Source: Schmidtea polychroa (taxonomy: Eukaryota). Taken from it: a DNA stretch of 64,000 nucleotides. The notes below the pieces were generated by a model that saw only the letters and a list, made by a program, of their open reading frames with translations, searched no databases and was not told the DNA's origin. Position numbers and translations under genes: made by a program. The stretch spans positions 36,704,001 to 36,768,000 of the forward strand of contig CM097888.1 of NCBI GenBank assembly GCA_044892525.1. The letters run 5' to 3'. Of this stretch, positions 1-64,000 are shown in pieces (positions within the stretch are counted from its first letter, which is position 1; the number at the start of each line of letters is the position of its first letter).

Positions 1-250
1 TCTCACTGCATAGATCTCTTCTGCAACTATACGAGATTCGTGTAACTTCTTGATTTTTTTCTTCACTTCTGTTGCTCGTTTGGTGAAACTTAGACACAAT
101 TCTCGTTTTAATGTCTTCTCGGCTACACAGTGTACCAGCAGATATTCTGTAAAACTTTCTTTGTTTAACTCATGCCCCAATATTTTACCGACTAACTCGT
201 CTATGATAGTAAAATATTTTCGGGCTTCTCACTAGTCTGTCTGTAAGACA
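1..250 (-). pseudogene. Gypsy-type gag fragment
   Basis: Minus-strand reading IDELVGKILGHELNKESFTEYLLVHCVAEKTLKREL...EVKKKIKKL aligns by eye with the gag segment at 48400-48600 (EKLTKRLLRHEWNEEEIKKCLLMNGAREKKVKKEI...EEIKSTIRKV); stops/frameshift nearby. Confidence 0.5.
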
Positions 251-358
251 TAGCAGATTGGATACTGATTTTAAGGAATTGGAGGTTCATTTTAATAGTG
301 AATACTACGCCCACCTTGAGGGAAAAACCCGGAAATTGAGAAGGAAAAGTTCAATATG

Positions 359-1388
359 AGTAGGTAGTTAGTAGCTCCCTGCAGCAAGCACCCCTTTTTT
401 TGATTACGCAATTGCTGCAGGGAACTACACATATTTTTTTCAATACAAATAGATAGGCCCTATAGAAAAAAGGCTAAGATTTCTCAGACTAGTTAGGGGG
501 TCTCCTTGGTCCTGGGATTTGCAATACAAAATCCAATTATCACTAAAAAAACATGTAATTTAAAGTCTCAGGATATTTTCAATTTAAAAAGGTGGTCTAC
601 ACACTAAAAAAGCCAAGGATAAGATAGTATTATTTGGGTGGGTCCTGGGATTTTAAATACAAATTTCAATTATCAATAAAAAAGTTATAGTAATTTAAGT
701 TCTCAGGATATTGTCAATACAAATATCAGTCTATATTAAAAAAGCGTGAAATTTTCCAAGTAAATTAAGGTGGGTCTCCTTGGTTCTGGGATTTTCAATA
801 CAAAAAGGGGGTCTTCACTAAAAAAGCATGGTAAATTTTTGAATTAAAGTAAATTATGGTCTAAAAATTGAATTACATTAAATTATGGGCTCAGATTTTT
901 GAATTAAAGTAATCAATGGGTTCAAATAAGTAAATTAAGGTTCAAACTTTAAAATTAAAGTAAATTAAGAGTCTAAAAATTGAATTAAAGTAAATTATGG
1001 CTAAGTTAATTAAGATAAATAGGTAAATTAATGGCTAGATTTTAAAATTAAGTAATCAATGGTCTAAAATTTTAAAGTTAAAGTAATATTTTTAAATTAA
1101 GTAAATTAAAGTAATAATTTTTAAATAATTAAATTAAAGTAATGTAAGATTTTAAATTTATTAACAAAAAGTTTGAATAACCAACAGCTTCTGAGAAATA
1201 AAATTTTTTAACATAAATTTTAATGAAATGTTTTTCAATGTTAATTTTTAATGAAAATTTTTGTGGGTTATTTTTTTTAAGTCAATTTTTAAAGTCAAAT
1301 TTAAATGAAATATTTTTAAGATAATTTTTAGGTCAATTTTTGTTGAAATAATTTTCAAAGACAAATTTAGATACAAATTTGAATGATG

Positions 1389-1465
<77 letters not shown>

Positions 1466-1550
1466 TCAACCAAATACTATACAACACATAAAAATTAACT
1501 AGACACATAAAAATTAACTAGAACAAAAGTAAGGATATAAAATTTATTCA
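359..1550 (+). repeat. Polinton left terminal inverted repeat with internal sub-repeats and an (AAT)n tract
   Basis: Reverse-complement match to 7112-7861 from the terminus to the inner block caaccaaatactatacaacacataaaaattaactagacac; the ggtcctgggattt..caatacaaaa motif recurs three times; (AAT)n at about 1389-1460. Confidence 0.85.
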
Positions 1551-1578
1551 TCGAGTATTTGCTTATAATAAGCTCTTT

Positions 1579-1929
1579 TTAATTCAGCCAGTAAAATACG
1601 AATAATTTCATTCTTCTTATATTCTTGGCAGCATCTAGACTATACCTAAACGGACATGGTAATTTCATTGGATCCATACACACTTCACAATCTTCTAGGC
1701 ATTTAAATCTTGATTCTTGGACAGAATCGTAATGCATTCGTATAATTTCTGATATATTGATCCCCGTTAATTGCTTGATTCTATAAGCTAATAATTCTGG
1801 AGCGCAATTCGAAAGTCTATTCTTTATATTCGAGAACAATTCTTCCATCTTTGTTAATATTGTTTGAAATATATACGCTTGCTTATCGTCATCCATTTTT
1901 TTTGAATTTATGTTTTTGTAGATATTCAT
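1579..1929 (-). CDS. Polinton accessory hypothetical protein with Cys cluster (116 aa)
   Basis: Intact ATG-initiated ORF just inside the left TIR; C-x3-C-x2-C-x7-C cluster CLEDCEVCMDPMKLPCPF. Confidence 0.55.
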   Translation of the reverse strand: MNIYKNINSKKMDDDKQAYIFQTILTKMEELFSNIKNRLSNCAPELLAYRIKQLTGINISEIIRMHYDSVQESRFKCLEDCEVCMDPMKLPCPFRYSLDAAKNIRRMKLFVFYWLN

Positions 1930-1953
1930 TTAATTTTAACACAATTAATTAAA

Positions 1954-2431
1954 TTAATTTAATAAATATTCCAATATTTCTTCATTTGTTGTTATATTTA
2001 TAATTAATGATTTAATGAAATTCTGAATTTCTTGAATTTGATTAAAATAATCAAATGTTTTAATGCCTAATATAACTACTTTGCCACTTGAAAAAACATT
2101 TACACATAGAGTTATACTTGAGAATACATAAAGCCGGAAATATTTCAGGTTCGTAGTAACTATCGGTTTTCATTGACAATGCATTTAAATCAATGCATTT
2201 ACTGATATCTAACGTTAATGTAATTGATTGTATTTGGAAATCTTGAATCTGATGTTTGAGATAACCTTCTTGTAAAGGTTTCTTATGTCCCATTATCCTG
2301 CATTTCCCGCTCTTGAAGAACAAAATTGGATATTTTCCGCTTCTGTCCACAACATGTTGAGGTTTTCCTGATGGGAACTTCATTCCATTTACTAAGCATC
2401 TTCCTCTATAATTAATGTTGCTTATTGACAA
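1954..2431 (-). pseudogene. TATA-binding protein (TBP)-like gene inside the Polinton, one 2-nt frameshift
   Basis: Repeat 1: ISNINY...ILFFKSGKCRIMG. Repeat 2: FQIQSITLTLD...IDLNAL...YEPEIFPAL. After restoring 2 nt near 2101-2106 it reads VNVFSSGKVVILGIK. These match TBP motifs LIFSSGKMVCTG, FKIQNMV, YEPELFPGL and LIFVSGKVVLTGAK. Confidence 0.8.
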
Positions 2432-2552
2432 GGACTATCTTATAGTCGAAAATATTTTCATTAAATACATTATTTGCAGCAAAAAGCTTAAATTATCACT
2501 TTATTGGTTTATTCTAATTATAGACAAATTAAATTAAAATAATTTAATTAAA

Positions 2553-3176
2553 ATGGATTTAACAAATGACGCAGTATATCAAATTGTAGGACCTAGTGGA
2601 AGTGGGAAAACTTTATTTGTATGTAATTTATTACAATCAAACAAGTTTAAATCAAAATTTAATAAAATATATTGGCATCGAGGGGCAGATGAAGAGCACG
2701 GATTGACTCAAAACAGTTTCTGTAAATTAAAAATGACAATAATTAAAGGATTTGATAAAAATTGATCATCTAGATTACGCCAAGGTAATGTTGTTATTAT
2801 CGATGATCTATACCAGGAAGCAAATAAAGAAAAAGATTTTAATAATTTATTTCCAAAAATCAGTAGACATTATGGAGTTACGGTTACTTTCATAACACAA
2901 AATCTTTTTCATCAAGATGGAAGTCATAGAACTCGTAATTTAAATGTCCAATATTTGATTATTTTCAAAAATCCAAGAGATCAAACAATAATTGATTTTC
3001 TTGCAAGACAGGCTTATCTGAATAATAGAAAATTTTTAATAGAATCATTCCAAGATGCAACAAAAATTCCTCATGGATATTTATTTTTTGATTTTACACA
3101 ACAATGTCCAGATGATATGCGTATTAGAACAAATATTTTTAATATAAACGGTGTTACGATTTATAAACAAAACTGA
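2553..3176 (+). pseudogene. Polinton A32/FtsK-like packaging ATPase with one in-frame stop
   Basis: Walker A GPSGSGKT, Walker B VVIIDDL, ISRHYGVTVTFITQNLF, IIFKNPRD; ORFs 2553-2765 and 2955-3176 share a frame, separated only by TGA at 2763-2765. Confidence 0.9.
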
Positions 3177-3199
3177 AAACAATTTAAATTTAATTAATC

Positions 3200-3372
3200 A
3201 TGTCATTTAAAAATATAGTTGTTAAAAATCTTCCAATTGTCTCGAAAAAAGTTAACAAGAAAACAAAACGTACTAAGAAAATTAAGAAAAGTACAAAAAA
3301 TAAGAAATAAATCAAGAAGTGGATCAAATTATAAACAATCCGTTGCATTAATTAATAGTAGTAATGAAATTT
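3200..3372 (+). pseudogene. small Lys/Arg-rich ORF, frameshifted (possible core-like basic peptide)
   Basis: ATG at 3200, MSFKNIVVKNLPIVSKKVNKKTKRTKKIKK; tightly packed between the ATPase and the next ORF. Confidence 0.35.
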
Positions 3373-3681
3373 GAACGAAGTTTACCATATTTTAAAGCTT
3401 TAATAAAGGCACCAAATTCAAAACGAATATCGATTTTACATTCTTTTCCATCATTTTTTATTGATGATTTGCTTGAAGTTATTATAAATGTTGTTCGTGG
3501 TAATGTAAATATAACTAAAGCTAAAAGATTAGTATTGCAAAGACATAAAAGATCACTTTTATCTCTAGTTGATACAAAAAATCGTCGTCTAACGAGAAAG
3601 ATAATATATAAACAAAAAGGAGGGTTCTTGGGTGCATTAATTCCTATAGTCTTATTTGCAATTAGTGTAATCTCATCATAA
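3364..3681 (+). CDS. conserved Polinton basic protein ending in QxGG-FL hydrophobic tail
   Basis: ..IINVVRGNVNIT..RHKRSL..KQKGGFLGALIPI pattern of the small ORF usually found next to Polinton integrase; homolog split at 30108-30255 / 37791-37880. Confidence 0.7.
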   Translation: MKFERSLPYFKALIKAPNSKRISILHSFPSFFIDDLLEVIINVVRGNVNITKAKRLVLQRHKRSLLSLVDTKNRRLTRKIIYKQKGGFLGALIPIVLFAISVISS

Positions 3682-3686
3682 CTGGA

Positions 3687-3834
3687 ATAACTGGAACATT
3701 CTGTCAGTAATTATATTCAAATAACTGGAACATTCAACCAGTAATTATATTCAAATAACTGGAATATTTAATCAGTAATCATATCCAAATAACCGAAAAA
3801 ACTAATCAGTAATTATATCCAAACTAACCAGAAT
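3687..3834. repeat. 34-bp tandem repeat, four units plus a partial
   Basis: Units such as ataactggaacattcaaccagtaattatattcaa starting at 3687, 3721, 3755 and 3789. Confidence 0.85.
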
Positions 3835-4203
3835 AAATTTCGTGTCGGAGAAAAGAAATAATAAGAAGGTCGCTTAATTAATTAATTTTATATTTAATAA
3901 AAGTTGTAGTTACATTGTTTCGTTGTAATTTTATATTATCATCGTTATCACCTCTAATTTTCTGTAACTTACATACATTCACCCCAGCTGTCCCGAGACA
4001 GTTAATTTACTGGTGACTCAGCTGGGCTCTTACAATTTCTTTTGCATACACAGTCAGACATTAAACACATAAATAACAGGAACCCCCCAACAGTCTTATC
4101 TGCAATTAGTGCAATCTCATCATTAAGTTCTTAATGGGTATCAAGAGTTCATTACCAAATAAAAATATTGTAGATTTTAATATTTTTACAACGTATTGTA
4201 ATA

Positions 4204-5270
4204 ATGAAGGAAACGTATCACAAAACAAAAATGAAAAAGGTGAAAAGGGTGAAAACAAACGAGAAAATAATAGAGAAAAAGTTCAAAACAATATGGACAA
4301 ACCCAAAAGATCCAGATGGTTTTGGTGGTGTAGAAAAATTAACAAAACGAGTAAATAATTCAAAGAAAAAAACTCAGAAATGGTTATCTAATCAATTAGC
4401 ATATAGTTTAAATATACCTATGTTGAAACGATTTCCAACAAGACCCTACAAAACAATTGGAATCAATGATTTATGGCAAATTGATTTGATGAAAATGATA
4501 CCTTATTCAAAAATCAACAAAGGGTATAAATATATTCTGACTTGTAGTGATGTTTTTAATAGATATGCTAGTGCTATTCCTACAAAAACTAAATCTGCAA
4601 ATGAAATGGCTGATGCAATAAAAGAAATGTTCGCAGAAGATAAACCTATTAATTTACAAACCGATTTGGGTAATTAAATTTAATTAATTAATTTTTAAAT
4701 ATTTGATTTTTATAACAGCAAAGTTAAAGAGCTTATCAAAGGAATAAACCACTACTCTGTATTTTCTCAGTTCAAATCTGCACATGTAGAACGATTTAAT
4801 CGAACTTTAAGAGAAAGATTGAAAAAATATTTTGTATATCAAGGTAATAAAACTTGGATAAATGTTTTGCCAAAAATTATTTTCAGTTAAAATCATTCAC
4901 CACATAGAGGATTAAAAGAACAAAGACCTGTTGATTTTACTAAAAAAACAAACAAAGGTAGAAAAAATCAATAAACCAAAATACAAAGTTGGTGATCATG
5001 TAAGAATTAGTAAAATCAATTCTTCACCATTCATCAAAAACTTTGATAATAATTGGAGTGATGAAGTATATCAAATTTTGAAAATCGATACAAAACAGAA
5101 TTCTGTCAAGTATGTGATATTTTATCATGAAAACAAAGCAATCACTGGCAAATTCTACGAACAAGAATTCCAAATTATTCCTGCTCCTACAATATTTAGA
5201 GTTCAAAATATTTTAAAAACCAAAAAAGATGGTAAATATAAACAATACTATGTTAAATGGCATGGATCAA
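4204..5270 (+). pseudogene. Polinton retroviral-type integrase with truncated chromodomain
   Basis: WQIDL (D1), LQTDLG (D2), VERFNRTL (E), KYKVGDHVRISK, C-terminal YYVKWHG; in-frame stops, an AT-rich insert and a frameshift near 4935. Confidence 0.92.
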
Positions 5271-7112
5271 TTTGCGAGTGATTATTTAGCTAAAGCAGTC
5301 AAAACTTTGAATACTTTACCTTTAACCAATTCTGTTTTTACTGGTACTTTTGTTTCTGAAAAAGGAATCTTTCCTTACAATTTTGCTACTTCGTTAGATA
5401 TTCTTCACACTACTTATGAGTTACGATCAATCTGGGAAGGTGTCACTGAACTCGAGTATGAAAAAGCTCAGGAGATTTGGGTTGAAACTAACTGCGTAAC
5501 TTTATTAGACTATATGATGATATACTTAAAACTTGATTGTTTTCTTTTGGCTGATTTCTTCCAACAATTTCTTTTGAAATTTATTGCTCACAATAGGTTA
5601 GAACCATTGAATTATTTTGGAATTCCTGGTATGTCGTGGTTTTCTTCTTTAATGTCATTAGATGAACCGATTGAATTTATAACTGAAAACGAAATGTTTA
5701 GCTTTTATGAGAGTGGAATAAGAGGAGGTCTTACTTTTGTAAATAAACATTATGTAAAAACTGATGAAAAAACTGAGCTGCTTTATATTGATATTAATAA
5801 TCTTTACGGTTGGGCTTTAAGTCAACCATTACCTTGTGGCGAATTTTGTTGGGTTCTTGATGGATTTGATTTAATATTGGATGAATGTATGAATTTAAAT
5901 CTTGAATCTTTGTCTTATGGATACACACTTGAAGTTGATCTTGTAATTCCTTCTGAGCTTCATGATAAGTTGGATGATTTCCCTGCTGCTGCCGAAAAAA
6001 TGAAACCTGTTGCGTCAAAGGTTGAAAAATTGTTATTAACACATCTTCCAAAATTATGTGATTCATTGAAGATTATTAAAATTATACTTGGCTCTTGGTG
6101 TTAAAGTTACACGCGTAAATAGGGCTGTAAGGTTTAAGCAATCACCTATTTTTAAAAAATACATTCACACCAATACTGAATTAAGAGCTAAAAGTAAAAT
6201 TAATTTTGGAAAAAATATTATAAATTGTTAAATAACAGTTTGTGTGGTAAAACTGTTGAAAATCTAAAGAGAAGAATGAATCTGCGTCTTTGCACAACAG
6301 ATAGTAAATTAGTCAATTATACTTCAAAACCTTCGTTTAAAAAATAAATTAAAATCGATGATGATTTAATAGGTGCATTGTTAAATCCTGATTCTATATG
6401 TTTAGATAGACCAAGTTATATTGGACAATTTGTACTTGATCTATCTAAACTTAGAATGCATCAGCTGCAGCATGAAGAGTTACAAAAATATCGTAACGAA
6501 TTCAACCGTGAAATTAATATTGTTGCTGGAGACACTGATTCCTTCTTGGAAATTAAAAATCTTTCTCTCGACATTCTTTTACCTGCGATGATTAGGGATA
6601 ATTTATTAGATACTTTTAATTATGATACTTGTCATTCCTTATAGAGTGAGAACCTTGATTCTGTCATTGGAAAGTTCAAAGACGAGAATAAAGGTCTTAA
6701 ATATAAGGAATGGGGTTTTCTTAGGTCTAAAATGTTATAGCTTGTTAGGTGATGATGAAACAAAAAAGGCTAAAGGAGTAACACTGAAAAGTAGTGACAT
6801 AAAACATCAGTCATACCTGGATTCTTATAACACTAAACAAATTTTTGTAATACCGCAAACAAAAATAACAAGTAAAAATCATCAAATTTATACGATAAAA
6901 AGTACTAAAATAGCACTTACAAATGCAGATGACAAAAGGGTTTGGGTGGGGAAAATGTTAGTTTTGCATATGGGAATGTAAGATTAAGCCAATTAAATGA
7001 TGGAGAAACCTATGGAGAAATAAAAATTGATAAAGAAATTGATGGAGAAACCAATGAACTTATTGACATTGATGATGTGTTGTTAACAGATGACGATGAA
7101 CTTATTGAATAA
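5265..7112 (+). pseudogene. protein-primed DNA polymerase B, N-terminally deleted and frameshifted
   Basis: EKGIFPY, YLKLDCFLLAD, GIRGG, LLYIDINNLYGWALSQPLP, YKLLNNSLCGKT, AGDTDS, KKAKGV, DDKR, acidic tail ending at TAA 7110-7112. Confidence 0.93.
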
Positions 7113-7861
7113 ATTTTATATCTTTACTTTTGTTCTTTATTAATTTAGTTATTTTTTATGTGTCTAGTTAATTTTTATGTGTTGTATAGTATTTGGTTGA
7201 AATAATATTATTATAATTATTATTATTATTAATATTATTAAAAATTAACTTAAAAAATAATCCATAAAAAATTTCATTAAAAATTTTAATTCTCAAACAC
7301 CGACTATTAATCCAATTTTTTGTTAATAAATTTAAAAATCATTAATTTAAATTATTACATTACTTTATTTTAAAAATTATTACTTTAATTTACTTATTTA
7401 ACTTTAATTTAAAATTTTTGATCATTGATTACTTTAATTTTTAATTTTAAACCTTAATTTACTTAATTAACCCATAATTTCCTTTAATTTAAAATTTTTG
7501 ATCATTATTTACTGTAATTCAATTTTTAGACACATAATATACTTAATTCAAAAATTTACCACGCTTTTTTATAGTAGACCATCATTTTCTATTGAAAATA
7601 ATCTGAGACCTTAAATTACCATGCTTTTTTATTGATAATTGGATTTTGTATTGAAAATCCCAGGATCAAGGAGACCCCCTCACTATAGTCTGAAAAATCC
7701 TGGTCTTTTTTCTATAGGGCCTATCTAAATGTATTGAAAAAAATATGTGTGGCTCTATGCAGCAATTACGTAATTAAAAAGCAGAAAAAAATAATTACTG
7801 CAGCAGGACCCTCCTCCCCCTGGGGCTGGTGCTTGCTGCAGGGAGCCACTAACTACCTACT
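7112..7861 (-). repeat. Polinton right terminal inverted repeat
   Basis: Inverted copy of the left TIR, shorter (fewer sub-repeats, short AAT tract). Confidence 0.85.
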
Positions 7862-8061
7862 AATATGTAACTTGTAAACTTGCATGATAATAAACTAATC
7901 CACACTAGTGCCCTGTCAATGGTTGCGATTCAGGGCTGTGGCCTTTTAGAACTTCTACATCATCCCTACAGCTCTGCCTTAACTTTTTCCGATTTACATT
8001 TATTCAAACTATTTTTACTGCGATTTCAACTTAGTTTAATTGCTAATTGTTTCTAAAATAG

Positions 8062-8345
8062 GAAATATATATAACGGCGAAATATTTCTGTGGAGGTGCT
8101 CTAAATTTGCTGAACGATTTTCCCATACTTGAAAACGTTATGAGTTCTAGTGTCTTTATTGCCTTTTATGAAAACAATTTGAATGATATAAATGAAAGTA
8201 TATTAATTTTCTTTTTTATATTTTTCACAATAAAATTATTTTAGGAGTTAACCATTTGGATGAATCTGTTATATTAAAGATCCAAGACCTTGAAAATACA
8301 ATATTAGGAGAGTTGGACAGCGTATATCAAGCAATTACTGAGTAA
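8062..8345 (+). CDS. last two exons of an unidentified spliced gene (paralog of 17030-17310)
   Basis: EIYITAKYFCGGALNLLNDFP..FIAFYENNLNDINE / 47-nt GT-AG intron 8198-8244 / GVNHLDESVI..YQAITE*. Confidence 0.55.
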
Positions 8346-9339
8346 CTATAGTAAATTTTCAAAGAACGCTTCATACATTAAAATAATAACTTTAAACCAT
8401 ATATTTTCATTTGTGCACTTATGTAATATTTGTATAACATCCATTTTTAGGGGTTTGTATGTTCATCAATATTTTCTATAATTTTATTTTTGATTTTAAT
8501 ATTATCAATGACTGTAGTATTTGTTGCAATCAAATGTATAATAATATTCATGATACTTGGTATAATAAGAAAAACTGACCAAAGAAAACCTAAATACGTA
8601 GATTAATAAATGATTGAAAAGTAAAAAATGCATCAGTGACATAATAAGGCACACTATAGTGCTTGTGACTTCCACATTAATAAAAATATCAATTTAATAA
8701 TTAAAATGAAAATATATTATTAAATTAATTAAAATTAAATTAATTGTAACTAAATCAAATTAAAATCTTTGTTTAAATAATCTTTTCTTTTCAAAAAAAA
8801 CGGTAAAAACAATTCATGAATCATTCGACATCTTAAAAGTTAAATCTCATCAGAACCAATAAAGAAAATATGCCAATCATTCAAGAAGCTGAAGCCTTTG
8901 TTTTCTTAGCTGTGATCTCCCTGTTGATGAGTTTGATCATCAACACATTCTATTCAACCCAAGAGATTTACCTTAGAATATTAATACTTAATTCTAGCGA
9001 TTCTCCTGATAAAGTTCGTTGTGAGAACCGGACTGACCCATCCGTCTTCTGTCAAAAGGAATTAATTAACAAAGTTATTCAAGATTCAAATACATTCATA
9101 TCGTACGATACTGTAGTCTACATGCCCAAATGCAAGATCATCAACAATCTCAGTACAATCGCTAAATCAAGTCTCCGTGCTCTCGTTTGAATATTGACTA
9201 CTGGAGCAAATTTTTCCATGATTTCTTTCAATGTCCTTTACAATAAAATCTTTATTTAAATTAGTTTTATGTCTCTACACATACTATCAAACTTTCTCAT
9301 CATTCCTAAACTTGTAGTGCATTAATCTGGATTATCTTA

Positions 9340-9875
9340 TGTACTACTATTATGATGCTATGATGTAATTGTATTATGATATTTGACCCTTTACATCCAA
9401 TAAACTTTGAACATTTAGGGCACTACTAGCTTTCAGCTCCCTATTAACCAGCAAATCTTTTATTAACCATAAGGAATTTATATAAATTCATATAAATTCC
9501 TTGTGATTTATATAAGATTTGAATTTTTAATTAAAAAAAATTGAACATTGTAACAATTAATTAATGATAATATTAATAATTATAATATACCATTGCGACA
9601 TGTGGAGTGTGAGCAGTACCCTTGTAAGGAATACCTTTAGGAGGACAAAATATCTTGTATGATAATCTGTATTTTAATTAATTTTTAAATATTGATTAAT
9701 TGAGGAGGGGCTGAAACGTAAATAAGGGGTTGGAAGCTTGTAGTACCACATTTAGTACAAACTGCTTCTTAGTGGTTATGTATTTTGCTTATTATTATTC
9801 GAATAACGAATACTTAAAATATACCAAAATTAATCGGATATTCGAATACTCGATTATTCGGATTTGAAAACTCTA
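9340..9875 (-). mobile_element. 5' end fragment of a BED-finger hAT element
   Basis: Terminus TAGAGTTTTC with TATTCGAAT subterminal repeats; CPKCSKFIGCKGS BED segment; inverted homology to 14850-15245. Confidence 0.5.
9419..9747. mobile_element. MITE (329 bp) with 8-bp TSD
   Basis: Imperfect ~27-bp TIR GG(C/T)ACTAC..CCCTATT; perfect TSD ACATTTAG at 9411-9418 and 9748-9755. Confidence 0.8.
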
Positions 9876-9886
9876 CTCCATACTTG

Positions 9887-10645
9887 TGTTGTGGTTCAAC
9901 AAGAGAGGCACAAAAATGAGGTGAAAATCGATAAAAACACCAAATTCAAAAAAAAATTTAAAGTACAAAATATTAATTAAAAATCAAAATTTTAAAAAAT
10001 GAATATTTTCTGGGGGAAACTGGTATGGGCGGATGCTAAATAATGAGACGAGTTCAGCTATAATAAAATAAAATCAATGGGGGGTCCCTAAAAAGAATAA
10101 ATTACAAAAAACAAAAATTAATTAAAAATTAATTAACTAATGGAAAACCCTAGCTAATGGGAAACCCGAGACAAAGGAAAACCCGAGCGATTTGAGAAAT
10201 CCAATTTTGGGAAGGCAATTAATTTAGCCGGATAAAATAAAAGTGACTAGAGCCGTCAAAGAAAATGAGCTAATTCCCTCAAATTGAATTAGACCTCCAA
10301 GAGGAAGCCCGAGGGGAAGTAAGACCAAAACTAATTGGCAAAAATAAAGTCAATTACCAAGTGGGTATAAAAGCAACTGGCAAGAAAACAAAACTGCCAA
10401 TTGGTCGAAGAAAAGAAAGTCGAAGTTTAACGAGAGCGAAAAAGGAAATATTAAAGTTGAGATTTGTTGGCAAATTGAAAAGTGCAGACAAAACCTTATT
10501 GTATCAAGTGTGAGTAAACTAATAAAAAGTGTAAAAGTGTAACTGCATCAGTGTTAATAAAGATTTTGTGTTGGGTCGTTTATTTATTTTGAAAAGAACA
10601 CAAAGGAGTCAGCCCGTAGTACCGACTTATATTAAAAACCCAACA
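9887..10645 (+). mobile_element. solo LTR, Gypsy type (759 bp)
   Basis: TGTTGTGG...CCCAACA, 4-bp TSD CTTG on both sides, internal TATAAAA and AATAAA; homologous to 23033-23849. Confidence 0.9.
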
Positions 10646-10699
10646 CTTGCCAATAACAATTCTGAGGTTATCACCAAAAATGTCAAAATAGGAATGTAA

Positions 10700-11750
10700 G
10701 GAATAAAGCTTCAGGAACATTTTGGAGCCAATTCGTCTATAAGCTGTCAGTAGTTTTCAGTTTTTCTTTTTCACAAAAAACCATCCACAGCGTGTCAAAA
10801 TGCTTGACAGAATTTCTTCTCTCGCACAATCATATTTTTCCCAGTTCTTTAGACTACAGCATCAGTGTGATTTGGATACAAAATATTTTACAACTTTAGA
10901 TCTGGTTTATGAGCACTATCAAGTACAATTAAACAAAGCTGATATTATACATTTCCGTTCCTTGTATGAATTCAATAGGTTAATCTCAAGTCATCAGGGT
11001 AGATTACCATGACATCTCAGGAATGTGGAAGAAATTCAATGGCTGTGATCATTTATGATCTATTGATTTGGCTCGAAATTGCTGAAAAGGTCAGCATGCA
11101 ATTAAACATTCAGTTTTAAATACACCTTTATATAATCCAATTAGATGATAAACTTTCTTTTTTGTCATATTATCTGGGCTTTTTGAAATATTTTGCTTTT
11201 GTAAATCCTTTTCAGACTTGTGGTAGTTCATACATGCTTTGATTATCAATCGCATGATTTACCGAGAGAATTTGTGGTCAAAATATCTACCGAATGAGCT
11301 TTTGAAGTCGATTGGCGGTGTTCTTAAATTGGTGAACTATACAAAATAAAGTATTTGCTGCATCATATACCTGTAAGAAGGATCTCAAAAGGAAAAGTAT
11401 TTGTATGATTTATCTCTTTGCAAAGTTACTTTTCACAGCCATATTTTTGAAAAATTGAACGTTTGAAATTCGATACGAAAAGAAACAAACGAAAGTCTAA
11501 TTAGATGTACAGTCAAATTGAGATCTTTCACCGAAAGTTAGAACTGTGGAAAATGATATTATACATTTTTCAGAAAGTTCAAAGATTTATCAGATTTATC
11601 AGTGCAAGAAAACCTCTGAATCATTACTCTGGATCTTTACCATTACTTTATTTTCAATTGTTTGAGTGGGTCATCAATTCCTTTCTAAGAAACAACGATA
11701 CACATTTTTTGTTGAAACTCTTATAGGGTATATCGTGGAACAAATTCTTT
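10700..11750 (+). pseudogene. heavily degraded hAT (Charlie/GTF2IRD2-like) transposase remnant
   Basis: Fragmentary reading ..EKLN..KLRSF..LELWK resembles the hAT C-terminal half; many stops. Confidence 0.3.
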
Positions 11751-12037
11751 TTGGCCAATGAGGCGTAAAATGAAAAAAATAGGTTTGGCCGAGACTATTC
11801 TAAAATATCCATTAATTTTCATCAGCTTACAATTTTGCCACCTCAACAATTAAAACTAAATTAGAAATTTCTTGGTCAAAAAATGACCCTATGAAAGCTT
11901 AAAGGTTAGAATGACTATCAATTTTATTTACGCGCTAAATTTTCATTATTTAATTGCCCGAACAAAAAATTCAAAAATCAATTAATAATAAATAATTCGA
12001 CATATAATAATATATTTTTTGCAATGTTAAATATTAG

Positions 12038-13207
12038 ATGGGAATTTCAGATTCTAAGATTGTGTCGAAAAAAATAGAAAAAAGCATTATAAAATGCCCA
12101 ATTGAGACTACAGAAATTATTGCTTCAGATTGTGAGAGCATTGTAAATAATCAAATCCAGAAGCAAAATGTTTTTAGTGTAACCAACGTGAATACTTTGA
12201 CATCCAACCAGTCCATAGACTCTATAAGCAATCTCTCATTTCTGCATTCAGATTATATCAATAGTCCCATAAATCCTTCGAATGATATTAAAAAAAGACC
12301 TGTAATTCAAAACATTAACAGCAAGATTGAACTCCTGGACACTAGTCTCAGTGATCACAATTTATCCCTTGACGATTTCTCTTCTTCTGAAACTTCAACT
12401 GATAGCAAAACTAGTTCTGAAGATGAAAGTGTTGAATCTAAATCGGTACAATCGAATAACTCTTCCCCAGCTTCCAGTGATAAATCAAATAATTCCTTAT
12501 CGGAAAATTCGCATATTTGTTTTAATCAAGGGTTCATTAACTCGTTCAAAGAAAGATATTCTAAAAGTAGGAGTCCGATTTCAGTAAATAGATCGAAAGA
12601 TAAAAATACAGAAAAAGTTAAAAATTTGGACGGGGAAGACAGTTTTACAGAAGTTACAAACATGTTACCTAATGACCATCATAGAAACCTATTCAACAGT
12701 AGGGACCGTGAAATTAAGTCTTTCAAAGAAACATCATTAAAGATTGTTAGTAGCGAAAAAGATTCTGATAAATCTGCAATTAATAATTCTCTAAAAGTGG
12801 GGGAACTTGTTAAAGAAAAGCAATCTAAATCAGTTCCGATATCCAAATCGGATATGAGTAACAGTTTATGTGCTACAAAAATGAATAATTCTTTAAGTAC
12901 AAATATTAATGACTGTAAACCTGGTTTCAAATGTTTGTGTTATAAATTTTGGGTAGACGCTACTTTTGACACTTGGAAGGTATTTCATAATCCCAGAGAT
13001 AGAAGGATTGAATCTATTGGAAGGTTATCAAATTGTCAAATTCGATTGACTAAAATTACTCAAAGAAGTTCAAAGGGTATGTTAAAAAGACAAGTATTCG
13101 TATATGCTTCCTCCCTTTCGGCATTGGAGAAGTGTTGTAAATTATTCGATGATAAATTTGCCAACTTTTGTGCTTCTTCCGGTTTGAGTATGGATAATTC
13201 AGTGTGA
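12038..13207 (+). CDS. Ser/Asn-rich disordered protein with a C-terminal degenerate KH-like domain
   Basis: 389-aa ORF; C-terminal YKFWV..RRIESIGRLSNCQIRLT..RQVFVYASSLSALEKCCKLFDDKF has type-I KH beta-alpha-alpha-beta-beta-alpha pattern without GxxG; may be a terminal exon (TTAG immediately before ATG). Confidence 0.6.
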   Translation: MGISDSKIVSKKIEKSIIKCPIETTEIIASDCESIVNNQIQKQNVFSVTNVNTLTSNQSIDSISNLSFLHSDYINSPINPSNDIKKRPVIQNINSKIELLDTSLSDHNLSLDDFSSSETSTDSKTSSEDESVESKSVQSNNSSPASSDKSNNSLSENSHICFNQGFINSFKERYSKSRSPISVNRSKDKNTEKVKNLDGEDSFTEVTNMLPNDHHRNLFNSRDREIKSFKETSLKIVSSEKDSDKSAINNSLKVGELVKEKQSKSVPISKSDMSNSLCATKMNNSLSTNINDCKPGFKCLCYKFWVDATFDTWKVFHNPRDRRIESIGRLSNCQIRLTKITQRSSKGMLKRQVFVYASSLSALEKCCKLFDDKFANFCASSGLSMDNSV

Positions 13208-13667
13208 AATGAGTTGACAGATGTGTAGGAAACATTGATTGTAATCAAATTAAGTAAAATTAAATTTTTTAATGAGCAAATCTTTTAATCTTTCAAAACA
13301 AGTGTTTCTGAAAAGAATCTAAATTTGGCCGAAATTATTCTTTACGGAATAAAAATACATAATAATATTAGGATTTTAGTAAGGTGCAATGCATATGTAT
13401 TTCATTTGATTAATTTATAGTACACATTAATTAACCAATTTGATTTTAGGGAATTTATGATTAATTTCAACTGAAATTGGTCTGTTTAACATAAAATATT
13501 TCGATATACAATTGGGATTATATATATATATATATATATATAGCATAAGTAAGCGCCAAAAACATTCGTTTTACGAAATATTTCGACAGTTTTCCAGCCA
13601 TCATCAGATAGAATATAATAACTATAGAAATTATAGATTTTTGAACAAATTTATTAATTATATTAAT

Positions 13668-14213
13668 TACAAGCTGTTGTACCCGGCTTCGCCCGAGTTT
13701 ACATTTATTGTAATAATTTATTTAAATTAATTTTTTGTTTAATGATGTTATTACGTTCCAGTATTAATTTTATAACAGCTTCAATTCCATGTTTAATTCA
13801 CAATATGAAAAGCTTTCAAAATAAATTTCAATTTGTAAAATCGAAAAGCACTCCAATTTAAATCGGAAAATAACTGGCAATATTTTTCCAATTGCAAACT
13901 GGTTCACTAATCAAATAAAATTCAAATTCTCCATGTTTGAATTCTGATTTGAAAACTTTTGACTAAATTATATTACTTTCAACTGCAAGTAGCAAGCATC
14001 TAATCAATTATTATTTATATGGTAAATTGCTGACCGGACAGACAAGCAAACCGACTTAGGCTACCTTAGGGGTGGTCACCTGGGGTTGAAACATAGCATA
14101 TGACCTGTCCCGAGTTAAATTAGGCTCACATGCAAAATTTCAGCACCCTAGGTCCAATAGTGGGAATTATATGGGTAACAAACAAACAAACTTTCATCTT
14201 TAAATATTAGATA
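13668..14213 (+). mobile_element. non-autonomous Helitron-like (Lep1/HINE-type) element
   Basis: 5' AGCTGTTGTACCCGGCTTCGCCCG; internal catgcaaaatttcag; 3' caaacaaacaaactttcatctttaaatattagat. Confidence 0.55.
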
Positions 14214-14379
14214 TCAATCTTTAATAAAAATATTTTATTCTGTAAAAATTATAATTCAAATAATAAAATTTTTTTTAATTATAGCAAGTTTAAAATATTG
14301 AAATTCAAAATTATCCAATTTAATAATTTAATACTTATTTAATTTAACAACAACAACCATACATACAATATACAAAAAA

Positions 14380-14520
14380 CTATTTAAAAACATTTAAAAC
14401 ACAAGTATTCACTGCATTTTGCACATTAATTTTCGGATCCAATGACTTTATCAATAACACTTCACAATTTACACGTTCGCAATAATTATTGAAATTTTTA
14501 ATAAAATTTTAAAATCAGAC
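14380..14520 (-). mobile_element. Penelope-like 3' end fragment
   Basis: Homologous to 18040-18180 (ttattcactgcatt..cacattaatttt..ttatcaataa..cttcaca). Confidence 0.5.
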
Positions 14521-14787
14521 ATACCTATTTTTCTCTTACAGCTCTTATTGTTATTATTATTCTTCTTTGTACTAATTAATTAGTAATGACCTTGGTTTTT
14601 GTTTTCTTGTTTAATTTCTTTTGACGATCTTCCTCCAGGTAATTTTATTTATTATAAATTTGTTATTTAGGTATCCTCAACAATATTAATATTATACGTT
14701 AATTGATTTGTTGTTTAATTTTAAGGTAATATATAACATAAATTTCAATAGTAAATTCGTTTAAATTTAAAATGTCAATTTTTCAAG

Positions 14788-16445
14788 TCATGACCTCAAA
14801 AATATACGGGGAAAAATCTGATGTTTGGACTTATTTTAAAAAGTTACATAACTATAAAGAAGAAGTTTGTACTAAATGTGGTACTACAAGCTTTTAACCC
14901 CCCTATTAACGTTTCAGCCCCTCCTCAATTAATCAATATTTAAAAATTAATTAAAATACAGATTATCATACAAGATATTTTGTCCGCCTAAGGGTATTCC
15001 TTACCAGGGTACTGCTCACACTCCACATATCGCAAGGATATATTATATTTATCAATATTATTATTAATTAATTATTACAATGTTCAATTTTTTTTAATTA
15101 AAAACAAATCTTTTATTAATCACAAGGAATTTATATGAATTTATATAAATTCCTTATGGTTAATAAAAGATTTGCTGGTTAATAGGGAGCTGAAATCTAG
15201 TAGTACCCTAAATATTCAAAGTTTATTGGATGAAAAGGATCAACTACCCCTCCCTTAATTAATCATCTAGAAACACATGACATCGCAATTACTAAATCTA
15301 TTGTTGAACAAGAAACGCTAATAAAAAAAGTATAAAATTGAGGATCGCACAATTTTAGATATCATAAAAAAATCATCGCTGAGTGAAATACTATCCCAAT
15401 ATGCTGCTAAAGTGTGTCCATTCGTACAATTAGATATTCAGAAGCAGTTAAGGGCTATGTTGTATATAAGAAGTCTAAGATGCCAGCAAGTGAAGCCACC
15501 ATCTAGAAATATGTTTACGATTATTTTAATGAAAAAAAATCAAATGACCACGCTATTTGACTAGTACAAAATGGGAAATGAAACGTTTTCTCTAACTGTG
15601 GATAAATGGGCTGACATCAGCGTTATACGATTTTTAAATGAAATCATACGAACTTATGATAGCATCTAAAAATTACATGAGAGTTTTATGTTATGTTTAG
15701 TCGATATTAAAGAAAAAGCGGATGCTTAAACCACTGAAATATACGTCAAATGCGCTTAGAATTTGACAGCGATATGGAATCAGATATTGTAGCATCTAGT
15801 CATGATAGGGCGGCTGTCATGGTTAGATATGGCAATAATACATGTGGCAATTGTGCCATAATCACGCATGGCACCTAGCAGTTTATGATTCTTTGTATAG
15901 CAAGGAAATATCTGATGATACTTTTGTTGAACAATATCTAAAATCTGATAATGACATTTCAATGAGCAAATCAGAATAAAGTAAAATTGAAGATGATTTC
16001 AGTAACAGCCATGATATCAGCACTGACACTAAGTCAATTTATCATCATGCAATCTTTCCATTCGAGAATGATAACGATAATTTTATTTTGTCTACGGAAG
16101 AATCCTGTCTACTGGAGCTCAATGTATAAATTTCTTCTATTATAAACAAGGTACGGAAAATAGTAAATATTTTTCAAAAATCTCCAGCCAAAAATATTAA
16201 ATTTTAAAAATATGTGATCGAGCAGGGAAATAAAAAACTTAAATTTTTTATCGACTTAATAAACAAGATAGAATTCGATGACTATGATGGTGCGAAGATT
16301 TTTTCGCCTTAAAGATTGCGTTAATCACGCATTAGTTTATCTAGGTTATGAAACTGTGACTGAGAATGAATCCACTTTTTTACATAAAGTGCTTGTTGTA
16401 CTGACTCCGCTTGAAATTGCAGTCAAAGAACTTAGTAAAGTTGCA
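14788..16445 (+). pseudogene. degraded BED-finger hAT transposase
   Basis: SDVWTYFKK, GSTT..LINHLETH, FSLTVDKW, IINKVRKIVNIF, RFFRLKDCV..LTPLEIAVKELSK; candidate right end cgtgacgtaattatgcaataaccc near 16764-16787. Confidence 0.7.
14880..15207. mobile_element. MITE (328 bp), second copy, inserted in the BED finger
   Basis: TIR GGTACTAC..CCCTATT; TSD CTAAATGT/CTAAATAT; inverted copy of 9419-9747 with the same flanks. Confidence 0.8.
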
Positions 16446-17029
16446 TTTTACGTCACGCTAAAAATGACCATTTTTGATTCACCCTGTCACTTTTGGTCAC
16501 ATTTCTGTTGACCCACCCCGACATAGTGACGTCATTTTATTGTTCACTAAATGAGGTAGCCTAGTGGTACCATACGGTCCTCTAGAATGCTTATGAGCTT
16601 CCTGTAGCAGCAATAATTGTAAGTCATCGTTGTCTAGTCAAAGTATCAGCATCACTGTAGCATAGTAGCAGAGAAAGATTGTTGCAATAATAATTCTTGT
16701 GGTCCATAAAATGCAACTAGCGAGATGTCATATCCAGGTCAACTCATCCCTCCACCCTCGACCGTGACGTAATTATGCAATAACCCATAATTTAAATCGC
16801 GGGAAATAATTAAAAAAAGGATCTTTGTTACTTAGATTCGTTCTAAAAAACAACAATCTAAAATCGAATATTATGATCACGAAAATCGAATGAAAGCAAA
16901 GAAAATAAATCTTAAAATTTTATTAAATTTTAAAATAATAAATTTTAAATAACATTAAATTCTATTTTCTAAACAAACAAATGAAAATGCAACTATTTAT
17001 ATATATAAATAATTGAAACTATCGTTTAA

Positions 17030-17310
17030 TTAGTTATCCTGTGTGACTTCTTGATATTCGACTTCGAAGCTTTTTAATAAATTATTTTCTAGGCCATTAA
17101 TTATAGATGCATCCAAGTCACCAACTCCTGAAGTGATTACATTAAGAGAATTTAAACAAATAAACATTTTACTCTCGTTAATATCATTCATATTGGTTTC
17201 ATAAAACGCGGTAAAAAATCCTGAACTAATAATGTCCTCTGATGACGGCAAATCATCCAGGTAATTCAGCGCACTTCCACAGAAATATTTCCCCGTGTAG
17301 TATATTTGCT
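17030..17310 (-). CDS. last two exons of an unidentified spliced gene (paralog of 8062-8345)
   Basis: KQIYYTGKYFCGSALNYLDDLP..FTAFYETNMNDINE / ~45-nt GT-AG intron at the same position / GVGDLDASII..YQEVTQDN*; further candidate exons to about 17870. Confidence 0.55.
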
Positions 17311-18039
17311 TGATATAAAAACCATAATTAATTAAAGTTAATCAAAGTCAATTATAATTAAATCTCGATTAAGGGAGTTTTTCAATTATAATTAAATCTC
17401 GATTAAGGGAGTTTTTCAATTGTGTTGTTAAATAAATCAATTTACCAAAAAGAAATCTCTAGACGAGTGTTGTTAAATAAATCAATTTTGTTTAAATTAT
17501 GCATGTATATTTATTTAGAACATTTGCACATAAACTGTAAGCTTTTTTATTTGAGCACGATCCAAATATATTCAGAAATTTAAATTTTTAAAAATTATTT
17601 GACAGAAATCTTTTTGTTAACTATTTTTAATCTTCAGAAAATATTCTTTGAAATTAACATAAAATAAAGAAACATTGCCAGGAATTCTAAATAGAGAGGT
17701 GGCAAAAATAATTTTTGTGTTAATTAAGCAAATTTATTTTTACTTAAATAAATACGGTAAAGACTTTATTAATAAAAATCACCATTCGTACATCTTTTTC
17801 ACTATATATTTCGATAGCATTACTATCATCATCAGGTTACCTACATTCATTAGGGATGAATAGCTATACATTATTGATAATTTATAAACAATTTATTAAA
17901 AAAAAATTTTGAAATTATAAACAACAATTTTAAATAAATATTTTCAAAAATAATTTTCAACAAGCAATTATTTTACACTTAAATATTATTTTAATTATTT
18001 TTTTAATTATTTAATATTACTATTATTAATATACATCAA

Positions 18040-18440
18040 AATACAAAAACACACTTATTCACTGCATTCTGCGCATTGATTTTAGGATTAAAAGTTCTTA
18101 TCAATAATGCTTCACATATCACACGCTCAAAACAATTATCAAAATTTTGTCAAAAAATTATCAAAAAAATCCGACATTCCAAATTCTCTCATAAGGACTT
18201 TATTATGATCCTTAATTTTGGACACTCCCTTCGGTCGACAGTGTTCTTGAACTCGAGTACAGAGATGACGAGAAGTCTCTCCATTGTATGTGGCATTACA
18301 CCCATTACACGTGAATTGATAAACGAGATCCGAACACAATCCAACCGGCGTTTGAGATTAACTAATAAACATACTACGTACTTTGCACGATTTTGAAACA
18401 ATTCTATAATTCAATCTACCCAGCTGTTTACCCATCTTTT
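18040..18440 (-). pseudogene. Penelope-like retroelement GIY-YIG endonuclease fragment
   Basis: SDLVYQFTCNGCNATYNGETSRHLCTRVQEH followed by LIIRTFNPKINAQ. Confidence 0.85.
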
Positions 18441-19062
18441 GAAATCTCTATATGCTTCAGAATAATAAAAATATATAACTAAACGACATGCGATTCTGAT
18501 GGCTTAAGTGTAAAAGTTTTGAAGCCTTTTCCTCGTCTCAGTTACATACTTCAATATCTAAAAACTAACTAAAAGGGTTAAAAGAAAAGTTCCAACCCAA
18601 CTGCGGATATGCGGAAATCCAATTCTGTCAATTAAAAATTAGAAACTTGATCAAAAGAATCCAGATCGATTAATTAAGTTTTTGTATGTTGATGGATATT
18701 CTTAAAAATGACTTAAGGTGTTAAAAGTAAGTTTTGAAAAGTAAGTATATCTCAGCCTAGCGTTTTCATATCGCTATTTCACTAGAAATTAAAGATTTTT
18801 AAACATCCCGATTCCCGGGATTTTAACTAATTTCCTATTGTATACTTAAATTTGAAATTAAGTAAAATCTAACAGAGGTATAATTATTTCATGTATTTTA
18901 ACAAAAAAATGTTGAACTAAGAGCACTCTAACAATGAGTGGACGAAATGAAATATTATTTCGCCTTTTTAAATATTATGATTGACAGAAAATGTTCTTAT
19001 AAAAAATATAGTAAATTTCATAAATTCACACAAATACTTTTCACTTCTTACCCTATAATGTA

Positions 19063-19501
19063 ATGAGTAAGCAATCACCCGTATTAAAACATTTTACGGA
19101 GATAACTGGAACTGAAACCGCCAAATGCAAAGCTTGTGCAAAATCGATCCATTGCAAGGAATTTTTAACGAGTGGTTTGATATGACATTTTTGTACTCAG
19201 CATGGCATATTATCAACATGGCTTATTTTCCAACCTGAAGTTAATGAGAGTCCAAATGAACCGTTATCAAGTAAGAGACCAAAATTTCAATTAACATTAG
19301 ATAAATTGACCAAAAAGAAATCTCTAGACGAAATCCTTGCGAGCTTAGCACCAGCAGATGGATTCTTTAACAATTCTATTAAAATTCAAAATACTTTCAT
19401 TGTCTGAAAAAGGGTACCAATTACCTAAAACGAATAAAGCTAACGCTCAGTTTTGTGCTCAAAAATAGTAAAGTTTTGTAAGAAGTTCAATGTCAGAAGA
19501 A
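19063..19501 (+). pseudogene. BED-finger hAT transposase 5' remnant running into an assembly gap
   Basis: MSKQSPVLKHF..AKCKAC..TSGL.*HF..QHG; LAPADGF; upstream cccgattcccgggat hAT-type subterminal motif near 18808-18822. Confidence 0.65.
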
Positions 19502-20129
19502 NNNNNNNNNNNNNNNNNNNNNNNNNNNNNNNNNNNNNNNNNNNNNNNNNNNNNNNNNNNNNNNNNNNNNNNNNNNNNNNNNNNNNNNNNNNNNNNNNNN
19601 NNNNNNNNNNNNNNNNNNNNNNNNNNNNNNNNNNNNNNNNNNNNNNNNNNNNNNNNNNNNNNNNNNNNNNNNNNNNNNNNNNNNNNNNNNNNNNNNNNNN
19701 NNNNNNNNNNNNNNNNNNNNNNNNNNNNNNNNNNNNNTTGATTGAAATAGTTAAAAAGTTGAGATAGCTAATAAATTTGGAAAATAAAAAGTAAGAAAAA
19801 ATCTTATTTAAATATTTTCACATTTATAATTTTATAATTTCAAATAAGATTTTATGAATTTTTTTTTCAAAATTCTGATTATCAACACTACTAAACGTAT
19901 AATATTATTAATTATCATTAATTAATTATTATTAATTAATTATTATTATTAATTATTATTAATTCAAATTTTATTGGAAATAAAACTTTCAGAGTACATT
20001 ATATTTTATATTTATTTAAAAGTATGATTCTTATTTTCCTTGTCTCTCCTGTGCACAAAAATGAGTTTTATATTGAAAAATAAAGTTTATATAACCTTGT
20101 CATCCTTGTGTTATCTTATAACTTATAAC

Positions 20130-21889
20130 TAGGGCAACCCAAAAGTTGCAAAAAAAAGTTGCAAAAAAACTTAAAAAGTTGCAAAAAAACTTAAAAAGTT
20201 GCAAAAGTTGCAATAAAAGCTGACTATAAAATAATATTAAATTTTTTATTATTTACTACAAAATATAAATATAAAATCATTAACGTAGAATTCCTTTGTA
20301 AACGGGAAAACAAGCAAAAATTCTTGATAATTCTTTGGTCTAATGTTTCGGATCAAATTGTTTTTATTCATCAACTGAATTGAAATAGCAGATAAAGTAA
20401 TACGGAATATTATTTCCGTTATAATTCCTGTCCTCTCTTAACATTCTTTTCAGCATTGAAAAGCTCCTTTCCACGTCAATTGACGTTGGCTGGCAATTTT
20501 TTAACTGAGAATATGTTGCTGGCGAAATTTTGTCGTTAGACAACTCCAAAATGTTGTTTAAGTCGTTTTTAAACATTCTTTCCTGAATATAAGATTTCAA
20601 ATTACAAGGGTCGTCTTTGAAGTCGAATTCATTTATTCTTTTAAATGCACTTTCAATTGAATGTTTTGAATCTTCAAGCTCATCAGCCAATACAACTAAC
20701 CCCCTGTAACAATTAAATATTTCTTCCAACTCTTTTGTTATCGTTTCTTTAAAAATAGCCGTTTTCGCATTTTCGATCAATATTCCCTTTTGAGTTATTT
20801 CCTTGAAATGTAATTTTATTTCTGGCAGTATTTTAGAATAAATTAATGCAGCGCCAAGCCAACTTGACCATCGTGTTACAATAACATCTGGAATATTGCC
20901 TGCCTTAGAAAGAATTCTTTTATTTTCTTTATTTTTTGCCGTTATTGACTTAATCGCAGAAATCATATTATCAGCATCTTTGTAGTGAATTTTTAATCGC
21001 ATTGCACAATTATGAATTAGGTGCGCAATACATTTAATTGAGAAAAGGTTTGGATGCACGATTTTTAAATGATCGGCTGCTTTTCGCATGTAGCTAGCAT
21101 CGTCGCTTAACAACAGCAAAAATTGTTTACTTTCAATTTCAAGAATATCAAATGTTTCATTTATAATGTTGACTACAATTTGGTGGGTTATCGGAGCTTT
21201 CAGGTGTATTAAATTGGCCACGTAAACAACTTTAGGAGATTCGATTGTTCCTATTAATACCATGGCGTATTTTTCTAAGTTGATTGAAGTTTCATCCACA
21301 ACAAGAAATATTTCTTTGTTTTTGACATAATCTTTCAATTTATTCAAAACTGCTGGGTATGTATTTTGAATAATGTATCTTCGCATACTCGATTCAGATG
21401 GAAGTGGATAGGTCATGAAATTAAAGAGCCTTTTGAGACTATTATTTCGTAGTTTGTGAAGCGGCAGGTCGATTGATATTAACGCGGTTGTTAATATTTC
21501 AAGAAATTCGCTCTTCTTCAAGCTTATAAAGTCTTGTTTAGCGGGTTCTTCGCTATTTAATTGGGATAATAAGGTGGAATGCTTAAAACTTCTTCGGTGT
21601 TTTTCAATCGTATATTTTCTTTTGTGGTCGACTGTTTTAGAACACAGATTGCAGTACAACTGATCGTTTGGGGCCATTACAAACTCCTTATTGTATAATG
21701 CACAGTATTTTCTAATGTTCGAATTATTTTTCATGGTAAAAAAAATTAAAAATCTATATATGAATATATAATTTTTAAATCAAAAAATCTATATATGAAT
21801 ATATAATTTTTAAATCAAAAAATTTCCAAAAAAAGTCAAAAGTTGCAAAAGTTGCAAAAAGTTGCAAAAAGTTACAATGGGTTGCCCTA
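20130..21889 (-). mobile_element. complete hAT element (1760 bp), CGGBP1-related group
   Basis: 12-bp TIR TAGGGCAACCCA; perfect 8-bp TSD CTTATAAC (20122-20129, 21890-21897); AAAAGTTGC subterminal arrays. Confidence 0.95.
20364..21734 (-). CDS. intact hAT transposase (456 aa)
   Basis: N-terminal C2H2 finger YCNLC..HKRKYTIEKH..KH; LVVDETS, LLSDDASYM, CIAH, TRWSS, VERSFS. Confidence 0.92.
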   Translation of the reverse strand: MKNNSNIRKYCALYNKEFVMAPNDQLYCNLCSKTVDHKRKYTIEKHRRSFKHSTLLSQLNSEEPAKQDFISLKKSEFLEILTTALISIDLPLHKLRNNSLKRLFNFMTYPLPSESSMRRYIIQNTYPAVLNKLKDYVKNKEIFLVVDETSINLEKYAMVLIGTIESPKVVYVANLIHLKAPITHQIVVNIINETFDILEIESKQFLLLLSDDASYMRKAADHLKIVHPNLFSIKCIAHLIHNCAMRLKIHYKDADNMISAIKSITAKNKENKRILSKAGNIPDVIVTRWSSWLGAALIYSKILPEIKLHFKEITQKGILIENAKTAIFKETITKELEEIFNCYRGLVVLADELEDSKHSIESAFKRINEFDFKDDPCNLKSYIQERMFKNDLNNILELSNDKISPATYSQLKNCQPTSIDVERSFSMLKRMLREDRNYNGNNIPYYFICYFNSVDE

Positions 21890-22259
21890 CTTATAACTTA
21901 TCGTATAAAATATTGCTTATGTAGAAATTTTTATAATATTTGTGATGTAGTCCATCATAATTATCTTTTGTTTTAAATGAGTATTAATCATATAAAAGGC
22001 ACTCGAAAAACACAAATTTTTGAAAAATGAAAAGGTTTGGAAATATGGCCAATTATCAACGATTCCTGTGACTTCAGTGGAGTTCGGAGGAATTTTTCAT
22101 CAGCCGGAAACTTTTACAATAAACTGAGATCTGATCTGAATGATGAAAAATTAAATCCATTGTGCTCTCTACATTTTCCTCTAGAAATCATTAAAAAATA
22201 AATATGTTTAATAAAATACAATTACTTTTGAACATGCAGAAATAACAGAAAAATATGAT

Positions 22260-25200
22260 ATCTTACCAAAAACCAAGAAAATATAATCAAGCATCTTTCT
22301 GATGGAAAGATTTTCATTTTCAAAATCAAATCTCGTTTTTCAGTTCCATAATATGGCTTAGAGAAAGCCATTGCAAATATAGCTTGAAATTCGTTTTCTA
22401 ACAAATTGAGGTTTCTATTTTTTGTAATTTTATACAAATATCTCAAAATGTAACAACGAAATCCGCCTTCGAATCCAAATTTCTCTACGAAATTTAATGA
22501 ATCTACAATTACAAAAATATTTTATAAAACGATAAAATTTTGGAATTTACTCTCATTTCTTAAATTTGACCATATTTTTTCAAATATATCAATTCCGTAT
22601 ACAACCTCTTTTTCTCGCTCCAACTCCGAACCTGGCTTACCTATAATACGGTCTGATTTAATTTTTGATCTTTCTACGTTTATGACTTTTTCATCTGATG
22701 AATTTCGCAGTTTTCTTTCAATGACACTTTTAAGACTGAATTAAAATTTAATAATAATTAAGAAAACAATGATGTACGCTAGGGTTATGATTTTTAAGCA
22801 TTTTGTTTCCGAATTATTTCTCCTTGGCTTTCTACCAATAAACTTGTTTTTCGAATGAAAAACTTTGAAAAGTGTTCGTGCACCCATCAATTTTAAAATT
22901 TAAGTTTTTGTTACAGGTCAAATAAACTTCAATCAAAATAACAAACTATTAAGAACAAGTAAGCTTCATTGTAGAAATTATTAAATTTCAAAAGCTATAT
23001 TATAAACTCCCAAGAAGAAAAGTTCATTATAATGTTGGGGTTCAACAAGAAAGGTACAAAAATGAGGTGAAAATCAATAAAAACATCAAATTCAAAATAA
23101 AAATTTAAAGTACAAAATATTAATTAAAAAAATCAAAAAATTAAAAATGAATATTTTCCGGGGCAAGCTGATATGGGCGGATGCCGAATAATGAGACGAG
23201 TTCAACTATAATAAAATAAAATCATTGGGGGGGGGGTCCCTGGAAGTAAAATAAATTACAAAACAAAAAATTAATTAACTAATGGAGAATCCAAGCTAAT
23301 GGGAAACCCGAGACAATAGAAAACCCGAGCGATGTGAAATGCAAATAAATCAGCCGACTATAATTAAATTGAGGTAAGCCGTCAAAGGAGACGGGCAAAT
23401 TCCTCAAAGCAATTAGAGCGACAAGAGGAAGCTCGAGGGGAAGTTGGATCCAGACTAATTTGACAGAGTAAAATCAATTACAAGATGGGTATAAAAGTGA
23501 CCGGCAAGTAAACAGAATTGCCAGTTGGTCGAAGAAAAGGAAACGAGAAATTTAGCGAGAGTATCAAAGAAAACTTTGAAGTTTGTGTCAATTGAATAAT
23601 TTAAATCGAGCGTACCAGAAAGGGACATCTCCTGCTGGAAGATTTATCTCTACGTAAGATTTGCAGTTGTATTGAAAAGTGCACACCAAAAAAGTGTTGT
23701 ATCAAGTGTGCTTGAATTAATAAAAAGTGTAACCAAAGCGTAACTGTATTAGTCTCGAATAATGATTTTTGTGATGGGTTGTTTATTTAATTTCAAAAAG
23801 AACACAAAGGAGTCAGACAGTGATACCGACTTGCACAAAATACCCAACAATAATATTTAAGATAATTTTTGACAAAACACAAATTTTTTTTTAATAATTT
23901 ACACAACAATATTTTTTGAAGTTTTAAAATATATTTTATTCATCCCAAAGTGGCTTTTGTTCTAAATCGAATTTAGATTATTGATTTTTAAGTGCTCTTT
24001 TTTATTTTCTGACTATAGTGTATGTACGTTTAGTTACAGTGTGCACTTTGCAATATAAAAATATTCTAATTATAGAACCAAGATGTTTACATGTATTACT
24101 GTTGAGAATTTTTTAGACGAAGATTGAAGATTAGCACATCAGAGTAATTATTTCTTGATGTATTATTGATTTAGAAGTTCATAATTGTGCAAAATATGTG
24201 AGAAAATATATTTTAATGCAATACGATCAAATCTTTGTTGATTCGTGATTATCGATCTTTAATTTTTGGTAATTTACAAATTATCTACTTGATTTAAAAG
24301 TTCATAATTGTGCAATCAAGTGCAAAAAAATGTGAGAAAATATTTTACTGCAAAATGATCAAATCTTTGTTAATTCATGTTGGGTACTTGATTATCGATC
24401 TCTAATTTTTGGTAATTTCAAAATTATCTACTTAACATATCTTAACTAACAGAATGCAGGTACCACGTTATTTGAGAGTTGTCCGTATATAAAATCATGA
24501 TGTTTACCTTTCGTCTACAATAAAAGGGTAAACCCTTGAACGAATCTCACTCAATAACTGAGATATGGATGGGCTGGATTCTGTTGGTTTTTCAAAAATA
24601 GTAGTATTATCGAAATTTCCAAAATGTGCCGCATATATTTCATCAGAAAGTTCAATGTTGGATAATTTCCTTTGAAAAAAACTTGTTAGCGAATCAAAAT
24701 CTACATTTGGGTCAAATATTATTAAATTTTTTCCAGAACTTTCATAATAATGTTTCAAAGTATAAAAATCAAAAGAAAATTCAGCCTCGTCTATAAATCC
24801 GGAATTTTGTTGCTGAATTCGGAATATAATTACATAAGAATACAATATTAAAACAAAAAATTTTACCAAAAATGTTTTCATTCCATAAAGATTATAAAGG
24901 TTTCCTCGATTAACTTGTTTTGATCTAATATAGTTTACAACATCAATTAATTGAGGCCATTTCCCTTTTGAACTTTTTATACGAAGAGATTTCATTAATT
25001 CTGTATAATAATCATTTGTATTGCAGTTGCCTTGTAAAATACTCAATATAACCATCTGCTCCTGTGACAACTAGACATATATTTATATCACATTTAGGCA
25101 AAACTTATAATTCTGTTTATTTTTATTATTAGAATTTTAACATTTTTCGTTTTTCTTCATTTTTATACAACTGTGAGTCAATAAATTTCGATTTAATACA

Positions 25201-28200
25201 AATTCATTAATAGAGATATTCCTTGATGTTTTTGAGTTTAAGGACATCAGAAGTCTACTTAAAATTCAATTGATTGTTTTTTAAAAACTTTATTAATAAA
25301 ATTTTTCATTCTCATTAAAAATATAAAAATATTACTAAATAATTTTATCAGGTTTATTAAATTTCGACAAAACCGCAAAATTTACAAATTTTATATAAAA
25401 CGGACAATGAGAACTATTTTCAATGGNNNNNNNNNNNNNNNNNNNNNNNNNNNNNNNNNNNNNNNNNNNNNNNNNNNNNNNNNNNNNNNNNNNNNNNNNN
25501 NNNNNNNNNNNNNNNNNNNNNNNNNNNNNNNNNNNNNNNNNNNNNNNNNNNNNNNNNNNNNNNNNNNNNNNNNNNNNNNNNNNTTTAAGCCTTTTGCTGC
25601 AAATAATGTATTTAATGAAAGAATTTTCGACTATACGAGGACTATCGTATAGTCGAAAATTCTTTCATTAAATACATTATTTGCAGCAAAAGGCTTAAAT
25701 TGTCATTTTATTGTTTTAAATAATAAATGCTGCTANNNNNNNNNNNNNNNNNNNNNNNNNNNNNNNNNNNNNNNNNNNNNNNNNNNNNNNNNNNNNNNNN
25801 NNNNNNNNNNNNNNNNNNNNNNNNNNNNNNNNNNNNNNNNNNNNNNNNNNNNNNNNNNNNNNNNNNNNNNNNNNNNNNNNNNNNNNNNNNNNNNNNNNNN
25901 NNNNNNNNNNNNNNNNNNNNNNAGATGAAAATTGAAAAAAGTTCTTATAATAATAATAATACTCCCTCTGTCCTATAATACTGGGTAGTTTTCGTTTCGT
26001 GTCCGCGGATTATTGCGAATATAAGGCTCTACCTCAATATTATTTTCTTATGAGTTGAATTAATCATACGACTTTCTAAAAACATCATTTACCAAAAATA
26101 TAACCGTATCTCCTTTTTTTATTTCATCATTATTTCATAAAAGGTCAAAATTACAAAAGTCGTTGTCCCATATTACTGGAAAGTTTTCACAAAAAGCTTG
26201 AAATACTCTATAATTTGTCAAGAATTAAAGAAAATAACGATAATTCTAAACTTATTTGTTCACATTTAACAATGTTTTATGATTACTGGACATTCCCTAT
26301 CATTTTGACATTTCATTTTCGTGATTTTATTTTGTAAACACCATTTCAGTTTTTCGTCATAAAAGTTTAATTTTTTCAAATTTTTATCCATAAATATGTA
26401 ACGAAAGAAGCGTGAACTTTCCAATGAACAAATGAGGCTAATATTTGAGGATTTTTTAAGTGAAAGTGACAACGGAATTCTTAAGAGGGATGCATACAAT
26501 TCCATTGCAAATAAATACCATGTGAGTATTCAAATTGTAGCGAAAATCTGGAAATGAAGTAAAGAAATCAGTCCATCGAATAAGGGTTCAAAAACACTGG
26601 GTGGAGTTGATCCAAAAAAGAAGAATTTTGAATTAAATGGCAATTTTAAAAGACAATTTGTATAGAATAATTTGTACATAGAATAATTTTATTGAATAAT
26701 AATAATTTTTGTGTCTTTTTAATTAACTCTAAAATTTATGAAATTTGCATGAATCTAAAACAACGGTTATCCTTTTCTATCAAACCAAAGTATTTTTCAT
26801 TTTCATAACTCAATAATGTCAAAACAAGGCACTCAAAAAATAAAAATTAAAAAGCAAAAACTTGAAGAAAGTGAATCGATGTGGCAAAAACTTGTAAAAC
26901 GGCTGAGAAAAGATACACCAGAAGTCGGAGAAGGGTCTTCTAATAAAAAAACTGCAACACCTCTTGAAATTTTACAGGGTCTGCATGATTTTGGATTAAT
27001 TAAATCTTATCCAAACATCAATATTCCTTACATTCCCAGTATCAATGGCTTTGTATGAGAGAAGTTTTAGCAAGTTAAAATTAATTAATATTTTTTTAAG
27101 ATCTACTATAGGACAAGATAGATTATCCAATTTTGCAATAATACCTATCGAGTATAACATCGTAAAGGATATTAATTATGACGATATAATTAATGACTTT
27201 GCTCAAATGAACGCCAGAAGAGTGCGAATAAATGAAAATTAAATAATATTATAATATAAATTATATTATAATATCATATCTATTTGAACTATAATTACTT
27301 TTTCCTTAATAATATTTTGAAAATCTCAAACTTCCGCGCTACAGTGAGATAAAACAAAAAAGTAAAAATTCGCTTTTAAATCAATATTTGCACTTTTTGA
27401 TCAATACTTGAATTTCTATTTTGAAAAATTTTCACTTAAAAATCAATAAATACACTTCAATAAAAATTTTAAAAATCAATAATCACGACAATCAATAATC
27501 GTAAAAATCAATAATCGCGACTTGACCTTGAAAAAAATTGAGGAGGCCAGGGCCTCTGTTGCTAACTAGTGCGCGGTAACTTTTTTTATATAAATATATA
27601 AATATAAATAATTTTAAGTACTTACTCCTAAACTTCTCATCACTTCCTGTTGTGTTACAATCTCACAACAAAAACTTTCTGGTTTTTGGAAATAGTTGTC
27701 AAACATCTCCTTATTATATTCTACAAGACTACTACCCAATATAACGGTACAATCTTTGAATACAAAAAAGTCGGTATTATTTGTTAAAATGGCGAAAGAT
27801 TTTCTTCGATGAAATTCTGAAGCGATAAATTCATTTGATCCTCCTTGTAACAACTTAACAACTTCGGCTCCAGATTTCTGAAAGTAACAGTAGATATTAC
27901 TTTGAAAACGTAACACGAAAATAAATTAAAACCGCCAACTGTCTTAATATTTCAAAATGAAATTATTTTGGTATTAAATATTAATCATATATCGAATAAA
28001 GAATAGAAATTTCATTTTGGATTGATTAAAAATATTTCATTTAGAATTCTATGATTTCATTTTTATGAATAAAATTTTACTTGTATAAAAATTAAAAACA
28101 TGAATGCTATGTAAATAATAATATAATTTTTGAAAAATATTTAGAATAAAATATAATTTTTTTAATTATAAGCTCGATTTAAAGTCGTTTGAGGTTATTT

Positions 28201-28749
28201 ACCTACTAACTAAACAATGGAAAAAGTAGATTTCATAAATTACTTTCAGTTCCTTAACAAACGTCATTTTATTGTAAAACGGAGAATAATTATCCAAATC
28301 GGTAATAGGTTCTCGATCGCGACAGCTTTTAAAGATGGAATCAACAAATTTTGAATAACCATAACTCTGATCATACCATGTCGTTAATCTGTGGGCATTA
28401 ACCTTTTTATCAATACCCTGTTTTAGAAATGGAATAAATAAAATTATCTGTCTAAAATTAATACCTTTACTCCATCGACAACCCACACCAATTTAATGCC
28501 CATTTCCGCAAACATTTCGTTAAAATCACAATAGGCTTTGGTGAAAATATCATATTCAAAGCAAAATGTAGCCAAATATTTGTTGTCGTAGTCTTTTATT
28601 ATTTTGATTAAAATAAATTTATCAAGCCATCTCCGAAAATTGCTGAAATCAACTAAAATTTCCATGTCTTTTACCTCATGAGCTTTTTGAATTAAATCGA
28701 ATTTCTTGGCTATCGTAGAAATATAGGAATAAAGTCTTGGTATACCCAT
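22260..28749 (-). CDS. multi-exon FAM120/asteroid-family PIN (XPG-like) domain gene; 3' end uncertain
   Basis: Exon readings MGIPRL..ILVDFSNF..IKLVWVVDGV (28749-28462), FVDSIF (28420-28255), EFIASEF..AILTNNTDFFVF (27886-27620), 25070-24505 with an internal GT-AG intron, and LLENEFQAIFAMAF..PSERCLIIFSWF (22740-22260). Confidence 0.7.
23033..23849 (+). mobile_element. solo LTR, same family as 9887-10645 (817 bp), intronic
   Basis: TGTTGGGG...CCCAACA; 4-bp TSD ATAA; colinear homology to the first copy. Confidence 0.9.
25962..26620 (+). mobile_element. Tc1/mariner remnant of plant Stowaway/DD39D type (5' TIR plus transposase N-terminus)
   Basis: TA|CTCCCTCTGTCCTATAATA terminus; M*RKKRELSNEQMRLIF..NGILKR..IANKYHVSIQIVAKIWK from 26396. 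Confidence 0.6.
26816..27560 (+). pseudogene. internally deleted hAT (ZMYM1-like) transposase
   Basis: Short basic N-terminus joined to YPNINI..ERSFSKLKLI..LRSTIGQDRLSNFAII.IE..IINDFA..ARR dimerisation domain; possible right end ggccagggcctctg. Confidence 0.75.
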
Positions 28750-30107
28750 TTTTAAAATTTTAAAATGTATTTTATCTAAGCTGAGATTTTAATTAATCAT
28801 TTTAAACAAATTTTCAAAGCGATTTAATTTATTATTGGAATAAATATAAATAAAACTTTTACTATAAAATTTAAATTTTAAATTAATTGCTTAAATTGCA
28901 TAATCAAAATTCATGATTTAATAATTCACTTAAAACTCTAATACTATAAATCCCTTGGCTTCCAGAAGAAAGAACTCTTATTTGATTTTTTTATTTATCG
29001 TTTTCTTTAATAAAACTTATTTCTAAACAGGATCGACTTCCCTTTTTAATTAATTTCTTAAAATAGTTTTTAGATAACGAATTCAAACAAAGACGAAGAG
29101 GTTAGCAAATTTATTTACACAACTATGCAAGCAATTTCAATGAAGCAATCCATAGGAAATGTTTTATCTTCATTTTTCCTGTGCTGTATTGGTACTCATC
29201 TCTAAATCCATGAATCGCTTCCACTCCAACTTTCCTGGCCTGGGCTTACATGGCCGTTTATCATTTGATAGGATTATTAGATTTCTTGAGCTCACCGCCA
29301 CAATTGTTTAAAATAGCTTGTTCTCGGTGTGGTCACCCAATCATCTACTGGACAAGTTCGGTTATGTGCTGTTGAATCACCTTTTTAAAGTTACAAAAAA
29401 TTATCAACTAGCTTAAGTCCAATTTTGGACAAAAAATGTAATTTCTTAACTTCATTTCCGGTTCTAGGATATATGGCTCAAATTTTCACTGCTATAAATA
29501 CACTGTGCTCCACAGTATATTTAGATCACACTATAGTGATGGGGTTATATTTAGTCTATGGGCTTTATAAGCTCACTATTGTCTTAGGCTTTTTTGTACA
29601 GGGAATTATGGTATGACGCTTTTTTAAACTATATTTTGGCTGTTGATTTAAACACTGATTTTTGGTCATAGTATTTTCTATGGGCTTTTTTGTATTTTGG
29701 TCTCAGTTTTTACTATAGACTTGATAGATTCGCAAAAGTCAGAGGTGTTTTATTTCAATATAAATATTACATTTTGGAGGGGCAGTGTTTTGGTTTCAGG
29801 CCTTTAATACAGGGAATAATGGTCACAGGTTTTTTTACTTGATTTTGGCTCATGATTAAAAATCTGGGATTTTTGGTCATTGTATTTTATATGGAATTTA
29901 TAGACTCACTATAGTCACGGCACTTAATGATTTCAGCATTTTCTAGAGGTAAATATGGTACCAGGATTTTTATGTCAAATAAGATTTTATGCACTGATTA
30001 TAAAATTACAACCTTTTAAACCACGTCCTTGTACAGATTCTTAATGTAGAAAAAATAATAAGAAACGAACTTAGAATTGGATTAAATTATAAACAATGTG
30101 AGTAATA

Positions 30108-30255
30108 ATGAAATGTGAACGTGGTTTACCATATTTTAATGTCTTGATCAAGACTTCGAATACAAAAAGAATGCTGATTTTACAAGCTCTTTCATCATTT
30201 GTTATTGATGATTTACTTGAAGTTATTGAGAGTGTTGTTCTTGATAATGTGCATA
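30108..30255 (+). pseudogene. second Polinton remnant, 5' half of the basic QxGG protein gene
   Basis: MKCERGLPYFNVLIK..FVIDDLLEVI..NVH is homologous to 3364-3681; TIR-like repeats upstream at about 29400-30000. Confidence 0.8.
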
Positions 30256-30466
30256 CAGTAGTGTGAAAAATTTAGGCCACAAACATGTCCTAAAAATCTT
30301 ATTTGCCCTAAATTTCGAAAAAAATTATTTCGTTTAAAATTACATAAAATCATTATTTAAAATTATTATTATTTTTGTATATGGTTTCTTTACTTTAAAA
30401 GGTGTAATTCATTAGCATGAATTGAGGTAAGACAATTCACAGAATAAATTATAGTTACATATTTAA

Positions 30467-30651
30467 CCGTTTGCGGACGGTAGGCCAGCACTGCTGGCCA
30501 CGAATTTTGTTCCAGACGTTCTACAATGTATAATGGCCAGCTGTGCTGGCCAAACTTTAAAAAAATCATACTTGGAAATCGGGCATTCGTATACTAAAAA
30601 ATTATGCTAAAATATATACTACTTATTAAAATTAATTCCGTCCTCAAACGG
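30467..30651. mobile_element. piggyBac-type MITE (185 bp)
   Basis: TTAA TSD both sides; 14-bp TIR CCGTTTG(C/A)GGACGG; two internal GGCCAGC-n3-GCTGGCC palindromes. Confidence 0.9.
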
Positions 30652-30949
30652 TTAAAAAATTATTAATTGATTATAAAAATGAATCATGAACATTTTGCTT
30701 GATATCCACTGTAAAAATCTGTTGTTTTCTTGTCAATTGCATACAGCACTGCGAGGTTTCTAATATACGGTTGTGATCGAAAAAATATAATTAAATTCAG
30801 TTAAAAGATGCTTTAAACCGAATTCCTATACTAAAATAATTATTTTATAAGGAAAAAATAAATTTAGTTTTTTATGATAAAATTCTTTAAACATATTACA
30901 AAGATATAGCTATAAAAAATTACAAATAGCCTTTAATCGATAATGTAAG

Positions 30950-32310
30950 TCACCGCGGATCTTCAGAATATACTTTCATAGTTCTTATTTTTAAACTCAA
31001 TTTACGACTTTCAATTAACATCAATTTCTTCAATATGCAACAATTTATCCAGTTTTCTAAATGATAATTTACAGATTCAATCCTAGATGCTTCCGATATA
31101 TCGCAAAGGATTTCATCGAGACAAAATAAGGATTCATCATAAATAGGATCATCTTTCACCACAAAGTCTGGAGCAATTAAAGTATCAAACAAAACTCATT
31201 TTCTTCTTTTTCTAAATCTGTATTCCGAAGCTTTCCTTTCATTTTTTCAAACTTTTCCCAACAATTCAAACACGTCCCAGGAAGAACCTTATTGATAGAC
31301 TCTCTTACCCAGTAGCATATTTCTAGCAATGTCAAGGAACTAAAACAAGATTTTATATCCGCATTATTATCAATTATCATATTTGTAACAAAGTTATTGA
31401 CATATTCAGAATACTTAGACTTGATATCGTTAATTATACCTAGATCTAGAGGCTGTAAGATCGATGTTGTATTGGGTGGCAAAAATAACAGTTTCACGTT
31501 TGAAAATACACCAACCTCGTGGCCTTTAAAATTATCGAATAATATTAGAATTTTTCTATCCTGTATGATCCTTTCGTCATTTAAATCGTTTATATATTTC
31601 AAAAAATATCTTTGGTAAGCCATGAAGATGTGTTGTTAGCATATTTTAGGTTGTAATTATCTGGTTTCTCGTTTTTAAAAGCCCTGGGGTTTTGCTTTTT
31701 CCTATGATTAATGGTGTAATTTCATTGCCGTATTTATTAAAACATAATAAAAGCGTAATTTTTGTTTTATCGGTTTTGATACTTTTTCTGTCATCTTCAT
31801 CCCACAGAATGTAACTTCTTCTACCAAAATTCTTGATATATAGACCAGTTTCATCTAAATTGTAAATATCTTTTTCATCATTACATTTCTTTATAACTTC
31901 AAACTCATCAAAAAGTCAAGAATCTTGTCTGTCATAGCAGATTTTGCCTCTCCACAAAGGGATTTAAATGCCACATTGTATCGCTTTTTAAAACCTCTTA
32001 TAAAGTATGGTGTGATGTTCACACGGCAAGATAGTGTTATTGATTTATATTTATTTGCCAATGATATCAAGTTCCCCATTAAAACATTGCCACCTGCATT
32101 TCGAATCTGCCTGATACCATCAAGCATGTATTGATCAATGTTCAATAACTTGATTTCTGCTGCTTTACATAAATTAAAAGTATCCAATGTTGGATCATCA
32201 CTTTCCAGGTTTAAAAGCTCCTCCGGAGATTTGATTGCTGTTCTAAAAACCTTTTGTGATACATTAAATTCTTTTTCGATATCACACAAAGCCTTTTTAT
32301 CCTTTTATAT
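30950..32310 (-). pseudogene. pogo/Tigger transposase (CENP-B HTH plus DDE_1), frameshifted
   Basis: GFKKRYN, IYNLDETGL, LFDNFKGH, LPPNTTSILQPLDLGII; N-terminal KKRNTYTKRIKRKIAKAY lies at 37437-37500 beyond the inserted element. Confidence 0.9.
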
Positions 32311-32715
32311 TGGTGGGTTACTGGTGGTCGAATGATTAAGTGCTGTTACCAGCGTAACCCAACATGCAACATTGTTTTTCCGCTTGGTACCCGTTGAGTA
32401 ATCAACGTTGGTACTGTACCAAGGGTTGAGTACTCGCAAAAAGTGAGCGCATCAAAGCACTATAATTGTCGAGTACTCCATGGGTTCATGGACTACCGAT
32501 AGAAGGTGTGTGTCCGATTTCTCAGGTCCCTTTATCAAAATTGTTTTCCCAACCTTACACACAAGCTCTCGTTTCTCAGGCAATCATAAGTATCTCAGAC
32601 ATTATTTAACGCTACAAAATACGTATTATTGTAACAACAAGCAAAAAAAAATATTATTTTAGTACTGCAAGGTATATAAAACACACTACAAAATTGCACA
32701 ACACGGAACAAAAGT

Positions 32716-33195
32716 TCAACTCGGCCGATGGGTGGGGCCGGTTAGTCCCAACGTAGACGTTTGCGATGAGCCCGCTTGCCTTTCATACTCGCCCAGTCTG
32801 GCCTTCTTAAATTTTTCACGGATGTTTCGCCCAAGCCGTTTTCTTTTGGGCTTATTTTCAGCGGCTGGGGGATATATGGTTGCGAGTTCAACGGCCAGTG
32901 GCCGTATTTGTCTTGCTGCGGATTCTTGCACAAATCGCTCGTTCCGCTCGGTCTCGAGCGCCCGCACCTGCAATTTCAGGGCGCGAATCTCCATTTGGTC
33001 CTGAGCGGCCTGTGTCTGCAGCTGGAGGATCTGGGCTGTTTTCTTCTTCATCGCTTCGGGACTAAACCAGGTCCCCTCGAACTCCCGACATTTTCCTTTC
33101 AATTTGTCCACCCGGACTCGGAGTTCGTCAGCACGTTGTTGGGCCTGCTCCCGATCCTTCCGGAGATTTTCCATTAACTTGTACACTAAACACAA
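32716..33195 (-). CDS. GC-rich coiled-coil protein with basic NLS-like cluster (159 aa; may be a second exon)
   Basis: Heptad-like LRKDREQAQQRADELRVRVDKL and MEIRALKLQVRALE; KPKRKRLGRNIREKFKK; TTTAG acceptor-like site near the ORF start. Confidence 0.65.
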   Translation of the reverse strand: MCLVYKLMENLRKDREQAQQRADELRVRVDKLKGKCREFEGTWFSPEAMKKKTAQILQLQTQAAQDQMEIRALKLQVRALETERNERFVQESAARQIRPLAVELATIYPPAAENKPKRKRLGRNIREKFKKARLGEYERQAGSSQTSTLGLTGPTHRPS

Positions 33196-33407
33196 CAGTT
33201 GTCAGTTTCCTTCATATCGAATAAAATGAAAATGTAAATTATTAATTAACGTTAGCAATTCCCGGTTACGACCTTATTGCTCTTATTCAATTTACTATAT
33301 GAATTCCAAGACTCAAAAGAAAAATTTCTTTTATTCAAACAATACACATTAGAAGATAGCGGTGCTATAGATATAATGACTAAAATAAGTTATTTATAGT
33401 CTAATAA

Positions 33408-33602
33408 TCACGCTTGGCGTTTGCGGGGCCTCCCTCTTTTTCTCGGGGGTACCGTGGCCTCCTCCAATTCTTCCAGGGGCACTCCCTCCTTTTCCGCCCT
33501 GATTTGCAGCTCTATCTTCTTAAGCCGGATCTGAGCGTCTTCCACATCCCAGGCCGCTTGATCTCGGGCCTCCTGCAACCGGTTATTCTCCGGCTCCTCC
33601 AT
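33408..33602 (-). CDS. 64-aa acidic/coiled-coil peptide with C-terminal AT-hook
   Basis: ATG-initiated, ends PPRKRGRPRKRQA*; GC-rich relative to host. Confidence 0.65.
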   Translation of the reverse strand: MEEPENNRLQEARDQAAWDVEDAQIRLKKIELQIRAEKEGVPLEELEEATVPPRKRGRPRKRQA

Positions 33603-33756
33603 CTACTTCGGGGCCCGTCCGGATTACTCGATCTGCGCAATCCAGGTCCCGTCCCTGACCCCACCGATGTATATGGTACCAGATGTACCGGGTCCGGAGT
33701 CGGGTGATCGTCTGCTGGTCAGTACCCTCGTCACTACTAGAGCTGGATTGAGACAT
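33583..33756 (-). CDS. 57-aa ORF overlapping the AT-hook ORF
   Basis: ATG at 33756, MSQSSSSSDEG..RYIWYHIHRWG; TGACGTC plus TATTTATA about 45-60 nt upstream. Confidence 0.45.
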   Translation of the reverse strand: MSQSSSSSDEGTDQQTITRLRTRYIWYHIHRWGQGRDLDCADRVIRTGPEVDGGAGE

Positions 33757-34774
33757 GTCTGTAATATAAATATTAAGACCCATGCATAACCACCTTGACT
33801 TATAAATAGACGTCACAACAAAACATACAGAAGTTTCTTGTTTAAAATCAATAATACTTAACTACTAAATTTATTATAATTAATATAAATACTTCTAACA
33901 TAACCAAATTTTATTTAATTTATTGATATACTTTTTAATTAGGTAAATTAAAGAAAAATTTATTAAAGTTAAGTGTTAACGTTAGAAAATTCATACCAGA
34001 ACCGAAAATCTCCAAAAAAAAATGGTTTTGTTTTAAATTATTATTTTAATCATTCGGCATTTATTTACCACTAGTTGGTAATTTGAATTTTATAAGTTGA
34101 AATTTTAGAATTTTTTAGGTAATTTTAGGTAAATATGAATATTTCCACTAAATGCGGTTACGCCAGGCGAGGGGTACTAGTGACGAGCTCAGTCTCTTGC
34201 TCACTTACTCTTCCCCTGGTTGTATTCGTTATAAGTGGTAAAATCATCGTTTATTCATTTGAGGTAATCTATTTCTTGATCTTATATACCTAATTTAAGG
34301 ACAATTTGATGATTATTTTTCCCAGCTGGAGTTATCGAGGTTCAGCTTCTGGAACTCGCCCTACGATTCGTGGTCCGTAATCAGGATTTTGTATTCAAAA
34401 CAAATTGTGCATGGTAATTTATTGCTCGAATAAAATTGTAAGAATTCTTTTGTTTCTTTAATTTAATAACAATTAGATATTTGATTACCCATTTGGTGTG
34501 AGCTTATGTAGTGGATCATACCCTCTCATCCATATCCCTAGATGACTTGAAGATTAGTGACCCTCTACCGGGGGGGGGGGGTGTTGCTAAAAATAGCTTT
34601 CCAGAATTCTGATCCCTCCGATTGGCTCAAAAGGGTTACTTCTAATTTTAAAATTTTTGGGAAATTCCTAAATCGATATTGGATTGATTTTTGGAATTAA
34701 TAATCACTACTAATAATAATAATCTATAATTGATATAGTATTTATAGGTTTAATAGCATACTCTACAATGATTA

Positions 34775-34775
34775 A

Positions 34776-34849
<74 letters not shown>

Positions 34850-35345
34850 GAATACCTGTAATTAATTTATATGCACTAAGGACAAAATTATTACTAACAA
34901 TTAAGTTATGTATAATCGAGGATTTAATGATAATGATAATAATAATGGTGATAATAATAATAATAATAGTAATGATAATGATAGCAATAATAATCATAAT
35001 AATAATAGTAATAATAATACTAATCATAGNNNNNNNNNNNNNNNNNNNNNNNNNNNNNNNNNNNNNNNNNNNNNNNNNNNNNNNNNNNNNNNNNNNNNNN
35101 NNNNNNNNNNNNNNNNNNNNNNNNNNNNNNNNNNNNNNNNNNNNNNNNNNNNNNNNNNNNNNNNNNNNNNNNNNNNNNNNNNNNNNNNNNNNNNNNNNNN
35201 NNNNNNNNNNNNNNNNNNNNNNNNNNNNNNNNNNNNNNNNNNNNNNNNNNNNNNNNNNNNNNNNNNNNNNNNNNNNNNNNNNNNNNNNNNNNNNNNNNNN
35301 NNNNATAATAACAATAATATTAGGGTTAATAATAATAATAATAGT
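34775..35345. repeat. (AT)n and degenerate (AAT)n microsatellites flanking an assembly gap
   Basis: (AT)n about 34775-34848; AAT-type repeats 34925-35029 and 35305-35345. Confidence 0.95.
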
Positions 35346-37790
35346 AGTATAATTTTATATGGTACAATTCGAAGTTTATATTTCCCATTTTAGAGGTTCC
35401 TATTCTATGATTTGGAAAGTTACTTTTTGGAATTTATAAATTTCCGTTTCTAATTTGGAATTTTTTTTATTTTCCAATTTACAAATTTATTCTTTGTAAT
35501 TTCTAATTATATATATTATAGTTTGTAATTTAATGATTTATGACTTTATATTTTATATTTTATAGTTTTATATTTTATAATTTATAATTTTATGTTTTAC
35601 AATTTAGGGGTTTAGATTTTATAATTTATAGTTATAATTTTCGTAGTTTATAATTTTATAGTTAATAATTCACGATTTTAGGTTTTATACTTTAGGATTT
35701 TATATTTCATGATTTATAATTTTATACTTTGCAATTGATGAATTTCTAATCAGCTTTACATGACTTTTTATGAGTTACTTTTGCGAGATCATCCCAGTTT
35801 TTCCAAAATGTTTTCAGGTTTGTTGGTAGCTATTCATAAACTATACTCCTGAGGTTCCACATTTATGTATAATTAGAAAAAAAAATTCCTGTACACAAAA
35901 TCTATAATTCCTAATCGGGATTTTCCACTAATGATTTACATCAATATAAATATCTCTAAGATCTTATAAATATTTCTAAAATTGTAACTAAGTATTTATA
36001 CATTTATGAATATTTCAAAGCGGGAATTGGATTTAAACTACCTACATTTACTTTGAATTAGCCTATCTAGATTAAGTTATACCTGTACGTATGCCGAATA
36101 TCTCTCTTGGTTCTATTACTTTATCAAAGATTCTTATTACAAAATCTAGTTCGGCATATGTCTAAGTATAATTGAAATTACCATTATGGATCAACTGGCT
36201 ACATTAATGTGAGTGCAAAATTGTGTAATTTTAGGTACGAGTTCTACTCAAATTAGAACCTTAGTGTAGAGTTATTGTTCATGATTTTAAATGTTGAATT
36301 TAAATATGTGGTGCATAGAAGGTCGGGAAGAATATTGCTTCCATGGCCCCACTGTGACCACTTCCACAAACCTTAGTGTTGAGTCAACCATTTACGGTCG
36401 ACCTTACATAAATACAAAGAGTCAGGCGGAGGGTTTCCTCGACCTAACTCCATGGCAGGACCATGAAGTAGTTCGACCTCCGGCTGACCCGAACAAAAAA
36501 GGGGTTTTATAGATAATAATAATGCATGTATGCATGAGAAATAGAATTTAAGAATCATATGCAGGACCGATCAGAGACGTACTCGGACGCCGCTGATCCG
36601 TCGGGAATTACTAAAGCATAAAATCTTAATAATATTTTTAATGAACAAAAGGTTGATATTAACATGATTACATAACATAAAATTACATCAAATCAAAAGG
36701 CTTACTAATAATTTTCCAGAAAATTCTTCAGCAAAATATTGGCATAAAAGTGATGATTGTGACTGAAACGTGTCAGTATATATACCTATTTAGTACACGT
36801 GTATGTATTGATGCATTAAAACAAACTCGAATTCTTTTTATTCCAGAATTTTCTATTTTGCGATTTTACTATTTTTAATGGCAATTTTTGTGCCATAATT
36901 TTTGTTTTTATTTTTAAATTTTTATTTTTTAATTATTTTTCGTTAATTTGACATCCATGATGGATTTGGAACGGTTCCAGAACATTCCATGTTAATTTTA
37001 ATTTTATTTTTATTTTAACTGATGTTTTATGAATTTCTTTTTAAGATTTTTTATTTTTAATACTAATTTATTTATTTTCTCTAACTTTTATTGTTCTAAC
37101 TGGCTTTTGTGATGGTCATCGCCATTTTTATGGAATGTTCTGGGTTTTCTGGAAATCTTTACTGTTTTTACTGTTTTTAAGTTATTCGAGTCTGTTTTTT
37201 GTAACTCTGTGTTTATTTGGTTATTTTTGAGTTAGATTTTTGCATCACTTCTTGCTTTTGTATAATTTTATTTAATTTCTTTGTTTATGTTTTTGTTGCT
37301 TTCTCCTTTAGTTAATATTGTTTATTTGGTGTAGTTTTTAATATTTAACTATACTTTTTGCTTTTTGCATGCTGTGTACTTACACATTTCAGTCATAATT
37401 AGAAGTTTGGGTCTAGAAATCAGTTCTAGCCCAACAATATGCTTTGGCAATTTTTCTTTTTATTCTTTTGGTGTAAGTGTTTCTTTTTTTCTTATTTAAG
37501 TCTATAATAAAGATTGCCTTAATTTTTATTAAAAATTGATTTTTATAGGTAAATTTTAAGTAAAATAATGCCTTAAATTTTTAACATAACCTAAAATTTT
37601 ATTATAAATCGCAGAATTGCTCGAAAATATTGCTTTTAAAAAATAAAAAAGAAACGATATATAAATTAATTTTATTATTTTTGACATCATACAAAATTTT
37701 AATGGTGAAATTTCTTTCTTACAAGATAAATGCCTTAAAAAATTAACATTTACAGTCTATTTTTGTACCCTAAATATCGCATACTACGTA

Positions 37791-37880
37791 TTACTAAAGC
37801 TAAAAGAATAGAATTTGAAAGACATAAAAGATAACTTATCGTAGCCAACACTAAAAATCGACTTTTGATGAGAAATTTTG
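37791..37880 (+). pseudogene. second Polinton remnant, 3' half of the basic QxGG protein gene
   Basis: ttactaaagctaaaagaatagaatttgaaagacataaaaga matches 3511-3550 (TKAKR..ERHKR). Confidence 0.8.
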
Positions 37881-38066
37881 TTTTAATTTATTATTATGTG
37901 ATATTTTTAAAGCTTGTTTTAATCGACTATTATATAATCAATTTTAAGATTTTTATAAGATTTTTTGATACCTATATAGTTGAAATTAAATTCTCCTTTT
38001 AATGGAATATAATTGTATGTATTTAAAAATTCTTAAATTGGTAAGGGGGTTTCATTCAACAAATAT

Positions 38067-39788
38067 GGTTCCATGACAAGTGTGCACAAGACAAATGCGC
38101 ACAAAAGAATAATAATAAAAATATGGATTTGCAGCAAATAGTTTTATAATAATAATGCATTTATATTAATAATTAAATAATAAATATGTGCAAATAAAAT
38201 TTTTATTTATTGCATATATAATTGAAAAACTCCAAAAATTGACAGACCACCACTCACTTCTTCCGTATTGTAAATTAGTCATTCGCCTCAAATATTTCAG
38301 CTTGTCCGGTTCTTCTTGATACCCCTGTACAATAATAGCTACTTGTTCATGTAGGGCTTCATATTTTCTTCGCTTCACCTCTGATTGCTCCATTCTAGCT
38401 TTTTCCAAAGTGTGCTTGTGGCATGCAAGATCCCTTTCGATGCTTTCAAGCAAAATCCAAATACTTGGATGGCTGTAATGGAAGATTGGGTTCAAAGTAT
38501 TGTGAAAACCTTCACAGCTATTAGTGGTTTGGGGGAACTTTCAACTGTAGCTTCATAATGATTCCAAATTCTGATGGGAAATTGTGGATCCCTTCCAAAT
38601 GCACCTTCGATATATGTTTAGAAAAAGTATGTAGGAAGTTCATTGAACTTTTCATCATCCGGAAATTTATCTGCTAGTGTACCAAGAACTGGTCTTACGT
38701 CAATTTCTGTCACAAAAACCAATGCAGCGAGTAATTTGATCTTTAGCTTAAGGTCGAAGTCTGCTTCGTATTGAATTTTCAGGTCAATACTATTTACTTT
38801 CTAATTATGCTTTTGATTAACTTTGATTACCGTAAATTTGAAAAAACAACGTTGGCTGCACTAATGCAGGCCTTTTCAACTTTACGTGGAGCCAGGCCTG
38901 GGATCAGATCCTTCAACAATTGCAACATTTTTATGTACGTTGGTAGATTTTTTCTTTGCAAAAGAAAATACACACACGAAGTATCTGAATTACCAACTTT
39001 AGTTTGCCAGGTATACAGTTGAATAAACATCGTGAGAACTTTATGAAATGTGCCATCTCCATATATAGTTTTCTTATTCAATGCCTGAAGTAAATGCTTT
39101 TCCCCAATTGCTAAAATATCCGGGTCATCTTCTCCGGAATCACTTAGTATTAGGTGTGCATACTTTTCAGGAATAGAAAAATCACACGTGGTGTGGTACG
39201 GAAGATGCCAATCTTTCTTGTGACTCTAATCACTTTAATCACAATGTTGCTTTGGCTTTGAGGAATCATGCAAATGAGGTGTTTGTACAACATTATTTCC
39301 ATCTGTTATGGCAATAGCCTTGCAGTTGAAGGATTTTAATTGTCCGCATCTCCATGTTACTATACCAGTCCTCTTGTTTTCTCTGTATCTATTATATTCA
39401 AACCCAAGATATGTCATCACTATATTTCTTCTCTGGTTCTTTGAATATCCCGTTGTAGTAATGAATAAATATTATAGGACTCTAAAATTTCCAAAACTTA
39501 AAGTTATAATGATAATATTCTTTTAAAATACCTTTATTTAACAATTTTACACTGCAAAAACAAAATTTGCGCTTTTCAAGAAAATCTAATCAATTTATTT
39601 AAACAACAGAATTTGTCTTTGTAATTTACCCGATAAAATATTAATGAATTTAAAAAAAACAATAAAAAACATATAACCTAATCTAGTTTATGCGCATTTG
39701 TCTATGTGAGCATTTGTCATCGTGCGCAATTGTCACTGGGCGAATTTATCTTGTGCGCTATTGTTTTGTGCGTACTTATCTGACCACC
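38067..39788 (-). mobile_element. MULE/Mutator element (1722 bp) with decayed FLYWCH-MULE transposase
   Basis: Imperfect TIRs with gcgcaca repeats; 9-bp TSD AACAAATAT/AACAAAAAT; YLGFEY..WRC..C..H, YGDGTF..QLYT..VYFLL..K, HPSIW. Confidence 0.88.
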
Positions 39789-39959
39789 AACAAAAATTCA
39801 GGAGAATCGGGGATTCCCGTTGGACTGGAGTGCACATTATTATCTAGTCTTCAAACTAGATTTCCGAAGGATAGACTGGTTTTGTCTCAATTTCCGTGAA
39901 ACCACATATAGGCAGAATTTAATTCACCTCAAGATGGTTTGAATATAAATTTTAAATTT

Positions 39960-40400
39960 TTTGAAGTGTGAGCTACACACATGTTTACTTGTATAATTTG
40001 CACTTCTTACCTGGTAAAAATATTTTAAAAACGTATAGATAAAATTTGGTTCTCTATAATATGGCTTCATCCGAAATGTAAAATATCGTATTGTGTGTTA
40101 CACATAAGTTTGGTGTAAAAGTATTTTTGTTGAGTTTCCATAGTATAGATAAAAATAATTCTATAGTTTTCTAAAAGATTCATGATTATAATTTTTAAAT
40201 GTTGTTTTGTGTGTTACACACATGTCTTGTTTTGAATCTTTCCATTTTTCATCTAGTAAAATTAATTTATTTAGTTTGTACTGTATATATGTATATAAGA
40301 AATTTATTTCTCTACAAATTCGTATAATCAAAATTTAAAATATTGAATTATGTGTGCTACTCACAGATGTTCTGTTAAAAAAATCTAGTTGAAATAATTT
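39960..40400. repeat. degenerate ~120-140 bp repeat with palindromic core
   Basis: Four TGTGTG(T/C)TACACACA-like cores near 39967, 40093, 40209 and 40352. Confidence 0.55.
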
Positions 40401-40742
40401 TATTTAGTTTATAATGTAACAATGTATATATGAAATTTAATACTCAATAAATTGGTTTAATCTAGAACGGCAAATGGTTGTAATAATTTATCATTTTGTT
40501 GAAATTCATTTTTTCTCATTTACTTAAATATTTTTTTACTTTGTTGCTATATTTTCATTCTTTTGTTACAATTTGATAATTTATCCATAACATTGTTGAA
40601 TTTACTGAAATATATTATTACTTTGTTGTAATTTAATGAAAGATTTCACAATTTTTGTAATATTTTATTTTTATTTCCAATACGCTGTGAACTCATGAAG
40701 GCTAATAATTGTACACCCACCGATACACATTTGCAAATTTAT

Positions 40743-42080
40743 TTAAATCAACGAATAAACAGTGCATATCAAATTGTCAATTAAAACAGAAATATTTTGA
40801 TTGGTTTCGCCAAATCTTTCACGTAGTTCTTCCAAATGAACTTCTAGAATATTACGATAATATTCTTCTGTGTCTGTATCCTTGGCTGCACCCCTCCAAA
40901 TGACATCAACATAATAATGGCATAAGTTATCGAAGTAACCGCACACCAGGCTTAAGTCAAGCCCACCAAAATCGAATAAATCTGTCACATTATTTACATT
41001 TAAAATTTCTTTTGAATAGTCCCTCTGAAATCCTATTTCTATTTGAAAAAAATCGCGCAAATCGCACTGAATATCTAGGTCAAGTCTTTGATACTTCAAG
41101 TCATCAAACACTGACAATATCAGTCCTAAAATTTTTTTCATTGATAATAAAACTTTTGTAACTATTTTGGAAAGAATTTCTGAATTTTTCTCCTGTGAAA
41201 TTTCAAAAGATTCCATTTTACTGATTTTTGATTGGTCGGTTTCAGATTTTTCTTCAACTTTTATTGATTTATTGTTTGCGTCAGAAATTACTGCCATAAT
41301 TTCCATTCGATAATTGGATAATAATGGGAACAAATATTCGACGTGCTTAAATCCATTGTAAAAAAGAGAACTTATTAGGCTTATTGTCATTTCTATTGAT
41401 TCAATGTAGAAAATATATAAATTATTCATATTCTCTGATTTTTTTGATAGGTCAGATAAATCTTGTTTCAGCTCTTCCCAGGTAATTGATTGGTTAGCAT
41501 AATTTTTCATGCTGAGTTCCGCTAATTTGATAATGGAGTTCATCGTGCGACAGCAATTTTCTTTTTCTTCAACTTGATATCGAATCTGGTCCACTACATA
41601 ATTCCCAATATCATCATAGACATAATCTCGACTAAATTCATTAACTATCAAAAATCTTTTAAATGATTTAGAAACTCCCTTAATCTTTTCTGAAAAATCT
41701 TTAAATTCTAATTCTGATATTTCTCTATTCATTGGTTGAAAAGTTGACGAAATATTTTTCAAATGGATTGAATTGGCTCGGAAAACTTTAACAAGCTCTT
41801 TCATCTCACCTAAATATGATAGAAGGTAATTTACACAATTTTCATCGCTTTCTAGAGTTGACATGAGATAGAACTCTACTCCCGTTATCAAATTTTCTGC
41901 ATTTTCTGTCAAATATTTCAGAGATGTTACTGATTTTCGGTCAATTGGACAGGTATGATTATTGAGTATCATTTCCTTTGTACAATTGCGACAAAACGAA
42001 TGTCCGCAACATTCAAATATTATCCTCGACTCATCTGTTATTGGATCATAGCATATTAAACATTCTTCATCAATTCCCAT
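40743..42080 (-). CDS. intronless RING (C3HC4) protein with helical/coiled-coil body (445 aa)
   Basis: CLIC..CCGHSFCRNC..CPID at the N-terminus; uninterrupted ORF. Confidence 0.85.
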   Translation of the reverse strand: MGIDEECLICYDPITDESRIIFECCGHSFCRNCTKEMILNNHTCPIDRKSVTSLKYLTENAENLITGVEFYLMSTLESDENCVNYLLSYLGEMKELVKVFRANSIHLKNISSTFQPMNREISELEFKDFSEKIKGVSKSFKRFLIVNEFSRDYVYDDIGNYVVDQIRYQVEEKENCCRTMNSIIKLAELSMKNYANQSITWEELKQDLSDLSKKSENMNNLYIFYIESIEMTISLISSLFYNGFKHVEYLFPLLSNYRMEIMAVISDANNKSIKVEEKSETDQSKISKMESFEISQEKNSEILSKIVTKVLLSMKKILGLILSVFDDLKYQRLDLDIQCDLRDFFQIEIGFQRDYSKEILNVNNVTDLFDFGGLDLSLVCGYFDNLCHYYVDVIWRGAAKDTDTEEYYRNILEVHLEELRERFGETNQNISVLIDNLICTVYSLI

Positions 42081-42718
42081 TGGTATTTATTTCTAGATTT
42101 AATAAAATTAGCTAATTTAGCTAATTAAATAAATGAATAATAATTATTTTCAAATATTTATCATTAATTTTATTGGTTAAATTTATTCCAATCTTAATGA
42201 AAATTTTGAAATTTTTCAAGAAATTTGAATTATTAATATCAATAAGTTTCATATAGAAATCCCAGATATATTTTATATAATTACATTTATTTTTATTTTA
42301 AATATAGATTTTTAGAATTTTTTAAAAAGTATATTTTATAAATATTTTTATTGTTTTAATGGAAATACACTTTATACACTTTAAAATTTAAAATTGGATA
42401 TTTATTTTTTATGTTAACATCAAAAAAATAAGTATAATGTCATTAAAAGTTATACTATATTTACGGTAAATATATTTTTTTTGGAAAAATAAAGAACATC
42501 GAAGAAAAAAAAAGTACCTTATAAAATCCATAAATTTATAACATTTTTTTCAAAAATAGCAGTGAAATAAAGGACTTAAATAATCGATGTGTGGTTACCG
42601 TAACTATATTATAAAATATTAATGGTTTTTTTGTAAATATCTCATTTCCAAATAATGATTTCTATTATTTCCATTTGACAAACTTCAGTGTTTTAATCAA
42701 AAAGTAAGTACTTACATG

Positions 42719-44239
42719 CAGCGCCGGCTCTAGCATTAGTAGCGCCCCGATGCGAAACTCATTTTAGACGCCCATTTATTTTATTGGTTTTTTGGAATTA
42801 ACGTAATTTAATTGGCAATATTAAATTTGTAATAAAAACATTAAAAAATTAATAATAATTCTTTTCCAAGTGAAATACAGGTTTTATTTTGTTTATATAT
42901 TTTTTTATTTTATTGAAACAATATTATAATATACAAAAATTACATAACATACATATATTTTGTATAAAAATTGACAAAACTATTATTCTAGATATTTACT
43001 TTTCTAGCTTTTAAACTGGCAAATTCATCAATTAAATTATGTATATCTAATTTGTCGCATATATCACTTTCAATCGATATCATTGCTAAACCAACTAATC
43101 TTTCTTGTGAAATTGTTGATCTTAAATAATTTTTAATTAGTTTAAGCTTCGAAAAAGATCGTTCTCCGCTAGCAACTGAACCTGGTAAAGTTAAAGATAT
43201 TTTAATAGCAATTACAAAATTGGGAAAAATGGAATCCAGTAGATTTTTATATATATATTGCAAGATGTTTAGTGGGTTTTCAAAGTCTTTCAAAAATTCC
43301 TTTGCTATTTTTATTTCATTAAATAATTCTGTTGCAGATATATCTTTTTTCTCGCCATCGGTTAGCATTATTTCTAAATCAGAACAATGTTTTTTTAATG
43401 TATTATCATCCATTTTGTTAATTTCTTTTATATTATGTATAAATTCAAATTTTTCACTATATTTTGTGAAAAGATTAAACCTTTCTTTTAAAGAATTGAT
43501 AGTAATATCTAAAATTGGCAGAAAAAATGATATTTTATATTTAAGTATCGGATCAACTGGCGTTTCGTCTACAGATTCATAACCAAAAATTTTTTTCTTT
43601 CTTCTTCGTAACGTATTATCTTTGAATTTCGCAGGTATTTCTAAATCAGCTGCTATATTTTCTGCCGTTTGAAGAATAAGACTAAAATTTTCATCGGATC
43701 TATATTCTTCAATAAATTTAATAAGACTATTTAACGCAACTGAAGAAACATTTAAGTTTTGATTTGGATTTTGGAGCAGTTTACTAACAACGTTAACTTT
43801 ACTTAAAACATCGTACCAAATAACCACTGAACATATAAATTCATACTCTTTTATTTTGAAAGCCACAGCCTTAGCTTCATGCTTTGTATTATTATCTATT
43901 TCTAGGTTTTCATAAATGTCAACTAAAGCATCTAAAATTTCAGCTATTTCAAACCTAAGTGGTTATATATAGCAGGCCGTTTCAAAATAAATTTATGCAT
44001 GTATAATTTATTTTGTTTTGCGAAATAATTAAACAATTCTTAAACACTTCGAAAACTAGTAGGCCAGTAGTTTTTCAAGGAAATTTTATTTAAAAATAAA
44101 AATTCTTATTAAAATAAAATTTGTTAATGGTTTTTTTGTTAAATATTAAAAAGAAACTAAAATTCTAAATTGTTTAGCGCCCTTTCCGAGAGGCGCCCCG
44201 ATGCTTTGCATCCACCGCTTCCAACTAAAGCCGGCCCTG
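42719..44239 (-). mobile_element. non-autonomous hAT (ZMYM1-like, 1521 bp) retaining the transposase C-terminus
   Basis: TIR CAG(C/G)GCCGGCT(C/T)TAG; perfect 8-bp TSD CTTACATG; ORF 42988-43866 with SVASGERSFSKLKLIKNYLRSTISQERL. Confidence 0.93.
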
Positions 44240-44649
44240 CTTACATGCACTCTTTGCATGAAATAAAAACTTTATAATATACAAAAAAATCAATAAACTG
44301 ATATTAACAAAACACTCAACTTTATGTTTGTTAAATTTAATATTGCCTGAAATAATAATTTTATATACACCAAATTCCAATGAGATATAACTTCTAAAAT
44401 ATACCGTGTTAAATTTGATAAAAACTGCATATAAAATATATATGAACTCACCTGTGTGATAGGCATTCATAAACAGTTGCACCTGCCAATTCGAAAAAGG
44501 GTAGAAAAAATTAATGAATCATACATACACAGTAATTTGCTGTATTTGGTTCTCGGTGAAGACATTTCAATAGACCAAACTAACAAAAAAAATTTGTATA
44601 CTATTTGGCTCACAAAACTCATTGTTGTGAGTTGGTCCTTCTTGACTAA

Positions 44650-44880
44650 TGATGGATTTTCTTTAATTCTTTTAACAACTTGTTGGTGGTTTTCGTTACG
44701 AACATTGAAACCGTTTACTTAAATAAAAAGATCGTTTGTTAACAGTCCAGCTTGGAATGCTGGACAGTTCGCTTCGACGTTGCCGATAAATTGACCTGGT
44801 TTATTGGCTTTAAAACGGAAATTAAATCCATAGCCTTCTATTCCAGATTTGATAGAGTAAGCAGGATCAGGTTGTCTAGT
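44650..44880 (-). pseudogene. NHERF-type PDZ domain fragment (part 3 of chimera)
   Basis: GYGFNF..KPGQFIGNVEANCPAFQAGLLTND..*VNGFNVRNENHQQVVKRIK. Confidence 0.8.
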
Positions 44881-45202
44881 GCTATCAAATAAATGTAATT
44901 TCGAAAAGGTTCCGATTAACAGGCCATTCGGATTAAAAAATACTGACGAATTGAAAATTTTATTCGACCTAAGTTCGGGAATGTATTCACCAACTATCCA
45001 AATGGCGCATTCTTTAAACGCTTTAGACAGCATTTGACAAGTTTCTCCATTGTGAATATTTTCACTTTGTTGCATACGATCTTCCAAACGGATAGTTGAA
45101 GTATTCTGGTAATCAGATTAATTTAATTTTCGATTCAACTTTAGACAGATTATAATCTTCGCGAGAAGAAACGATATTTTGAATTAAAGCTACTTTAAGC
45201 AT
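44881..45202 (-). pseudogene. NIT2: omega-amidase/nitrilase N-terminal fragment (part 2 of chimera)
   Basis: MLKVALIQ..NLSK..KLI*LPEYFNYPFG..GETCQMLS..IPE..IFNSSVFFNPNGLLIGTFSKLHLFD; one stop and one frameshift. Confidence 0.8.
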
Positions 45203-45421
45203 TTTAGATTCATTAACAAGATTTAAAAAACTACGTGCATATTTAGTTCTAGCAGATTTATAAATTAATGATGATTCGACGGAAAGTTTGCCTTCGACTA
45301 AATTATTGATCGGAACAAGAATTGCATTACATTGTAATTTATAAATATCTCCAGACCAAAATCCAATTTTTCTGTTACTATCGGGTAGAAATAAATCGCC
45401 AGCATAATTGGTATTGAACAA
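45203..45421 (-). pseudogene. macrodomain N-terminal fragment, GDAP2-like (part 1 of chimera)
   Basis: KIGFWSGDIYKLQCNAIL..NN..SVESSLIYKSA resembles the macro GDI..L..DAIVN motif. Confidence 0.65.
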
Positions 45422-46339
45422 AAATTCTATAAGTAATACTAATAAAGGAATGAAAACAAAGCCTTTTCAGATTTTCATGCTACATTTAAATTATAATTAA
45501 TATACATAACAAATATCGAATATTTAAACAACTTTTTTTTTATAAAAATTAAAAAGTTTTTTCCTTCAAATGATTTCTGATTAAATCACTACACTCTTCC
45601 CTGAAGTGATGACTCCTTTTTAATAGAGGGTAAGTAAGGATTTAAGATATTACGCGTCATACCTTTAGGAATGACTCATGGTCTCTTTTCTACATTGCGT
45701 CAAAGTGGTCATGTCAAAAATATCGATGACTCGACATTTTTATAACAGAAAAATAAGTTTTTAAGGGTGTTTGTATGAAGTGTTTTTATGAAAAAGTTTG
45801 TAATAATTAAAATAAATATTTAACTTAGAATAAGGTATGAATAAATTAACTTATCAAACTTTTATTTAACAAATATATTAAAATAAAAAACCTTTGTTAG
45901 CCAATGATTCGTCAATTACAATAATAGTTTAATGATATTCCAGAGATAGATAAGTCAAACCATCGTTACCCCTCAACCAGCCTAAAACTATTTCATTCAG
46001 TGAAGCTCAATTTCGGGAATTACTAGATGAGCTCGGAGTTCAAATTCTCAACCTAACTCATTCAAATTATAACCCTAATTTTGGGAAACAAGATTTTCAT
46101 TCTTTATATACTAAATAATTTTTAAATTTTAAATTTTTGGAGTGCTTTCCTAAAGGAGAATAAATAGAAAATTCAACTTCTTACTATGAACAAAAAAACG
46201 GTTGTTTGAATTTGTTAATATAATTTATTCATTTATGTAAATATTCAATATTAATTTAAATTGATTATTTAAAGTTTAAAATTGATTTCAAATGAAGAAA
46301 CATTGCTTGTGCCCCAGACTCAACTAAAGGGAGGTGAAA

Positions 46340-47049
46340 TGCAACGGCCAAACACTCTATTCGAGTCCGTTGTCTTCCTCTAATTTCTAGTTGTTATAAG
46401 TGGTTTGAATATCTACATTACCACCAGGTAATTAAAAATTTCTTAATATTATTTGCACATCTATTTTAGTCTACGAAAACAACGAATCACCGTAGTTTGA
46501 TTTCAATCTGCCTTGATACCCCTCGATTGGGAACCTATTGAAGCCTTTCCTACCTCGCTGGATGGATGCAGTGTGATATGATTAATTAAGATAAACGGAA
46601 GTCGTGTCTACTCGTGTTTTGCTTGATACGATGTGTCGTTAATTTTTGATGGTCATTCCCTGTCTGATCTTTTAGTTATCAGGTCGTCAACTAATAATGG
46701 TATTTGGTAGTTGAAAGGGTAGAATTCACGTTTAATTTAAAACTGAATATTGCTAATAAACATTTAAATTGTATTTATCAGATTACATAAATTTTTATAT
46801 AAATATCTAAATTAATAAATTAAAGTAAGTTTAAAATATAAAAATAAATTAAAATATATTAAATATTAAAATAAATTAAACCAGCATTGAAATCAGCATC
46901 AAAATTAAAATAATAAAAAAGCCTCGAACAGATTGTTTGAATATTACAAAAAAGCGCAGTTTTGTGAATAAAATTAATTTAGTAATTTTATTTGGTTATT
47001 TTATTAATTATGGATATTGAACATGAATTCGACGTTGTTGCGGCTAACA
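46340..47049 (+). mobile_element. putative LTR bracketed by a PPT and a PBS
   Basis: AAAGGGAGGTGAAA then TG at 46340; ...AACA then TGGCGACCACGG at 47050 directly before gag. Confidence 0.45.
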
Positions 47050-49151
47050 TGGCGACCACGGCAACAAACCTATTGATTAACAGGTTGCTACCAGAAAGAT
47101 TCCACGGAGATGATGACCTGGAAGAATTCATCAAAGAATGCCAAAATATTTTTAATATTACAAAAACATCTGTCAAGATGCAGATGATTCTAGTGACCAC
47201 ACTGTTGAAAATAAACATCAGGCGGATAAAACCATACCACAAGAATATAGACCCCCAAAACGACTCACCGAAAGACAAAACACAAACCCAAACACAAACA
47301 AAAAAACAACCAATTCACAAAAACATCACATTCAACCACAAAAATTCAATCAAAATTTTCGACAAAGACACAATACTAGCTCCACTATACAAAAAACGTT
47401 ACAGCGAATGCTTTAAATAAAAACACAAACAAACACACGCACAAACAGCGTTAATTGTACAGTTTTTATTTTTCTTGTAAATACAAAACAAAAGGTAAAT
47501 TTTTAATTTTATTGAGGTTGTAAATACAAAGAAACAGAAACAAAATACATAAAAACATATAAAACACACAAAAAAAAAGGTTATTGAATGTAATTTGTTT
47601 CACGTTACTTTTTATTGACTCATGTTAACCTCCGGTTTTAAAGGGGGAAGTTATGTAATGTACAGCTATTTTTGTTAGTATTTTAGTATACACAATTAGG
47701 AATTGTGTATACTAAAATATAAAATACCACCATCTGGGAAATCCAGATTTTTAAAAAAACTATATAGCGATAATTTACTATAGTAAATTATCGCTTATAG
47801 TAAATTAGAAATTAAAAAAATTGAAAATTAAAAAGAAATCAATATCGTGTGGTTTTTGAGACTACGTTTTATGAACTACAATTTTTTGAACGACAATTGA
47901 ACAACGATTTACGAAATACAATTTTGGAACTACAATATTCAACTACAATATTCTGCTACAAACTTCAAGAAATATCAGAAGGTTCTATTTATATTTTTTG
48001 GTTGTAATAAAGTTTTAAAGATTCAATATTTAGTTATTGTTTTGTGTTAGATTTATAACTCTGTAATATTTGCAACTACTACATTTTTAAACATAACACG
48101 CACCCCGATTGTCCCGCTACAAGTTTTAACGGTGACTCTTTCGGGCTCTTCAGAATCTTCATCAAATTAACATAACATTAACTTAACAATAATTTGTCAA
48201 CAATAATATAACCACATAAATAAGATAGCTATAAATCATAACAGATAATAATTCAGTCATAACTGAATTATTAAACCATTATACGATGAATATGAAAAAT
48301 CAGAAGGAAAAACATTTGAAGAGAAGCTCAGATCAGCATTTTCGAGGCCAAAATCATTATTCGAAGACTTAAAGGAAGCTCTAAATTATGAACAAGGATC
48401 AGATTCAGCATACCGCTTAATCGAAAAAGTAGAGAAATTAACCAAAAGATTACTGCGACATGAGTGGAACGAAGAAGAAATTAAAAAGTGCCTGCTCATG
48501 AATGGGGCTCGAGAGAAAAAAGTTAAAAAGGAAATAGAAATGCAAGAACTATAGACGTCAGAAGAAATTAAAAGCACAATTAGAAAAGTTGAGAAAGTGA
48601 ATAAAGCTATAAACCATGTTAACTCCATCCGCCCTATAACATATATGAAACCTGTCAAAAGCTACAGAGATGCCGTTCAAAGACCCGCACAGACAAATAC
48701 GATGCTAATTTCAAAACCATTGGAAGCGACTAAGAACGTTGTATGCTGGACATGCCAACAACCAGGTCATTTAAGCCGAGAATGTACTATGAAGAGGAGG
48801 ATTCAGTGTCTTGGATGTGGATTATATGGACACGTACACCGAGAATGTCCAAACATTCAGTGTAGGAGATGTCATCTACAAGGTCACAAAGAAACTGAAT
48901 GCTATACAAACCTAGAAAGATTTAAGCCGAAAATGAATCATTACGGAAGAAATAATGCAGCACACCGAAATAAAGGAGGCCGATTTCAACAGAACAATCA
49001 GTATAACAGAAGAGAGGTAGCAGCAATTGGAAATCAAGATGCAAACTATCAACTGAATTATTCAAGTGAAGCCGAAGAGAAATACGACGAAATGCAATAC
49101 CCAAACGAGGAAGCTCCATCACAGGAGGCGATGATAGGAACCATTTATTAG
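47049..49151 (+). pseudogene. Gypsy gag with three CCHC knuckles, interrupted by a ~1 kb insert
   Basis: LPERFHGDDDLEEFIKEC (47080-47200), resumes LYDEY near 48272; CWTCQQPGHLSREC, CLGCGLYGHVHREC, CRRCHLQGHKETEC. Confidence 0.88.
47640..48100 (+). mobile_element. PPT plus probable LTR of another element inserted in gag
   Basis: AAAGGGGGAAG followed by GTTATGT...ACATAACA inverted termini; no TSD identified. Confidence 0.35.
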
Positions 49152-49489
49152 GTAATTTTGATTTTGATGAAAATGCTGGTTATAATAATGTAAATAATTT
49201 TTATAATGTAAATAATTTGAATAGTGTAGATAATTTTAATTGTTTTAGTAAAGATTTATGTAATAATATGGATGATAAAACTAATTTTAATTTTTATAAA
49301 AGTAGCAGTATAGATCATAGAAATGAAAACAGCAAAATAATGTGTAGCGATGAAAGAACAGGAGAAAAAGTATATAGTTTCCTAAAAATGTCATTTGATA
49401 TGAATGAAGATAAGATTAGGTGGATTAATAAAATTTCAGATAGTATAAAGAACAAAGTGGAACAAAATATATTTACGAAAGACGAATGA

Positions 49490-50760
49490 AAAGGACCTCG
49501 TATGACTTATCATAAAATACAAGGTAGACCAAGTATAACACTTGAAATTCAGGGACGCGGAATTGAGTGTCTGTTAGATACAGGAGCACGAGTTAATGTA
49601 ATATCTAAAACAGTACTGGATAAATTGGACAAAGTCGAGATAATATAAAAACAGATGAAATGCTAAGGTGTGCAAATGACAGTAAATTGGAGACTATGGG
49701 TAAAGTTTAAATTGATGTAAAGATAGGGAAGCTAACAAAAATAGTGACCTTTACTGTCGTACAAAACATTGTCCCAGATGTTATTGGGGGTATAGAATTA
49801 CAGAAACAATTCGGTATTGAATTAAGATGGATTCAAGAAGGTGAAATGATATTTAAGGAACGTATATGTGAAATTGATGCTAAATTTTGGAGGAATATTA
49901 CAAATGAAGAAAGATTCCAACATGCGATAGAGAAGTTGAAAGTAAAAGAAGATAAATTGCTTGTAGAAATTATCAAGAGAAATAAATGTGTTTTCAGGGC
50001 TGACAAGTGGGATGTTGGATGCACTGATTTAATTCAACATAAAATTGAAACAAATGGCGGACCAATAATGATAAAGCCGAGAAGACAGCCTATAAACTTG
50101 GAAGAGAAAATAAATATGGCCATTAAAAATCTGGAGGATAATAATATTATAAGGAAGTGTAATTCACCTTAGAATACCCCTTTAGTGTGCGTTTGGAAAA
50201 AGGAAAAGAAGGATATCAGACTTTAGACAACTTAACAAAATTACTGAAAGGCAAGCGTTTCCGATGCCTAAAGTTGACGAGATCTTAGATGTGTTGCATG
50301 GTACAGGATAATTTAGTTCTATTGACCATGGAAACGCATACTATCAGGTGAAGTTGGATAGAGATTCACAAGAGAAAACAGCTTTTCAACGAAAGAGGGG
50401 CAATTCTGTTTCAACCAAATGCCGTTTGGCATCACGGCAGCACCAGGAATCTTTCAAGAGCTCATGACGAAGATATTAAAGGATTTATGGAAAGACGGGG
50501 TAATGGTTTATCTGGACGATATATTAATTTTTACTAACACAATGGAAGATAAATTGCTGGAAAGAGTATTGCAGAAAATTGCAGAAGCTAAACTAAGAAT
50601 TAATCCAGAAAAATGTCAAATATTAAAAAGCGAAGTGAAATTCTTAGGCCATATTATAAATAAAGACGGCATCCAAACGGATCAGAGAAAAATTGAAGCT
50701 ATTCAATCATTTCAAAGGCCGAAATGTGTGAGAAATTTAAGGAGTTTCTTGGGCATTAGT
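49490..50760 (+). pseudogene. Gypsy pol (protease plus RT), frameshifted and 3'-truncated
   Basis: LLDTGA, EKTAF, MPFGITAAPGIFQ, VYLDDILIF, KFLGH, LRSFLG. Confidence 0.93.
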
Positions 50761-51204
50761 AAAGTACTCACGTTAAACTCAGTATACACATTACATTTTG
50801 AATTCAAATTTACAGTCTATTCAACTTATTAATTTATTTAAAATTCAAAATTTTGGTACAAATAATTTAATTTTTGTAATATTAATTTAAATAAAAATTT
50901 GAATTATAAAATTCCAAAGTTTGTTCCAAAAGATATCTTACTATTAATTTTTTTAAACTTGTAACATATGTTTGAATAATGTAATGTAACTGATAACATA
51001 TTAAGAGTAAACATGATTTAAATTAATTTCTAGTATAGAATTACTGAATTTATTATTTGTTAGTTAAAGAAAATTTTTACTAGACATTATTTCTATTTAT
51101 GATTTTTATAATTTTTTTTAACATTTCATATTATTATATATTATATTAATGTCAATCATGAAAATTTTTTAATATTAAAATTTAACTTGTTTTAGGAATA
51201 AATA

Positions 51205-54200
51205 ATGGAAGAGGCAGATGATAAATTTGTCAAATGCTTGTCAGTGCCACCCAATTTAAGAACACTTCAAGTAAGATATTAAATTAATTTATCAAAAATA
51301 AATTTCAATGAAAAGGATGTTCATTGTATTCGATCATATTTCAAAAGTATCGAAGCACTAAAAAGTTTCAAAGAATTAACAATATCAGAATTTTCAAGAA
51401 TTGCCAGATACGAGCATTATCAACCTAATGCAACTTTATATAGGTATATATATTGTGGAAATAATATCTTATGATCTTTTATTTTTCTTCTTTTCAGACG
51501 AGGCGATGTTTGCACCTCGTGGTATATTGTTCTCTCAGGGTGTGTTTTAGTTGGTCAAACAATGTTTTTCCCTAGAACTAGGTAGAAAATTCGAAATCAA
51601 TAAAACTATTTTTAATTAGTAATTTAGTTTTGGTCATAGATCACACGGAAACATTTATCGTTATGATGAATGCGTAATTTTAGAGAAAACCGAATTAATT
51701 GTGGTATTAATTTAAAATTTAAATAATTAAGCTAATTAAAATTTCTGAATTTTCTTAACAATTAAAATTATTTTTTATGAGATATTAAATGATGTTAAAA
51801 AATGATTTTCAGTTTGATTATTCACTTGAAACGTGTACTCAACCGACAACAATGACAAGAAAACATAGCTCGGTAAGTTCGAATATCTTTTATTTTCCAT
51901 TTATTAATTTAATTATTTTGAATTTTTTAAGCATTAAAAATAAATTTTGAATTTAAATTATTTTTAAATAACATTTGTAAAAGCTTATGAATGAATTTTA
52001 ATTGTGTTTCCTGTTGAATTGAAATTATTGAGATTTTTTTGAAAATTGATGTTATTTACGTACGTATCAAATGAAGGATATTTGTACGCTTTATCCAGTA
52101 GTTTTAATCATTTTATATATTTGAATAACAGTAGATTAAAATGTTATTTATTTACAAATGAATGCATTTCCTTTATCACGGATATAATAAACGGATATAT
52201 ATATATATATTTAAAATATTACATTTAAATGTCAGATCGAAAAAAGTTTTCAATGTGATTATGAAATCCTTGGAAAAGATAAACACAGTCGAATGTTCTA
52301 AGATTTAGCTATAAATGAATTCTCGATAGTCTTTTAACATATCGCATCAATACCAGAAAGTGAAATACTGAAATATATTTAAAAGATAAAAATTTGCTGT
52401 AAATGACACCAGAAAACAATAATTAAATATTTACTCCTAATTTATAGGGATTTCATTTTTTATTCATTTGATTAAAATAATATGAAAGCTAGTCTACGAA
52501 TCATCTTTACTAAATAGTGCCTGAATTATAAGGGGTTTTTGAAATCACAGAACTGAGAACCAATTATAAAAGAAACCTTAACTTTTCACACCATTTCTGG
52601 TTTTAATATTTCCTAAAATGCCTTTCTTTTCAATCTCTCCACGTCTATTAAATTGTAAAAAAGTTCTTGAAAGCAGGAAGCACTACTGATTATCATTTAT
52701 TCTTTAATGCTCGATCAAATTTAATTAGAGCTAATAAGAATTAATTTGCCCGAGGGGAACACAAAGAATTTGATTAATTAATCCATGTTATTATGCAATA
52801 ATTTCGTATATCACAACTATTTTCGCAATATTTATGAGACAATTGTGTGAACTATTTACTCCATTTCTATCAATATTTTTATAAAGCCATTTTCCAAATA
52901 AAACACGACAATAGAATTTTTCAATTTGTCTTTATTGTTTATCAATAAAATCTTTTTTTTGATTTCACTAGTCCAAAATTTGATTGAGAATAACCGTTCA
53001 GAGAATATAGGGATATTCTGCAAAGGTTCGTGTTTTCCTCAAAGGACTTGGAAATTTTTAAAATTATACCAATGAATTTCATTTACATAAAATAATTGCA
53101 AATGAAAGATAACATATTATTTATAACACGAAAATTTGAAGTTATTTTTAAAGAATTTTCGTCGTATTTTATCATTTTGTATAAGCTTTATTTTCGATCA
53201 ATAGTGAAATTAAATTTCTTAAAATTACTATATTTTATAAATTTTCATTATATTGGTCTAAAATTCATGAAATTTATATTAAAAAATAATACAAATATCA
53301 TTTGATAAAAGCCACTCCGAAAATCTCCTCTACATGGTGTCATTTAATAACAATTATTATTATTATCGATCAATAGTGAAAAATAAAAATTATAAAATTT
53401 TAAAATTAATTATAAGTAAAAACGCCAATCCAATATATGTATTTTTACTTATATTTAGTGACTGTTATAATCAATTTTAACATTAAAATTACTTTATTTT
53501 AAAAATCCTTATTTTATTAAAATTTCATTATATTGCCTTTTATAACTATGATTTTATACATTTTCAACTAAACTTTATAATATTATAGATTTTACTGTTG
53601 ATTATTCCAGCATTTATAAATTAATTAATGTAATCAAGAAACACTAGAATCTCAATTAAATTAAAATCCCCCTTGTAATGCTGAATTCAGAGGGCTAAGA
53701 CCAAATTCTAAGTTTAATTTTAAGAGTAATTTTAAAGATCAAAAAAATCGTTGGATAATAAAGTGACAACTCAAATAAGATCTTATAGCTATAAAGCATA
53801 ACAGCTAATTTAAGCCATTAAATTCATTAGTTTTTATTTTTAACTTTATAATCCTACTTTTTAAAGAATTCTATTTCAACTAAATGATACTGATTTATTA
53901 CCAATGAAATTTAATCTTCGAATTAAAAATCGTATAACAATTTAGTTGAAAACATCTTTATATAGCAATTTACTAAGATTTACCATTCCAGTTTATCTTA
54001 TCAAATATATAATGTGCAATAATGCAATTTCACAAAATTTGAGATTAATGCGCTAAAAAACTTGAATAAACTAAACAAACAGTGTGTTATATAAATTAGA
54101 AAAAAGTTCTCACTGCTTATATTATTGTATTTAATGATATAAAAATAAAACTTTTTCAATTATACCATATTTTCATTGCACAGTGATCAGCGATTTTCAC

Positions 54201-57200
54201 ATTGATTTTCATTAAAAACTGCTGGTAAATTAATTAATTAATTTCTATTTTAAAGACAAAATATTAATATTTTGTAAAGATATATTATTTTGTATTTCGA
54301 TGCCAAAATCTGAATTAGCTATTGAAGAATGAAATTGTATTACATAATCGCCAGCTAATGCAAATCGTTGCACATTTTCAAGCTGAATTGAAAACAGCCT
54401 GTTGCACACACGCACACAACTTTTATATATTTACTGCCAACAAATCGGATGAAAATTTTTGCAATTTTGCACTTTTTCATGTAGGAAATTTTATCATATA
54501 CACAAACTAATATTTGTATCAAATCGTTCATGTGGAGATTAATGATTTGTAAATGACTAGTCACATTTCATTTACCAACTATTGACATTAATTTGAGATT
54601 CGATTGAACATTGGTATTGGATTTTACCGACTTCGTTCTGTGATAGAGTTGAGATTGATTGTGTTTCATCACTCTTTATATATTCACCATACGTTTATAT
54701 ATTGGACGCTATTGTAAAAAAGTTATAAGTTTTAATTGAATCGCGGTTAACGTCTATTATTCAATCGCTACTCATTGTAAAATAAAGTTGCAAAATTGAT
54801 GAATGTCTAATTGAAGTTAATGTTGCTGTAAAAGTTACCATTAAAAATTTATGGCTTAATTTGTGCTTAACTATTGGCTGAAACATTAAAATAAGAAAGT
54901 ATTTGATTAAAAATATATACGTGCAATGTTTTTTATATCGATTACTTTTGAATCGGATTTGGTATTGTTGGCCTTTCAATGTCGTATCAAATATTCACAC
55001 TGATTTTCAAAATTTTCATACTCCAAATTTCGAAAATATGGCTTTGAGACTCTTCTGGGTATCAAATTTTCTACATCGGAAAAAATTGAACTAAAACTCC
55101 TTACAAGATATACATAATATACCTACTAAAGCTAAACGCATTAATATTTTCGATTTTGTAAACCTTAATACTTATTTCAGTAAAATCATGTATCAATTTC
55201 TTCATTTTTGATTTCTTTTTTTAGTTTTTCACTACAGATCAGTTTTATATTCGCAGATCTTAAGTCGCAAATTAAATAAAGCTAAATGAAGTTGTGAACT
55301 TATTAATTGTGCATTATTCAATTATTATCTTGGTTCGCCGACATGTAATTTAAATCAAGTTGTTTATAACCGAAATCATAACTGTAAATGAAAAATAGTT
55401 TTTTTTCAGAGGCATAATCAATATTTATAGCGTTTGCCTCAAATGATTAAATTTAAATTTAATGAATTTTTCCCAAATGTTTCTACCGGACAGAAGTTAC
55501 CACTGGGTTGAATATGCGTTATCGAAAAGGGCTCGAAAAGTAAAATTAAATAATAGATTCTTAAAAATTGACCAGATATCAATTGACCGATATCAATAGA
55601 TCATCGTTTTGTTTGGATTATTTATTTTGTTTGACTTTGTTTTCATGGGAGTAGTGAGGATAAACCACCTCTCTAGTGACGCTTCTGATATTATGCATAA
55701 TGATATGTCTTTAGTGAATCTGGAAACAATAAGTTAAATTTTATTTCATCAAAATATTTTAATTAAAAAATTTTAGTAAGAAATAAAAAATGAACGGATC
55801 GGTACACACGTCTTGATTGTATAAACTATATCATAATTCCCAGAGGAAATTTTTACACTTTTCATAAAATAGGGAGGGCAATAGTTTTTTTCCATTTCAG
55901 TGGTAGTTAAAAAATATCTATATAAATGAATTAAATCTATTTCGCCTATAAAAGATTATTTTAAGTATTTCTTAAAATTTTTTAAATCGTTTTACACGAC
56001 TGAAGATTAAAAAAGAATTATTTAAAACCTTCTTTCTCCATATATCAAGGTTGACGTATTGTTTTAATGAAAGACATGCCTATCAATTATGGGTGCAGCT
56101 ATATAAAAATAAAATTATAAATAAGCGATGCCTTATAAAAGAACATAGGTAAAAGGTTGCAAAGAATTGAATATTGTTCACGTTGAGCATTTACATACTC
56201 GAAATAAATGTATTCCTATTTTTAAGAATTTTCAAATCGGTAACTTTAAGTATATATTTTCAAATGGACGCTTATGGGAACCTTTTATTAAAATTGCCAA
56301 TTAAATAATATTAATAATATTAAAATCGTAGAAAATGAAAAATTTTCATATTTTCCTAGGTTTTGTTAAATAAAATGTTTGATTTAATTTTAATTGTTCG
56401 AGTATTTAATCCGGCTAATTTAAAATAATAAAAAAAATTAAAAAGAAAATTAAGTGAATTTGAAATTTGAAGAAAATCTAAAAATGAAATCAATGCTGTT
56501 TGTCGAAAGAAAACAAAATTACGAAAAATTATTTAATTTTCAATATTAAACAAATTTTGGACCGTTCACTTTGTGGTGTAGGTACAACAGCAGTTGGAAA
56601 CGTATTTAGTTTATCTGAATTAACAGTTAAAACAATTAAAATGTGCTCACACAAAATAAGAGCAGCTGTAACTGCGGGTTGCTTTTAAAAATTTCCACAT
56701 AGACGAAATCTTGATATAGAAATAATGAAAACAATGGAATATGTGGGAATAATAACCCGCATATGTGCATCTTATGGTAAGGCTAACTGACATACGTATT
56801 TTAAAACACCTTAAAGCCAATCAAGCGCTTCAAGTACTAATCAAATATTATTCGTTATTACTTAATATAGTTTTTCTCTTAATAACGTTTTTACTGATGA
56901 AGATTTTCGAAATTTTGAAAAAATGCTTGTATCTTCATTCTGATTAAATGAAAATAAAATGACAAAAATAGTTACAATATTTTAATGCATTGTTGATTTT
57001 GTTGATTTTGTTACAAAGCAATAGTTGATTCAACTATCTTTATAAGGTAAAAATATGAAATAATTTCAGTTTATTGTTGAGCTAATTGAAATACTTGAAT
57101 AATTAGATAATTTTAAGGAATAATTTGACACTTTGAACTAAAAGTTAAGGGTTGCATGAAAAGTACTTAGGCTTTAAGGTTTTACTATACATTGTTAATG

Positions 57201-59149
57201 CTCATTTTTATATCTTGATTATTCAAATATAACATACTTTTACTATAAATCATTAGATTTTTAGTACAACTTTTTGAGTTTATTCTCGATAAGCTAAATG
57301 CTAATTTTGAACTGTCAGTTAGCCAATGAGCTGGCCAAGAGTTAGACAATTATTCATTGCGTAATCATTTACAAATTTTAATAAATAACATTAAACGAGC
57401 ATTGGAAATAATTATGGAATAATTCTGTGACGTTTTGTTATATATTTTATTCCAAGTTTCGGACATTATAAATGATAAAATCGTTAAACTAGAACATTCA
57501 GCTTAGAGTTAAGTTTTGATGTCATAGATGATGACTAAGGATATGGAATCCAACTAATAAAGTCCTTATGATTGACGAATACAATTTCAACACATCTGAA
57601 AGTGAAATGAAAGAAGAACCAGTTAAGAACTTTTTCACGAAAAGAACTTCTCGAAATTTGAAGTCCTTTTTATGAACATTATAAAGATATGCCTGAAAAA
57701 AATATTTAGCTTCATGTAGTGAGATATAAAAAGAACTAAAAATCATTTACAGAACAAATTTCAGCTAATGAGTCAAATAATTTTAAAATCTTAGTTTAAC
57801 CACAAAGCGATGACTTCTAAAAGCAAATTTTTAAAAAACAAATTGAAATTTTTACCTTTTATATTATATTTTCCACATATGACGTCTCTATATACTTTTT
57901 AGATTTGAATTTACAAAATAAGTCAATACAATTTTCTAAAATTTTCTATCGGAACCAAACCATCTTAAAATCCACTTTTTTTCTGGATTTAAAATCTCAA
58001 TTTACACAGTTTTATATTACACGCTATTTTCCTAAAGCCAATATTCAACCAGAGTAAAAGATAATCAGTATCTAGTGATTGTAAATCAAATTATTAAAAT
58101 TTATAAACATTAGCAAATAATATGTTCTCAAAGTTATTTGATAAATTTATAATCATATTTGTCAACTCTATTTTATTTCAAGTACGCTCTTTATATATGT
58201 ACTCACATTTCAGAACACAGAACCCATCAAAGAATTAGAAATATCAAATAATTCAACAATAACATTAATAACACCTTCACCAAATAGTTTATTCAACAAT
58301 GGGACTATCAGCAAGCGATCCTCCCATGCAAGCGATACATCGAGTGCCTATTCAGGATGTGATGCTTTAGCAGGAAATTCTGTTGGAAATGCATCATTAG
58401 CTTCAGACAACGAAGATGATGATGCTGATCTCGATAGTCTTAGTCAGGATATATATTCAATGAGTGACACATTCTATGATGTAATTCTCAAAGAACCAAA
58501 TTTACGAAATGAATCAGATATCGAAACTATATTAGATGGCGTTCAAAATCTACCGGCATTTTTGAATTTTACCTCAAAAACAAAATATGAAATATGTAAA
58601 GTAATGCAAGTGGTTATGGTTCATAATTCTGATGAAAAGCTGATGGAAGATGGTCAAATTATGGATACATGGAATGTGGTTTTAAATGGAGCCGTAGAAG
58701 TACGTTTCAAAAATGGGTCTACTAAAGAGTATACTAGAGGAGACAGTTTCGGTGTCCAGCCAAATATGAATGAACAGAAGCATGCAGGTGAAATGTGGAC
58801 AGTGTCTTCAAGCTGCATGTTTTGCTGTGTACTTCAAGCTCAATTCTGCGAAATTGTCAGTCGAAATATTGATTCCATAATTCCTGAAAGAGAAGAAAGT
58901 GGAAAAATTGATTTGGTTTACGAAGAAAGGACATCGTCTTCTGATTCATCAAATTTTGGAAAGGTTGTTGTTAAAGGTACCGCTGAAAAACTGATTAGTC
59001 TTCTAATGGTTGATCAGCGTAAATATGATCCTATGTATATTGAAAATTTTTTGCTTACCTACCGTGTCTTTGTAAAATCTCCTAAAGTAATTGCTGACAA
59101 ACTTCTCCACTGTTATCAAGCAGAACCACGAGATAAAGATAGCAAAACA
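51205..59149 (+). CDS. RAPGEF2/6: Rap guanine nucleotide exchange factor (PDZ-GEF), 5' exons; continues through gaps
   Basis: Five short exons 51205-51870 (ARYEHY..LY, WYIVLSG, FFPR, FGHRS..ECVILE) and a large exon from 58214 with RSSHASDTSSAYSG, LPAFLNF, cNMP-binding domain (WNVVLNGAVEV, GDSFG) and REM domain (GTAEKL..DPMYIENFLLTYRVF). Confidence 0.9.
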
Positions 59150-62029
59150 NNNNNNNNNNNNNNNNNNNNNNNNNNNNNNNNNNNNNNNNNNNNNNNNNNN
59201 NNNNNNNNNNNNNNNNNNNNNNNNNNNNNNNNNNNNNNNNNNNNNNNNNNNNNNNNNNNNNNNNNNNNNNNNNNNNNNNNNNNNNNNNNNNNNNNNNNNN
59301 NNNNNNGATTATATTTTCATTTCCTAAAATATTAGGCATTTATTTTATTAAACAATTATTGTTTATCAGCAAATATATATGATCTACANNNNNNNNNNNN
59401 NNNNNNNNNNNNNNNNNNNNNNNNNNNNNNNNNNNNNNNNNNNNNNNNNNNNNNNNNNNNNNNNNNNNNNNNNNNNNNNNNNNNNNNNNNNNNNNNNNNN
59501 NNNNNNNNNNNNNNNNNNNNNNACGTATCTAATAATAAACTGTTGAAATTTAAAATAGAATAATTATTACATATATTCTTAATATTTTTTAATTAAAATT
59601 TTATGTAAATTACGTACTGAAACTTATTTCACATTCTACATGTTTGTACAGAAAAAATTGCGTGTTCGTTTTATATTTAGAATCATTGAAGTATAAACAT
59701 TTTATAGCACATATGTAAACTCTTTAGCGACAATTTTTCACACTCTAAAGATCACATAGTTACACACAAAATTTTATTAAACATAAAAATTCTTGATTGT
59801 TAATTTGATGTATCTTTAAATTGTCTTTCAAATTTATATAAATATTGACCATAGCTATTCACATGTGAAATGAATTTTATAATGATCTGTGTTTTCAATG
59901 GTTTAATAAGTGAAATTGGAAAATATGCAAACGTATTTTATCTTCGACTCACTCTGAGGAATTCTTATTCTACTTATCGGCCCACTAGAAAAGATCTTGC
60001 TTATGTATATTTAGTTTTTCTAAACACATTTGTAGGTAAACCTGCTATTGATTTAACCTTTTTGCACTCCGTTTGCCACTATATGTCGCCACTATTTTTA
60101 AGCTATACAACTTATAAATAATCATCGATTGTTGTTATTTTTGTTTAAATATATAAATTTATTAATATATCTAGTGTTTTGAATGCACATTTGCAGGAGA
60201 CCTTTTTTATTTTTTTTTAAATTAATTTTGTTTTACGTCTACCATTTTTGCTTGAAATTGGAAAAATGTATGCTGGAGTTACAGGTATACAAAAAATAGA
60301 TTTATTAGTTACAGTCATACAAAAAAAATTCAAGAGTTGAAAGAGTTAAAAAATCTCGATTTCGTATAATTTTTATCTTTTAAAATAATTTCCTTTTATT
60401 AATATATACAAATCGACGCAAATTCTATGCGTAAATCATTTTAAATATTTTAAAGTTTGATTTAATTTTCTAGTGCAACTTAGAGTAAAATAATTTTTAC
60501 AAATTACAAGTTAAAATAGCCTTCATCAATTTCAATGTTCCTAATATGGTCGATTTGGTGCGATTGTAATTGATAACGTTATCCAAGAATACATAAATTT
60601 ACTTTTTAAATCTTTTTTCTCTATACAATTGATCTATACATAGGTTTAAAATTATTTTTTTCTAGAAATTTTCCAGTGATATAAGATTTGGTAACAGAAA
60701 ATATTTATAAGAAATCAAACAGTAACTCAATTTTCTTCTGATTCTATCAGGAACATAACAAAGAAATGGAAAAAAGTCCAGTATTTCTTTTGAGATTTTT
60801 TCTGTTGCCTTTTACATAGTTTCATATTTTTGAGTCACTGTCTTAATGTTTAGGTCAAATACTTTAGATATTTCTTAACCCTCAACTAATCGCACCTCAA
60901 AACATACACTTATTGCCGCGTTGAGTCATATCAAAAACAACCATTTTAACTAATATAAATACAATGTTTAGGGAAGGTAAGAACTAATGTTCGCTATAAC
61001 ATTTTTATTTGTCTTTATTATCAATAATATTAATAAATAAAAATAGTAAATCAAGAATATGAAAACTTGACAGTGCTTCATCTTAGCTTTGATAATTTAT
61101 ATTACTTTGATGAGAACAACGAGTCCTAAGTTTTAGGTTTATTTGACCAAAATGTATCGTGTGTTCATCAAGATTTTTTGATTTCGCTTTTTGACATTGT
61201 TAAATTAATTGGAAAAACCTAGGTCGTTCATATCTATTCAAGTAAACTGTTGTAGCTGGACATCAGTTCACAATGGACAAGTTACTTGATAATTCCTTGA
61301 TAATTTCACAAACAATGAAAGTTGGGATTCTTGTTTTTCAGAAATATACAAACTTTACTAAATCTTCACTTAAGGATGTTTTTACTACAGCTTTTCGTCG
61401 ATTATCATATTCCTCAATTCGTTTTCTTTCTGACCCACTTCTAATAAGTGTAATACGATGAAAAAATCTTCAGTCATAGGTGAAATCTTTATTATTTTAT
61501 TATCCTGTAATGTAAAAACAACGTGTTTTAATTATTATATAGCGCTACCATAACTAAACTACAAATAAAATATTACTGAAACATTTTATATCCTGTTGAT
61601 TAGACGATTTCTAACAAATAACAAATCATTCACCTGAAATAAGTTATACAAAGACCTGTTTCTTTGTGAAATAGAAATATTATATATTATATAGTGGGTA
61701 TTTTATAAGTTTTTAGTTAAAATAATTTGAATAAATAAATAAAATTGTGTGAAATTAGAAAAAGAACTTTACATTTTCTTTTAAATAAGAATTTATAATT
61801 TATAGTGAATTTATGTATAAACAAATTCTGTGATATTTTCTATAGTTTCGCTAAGGTTGTTCATTATGCTGAAAACTTTCAATGAATTTTACCTTTATAC
61901 ATTCGCCATCAACATAACACGTTTCTTAGGTTATATTGAAAATAATAATTACAATTTATAAAAATGTATACTATAAAGTATTTATCACGAAATACTTTCC
62001 TAGATTAGAAAAATCTTGATATTATGGGC

Positions 62030-63350
62030 AAATAATCATTTCATTGATTTGGACGATCCGAATTCCGATATGTCTGAATATTTAGAGGAATTTGAAGATA
62101 TTTTTAGTAACATCGAATATTCAAGTAAAACATATCAATGGCAGGCAATTATAAAATATCATTTTTCTTTCTAAAATAGTTGGCCAGGACAAATCAGTAT
62201 TTTTTCGTGCTTGTAGTAGCAATTCCAAACCAAGGTATATTACTTTGGAAGTGAACAAAAATTATTCCAGAAATTCTCCTTTCCGATTGATTGGATTACA
62301 AAAAGGTTGGGGTCTATTTATCAAGGAAGTTAGTCTAATTTTTCTATTTTATTGATATTTTTTAAATAATTGATTTAAGGGTTAAAAATTTCCTAAATTA
62401 ATTAATAAATAAAATAATTTCTAATATTAAAAATGATTACGTAACGGCATGCATATTTAATTACAATTACAAATTAGTTGCTTTATGATGATTTGATGAT
62501 TCATCTAGATTCTAGTATTTTGTTGCGCAAATTATAGATAGTGACATTTCGAGGGGTCGTCGAATTTTCAAGAAATTTATGACAGGCTTTTTATTATGCC
62601 AAAATAAAGTTATGCATTTTATTTTTATATTGCCAATTATTAAGGTAACACAGACATACTACTTTCGGAAATATAGTACATCTTTTTGATGGTCTGTATT
62701 TCTTAAGAACTGCTTTTTTATGCTATATACTTCTTGCACCGGTTTGAATAATAATGTGTAGATTTGATTATATGGATTTTCGAAGAGTATCACGAGATAC
62801 AGAAAATATAAATTAGATCGGGAAAAAACTTTGAAGGGCAGTTCATTATATGATAGGAAATCACGAAATTGTTATTCATGACAATATACTCTTCGATGAA
62901 AATCAGGCAAGTAAACATGAATTTTTTTCACGGAAAACTTACATGAATGGAATAAAAATAAAATAGAAGTTAACTTTCGTTGGATAGAAACAAATAAATA
63001 TTTTAAAAATGAGCATATTCTTTGTTGAATTTGCAATGTGCTTACCGCGTACTAATGTAACAGTTGAAAGAGTATTTTAAATTATTAATGATTTCTGGTG
63101 TAGTGACAAATCGAGATCAAACATAGAAACCTTATCAGTAATGACTCCAGTGTAAGTAAATCTCCAGTATACATGTGAAAGGTTTTGTAATGTTTTAAAA
63201 GAAAATTATCTGATATTAAAACAAAGTATTGATCACGATTAGATCAGGAAATAATTAACGGCTCATTAGCTTCTATTACAATAGTTACAATCTGGTCTCC
63301 TACGCGTCGAAGTAATATAATGCGACTAATCTTGTAGATATGTTTAAACT
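62030..63350 (+). pseudogene. possible highly degraded piggyBac transposase remnant
   Basis: Acidic N-terminal patch and IVTFRG..FKKFM-like fragment; weak TTAA-CCCT end candidate at 60875-60882. Confidence 0.25.
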
Positions 63351-64000
63351 ATTATTAAAACAAAATTGTTTATATTAATAATTTTATTTTAATAATTTTC
63401 ATGGGAAAAACAATATTTTCCGTTTTATTATCTCAATAGACTTGATTATTGATTAATACATTATTAAAGTTATAGTAAAAATTTGTGTTATTACTTACCT
63501 ACCTATATTAAAATGAACGAATCTTATTTTTATTCACATTTGTCAAACATATTCCGTTATTTTTTTGAAAAGATGAAATTGTAAGTAACCTCAATTCACC
63601 ATTTTATATTATGAATGTAGAAACAAATAATCATTTAAAGCTTGTTTTGTACTATCAGTAAAATATTTTATCTTCATTTCATTTTGACTACCAATTATTA
63701 TTTCTAGAGTTAAACAGATTTTTAGCCCTGCCTTTCTCAAATATCGAGAAAAAGGCAGTGCTAATGATTCATGTTAAAAATAAAACAAAATATTGATCAA
63801 TAGTTTAAAAGAAATGAAGATAAAGAAAATTTTCATTAACTCCTACCTAAATATTATATATTATTAAACTTTCACTTGCAGTTATTCTCGAATTTTTGGG
63901 GGAATTTTCATTTTACCTCTTCGGCAAGTTGATCATATTTAATATTACGAAATTTATTTTTCTTTACTTTTTCTATTTAGAGTTTGTTTGATTTAGTTAT

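Follow-up and report, generated by a model that had tools for sequence, protein, structure and literature searches.

A 64,000-nt stretch of the Schmidtea polychroa genome (contig CM097888.1, positions 36,704,001 to 36,768,000; hereafter the window) contains a Polinton/Maverick in which a gene resembling the one for TATA-binding protein (TBP) had been predicted from the letters alone. We asked whether the element encodes a TBP, whether its relatives keep the gene, and what the protein might do. To our knowledge, it is an open question in the field whether integrated Polintons leave their transposon-like state for particle making, and by what means, and the conserved element TBP with the matching promoter box described below would be a candidate switch and target sequence for particle production.

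The window carries a decayed Polinton

Positions 359-7861 of the window are occupied by a decayed Polinton with an internal deletion, flanked by a 6-bp target duplication (Table 1). Its TBP-like frame lies inside the terminal inverted repeats (TIRs), head-to-head with the packaging ATPase gene, as the original prediction had it, and the four motifs named there (FFKSG, EPEIFP, NVFSSG and PQH) are all present. Two pieces of the broken frame match the Pfam TBP family separately, one above the cut-off (E 1.8e-8) and one below it (E 0.0014). Comparison with a full copy identified the window copy as an internal-deletion derivative: about 9 kb of the middle is gone, with the junction near 5266, and the capsid, protease and 5' polymerase genes are missing. 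The frameshift proposed for the TBP-like gene was found at ~2109-2115, but it is not the sole lesion, as ~75 nt of foreign DNA, missing in intact copies, also replaces the start region (~2426-2508). The start codons of the TBP and ATPase genes are 50 nt apart in 10 of 10 natural copies, so the segment 2432-2552, previously taken as the intergenic DNA between the two genes, is mostly not element DNA.

The small ORF downstream of TBP is syntenic in several S. polychroa Polinton families, has no YATAAAC box and matched no Pfam family. The ATPase of an intact copy scored above the cut-off for Pox_A32. Elsewhere in the window we observed a second element with long inverted repeats (9380-15246; arms 9380-9782 and 14845-15246) flanking a 389-aa Ser-rich ORF (12038-13207), an open 471-codon frame on the minus strand (20364-21779) that by eye we take to resemble a DNA transposase, and a palindromic MITE-like repeat with 55-nt arms (25584-25733), to which the foreign DNA in the start region of the TBP-like gene is related; the 40 candidates scored for this repeat in the S. 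polychroa genome contained 84 matches when both strands are counted.

Table 1. Features of the window Polinton, numbered from the first letter of the window
Feature	Position	Strand	Evidence or remark
Left target-site duplication, AATATG	353-358		Sequence; second copy at 7862-7867
Left TIR, begins AGTAG	359-1520	+	Inverted arms pair with 7146-7873; inner boundary approximate
Small ORF downstream of TBP	1579-1929	-	115 aa in intact copies
TBP-like gene, broken copy	1954-2425	-	Pfam on pieces; natural open copies; fold; alignment to intact copy
Foreign DNA, ~75 nt	2426-2508		Related to a dispersed palindromic repeat; boundaries approximate
(T/C)ATAAAC(A) box position upstream of ATPase	2519-2526	+	Drifted in the decayed window copy
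Packaging ATPase (A32/FtsK-like)	2553-3176	+	One premature stop in the window copy
TATAAACA box, end of ATPase gene	3162-3169	+	Upstream of a small basic ORF starting at 3200
TATAAACA box	3330-3337	+	34 nt upstream of the protein-X-like gene
Adenovirus protein-X-like core protein gene	3364-3681	+	In intact copies Adeno_PX exceeds the cut-off (E 2e-6)
Integrase with C-terminal chromodomain	4204-5266	+	Decayed; a short AT-rich GT..AG insert, likely an intron, splits the frame
Protein-primed DNA polymerase, 3' part	5266-7110	+	Decayed; DNA_pol_B_2 E 8e-11; blastn to full copy
Right TIR, ends CTACT	7146-7861	-	Inverted-arm pairing and sequence
Right target-site duplication, AATATG	7862-7867		Sequence

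Intact copies of the element and of its TBP-like gene

We searched the S. polychroa genome for further copies of the TBP-like gene. An open frame of 170-177 codons, free of stops and encoding a 158-aa protein, was present in 137 of the best-scoring 150 matches, a count biased to good copies because these 150 were scored out of 3964 candidates. The ~158-codon frame that had been reconstructed by repairing the frameshift thus exists in an open form in nature. Ten copies of the family were examined, and five resolved as elements of 16.6-17.9 kb with AGTAG termini, TIRs and 6-bp duplications; our script did not resolve the termini of the other five. The gene order of intact elements is small ORF, TBP, ATPase, protein X, integrase, two putative minor capsids, a 132-aa ORF, major capsid, protease, an optional RING ORF and polymerase. 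Pfam searches of the family copies recovered the protein-primed polymerase (pPolB), a retroviral-type integrase, the packaging ATPase and an adenain protease, and the model of the 407-aa major capsid ORF matched the double-jelly-roll capsids of PBCV-1, mavirus and Sputnik (best E 3.5e-14). The family carries two tandem minor-capsid-like paralogues of 341 and 338 aa, which had no Pfam match and are called putative minor capsids by position and size only. Two further observations were made on these copies: four of ten full-length copies have an intact RING-finger ORF of 360 aa, located between the protease and polymerase genes, and the TBP-like gene occurs in tandem 670-bp duplications at C21:221944-222949 and C2:189539039-189541384 (two and four copies).

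The gene is not confined to this family. The PF00352 profile gave 2998 candidate matches in the genome; when 20 loci were sampled, six were host-type genes and the remaining 14 (14/14) lay within Polinton gene arrays of several families. With ~3000 candidates, element TBP genes would far outnumber the few TBP-family loci of the host. The TBPs of the other Polinton families are mostly 50-62% identical to that of the window family, and identity to canonical TBP is ~30%. Among six families the dN/dS of TBP was 0.135-0.39 in 15 of 15 pairs, compared with 0.05-0.11 for the ATPase in 10 pairs, from which we conclude that the element TBP gene evolves under purifying selection. The expectation that the ORF would be kept in other copies, and would not be a one-off capture, was therefore borne out both within the family and in other families.

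We also noted at least six TBP-family loci of the host, among them divergent ones without introns, and two clusters with 13 matches to TFIIB-like ORFs that are 301-310 codons long and likewise intronless; taken together, these sequences make a host expansion of basal factors possible. The multi-copy TFIIB-like ORFs were considered as Polinton genes and rejected, as they lay outside Polintons in the three stretches read. The top TFIIB-family match in the genome is presumably Brf1, judged from its motif.

The protein has the TBP fold and an altered DNA face

We analyzed the intact 158-aa protein by profile and structure. Pfam TBP (PF00352) matched it with E 3.4e-16 and 59.3 bits against a cut-off of 22.9, and the AlphaFold model had a pLDDT of 94. 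Foldseek returned 44 matches at E ≤ 0.001, with TBP in all rows shown and the next row at E 0.045. In VIA, residues 1-144 aligned to residues 164-337 of human TBP (Z 13.2, rmsd 2.4 Å, 142 residues over both repeats). The TBP fold that had been anticipated was recovered by all four methods, and by model and profile the protein is a member of the TBP-fold family, one that departs from canonical TBP in its set of four intercalating phenylalanines and in the helices of repeat 1.

Surfaces were compared by profile alignment to canonical TBPs and by column counts over 102 rows; the conservation values are inflated, since the rows came from a word-seeded search. The acidic residues of the TFIIB stirrup are kept (E93 in 98/102, E95 in 101/102) in a motif of the eukaryote type, EPE(L/I)F. 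Three of the four intercalating phenylalanines are retained (F38, F97 and F113) and the first is replaced by proline (P23, 100/101). Several other residues of the DNA face are fixed in the family, namely N6 (94/97), R44 (99/102), M46 (102/102), S68 (98/102), R101 (100/102), C109 (102/102) and N111 (102/102). In the profile alignment R101 corresponds to yeast I194 and N111 to L205, and C109 falls on V203 or beside it. In the literature, stirrup residues E144/E146 are given a contact role with TFIIB (PMC10005294), and I194, V203 and L205 are the yeast positions that change TATA specificity in TBPm3, with the N-terminal repeat of TBP reading the 3' half of the box (PMC1636458). The loss of one phenylalanine and of the canonical Asn/Thr contacts could mean weak DNA binding; polar residues are fixed on that face, however, which would fit a newly acquired specificity better than a loss.

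In the subclade of the window family both repeat-1 helices, H1 and H2, are lost, with no helix before residue 81 in the model and repeat-1 anchor spans of 37 and 29 compared with 47 and 42 in canonical TBP. The claim that repeat 1 is shortened stands for this subclade but not as a general trait, as a deeper subclade, which has Ser at C109, appears to keep the helix length.

Relatives of the protein outside S. polychroa

A search beyond this genome yielded 123 homologues, mostly of 144-165 aa and none informatively named; ten that were looked up by name carried generic TBP labels only. In the Atlas the matches were to clusters of TBP, at a recognition value that did not reach the trusted level, and a profile search gave 61 representatives at E ≤ 1e-30. 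Another Polinton gene was present in 37 of 80 metagenome or viral loci, the 80 including six that resemble ordinary or large-virus TBPs, and in 26 of the 33 loci of at least 3 kb. TBP occupies at least three positions in these outside loci: ahead of the ATPase, in one orientation or the other; following the protease; and between polymerase and ATPase. Neither TBP nor the ATPase had a match in a phage collection.

The Polinton-linked TBPs formed one starred clade (100, starred) on a long branch, on the eukaryote side and apart from the host genes. The larger tree was made after dropping 18 of 112 rows as near-redundant, and a second tree of 39 chosen rows was used for the AU test, in which a grouping of the Polinton clade with the host TBP-family genes was not rejected (p 0.47). 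The candidate sister rows were weakly supported at best (82-84) in a tree without named viral TBP sequences, and a scan for viral TBP outgroups found none. Shallow nesting within host TBP with neutral evolution, which would have spoken for a recent acquisition, was not what we found, given the purifying selection and the separate position of the clade in the free trees. We conclude from these comparisons that the Polinton-linked TBP is a core gene of one Polinton lineage and that recent neutral capture from the host is excluded.

A YATAAAC box precedes the virion genes

We read the 80 nt upstream of gene starts in 25 loci, where a shared box, (T/C)ATAAAC(A), emerged. The hexamer ATAAAC was present before the ATPase gene in 19 of 19 loci, which are related to one another and not independent, at 31-49 nt from the start (shuffle mean 1.2, maximum 5) and never on the antisense strand. 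Within the same 80 nt it preceded the major capsid gene in 12/13 and protein X in 10/12 loci but TBP in only 1/24; the count for the minor capsids, 13/15, is soft, as four of the start picks were wrong. In three TBP-bearing elements listed gene by gene, the box was absent before the TBP and polymerase genes. The box before the major capsid gene lies in coding sequence, where Ile-Asn is written ATA AAC in 12 of 12 cases, both codons being minority choices in the capsid gene of the family (0.18 and 0.05). Only the ATPase box is clearly non-coding, and the others overlap codons such as YKQ/DKQ.

The box departs from the canonical TATAWAWR at position 7, which is fixed as C (C7), in the half that the most altered repeat of the protein would read. 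Canonical TATAWAWR was not enriched before the ATPase (3/19 against a shuffle mean of 3.7). Before the TBP gene it occurred in 6/24 loci, which is not significant against the shuffles (mean 2.4, maximum 6).

A second Polinton group lacks both TBP and the box

The S. polychroa genome contains a second, distant Polinton group of ~15 kb with a phospholipase A2-like domain on its integrase. The TBP profile gave no real match to this group within eight of its stretches (best E 0.03), and the one real TBP match in those stretches belongs to a neighbouring TBP-bearing element. The box was found 25-100 nt upstream of 0/36 ORFs in three full TBP-less copies, compared with 50/117 ORFs in nine TBP-bearing elements; ATAAAC within 10 nt of two start codons of the TBP-less group is not at a TATA position. 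With a single TBP-less lineage, the co-occurrence of TBP and box counts as one independent contrast, and no TBP-less control elements emerged from IMG/VR when it was scanned with the ATPase and capsid sequences and with alignments of each. Several genes of the TBP-less group have CATTTT shortly before an A-rich start, possibly a promoter word of their own.

Probable introns point to host polymerase II

At the start of the protease gene a two-codon exon is followed by an insert, ATG-RA-GTAAG..AG, in 17 of 18 loci (L127:9390-9480 and homologues), and a TATAAA(C/T) box lies ~30 nt upstream of the protease start. The integrase insert (4668-4720 in the window) is at a single site inside the catalytic TDxG motif, is AT-rich with GT..AG ends and varies in sequence. 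It occurs in 14 of 17 S. polychroa loci compared with 0 of 11 metagenome loci, with an (ATT)n microsatellite in several families, and is likely a recently gained intron. Contigs of four runs, compared with a natural copy, contained no joint across the integrase insert, a result that says nothing on splicing either way. The GT-AG inserts look like spliceosomal introns and point to nuclear Pol II; among the ORFs of the 17-kb Polinton there is no RNA polymerase subunit. For these two reasons we propose that host Pol II would transcribe the element genes.

A proposed role for the Polinton TBP

On the patterns in these sequences, we think it rather probable that the Polinton TBP binds the (T/C)ATAAAC(A) box and, probably via host TFIIB, starts Pol II on the virion genes, as an element-specific late-gene switch. 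The TBP and polymerase genes, which have no box, would be made first from host-type promoters; the altered DNA face would then read the C-containing box better than host TBP does, and the intact EPE(L/I)F stirrup would dock TFIIB. The repeat-1 helix surfaces of TBP are used by TFIIA, Brf1, Mot1 and TAF1, and in the compact subclade the loss of these helices may have removed those surfaces and freed the protein from host control. The stronger form of the proposal, a one-protein switch in which a two-step transcription programme operates throughout an animal Polinton lineage and a minimal, re-specified TBP ignores host regulators and opens the YATAAAC promoters of the capsid and packaging genes, has in our estimation about an even chance of being right. 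If true, no smaller viral late-transcription system would be known, Polintons would have their first defined gene-regulatory circuit, and protein and box would make up a natural orthogonal TBP-promoter pair.

The evidence was weighed against three other explanations. Host TBP/TFIID might itself read YATAAAC, with the element TBP acting as a repressor or decoy, on the box or by sequestering TFIIB, and so silencing virion or host genes. In sequence and distance the box resembles TATA, TATAAAC differs little from an ordinary TATA box and could be read by host TBP, and a stirrup retained alongside the loss of one phenylalanine and the regulatory helices is what might be expected of a dominant-negative protein. 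This explanation stays alive because host TBP can bind a C(-25) variant, wild-type TBP having been crystallised on such a TATA variant in 1qn3, one of the Foldseek matches. We nevertheless judge it unlikely: the box is fixed at C7 with no enrichment of canonical TATAWAWR before those genes, the TBPm3 selection went against C in the downstream half-site (PMC1636458), the box goes unused in the TBP-less family of the same host, and the polar residues fixed on the DNA face suggest new specificity, not loss. Redirecting transcription to element promoters appears to fit better than a decoy because a TATA-variant box marks virion genes only in TBP-bearing elements.

We see only a slim chance that the protein has a non-transcriptional DNA-binding job, such as packaging with the ATPase or recognition of the terminal repeats or origin, with the box read by something else. 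The TBP gene often adjoins the ATPase, and replication initiators are another place where TBP-like folds are seen (RepDE, Z 6.7 in VIA). The gene is also found after the protease or after the polymerase, however, the TFIIB stirrup is conserved, and the boxes are on the sense strand only and at promoter distance, all of which favour a part in transcription. A captured host TBP retrocopy carried neutrally, to which the intronless gene and the AU result might seem to lend themselves, is barely credible in view of the dN/dS across six families, of distant metagenome elements that share residues and keep the frame open, and of a divergence from canonical TBP greater than that between families. The AU result is compatible with an ancient animal donor; ancient capture followed by a new function is part of the explanation that we favour, and recent or neutral capture is refuted by the sequence comparisons.

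Comparison with known systems

The Polintons described here share TIRs, the 6-bp duplication, pPolB, a chromodomain integrase, the ATPase, adenain, a double-jelly-roll capsid and protein X with Polintons/Mavericks (adintoviruses) as presented in the accessible text of Starrett et al. 2021 (PMC8502044). The original prediction knew of no TBP in Polintons, which holds apart from a figure legend in the section of that article on non-animal datasets, where a TBP-like gene is labelled in related MELD elements (also in the preprint, 10.1101/697771). The word 'promoter' is absent from the main text of PMC8502044 as available, and no TBP family, residue analysis or promoter box is described there; PMC6431247 makes no mention of TBP or TATA. 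In the openly accessible literature searched, that label is the only description of a Polinton TBP encountered. New here are the control group without TBP, the codon-level constraint on the box, the mapping of residues and the corrected reading of the intergenic DNA in the window.

Like cellular TBP (PF00352) and TRF2/TBPL1, the Polinton protein has the two-repeat saddle, three of the four phenylalanines and the EPE(L/I)F stirrup. It differs from cellular TBP in the change of the first phenylalanine to proline, the altered DNA face, the loss of the repeat-1 helices in the window subclade, the lack of an N-terminal extension and the long-branched clade of its own. TBP-like proteins of Nucleocytoviricota in BFVD match the Polinton model in structure (best E 2e-8, 18% identity). 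NCLDV carry their own RNA polymerase genes. The same is stated for mirusviruses in the portion of PMC10132985 available, whereas the 17-kb Polinton has none.

The closest parallel to the proposed function is with ORF24 of KSHV, BcRF1 of EBV and UL87 of HCMV. According to PMC6541308, these beta/gamma-herpesviruses share with the arrangement proposed here a viral TBP-like factor, a modified TATA box on structural or late genes and the use of host Pol II. ORF24 differs in that it binds Pol II directly within a six-protein complex (PMC6541308), whereas the Polinton protein is a bare core of 145-170 aa with a TFIIB-type stirrup; no partners of an ORF24-type complex were identified among the element ORFs, and the window family encodes a single TBP core of 158 aa. 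The boxes differ as well, that of the Polintons being altered in its 3' half (ATAAAC) and that of the herpesviruses being TATT. By analogy, the Polinton TBP and its box most likely work like ORF24 and TATT without being a member of that class, which suggests that small viruses, like herpesviruses, came independently to a TBP of their own and an altered TATA box on late genes. The Polinton TBP would serve as a natural test of which surfaces a TBP can do without and of the ways in which TATA specificity can be changed.

Follow-up and report, generated by a model that had tools for sequence, protein, structure and literature searches.

The giant Ty3/Gypsy retrotransposons of planarians, as far as the description of Burro goes, have interiors that reach 25 kb and total lengths over 30 kb, and the LTRs of Ogre elements span 1.9-6.5 kb (PMC6431247). 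BURRO1 is described as abundant, active and repressed by SMEDWI-2 (PMC8532177). Solo LTRs are usually regarded as non-coding scars. They can be numerous, e.g., 429 solo LTRs versus 162 complete elements in the available account of Retrosat2 (PMC3485330, PMC7264820). In the cases described in the sources consulted, the extra ORFs of LTR retrotransposons are internal, and the LTR-resident gene that has been described is the retroviral sag of MMTV, which is located in U3 and has its own promoter (PMC9412291). Among DNA transposons, Ginger1 is reported to target CCGG/CCGT and Ginger2 RTATAY, with terminal inverted repeats (TIRs) of 40-270 bp (PMC2836005), whereas YRYRYR is given as the gypsy target consensus (PMC9427105). 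We found no description of ORFs in giant LTRs of planarians or other invertebrates in the literature consulted; Grohme 2018 with its supplements, or Repbase, may already have them.

The window analyzed here, a 64,000-nt stretch of the Schmidtea polychroa genome, contains a 5,126-bp TG...CA segment that is one real insertion, with both ends coming from the same event. We consider it rather probable that this element was left by a giant Ty3/Gypsy retrotransposon, perhaps a Burro-like one, as a solo LTR that carries accessory genes. A promoter of its own and two small genes for probable nuclear proteins inside an LTR would be unusual.

A nested insertion with LTR-type ends

The insertion and its surroundings comprise the following features.

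32311..37436, minus strand: the complete insertion, 5,126 bp with the 275 N of the gap counted; interpreted as an LTR with the minus strand as sense
32307..32310, no strand: left copy of the target site duplication (TSD), ATAT; target 6-mer tATATg, pattern YRYRYR
37437..37440, no strand: right TSD copy, ATAT; exact 4-bp duplication with no extension to 5 bp
30256..32306, minus strand: left part of the host pogo/Tigger transposon; TIR, DDE_1 domain, CENP-B-type DNA-binding region
37441..37788, minus strand: right part of the host pogo/Tigger transposon; second TIR and likely first transposase helix (helix recognized by eye)
30053..30253, plus strand: first half of a split small gene, with an intact copy at about 3360-3680 in the window
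37791..37875, plus strand: second half of the same gene

On re-check, the ends proposed in the initial annotation, TGGTGGG (32311) and CCCAACA (37436) with the 4-bp TSD ATAT, are exact, and the two 0.8-kb solo LTRs it invoked are real (9887-10645 and 23033-23849, each with its own 4-bp TSD; mutually about 79% alike). The element ends resemble those of the 0.8-kb LTRs in having TG...CA and a short inverted motif. Also as annotated, there is no direct-repeat pair, with only three matches of 11-22 nt between the first and last 1.5 kb (E 0.28-0.97), and the terminal inversion is short, about 9 bp. From the outside inward, 8 of 10, 11 of 20, 17 of 40 and 30 of 100 letters are inverted, which is chance level after about 10. 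The end motif alone is weak evidence: the whole 64-kb window contains 463 TG..CA pairs (0.3-10 kb, 4-bp duplication, at least 7 of 9 letters inverted), 10 of which have five or more G/C among their first 9 letters.

Thus, the end motif by itself amounts to no more than chance, and it is the nested context that proves the insertion. The element splits a pogo/Tigger transposase at ATAT, and pogo in turn splits the small gene. The left flank of the element is Tigger/CENP-B-like (atlas score 0.94, 182 of 256 features), and this region is followed by DDE_1 (E 1.4e-16). The TIR partner is located exactly at the 30254|37789 junction, with a score reached by only 3 of the 125,266 24-mers in the window; TA is duplicated on both sides of pogo, which is 2,403 bp long without the inserted element. 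The small gene resumes across 30254|37789, and its halves match the intact copy at 75% and 78%. Because both outer nested elements keep register across the gap, chance ends and a mis-join of unrelated sequence are ruled out. Searches around pogo yielded nothing further: a word-based protein search with its N-terminal part found no match, a locus search for the pogo DDE found none, and a PDB sequence search with a pogo piece gave no informative match.

The gap itself bears on a distinct explanation, namely, that the assembly collapsed a full-length giant LTR element, so that the two halves are its two LTRs and the interior is hidden in the gap. The gap indeed lies inside the element, within an AAT-type repeat, the TSD and the nesting would stay unchanged, and one-letter losses in the window's pogo compared to other copies hint at imperfect sequence. 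However, the five other gaps of the window are of similar size (134-236 N), the same repeat type is found on both flanks of the gap, and the sequence would in any case still be an LTR. A collapse of this kind appears improbable.

LTR-like polarity

Three terminal features are oriented along the minus strand.

36937..37436, minus strand: A-rich start, putative U3 start; AT skew +0.42, terminal hairpin
32531..32536, minus strand: putative distal polyA signal, GATAAA here
32311..32575, minus strand: terminal block, putative end of R plus U5; folding on the minus strand only, deepest in 4 of 4 sequencing runs

The skew of the first 500 nt of the minus strand is reached by none of the 556 windows outside the element and is close to that of the 0.8-kb LTR starts (+0.38 and +0.39); A-skew on the minus strand persists in most bins across the element. 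Compared with the starts of the two 0.8-kb LTRs, the minus start shares 10 and 11 of 14 letters and the plus start 7 and 8, a difference of only a few letters. The left 270 nt fold with z -2.48 on the minus strand versus -0.99 on the plus strand. At the putative distal polyA signal, 30 loose-end contigs of run X5 have the consensus AATAAA (agreement 0.55). A TATA box, a donor, two acceptors and two polyA signals are arranged in line on the minus strand, and as motifs they would follow the LTR order of Pol II promoter, polyA signal and U5. A second TATA-like box is present on the plus strand at 32675.

A separate hairpin had been proposed for each end. The 70 nt at the right end bear this out, folding better than shuffles (z -2.2 and -2.5). 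No such effect is seen for the 70 nt at the left end (z -0.8 and -1.3), and the left hairpin was rejected as significant by itself. The hairpin at each end includes a copy of the terminal motif. From these features, we infer that the element is an LTR.

A predicted transcription unit with two small genes

The minus strand contains a compact set of gene parts.

34281..34288, minus strand: TATA box TATATAAG (motif)
34209..34260, minus strand: putative leader exon with A as its last letter; donor GTAAGT at 34208, start placed by TATA spacing
33408..33756, minus strand: ORF1, with a Ser/acidic start, a helical middle and an AT-hook-like motif, RKRGRPRKR, at the C-terminus
33186..33407, minus strand: AT-rich spacer/intron; proximal AATAAA at 33335-33330, ORF2 acceptor AG ending at 33186
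32716..33185, minus strand: ORF2 exon (about 155 aa), coding for a pair of long helices that flank a conserved CRxFExTWFxP kink and for a basic tail

The splicing, the start site and the nuclear role of the products we infer. ORF1, which in the window copy is broken by a frameshift near 33600, has a predicted splice acceptor with AG ending at 33759 and a match to the AT_hook profile that is below the cut-off (E 0.49). ORF1 and ORF2 are probably both spliced from one leader, and the intron probably divides the ORF2 start codon as A|TG. An in-frame ORF1-ORF2 splice at the GT beside the ORF1 stop was discarded, the phase being wrong by eye. In run X7, which we guess might be RNA, the long pieces listed read through the predicted introns, and a joint at 34254-34317 was rejected as a splice given the presence of intron-like letters. 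Compared to the other three runs, X7 has low depth relative to ORF1 at 33806-34174 and recovers at 34175-34297; this dip suits the predicted intron and leader but is discounted because contig depth cannot rank gene parts. Four single contigs from X5 and X7 connect the terminal block with either ORF2 or the end of ORF1, their short sides spanning 20-45 letters.

By sequence comparison, ORF2 is a conserved protein. Its relative P0001 is 43% identical (E 8e-20; pairwise 47% over 96 aa) and has Leu-Val at the position predicted by the ORF2 acceptor. The alignments also indicate that both ORFs are kept while the spacer turns over: the diverged contig 12 of X5 can be aligned with the two of them, at 12 differences in 127 nt and 31 in 158 nt, and 297 unrelated letters replace the 212-nt spacer. 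The basic tail of ORF2 carries a net charge of +8 in residues 105-135. Modeling of ORF2 as a coiled-coil homodimer with a basic tail gave a score of 0.58 versus 0.00 for the best control, with runs agreeing in at least 85% of contacts and pLDDT of at least 84. In calibration, 21 of 30 microbial pairs attain this mark, compared with 0 of 23 single chains; for eukaryotes, the figures are 17 of 29 pairs (7 of 16 in animals) and 0 of 30 single chains. Among eukaryotic pairs without an older solved relative, only 1 of 7 attains it. Hence the pass of the ORF2 model may reflect generic coiled-coil likeness. Other searches with ORF2 were uninformative: a single below-cut-off Pfam match (Ribosomal_L30_N, E 0.025), atlas matches all under 0.9, 0 of 47 Foldseek matches in BFVD at E up to 0.001, and no matches in word-based protein searches with ORF2 or with longer forms of P0001. 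The ORF products are probably nuclear in role. Of the original claim that the element encodes its own small nuclear-type proteins, what survives is that one or more of its small proteins are conserved and have features of a nuclear type, the supported genes being on the minus strand at 32716-33756.

Plus-strand segments and the right half

The plus strand and the repeat-rich part contain the following features.

34189..34636, plus strand: exon-like segments with GT-AG introns of 62 and 63 nt
34778..35730, no strand: repeat region with (AT)35, AAT-type repeats, the assembly gap 35030-35304 and a 22-bp tandem tract
36291..36512, plus strand: candidate 73-aa GC-rich ORF (ORF reading)

The GC-rich ORFs, the microsatellites ((AT)35 and AAT-type) and the 275-N gap listed in the initial annotation are all present. 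The plus-strand GT-AG segments exist as well but, when joined, yield no ATG frame over 23 aa; likewise, the 73-aa ORF at 36291-36512 is there but a family search gave no match for it. Neither of these plus-strand candidates, to which the initial annotation drew attention, is so far supported as a gene. The annotated lack of transposition enzymes holds for the sequenced part: the longest stop-free stretch is 161 aa, and therefore no pol is present there. None of the scanned ORFs of the element matched rve, and Rfam recognized only the (AT)n run, below the gathering score.

The true LTR could be shorter, consisting of the ends and the left gene block, with the right half of the window copy inflated by later insertions or repeat expansion. 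Such an origin is compatible with a right half that is mostly low-complexity, that falls outside the run comparison, and for whose ORF no relative was found; against it, no inner TIR pair stood out among the repeats listed for the right half, which are dominated by the AT run, and the minus-strand A-skew extends through most bins. We regard this explanation as very unlikely.

Abundance in sequencing runs and the origin of the element

Contigs from four runs, each from a different study, were compared over 31100-34760, that is, the left 2.45 kb of the element. All four runs show the element, over this part, as highly repeated and represented by many diverged contigs, with a stepwise rise at 32311 in summed contig depth, a measure that is not equivalent to copy number. 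In each run, the terminal block exceeds the ORFs in depth several-fold and is the deepest part of the compared region. No loose end at 32311 was found among the best 24 of 835 rows. Neither the run contigs over this interval nor scans of metagenome, viral and prokaryote contigs revealed a paired copy, PBS, PPT or gag-pol neighbor; ORF2 as DNA has no relatives in metagenome, viral or prokaryote genome contigs, and the element end patterns are absent from the metagenome and viral contigs scanned.

Alternatively, the locus could be a non-autonomous cargo element that has no paired-LTR form, carries its own small genes, ends in hairpins in place of TIRs and depends on a Gypsy- or Ginger-like integrase acting in trans for its movement. 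The paired form was not seen in run contigs or in the metagenome and viral collections, each end has a hairpin with a copy of the terminal motif, the terminal block is so much deeper than the ORFs as if it were common to derivatives, and non-autonomous Ginger1 copies are described (PMC2836005). In contrast, Ginger TIRs are 40-270 bp long whereas here the inversion drops to chance level beyond the first 10 letters or so, the target matches neither CCGG/CCGT nor RTATAY, and the polarity, together with the order of promoter, polyA signal and terminal block, mirrors the ordinary 0.8-kb LTRs. Furthermore, we know of no way in which such a unit could be copied if it lacks paired repeats. All considered, we view a cargo element as unlikely. 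Of the two options in the initial annotation, the giant gene-bearing solo LTR fits better, and the Ginger-type part of the other one is undermined by the lack of the required TIR. We prefer the giant solo LTR because of the minus-strand polarity, the promoter, the polyA signal and the terminal block, combined with the absence of a Ginger-type TIR.

Under the solo LTR scenario, a full giant element would have integrated at a YRYRYR site inside pogo, generating the 4-bp TSD, and LTR-LTR recombination would later have deleted the interior. The LTR, in minus sense, would house a complete transcription unit with a TATA promoter near 34288, from which a leader exon of about 50 nt would be spliced to either of two last exons, ORF1 or ORF2. 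The ORF1 transcript would end at its own AATAAA (33335), and the ORF2 transcript would use the polyA signal near 32535 and a start codon, A|TG, made by the splice. The two predicted products, one AT-hook-like and the other a basic-tailed coiled-coil dimer, are probably small nuclear accessory proteins. Most likely, they would serve as transactivators or anti-silencing factors on the AT-rich chromatin of the element itself. A more specific version, in which the 34260 promoter is the sole promoter and R, of about 1.75 kb, includes two accessory genes with alternative last exons, one leader and one splice-made start codon, is offered tentatively, as possible rather than probable.

If the general scenario is correct, a 5-kb invertebrate LTR with a spliced two-gene unit would represent a regulatory layer for giant Gypsy elements that resembles that of complex retroviruses and persists in every solo LTR. 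The ORF proteins would be candidates for a role in the escape of giant elements from PIWI silencing, and LTR gigantism becomes testable as gene capture versus repeat expansion. Under the more specific, tentative version, each LTR, solo LTRs included, would be a self-contained cassette for two proteins, one with an AT-hook and one forming a coiled-coil dimer that binds DNA, which together would oppose host silencing in trans; the solo LTRs of the family would then function as regulator genes scattered over the genome and not as inert scars.

Comparison with known systems

LARDs and TRIMs are defined by two direct terminal repeats, and membership in these classes was rejected for the element, which has no direct-repeat pair. 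The element is similar to Ginger1 and Ginger2 in its TG...CA-type ends, 4-bp TSD and a length within the 2.6-7 kb given for them (PMC2836005). Ginger membership was nevertheless discarded given the lack of a 40-270 bp TIR (17 of 40 and 30 of 100 letters) and of an integrase in the sequenced part, and the target tATATg, a single site, differs from both Ginger target sequences.

By description, the element is comparable to the planarian giant Ty3/Gypsy elements Burro/GYPSM1, the size class of which leaves room for multi-kb LTRs and which also have accessory ORFs and tandem repeats (PMC6431247). Unlike the situation here, the accessory ORFs of Burro are described as upstream ORFs or polyprotein domains, with none mentioned inside the LTR in that account (PMC6431247). 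Plant giant-LTR Gypsy elements (Ogre, Retrosat2) similarly are described as having LTRs over 3 kb and abundant solo LTRs, and the extra ORFs of Grande, RIRE2 and Retand have been proposed to work like retroviral accessory proteins; in contrast to the element, the plant ORFs described are internal, located either 5' of gag or in the stretch from pol to the 3' LTR (PMC3485330, PMC7264820).

MMTV sag/naf shares with the element a protein-coding ORF with its own promoter wholly inside the LTR (PMC9412291). The difference is that MMTV is a vertebrate betaretrovirus with one ORF region, whereas here two short ORFs appear to share a leader; no sequence similarity between the two was found, and none is expected. 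The MMTV LTR is about 1.3 kb long, so that the putative LTR here is several times longer. What the two systems would have in common is the location of the gene: a gene of the MMTV type lies wholly within the LTR and, therefore, is carried by a solo LTR.

Nested insertion context

The element under study, a 5,126-bp TG...CA segment (32311-37436) with a 275-N gap, is a real, repeated, gene-bearing insertion that is LTR-like in its working. It splits a minus-strand pogo/Tigger transposon. On the left flank, the minus-strand product has a DNA-binding region like that of Tigger/CENP-B (atlas 0.94) and, after it, DDE_1 (E 1.4e-16); the right flank, up to the target site duplication (TSD), translates to KKRNTYTKRIKRKIAKAY, which by eye corresponds to the missing first helix of the transposase. 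A Pfam search detected neither this piece nor its left counterpart. The terminal inverted repeats (TIRs) of pogo are of the CAGT type, one following TA at 30256 and its partner ending at 37788 before TA; the partner, located at the predicted junction, is one of only 3 among the 125,266 24-mers in the window with so high a score. With the element removed, pogo is 2,403 bp long. It is inserted, in turn, in a small gene whose first half ends near 30250 and second half begins near 37789 (an intact copy lies near 3360-3680). Because these two outer layers are in register across the N gap, both chance ends for the element and a mis-join of unrelated DNA are ruled out. Collapse of a full-length element, an improbable origin, would also be compatible with this nesting.

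Single letters present in other copies are missing from this pogo copy (30256-37788) at 31195, 31600 and 31909, which probably means that intact members exist elsewhere or that homopolymer errors affect the assembly. Inserted in pogo at 30463-30655 is a MITE of ~190 bp whose two ends carry TTAA and a short inversion.

Ends and relation to the short LTRs

As the initial annotation had it, the termini are TGGTGGG (32311 end) and CCCAACA (37436 end), with an exact 4-bp ATAT duplication on the flanks. The target 6-mer, tATATg, fits YRYRYR, the Drosophila gypsy target consensus (PMC9427105). By itself the end signature is not beyond chance, and 463 pairs in the window have ends of the same description. 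The short terminal inversion and the lack of a direct-repeat pair were also described correctly: 8 of 10, 17 of 40 and 30 of 100 letters are inverted, an end-to-end comparison of inverted letters found no TIR, and no direct-repeat pair was found within the element. The longest stop-free frame is 161 aa. We consider a solo giant LTR to be the probable identity of the element. It likely belongs to Ty3/Gypsy, although proof would take the paired form, which was not observed.

The two 0.8-kb solo LTRs reported initially are real and ~79% alike:
9887-10645: solo LTR with its own 4-bp TSD
23033-23849: solo LTR with its own 4-bp TSD; plus-strand TATA at 23490 and AATAAA at 23719

One of them is contained in a ~5.9-kb element (9380-15246) that has inverted arms of ~350-400 bp at 89-94%, no obvious TSD at the outer ends, and a Ser-rich 389-aa ORF (12038-13207) without a Pfam match.

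The minus-strand start of the element agrees with the starts of the two short LTRs in 10/14 and 11/14 letters (plus strand, 7/14 and 8/14). The first 500 nt of the minus strand have an A-richness of +0.42, similar to the short LTRs and reached by none of 556 windows outside the element. Folding of the last 270 nt is matched by 2 of 200 shuffles on the minus strand; the plus strand (35 of 200) is not better than shuffles. Against this polarity, a TATA-like box is present also on the plus strand, at 32675. A shorter LTR with later expansion is the least probable origin.

Repeat family

The element belongs to a repeat family. Of the 17 runs listed, 10, which represent five studies, contain part of 32311-34770 (best share 0.45). 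Contigs of four runs from four studies were compared with 31100-34760 at 80% likeness, so that the repeat evidence concerns the left part of the element. Summed contig depth, which is not equivalent to copy number, climbs steeply at the left end in all four runs; in one of these, X5, it is ~600-1,100 over pogo, 394,000 at 32330-32452 and 11,000-30,000 over the ORFs. The junction at 32311 was found in none of the 24 loose ends listed out of 835.

Coding candidates

The element contains two GC-rich minus-strand frames, ORF1 (33408-33756) and ORF2 (32716-33185). A frameshift near 33600 breaks ORF1 in the window; contigs from 4/4 runs depart from the window there, which by eye fits one continuous frame in relatives. 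Its C-terminal end, read with X at the break, is RKRGRPRKR, with a weak AT_hook match below the cut-off (E 0.49). A 582-nt X5 contig matches both ORFs, but its 297 letters between them differ from the 212-nt spacer of the window; the limits of the replacement lie at 33190, beside the predicted acceptor, and at 33403, beside the stop of ORF1. Retention of the ORFs with the spacer swapped is the pattern expected under selection on coding parts.

A search of 1.84 billion representatives gave a single relative for ORF2, P0001 (43%, E 8e-20), from a cluster of two unnamed members; both proteins contain the motif CRxFExTWFxP. AlphaFold2 predicts a pair of long helices, kinked at this motif (mean pLDDT 78.7, pTM 0.35). 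Modelled as two copies, residues 1-105 passed (score 0.58, best control 0.00; contact agreement at least 85%, pLDDT at least 84), at a mark reached by 21/30 microbial pairs and 0/23 single chains, and by 17/29 eukaryotic pairs (animals, 7/16; only 1/7 without an older solved relative) and 0/30 single chains. This favours a coiled-coil dimer without demonstrating it. Beyond the modelled part lies a basic tail (net +8). Taken with the analogy to retroviral accessory genes, the dimer model and the basic and AT-hook-like motifs make a role as nuclear transactivators or anti-silencing factors the best, if tentative, inference for these proteins.

On the plus strand, the 62- and 63-nt introns between the exon-like segments of the initial annotation are indeed canonical, but these segments give no ATG frame longer than 23 aa. 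The plus-strand ORF at 36291-36512 had no family match in domain searches; a short GC-rich stretch at 36565-36618, by eye after an acceptor-like AG, could be its last exon.

Expression model

Motifs on the minus strand suggest the following order of signals:
34288, minus: TATA
upstream of 34208, minus: putative leader of ~50 nt, last letter A
34208, minus: GTAAGT, putative donor
2 nt ahead of the ORF1 ATG, minus: putative ORF1 acceptor
33335, minus: AATAAA
ahead of TG in the ORF2 frame, minus: putative ORF2 acceptor
32536, minus: GATAAA (30 loose ends of X5 have AATAAA as their consensus, agreement 0.55)

Joining the leader to the second acceptor would create a split start codon, A/TG, for ORF2; P0001 has Leu-Val where a gene caller would read through such an acceptor. 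The long pieces listed for X7, a possible RNA run, are unspliced. In the simplest layout, U3 would run from 37436 and the gene unit would come next; polyadenylation near 32510 would then leave ~200 nt for U5. The ORFs would lie either in U3, driven by an internal promoter, or in an R of unusual length.

Other features of the window

347-7873: decayed Polinton-like element, with long inverted arms (~347-1520 and ~7146-7873) around an integrase (rve) piece and PolB_2 pieces; by eye, a likely packaging ATPase at 2766-3176
20364-21779 and 42988-43962: hAT-type transposase ORFs (DUF659; Dimer_Tnp_hAT)
25584-25699: perfect palindrome (55-bp arms, 6 nt between) flanked by two N gaps, possibly an assembly artefact; related copy at 2428-2511
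40743-42086: intronless 447-aa ORF amid transposons; its only clear domain is an N-terminal RING finger
46986-50832, plus strand: decayed Gypsy-like fragments (zinc knuckle, RT); a simple pattern search beside them found neither an LTR nor a PBS of the 0.8-kb type
58145-59335: host gene with cNMP-binding/RasGEF_N domains (RapGEF-like), represented by a large exon

Comparison with known systems

A non-autonomous cargo element, the other possibility raised initially, is unlikely; Ginger requires TIRs of 40-270 bp (PMC2836005), a feature that our element lacks. Giant LTRs have precedents: Ogre LTRs reach 6.5 kb (PMC6431247), and in rice, Retrosat2 LTRs exceed 3.2 kb and solo copies number 429 (PMC3485330). 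Burro elements are described with interiors of up to 25 kb, totals above 30 kb, accessory ORFs and an env-like region (PMC6431247); their size and an A/T content above 70% are also reported (PMC11410931), and SMEDWI-2 silences BURRO1 (PMC8532177). The LTR ORFs described here may already be shown in Grohme 2018 or Repbase. The extra ORFs of plant elements occupy the internal region, and a function akin to that of retroviral accessory proteins has been proposed for them (PMC7264820); in MMTV, sag lies inside U3 and has its own promoter (PMC9412291).

Follow-up and report, generated by a model that had tools for sequence, protein, structure and literature searches.

How did pieces of three unrelated genes come to be read in a single frame, with no introns between them, in the genome of the flatworm Schmidtea polychroa? 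The question is raised by a locus on contig CM097888.1 (assembly GCA_044892525.1), located within a stretch of 64,000 nucleotides (positions 36,704,001 to 36,768,000 of the forward strand; hereafter "the window"). The window has a GC content of 27.7%. A preliminary description of the range 44250-45421 had recognized, on the minus strand, a GDAP2-like macro fragment running in frame into MLKVALIQ of a nitrilase, and the HLFDS of this nitrilase running into a PDZ domain. The ensemble had been interpreted as an exon-shuffling product with a spliced fourth segment downstream.

According to the window letters and the translation of the open reading frame, the minus strand from 45478 to 44623 is a single nearly continuous frame. 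It encodes, in this order, a signal-peptide-like start (MKI*KGFVFIPLLVLL...), the macro fragment, a nitrilase extending from MLKVALIQ to HLFDSTRQ, a short linker, and a PDZ fragment. The transition from macro fragment to nitrilase had thus been read correctly, and introns are indeed absent at and between the mosaic junctions. The transition from HLFDS to PDZ is in frame as well but is not direct, with four more nitrilase codons and a 32-nt linker remnant lying between (in longer copies, ~187 nt more separate nitrilase and PDZ).

Profile and structure searches with the window copy corroborated the domain calls for the nitrilase (Pfam CN_hydrolase, E=1.8e-9; NIT2 structure 2w1v, E=6e-8) and for the PDZ fragment (NHERF1 PDZ, E=5e-6; PDB searches). 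The macro piece alone yielded a sole and weak match in the PDB search (GDAP2, 4uml, E=0.14). Its assignment is secured because it shows 85-93% identity to an exon of a host gene, the next exon of which matches the macro domain of GDAP2 with E=6e-12. Of the 256 positions of the Pfam profile, the nitrilase piece includes no more than ~16-123, equivalent to exons 1-2, so that the domain is incomplete and the cargo is a fragment rather than an enzyme. The macro piece is truncated to ~60 residues, and the PDZ copy in the window (a full PDZ has ~81 profile positions) lacks the first beta strand and contains one stop.

A repeat unit of 971 bp

The frame is contained in a discrete repeat unit of 971 bp (window 44623-45593, minus strand) with TGTAGTGA...CACAACA ends. 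Unit boundaries were set by alignment to eight other copies and by matching of termini and TSDs. When the flanks of the eight copies are aligned, similarity breaks off at the same two points, 45593 and 44623. The termini of the window unit, 5'-TGTAGTGATTT... at 45593 and ...CACAACA-3' at 44623, form a terminal inverted repeat (TIR) with 9 of 11 positions matched (TGTAGTGATTT vs. TGTTGTGGTTT). Such 5'-TG...CA-3' ends (TGTAGTGATTT... / ...AAACCACAACA, 9/11 inverted) were encountered in every copy inspected. The unit is bracketed by a 5-bp TSD, aagag at the 5' side and atgag at the 3' side, which agree at 4/5 positions. The parts of the unit and its surroundings are as follows.

45594..45598: TSD, 5' copy (aagag read on the minus strand; 4/5 vs. 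atgag)
44623..45593, minus: whole repeat unit, 971 bp, 5'-TGTAGTGATTTAATCAG ... CAACTCACAACA-3' (alignment to 8 copies, terminus and TSD matching)
45479..45593, minus: own non-coding 5' leader with the conserved ...GTTGTTTAAATATTCGA... motif; common to all subfamilies
45393..45478, minus: N-terminal module resembling a signal peptide (MKI*KGFVFIPLLVLLIEFLFNTNYAGDLFL), derived from a further cargo gene and with a stop at 45467-45469; longer versions of its coding sequence occur elsewhere (L035, L036, B2 unit)
45357..45392, minus: GDAP2 exon 1, 3' part (PDSNRKIGFW); 92% identical to host C3:77045218-77045255
45211..45356, minus: GDAP2 exon 2, complete, N-terminal part of the macro domain; 92.5% identical to the host exon
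45203..45210, minus: 5'UTR of the NIT2 paralog, 8 nt (aatctaaa; host aatttagc), by comparison with the parent gene
45014..45202, minus: exon 1 of the NIT2 paralog, ATG at 45200-45202; parent C3:21505832-21506240 (L051), 41-nt intron absent; lesions in the window are a 27-nt deletion, TGA at 45113-45115, and a frameshifting 5-nt deletion near 45080/45081
44871..45013, minus: exon 2 of the NIT2 paralog, to ...HLFDSTRQ; the match stops at the host donor
44839..44870, minus: linker segment X, 32-nt remnant; longer form in L011, L012, L022, and L026
44700..44838, minus: exon 1 of the small PDZ gene, positions 49-187 (GYGFNF...GFNV), TAA at 44719-44721; host gene L038, 58-nt intron absent
44643..44699, minus: exon 2 of the small PDZ gene, first 57 nt (RNENHQQVVKRIKENPS), by exon alignment to the host
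44623..44642, minus: the element's own 3' end (...KKDQLTT, ...CACAACA); a 21-mer over this end has 95 genome matches vs. 1 in the control
44618..44622: TSD, 3' copy (atgag), from the window letters
44250..44617, minus: flanking DNA outside the unit, beyond unit end and TSD; earlier called a spliced tail

The fourth segment with GT-AG introns, which had been placed at 44250-44620, is therefore flank, since the unit ends at 44623 with its TSD. No other genome match was obtained for 44250..44617 at the sensitivity of this search, and its open frames lack any family match.

Three stops (45467-45469, 45113-45115, and 44719-44721) and one frameshift, the 5-nt deletion near 45080/45081, interrupt the window copy. 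The latter two stops and the frameshift had already been described; the first stop is positioned just upstream of the range 44250-45421. While this damage is private to the window copy, its internal deletions are common to the whole subfamily, and one of them also occurs in L012. Among these, a loss of ~187 nt between linker X and PDZ, which has a 9-bp microhomology (44830-44838) at its site, goes back to the ancestor of the window subfamily; the remainder of PDZ exon 2 and most of tail Y have also been deleted in this subfamily. The region 44623-45593 is thus a dead copy of a dispersed mobile unit, and by itself is an ordinary dead insertion.

A dispersed family with variable cargo

When the genome to which the window belongs (781 Mb, with four chromosome-size contigs of 272, 190, 145, and 93 Mb) was searched at the DNA level, 56 matches were returned. 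Sister copies are 85-92% identical to the window copy and are found on four chromosomes. At least eight other copies have the same mosaic junctions, and each of those loci has its own TSD. The termini are far more common than their reversed controls: two variants of the 5'-end terminal pattern (20/21-mer) have 139 and 132 genome matches (reversed controls 13 and 44), and the 3'-end 21-mer has 95 (reversed control 1). We are thus dealing with a ~1-kb jumping element present at 100 or more sites in this flatworm genome. A TSD survey revealed a perfect 5-bp TSD in 15 of 27 units and a 4/5 match in another 5 (5/27), the chance of four or more matching positions being ~3% per unit.

The dispersed units range from ~0.2 to 1.9 kb. 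All of them share no more than ~130 nt of 5' and ~25 nt of 3' terminal sequence, and these same ends enclose very different interiors across subfamilies. Window-type units carry signal peptide, GDAP2, NIT2, and PDZ. Units L004-L008 are of the same type without the signal-peptide module, GDAP2 starting in its 5'UTR. In L011, L012, L022, and L026, there is NIT2 with a longer linker, a full PDZ, and the tail but no macro piece. Units L013-L019 and L045 combine signal peptide, GDAP2, and 27 nt of NIT2 with a prominin-like TM/Cys-rich piece. Other cargo together with PDZ is found in L037, which has a 344-aa open frame. Unit A2 contains a spliced copy of all three exons of the PDZ gene, B2 contains a longer cDNA of the signal-peptide gene, and B1 is a minimal unit of 179 bp which consists only of leader and 3' end. 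When the sources of linker X and tail Y were searched for in the genome, only element copies were returned. A search of four units for RNA families (ribozymes, tRNA-like, SL) detected none; the only RNA-family match was a mir-753-like hairpin in the flank of one unit. Terminal direct repeats inside the unit (TRIM-like) were not found, and neither were terminal repeats longer than the 11-bp TIR.

The preliminary description had taken the in-frame junctions as a hint of former translation, and a chimeric frame does persist in a sister copy. L002 (C2:41103184-41104225), which is 91% identical to the window copy, has an uninterrupted ORF of 288 aa that extends from the signal peptide to the last base of the unit. 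It matches the Pfam families CN_hydrolase (3.6e-13) and PDZ (1.5e-5), the latter over profile positions 8-76 and with 25.8 bits against a cut-off of 23.2. In all copies inspected, the frame is open to the final base of the element. In every subfamily, the blocks share one frame, for which the probability by chance is roughly (1/3)^4. Pairwise dN/dS values among nine copies are 0.6-1.5 for most pairs, with a more widespread scatter for pairs that include the partial copy L010. Because they average ~0.85, inserted copies decay almost neutrally. Any requirement for an open frame operated while the family was active. The chimeric 288-aa protein is absent from a collection of 5.8 billion proteins, which returned only ordinary PDZ and NIT2 proteins. 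The best match for the NIT2 part in that collection is from a flatworm.

Parent genes, lost introns, and junctions

The parent genes of the GDAP2, NIT2, and PDZ blocks were all located in the same genome, which confirms that the domains belong to separate host genes. The host exons were aligned to the copies exon by exon.

The GDAP2 parent is encoded at C3:77.045 Mb and has a 49-bp gt..ag intron between exons 1 and 2. In the host, exon 1 (...aatttag aagattatttcattattaaATG...) is followed by this intron and by exon 2, which ends with ...gttaatg, followed by gtatg; intron 2 has a length of ~6 kb. The elements carry the 5'UTR and exons 1-2 with the 49-bp intron removed to the base, and the block reaches exactly to the final base of exon 2 (host sequence ...gttaatg / gtatg). 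What follows is neither host exon 3, which begins differently, nor intron, and instead is AAT(C/T)TA(A/G)A-ATG of NIT2. The parent was identified by a peptide search; other macro loci, retrieved by a Pfam Macro search, did not match.

The NIT2 block derives from a NIT2 paralog at C3:21.506 Mb (L051), the 41-nt intron of which is absent from the element. A neighboring gene at C3:21.549 Mb was rejected as parent as it shows only 41-48% identity. In the elements, the block extends from -103 through exon 2, with its edge at the donor (...agaccaa / gtgaga). The match to exon 2 ends exactly on the host donor in 12 copies, and at most 2 nt away from it in 5 more. Like the exact donor edge of the GDAP2 block, that of the NIT2 block probably lies ahead of a long intron. 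Compared to the host exon, exon 2 of the copies is 85-98% identical (median 93%). The PDZ parent is a small gene with a single PDZ domain (C2:149705242-149705625, L038), and the elements lack its 58-nt intron.

With ~18 copies per junction, alignments run from the first to the last base of the exons across every lost intron. Since introns are precisely missing and two block ends coincide exactly with exon-2 donors, the cargo was captured through RNA. This is the outcome of the comparison of junctions with parental exon edges that had been proposed earlier.

In the window subfamily, the cargo is arranged as N-terminus of a secreted protein, GDAP2 exons 1-2, NIT2 from -103 to exon 2, linker X, PDZ exons 1-2, and tail. 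The non-splice junctions carry microhomology. AATTTAG occurs on both sides of the GDAP2 block (host NIT2 ...gaagAATTTAGcATG, host GDAP2 ...AATTTAGaag), and the heptamer is found at the 5' edge of this block in L004 and L005. The signal-peptide module joins GDAP2 within an exon at a CCCGAT (Pro-Asp) microhomology, and the internal deletion between linker and PDZ has a 9-bp overlap. The 3' edge of the PDZ block is a later deletion and not a splice edge. The start of tail Y was also considered as a fixed splice acceptor, but this was rejected: the common start was only apparent and due to the choice of query, and the 'ETP/LSR' edge is a deletion according to the copy which has PDZ exons 1-3.

Similarity to the parent gene increases towards the 5' end: identity of the blocks to host exons is 92-96% for GDAP2, 93% for NIT2 exon 2, and 87-89% for PDZ. 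The number of loci is at least 120 for the tail and at least 76 for PDZ, and is ~25-35 each for linker, NIT2, and macro. Because of this identity gradient and because module counts fall from the 3' end, the data fit, and suggest, a stepwise addition of blocks at the 5' side.

Type of element and mode of cargo capture

The combination of TG...CA ends, a short TIR, and a TSD of constant length (5 bp) is characteristic of a retroviral-type integrase. Together with the RNA-derived cargo and its addition at the 5' side, these features make a solo LTR or an LTR-derived element the simplest reading. We thus consider it likely that the family is a solo LTR or LTR-derived non-autonomous retroelement which is mobilized in trans and has as its cargo the 5' portions of host mRNAs, devoid of introns and arranged head to tail in a single frame. 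The designation as LTR is a putative one, taken solely from the ends and the TSD. Among the matches listed, there are no paired copies around an internal region with PBS or gag-pol and no same-strand termini within 40 kb of each other. Two candidate LTR pairs were dismissed, being independent insertions, each with its own TSD. The flanks of ~25 units have no internal sequence in common, and none of 150 BEL/Pao protease matches is beside a terminus among the matches listed. An autonomous partner of the element was not found among the matches listed and in the flanks of ~25 units.

Considerably less probable is a non-autonomous cut-and-paste DNA transposon of the 'Pack' type, with an integrase-related (Ginger/Tdd-like) or other transposase and with an interior of cDNA-derived host fragments. 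Such an element is consistent with the conservation of only the termini around a very heterogeneous interior, with the existence of the 179-bp minimal derivative, with the imperfect 11-bp TIR, and with the lack of paired copies or an internal retroelement region among the matches listed and the ~25 flanks. Pack-MULE, Pack-TIR, and GingerRoot elements are likewise non-autonomous, with conserved ends and a host-fragment interior (PMC8277862; PMC6839031), and TG...CA ends are shared with Ginger and GingerRoot (PMC6839031). The ends agree with those of Ginger and GingerRoot but a TIR of 11 bp and a TSD of 5 bp do not, as the TSD is 4 bp for Ginger1 and 6 bp for Ginger2 and GingerRoot, and TIRs are 40-270 bp; moreover, GingerRoot captures DNA, introns included (PMC6839031). 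In Pack-MULE and Pack-TIR, capture is also at the DNA level, with introns kept and with long TIRs, and the TSD is 8-10 bp (9-10 bp for MULEs) (PMC8277862; PMC6839031). DNA-level capture, retained introns, long TIRs, and a TSD of 6 bp or 9-10 bp are all missing from the flatworm unit, the captured introns of which are all gone. In addition, reverse transcription accounts better than gap repair for growth at the 5' side accompanied by an age gradient, and for blocks beginning in the 5' regions of mRNAs.

Reverse transcription is also involved in chimeric retrogenes generated by LINEs (L1 template switching), which resemble the flatworm unit in that intron-free RNA pieces are joined by jumps of the reverse transcriptase at mRNA 5' ends. 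LINE chimeric retrogenes have poly(A) tails and variable TSDs of 7-20 bp, are subject to 5' truncation, and are single insertions. Unlike these, the flatworm unit ends with ...CACAACA without poly(A), has a constant 5-bp TSD and defined ends, and the mosaic itself has been amplified.

A host multigene family which encodes a functional secreted macro-nitrilase-PDZ protein, with the window copy as a pseudogene, is very unlikely. The intact frames of 288-344 aa in some copies, the in-frame nature of all mosaic junctions, and several pairwise dN/dS values at 0.6-0.8 would agree with it. They are outweighed by the truncation of every domain (nitrilase ~16-123 of 256; macro ~60 residues), a mean dN/dS near 1 among the copies, stops in most copies, the lack of a macro-nitrilase-PDZ protein among 5.8 billion proteins, and TE-type ends with TSDs around every copy.

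Even less can be said for the view that a single exon-shuffling event at this locus, by a Helitron/Pack element or by RT template switching, created the mosaic with a spliced fourth segment downstream. It is true that separate genes have been fused in frame and without introns. Copy number and unit boundaries refute the single-locus view: the same mosaic and junctions recur at no fewer than eight other loci, each with its own TSD, and the unit does not include the supposed spliced tail. What the mosaic represents is the cargo of a dispersed unit with TG...CA ends and a 5-bp TSD, of which many differently loaded subfamilies exist. As for a Helitron or Pack origin, 5'-TC...CTRR-3' ends are absent (the ends being TGTAG...ACAACA), as are long TIRs and a 9-10-bp TSD, and the unit generates a TSD, whereas Helitrons, which have a 3' hairpin and insert at AT, make none. 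An assembly artefact that joined reads of three genes has a negligible probability, since every junction recurs, on four chromosomes, at numerous loci that are independent and have diverged (identity to the window copy 85-92%); the macro/nitrilase/PDZ mosaic is truly present in the window.

For the likely LTR-type retroelement, we infer that reverse transcription was the stage at which new cargo was attached, step by step, to the 5' side. In a first step, the element RNA would acquire, in its 5' part, the first exons of a host transcript (exon 1, exon 2). Either the exon-2 donor would be spliced to an acceptor within the element, or a template jump would take place end to end. For the GDAP2 donor, ttattgaAG/AATTTAG at NIT2 -8 is a candidate acceptor. 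Minus-strand synthesis would then proceed to the 5' end of the host mRNA, and a strand transfer back to the element via a few bases of homology would duplicate AATTTAG. After insertion, the copies would have decayed nearly neutrally. RT template switching, as suggested in the preliminary description, is a reasonable part of this mechanism given the microhomology at non-splice junctions.

A more far-reaching version, which we put forward only as a tentative possibility with rather low probability, is an LTR that captures host-mRNA 5' ends (start codon and first exons, cut at the donor before a long intron) time and again and so extends its transcribed part, each block being placed in frame upstream of the last. 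The family might then be a self-propagating, splice-site-guided exon shuffler in an animal with spliced-leader trans-splicing. Blocks would stay in frame because translation starts in the LTR and, crossing the cargo, continues into the element. There is a parallel in Ty1, where Gag starts in the LTR.

Abnormal template switching is a known source of foreign sequence in LTRs (BARE-2, Veju TRIM), and retroviruses transduce oncogenes. As in these cases, foreign RNA would have been copied in during reverse transcription, with introns gone and little or no homology at junctions. They involve one insert, usually another element or one oncogene, whereas at least five host genes were taken up serially by the flatworm family, in frame and at the 5' side. 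Bs1 of maize has few copies, and its cargo is in the internal region between two LTRs. The flatworm family, by contrast, numbers at least 100 copies, and its many subfamilies differ in their load. Here the unit with TG...CA ends stands alone, no internal region having been seen, and is itself filled by the cargo, the blocks of which come from the 5' part of mRNAs and in two cases stop at an exon-2 donor. Despite these differences from a plant element, Bs1 is the nearest described case as far as its published summary goes, being of non-autonomous LTR type with several unrelated host-gene fragments acquired via RNA and one chimeric frame. According to that summary, Bs1 is an LTR retroelement in which three host-gene transductions led to a hybrid ORF (PMC13317346, summarizing Jin and Bennetzen 1994; Elrouby and Bureau 2001, 2010).

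For the annotation of the Schmidtea polychroa genome, it should be noted that 'macro-nitrilase-PDZ' gene models are transposon cargo, not genes. Exon shuffling by retroelements into hybrid frames from multiple genes is documented mainly from a few plant cases such as Bs1. The family described here shows such building of hybrid frames in an animal genome, and at several successive stages: minimal, one-gene, two-gene, and five-segment units. As the parent genes are still present and the junctions are readable to the base, the mechanism of capture is directly testable.

A long open frame and sequences beside other family copies

One copy of the mosaic family, at locus L037 (L037:2055-3086; chromosome-size contig C2:95062554-95063585), carries a 344-aa frame without interruption, in which about 215 residues of other cargo are fused to the PDZ block, the cargo from a small PDZ gene. 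This part of the cargo is partly common to loci L035 and L036 and to B2, the family unit with a longer cDNA of the signal-peptide gene, and has no Pfam match.

In a head-to-head arrangement at C1:32908909-32909072, two of the family's 5' termini sit on opposite strands, 144 bp apart, which suggests adjacent or nested insertions. At locus L022, an open frame directly follows a family unit (L022:2596-3330; C3, from 91417904) and contains an RT-like motif (...YVDDIF...) as well as another conserved stretch. This frame looks like a piece of a Penelope-like element or of some other retroelement, and it probably inserted next to the unit independently of it.

At a further locus, a hairpin (L012:1-56; C3:64865771-64865826) that is cut by the locus end matches the Rfam precursor of mir-753, a planarian family, with 46 bits (E=1e-7), which is under the gathering score. 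The match speaks for a planarian as the source of this genome.

Other mobile-element-like sequences in the window

Three further features were annotated in the window:

42988-43866, minus strand: ORF of 292 aa, in which Pfam recognises the hAT C-terminal dimerisation domain (2.7e-10)
48597-49151, plus strand: ORF of 184 aa with three CCHC zinc knuckles (CWTCQQPGHLSREC...)
32311-37436: TG...CA element, termini TGGTGGGTTACTGG... / ...AGCCCAACA

The first, about 750 bp downstream of the mosaic unit, is a hAT transposase remnant without kinship to the mosaic family. The second looks like a retroelement Gag fragment. The termini of the third differ from those of the mosaic family, to which this element is not related.

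Tandem array and BEL/Pao elements in the genome

Near-matches to the 5'-terminus pattern of the mosaic family also brought up a tandem array (C2:174748534-174815319) whose units, more than 20 in number, recur about every 1726 bp and each contain TTTAGTGAGATAATCAGAAA; it is probably a satellite without relation to the family.

BEL/Pao protease matches number at least 150 genome-wide. Because many of these are found within open frames of 1900-2240 aa, the BEL/Pao elements of this genome look recently active.
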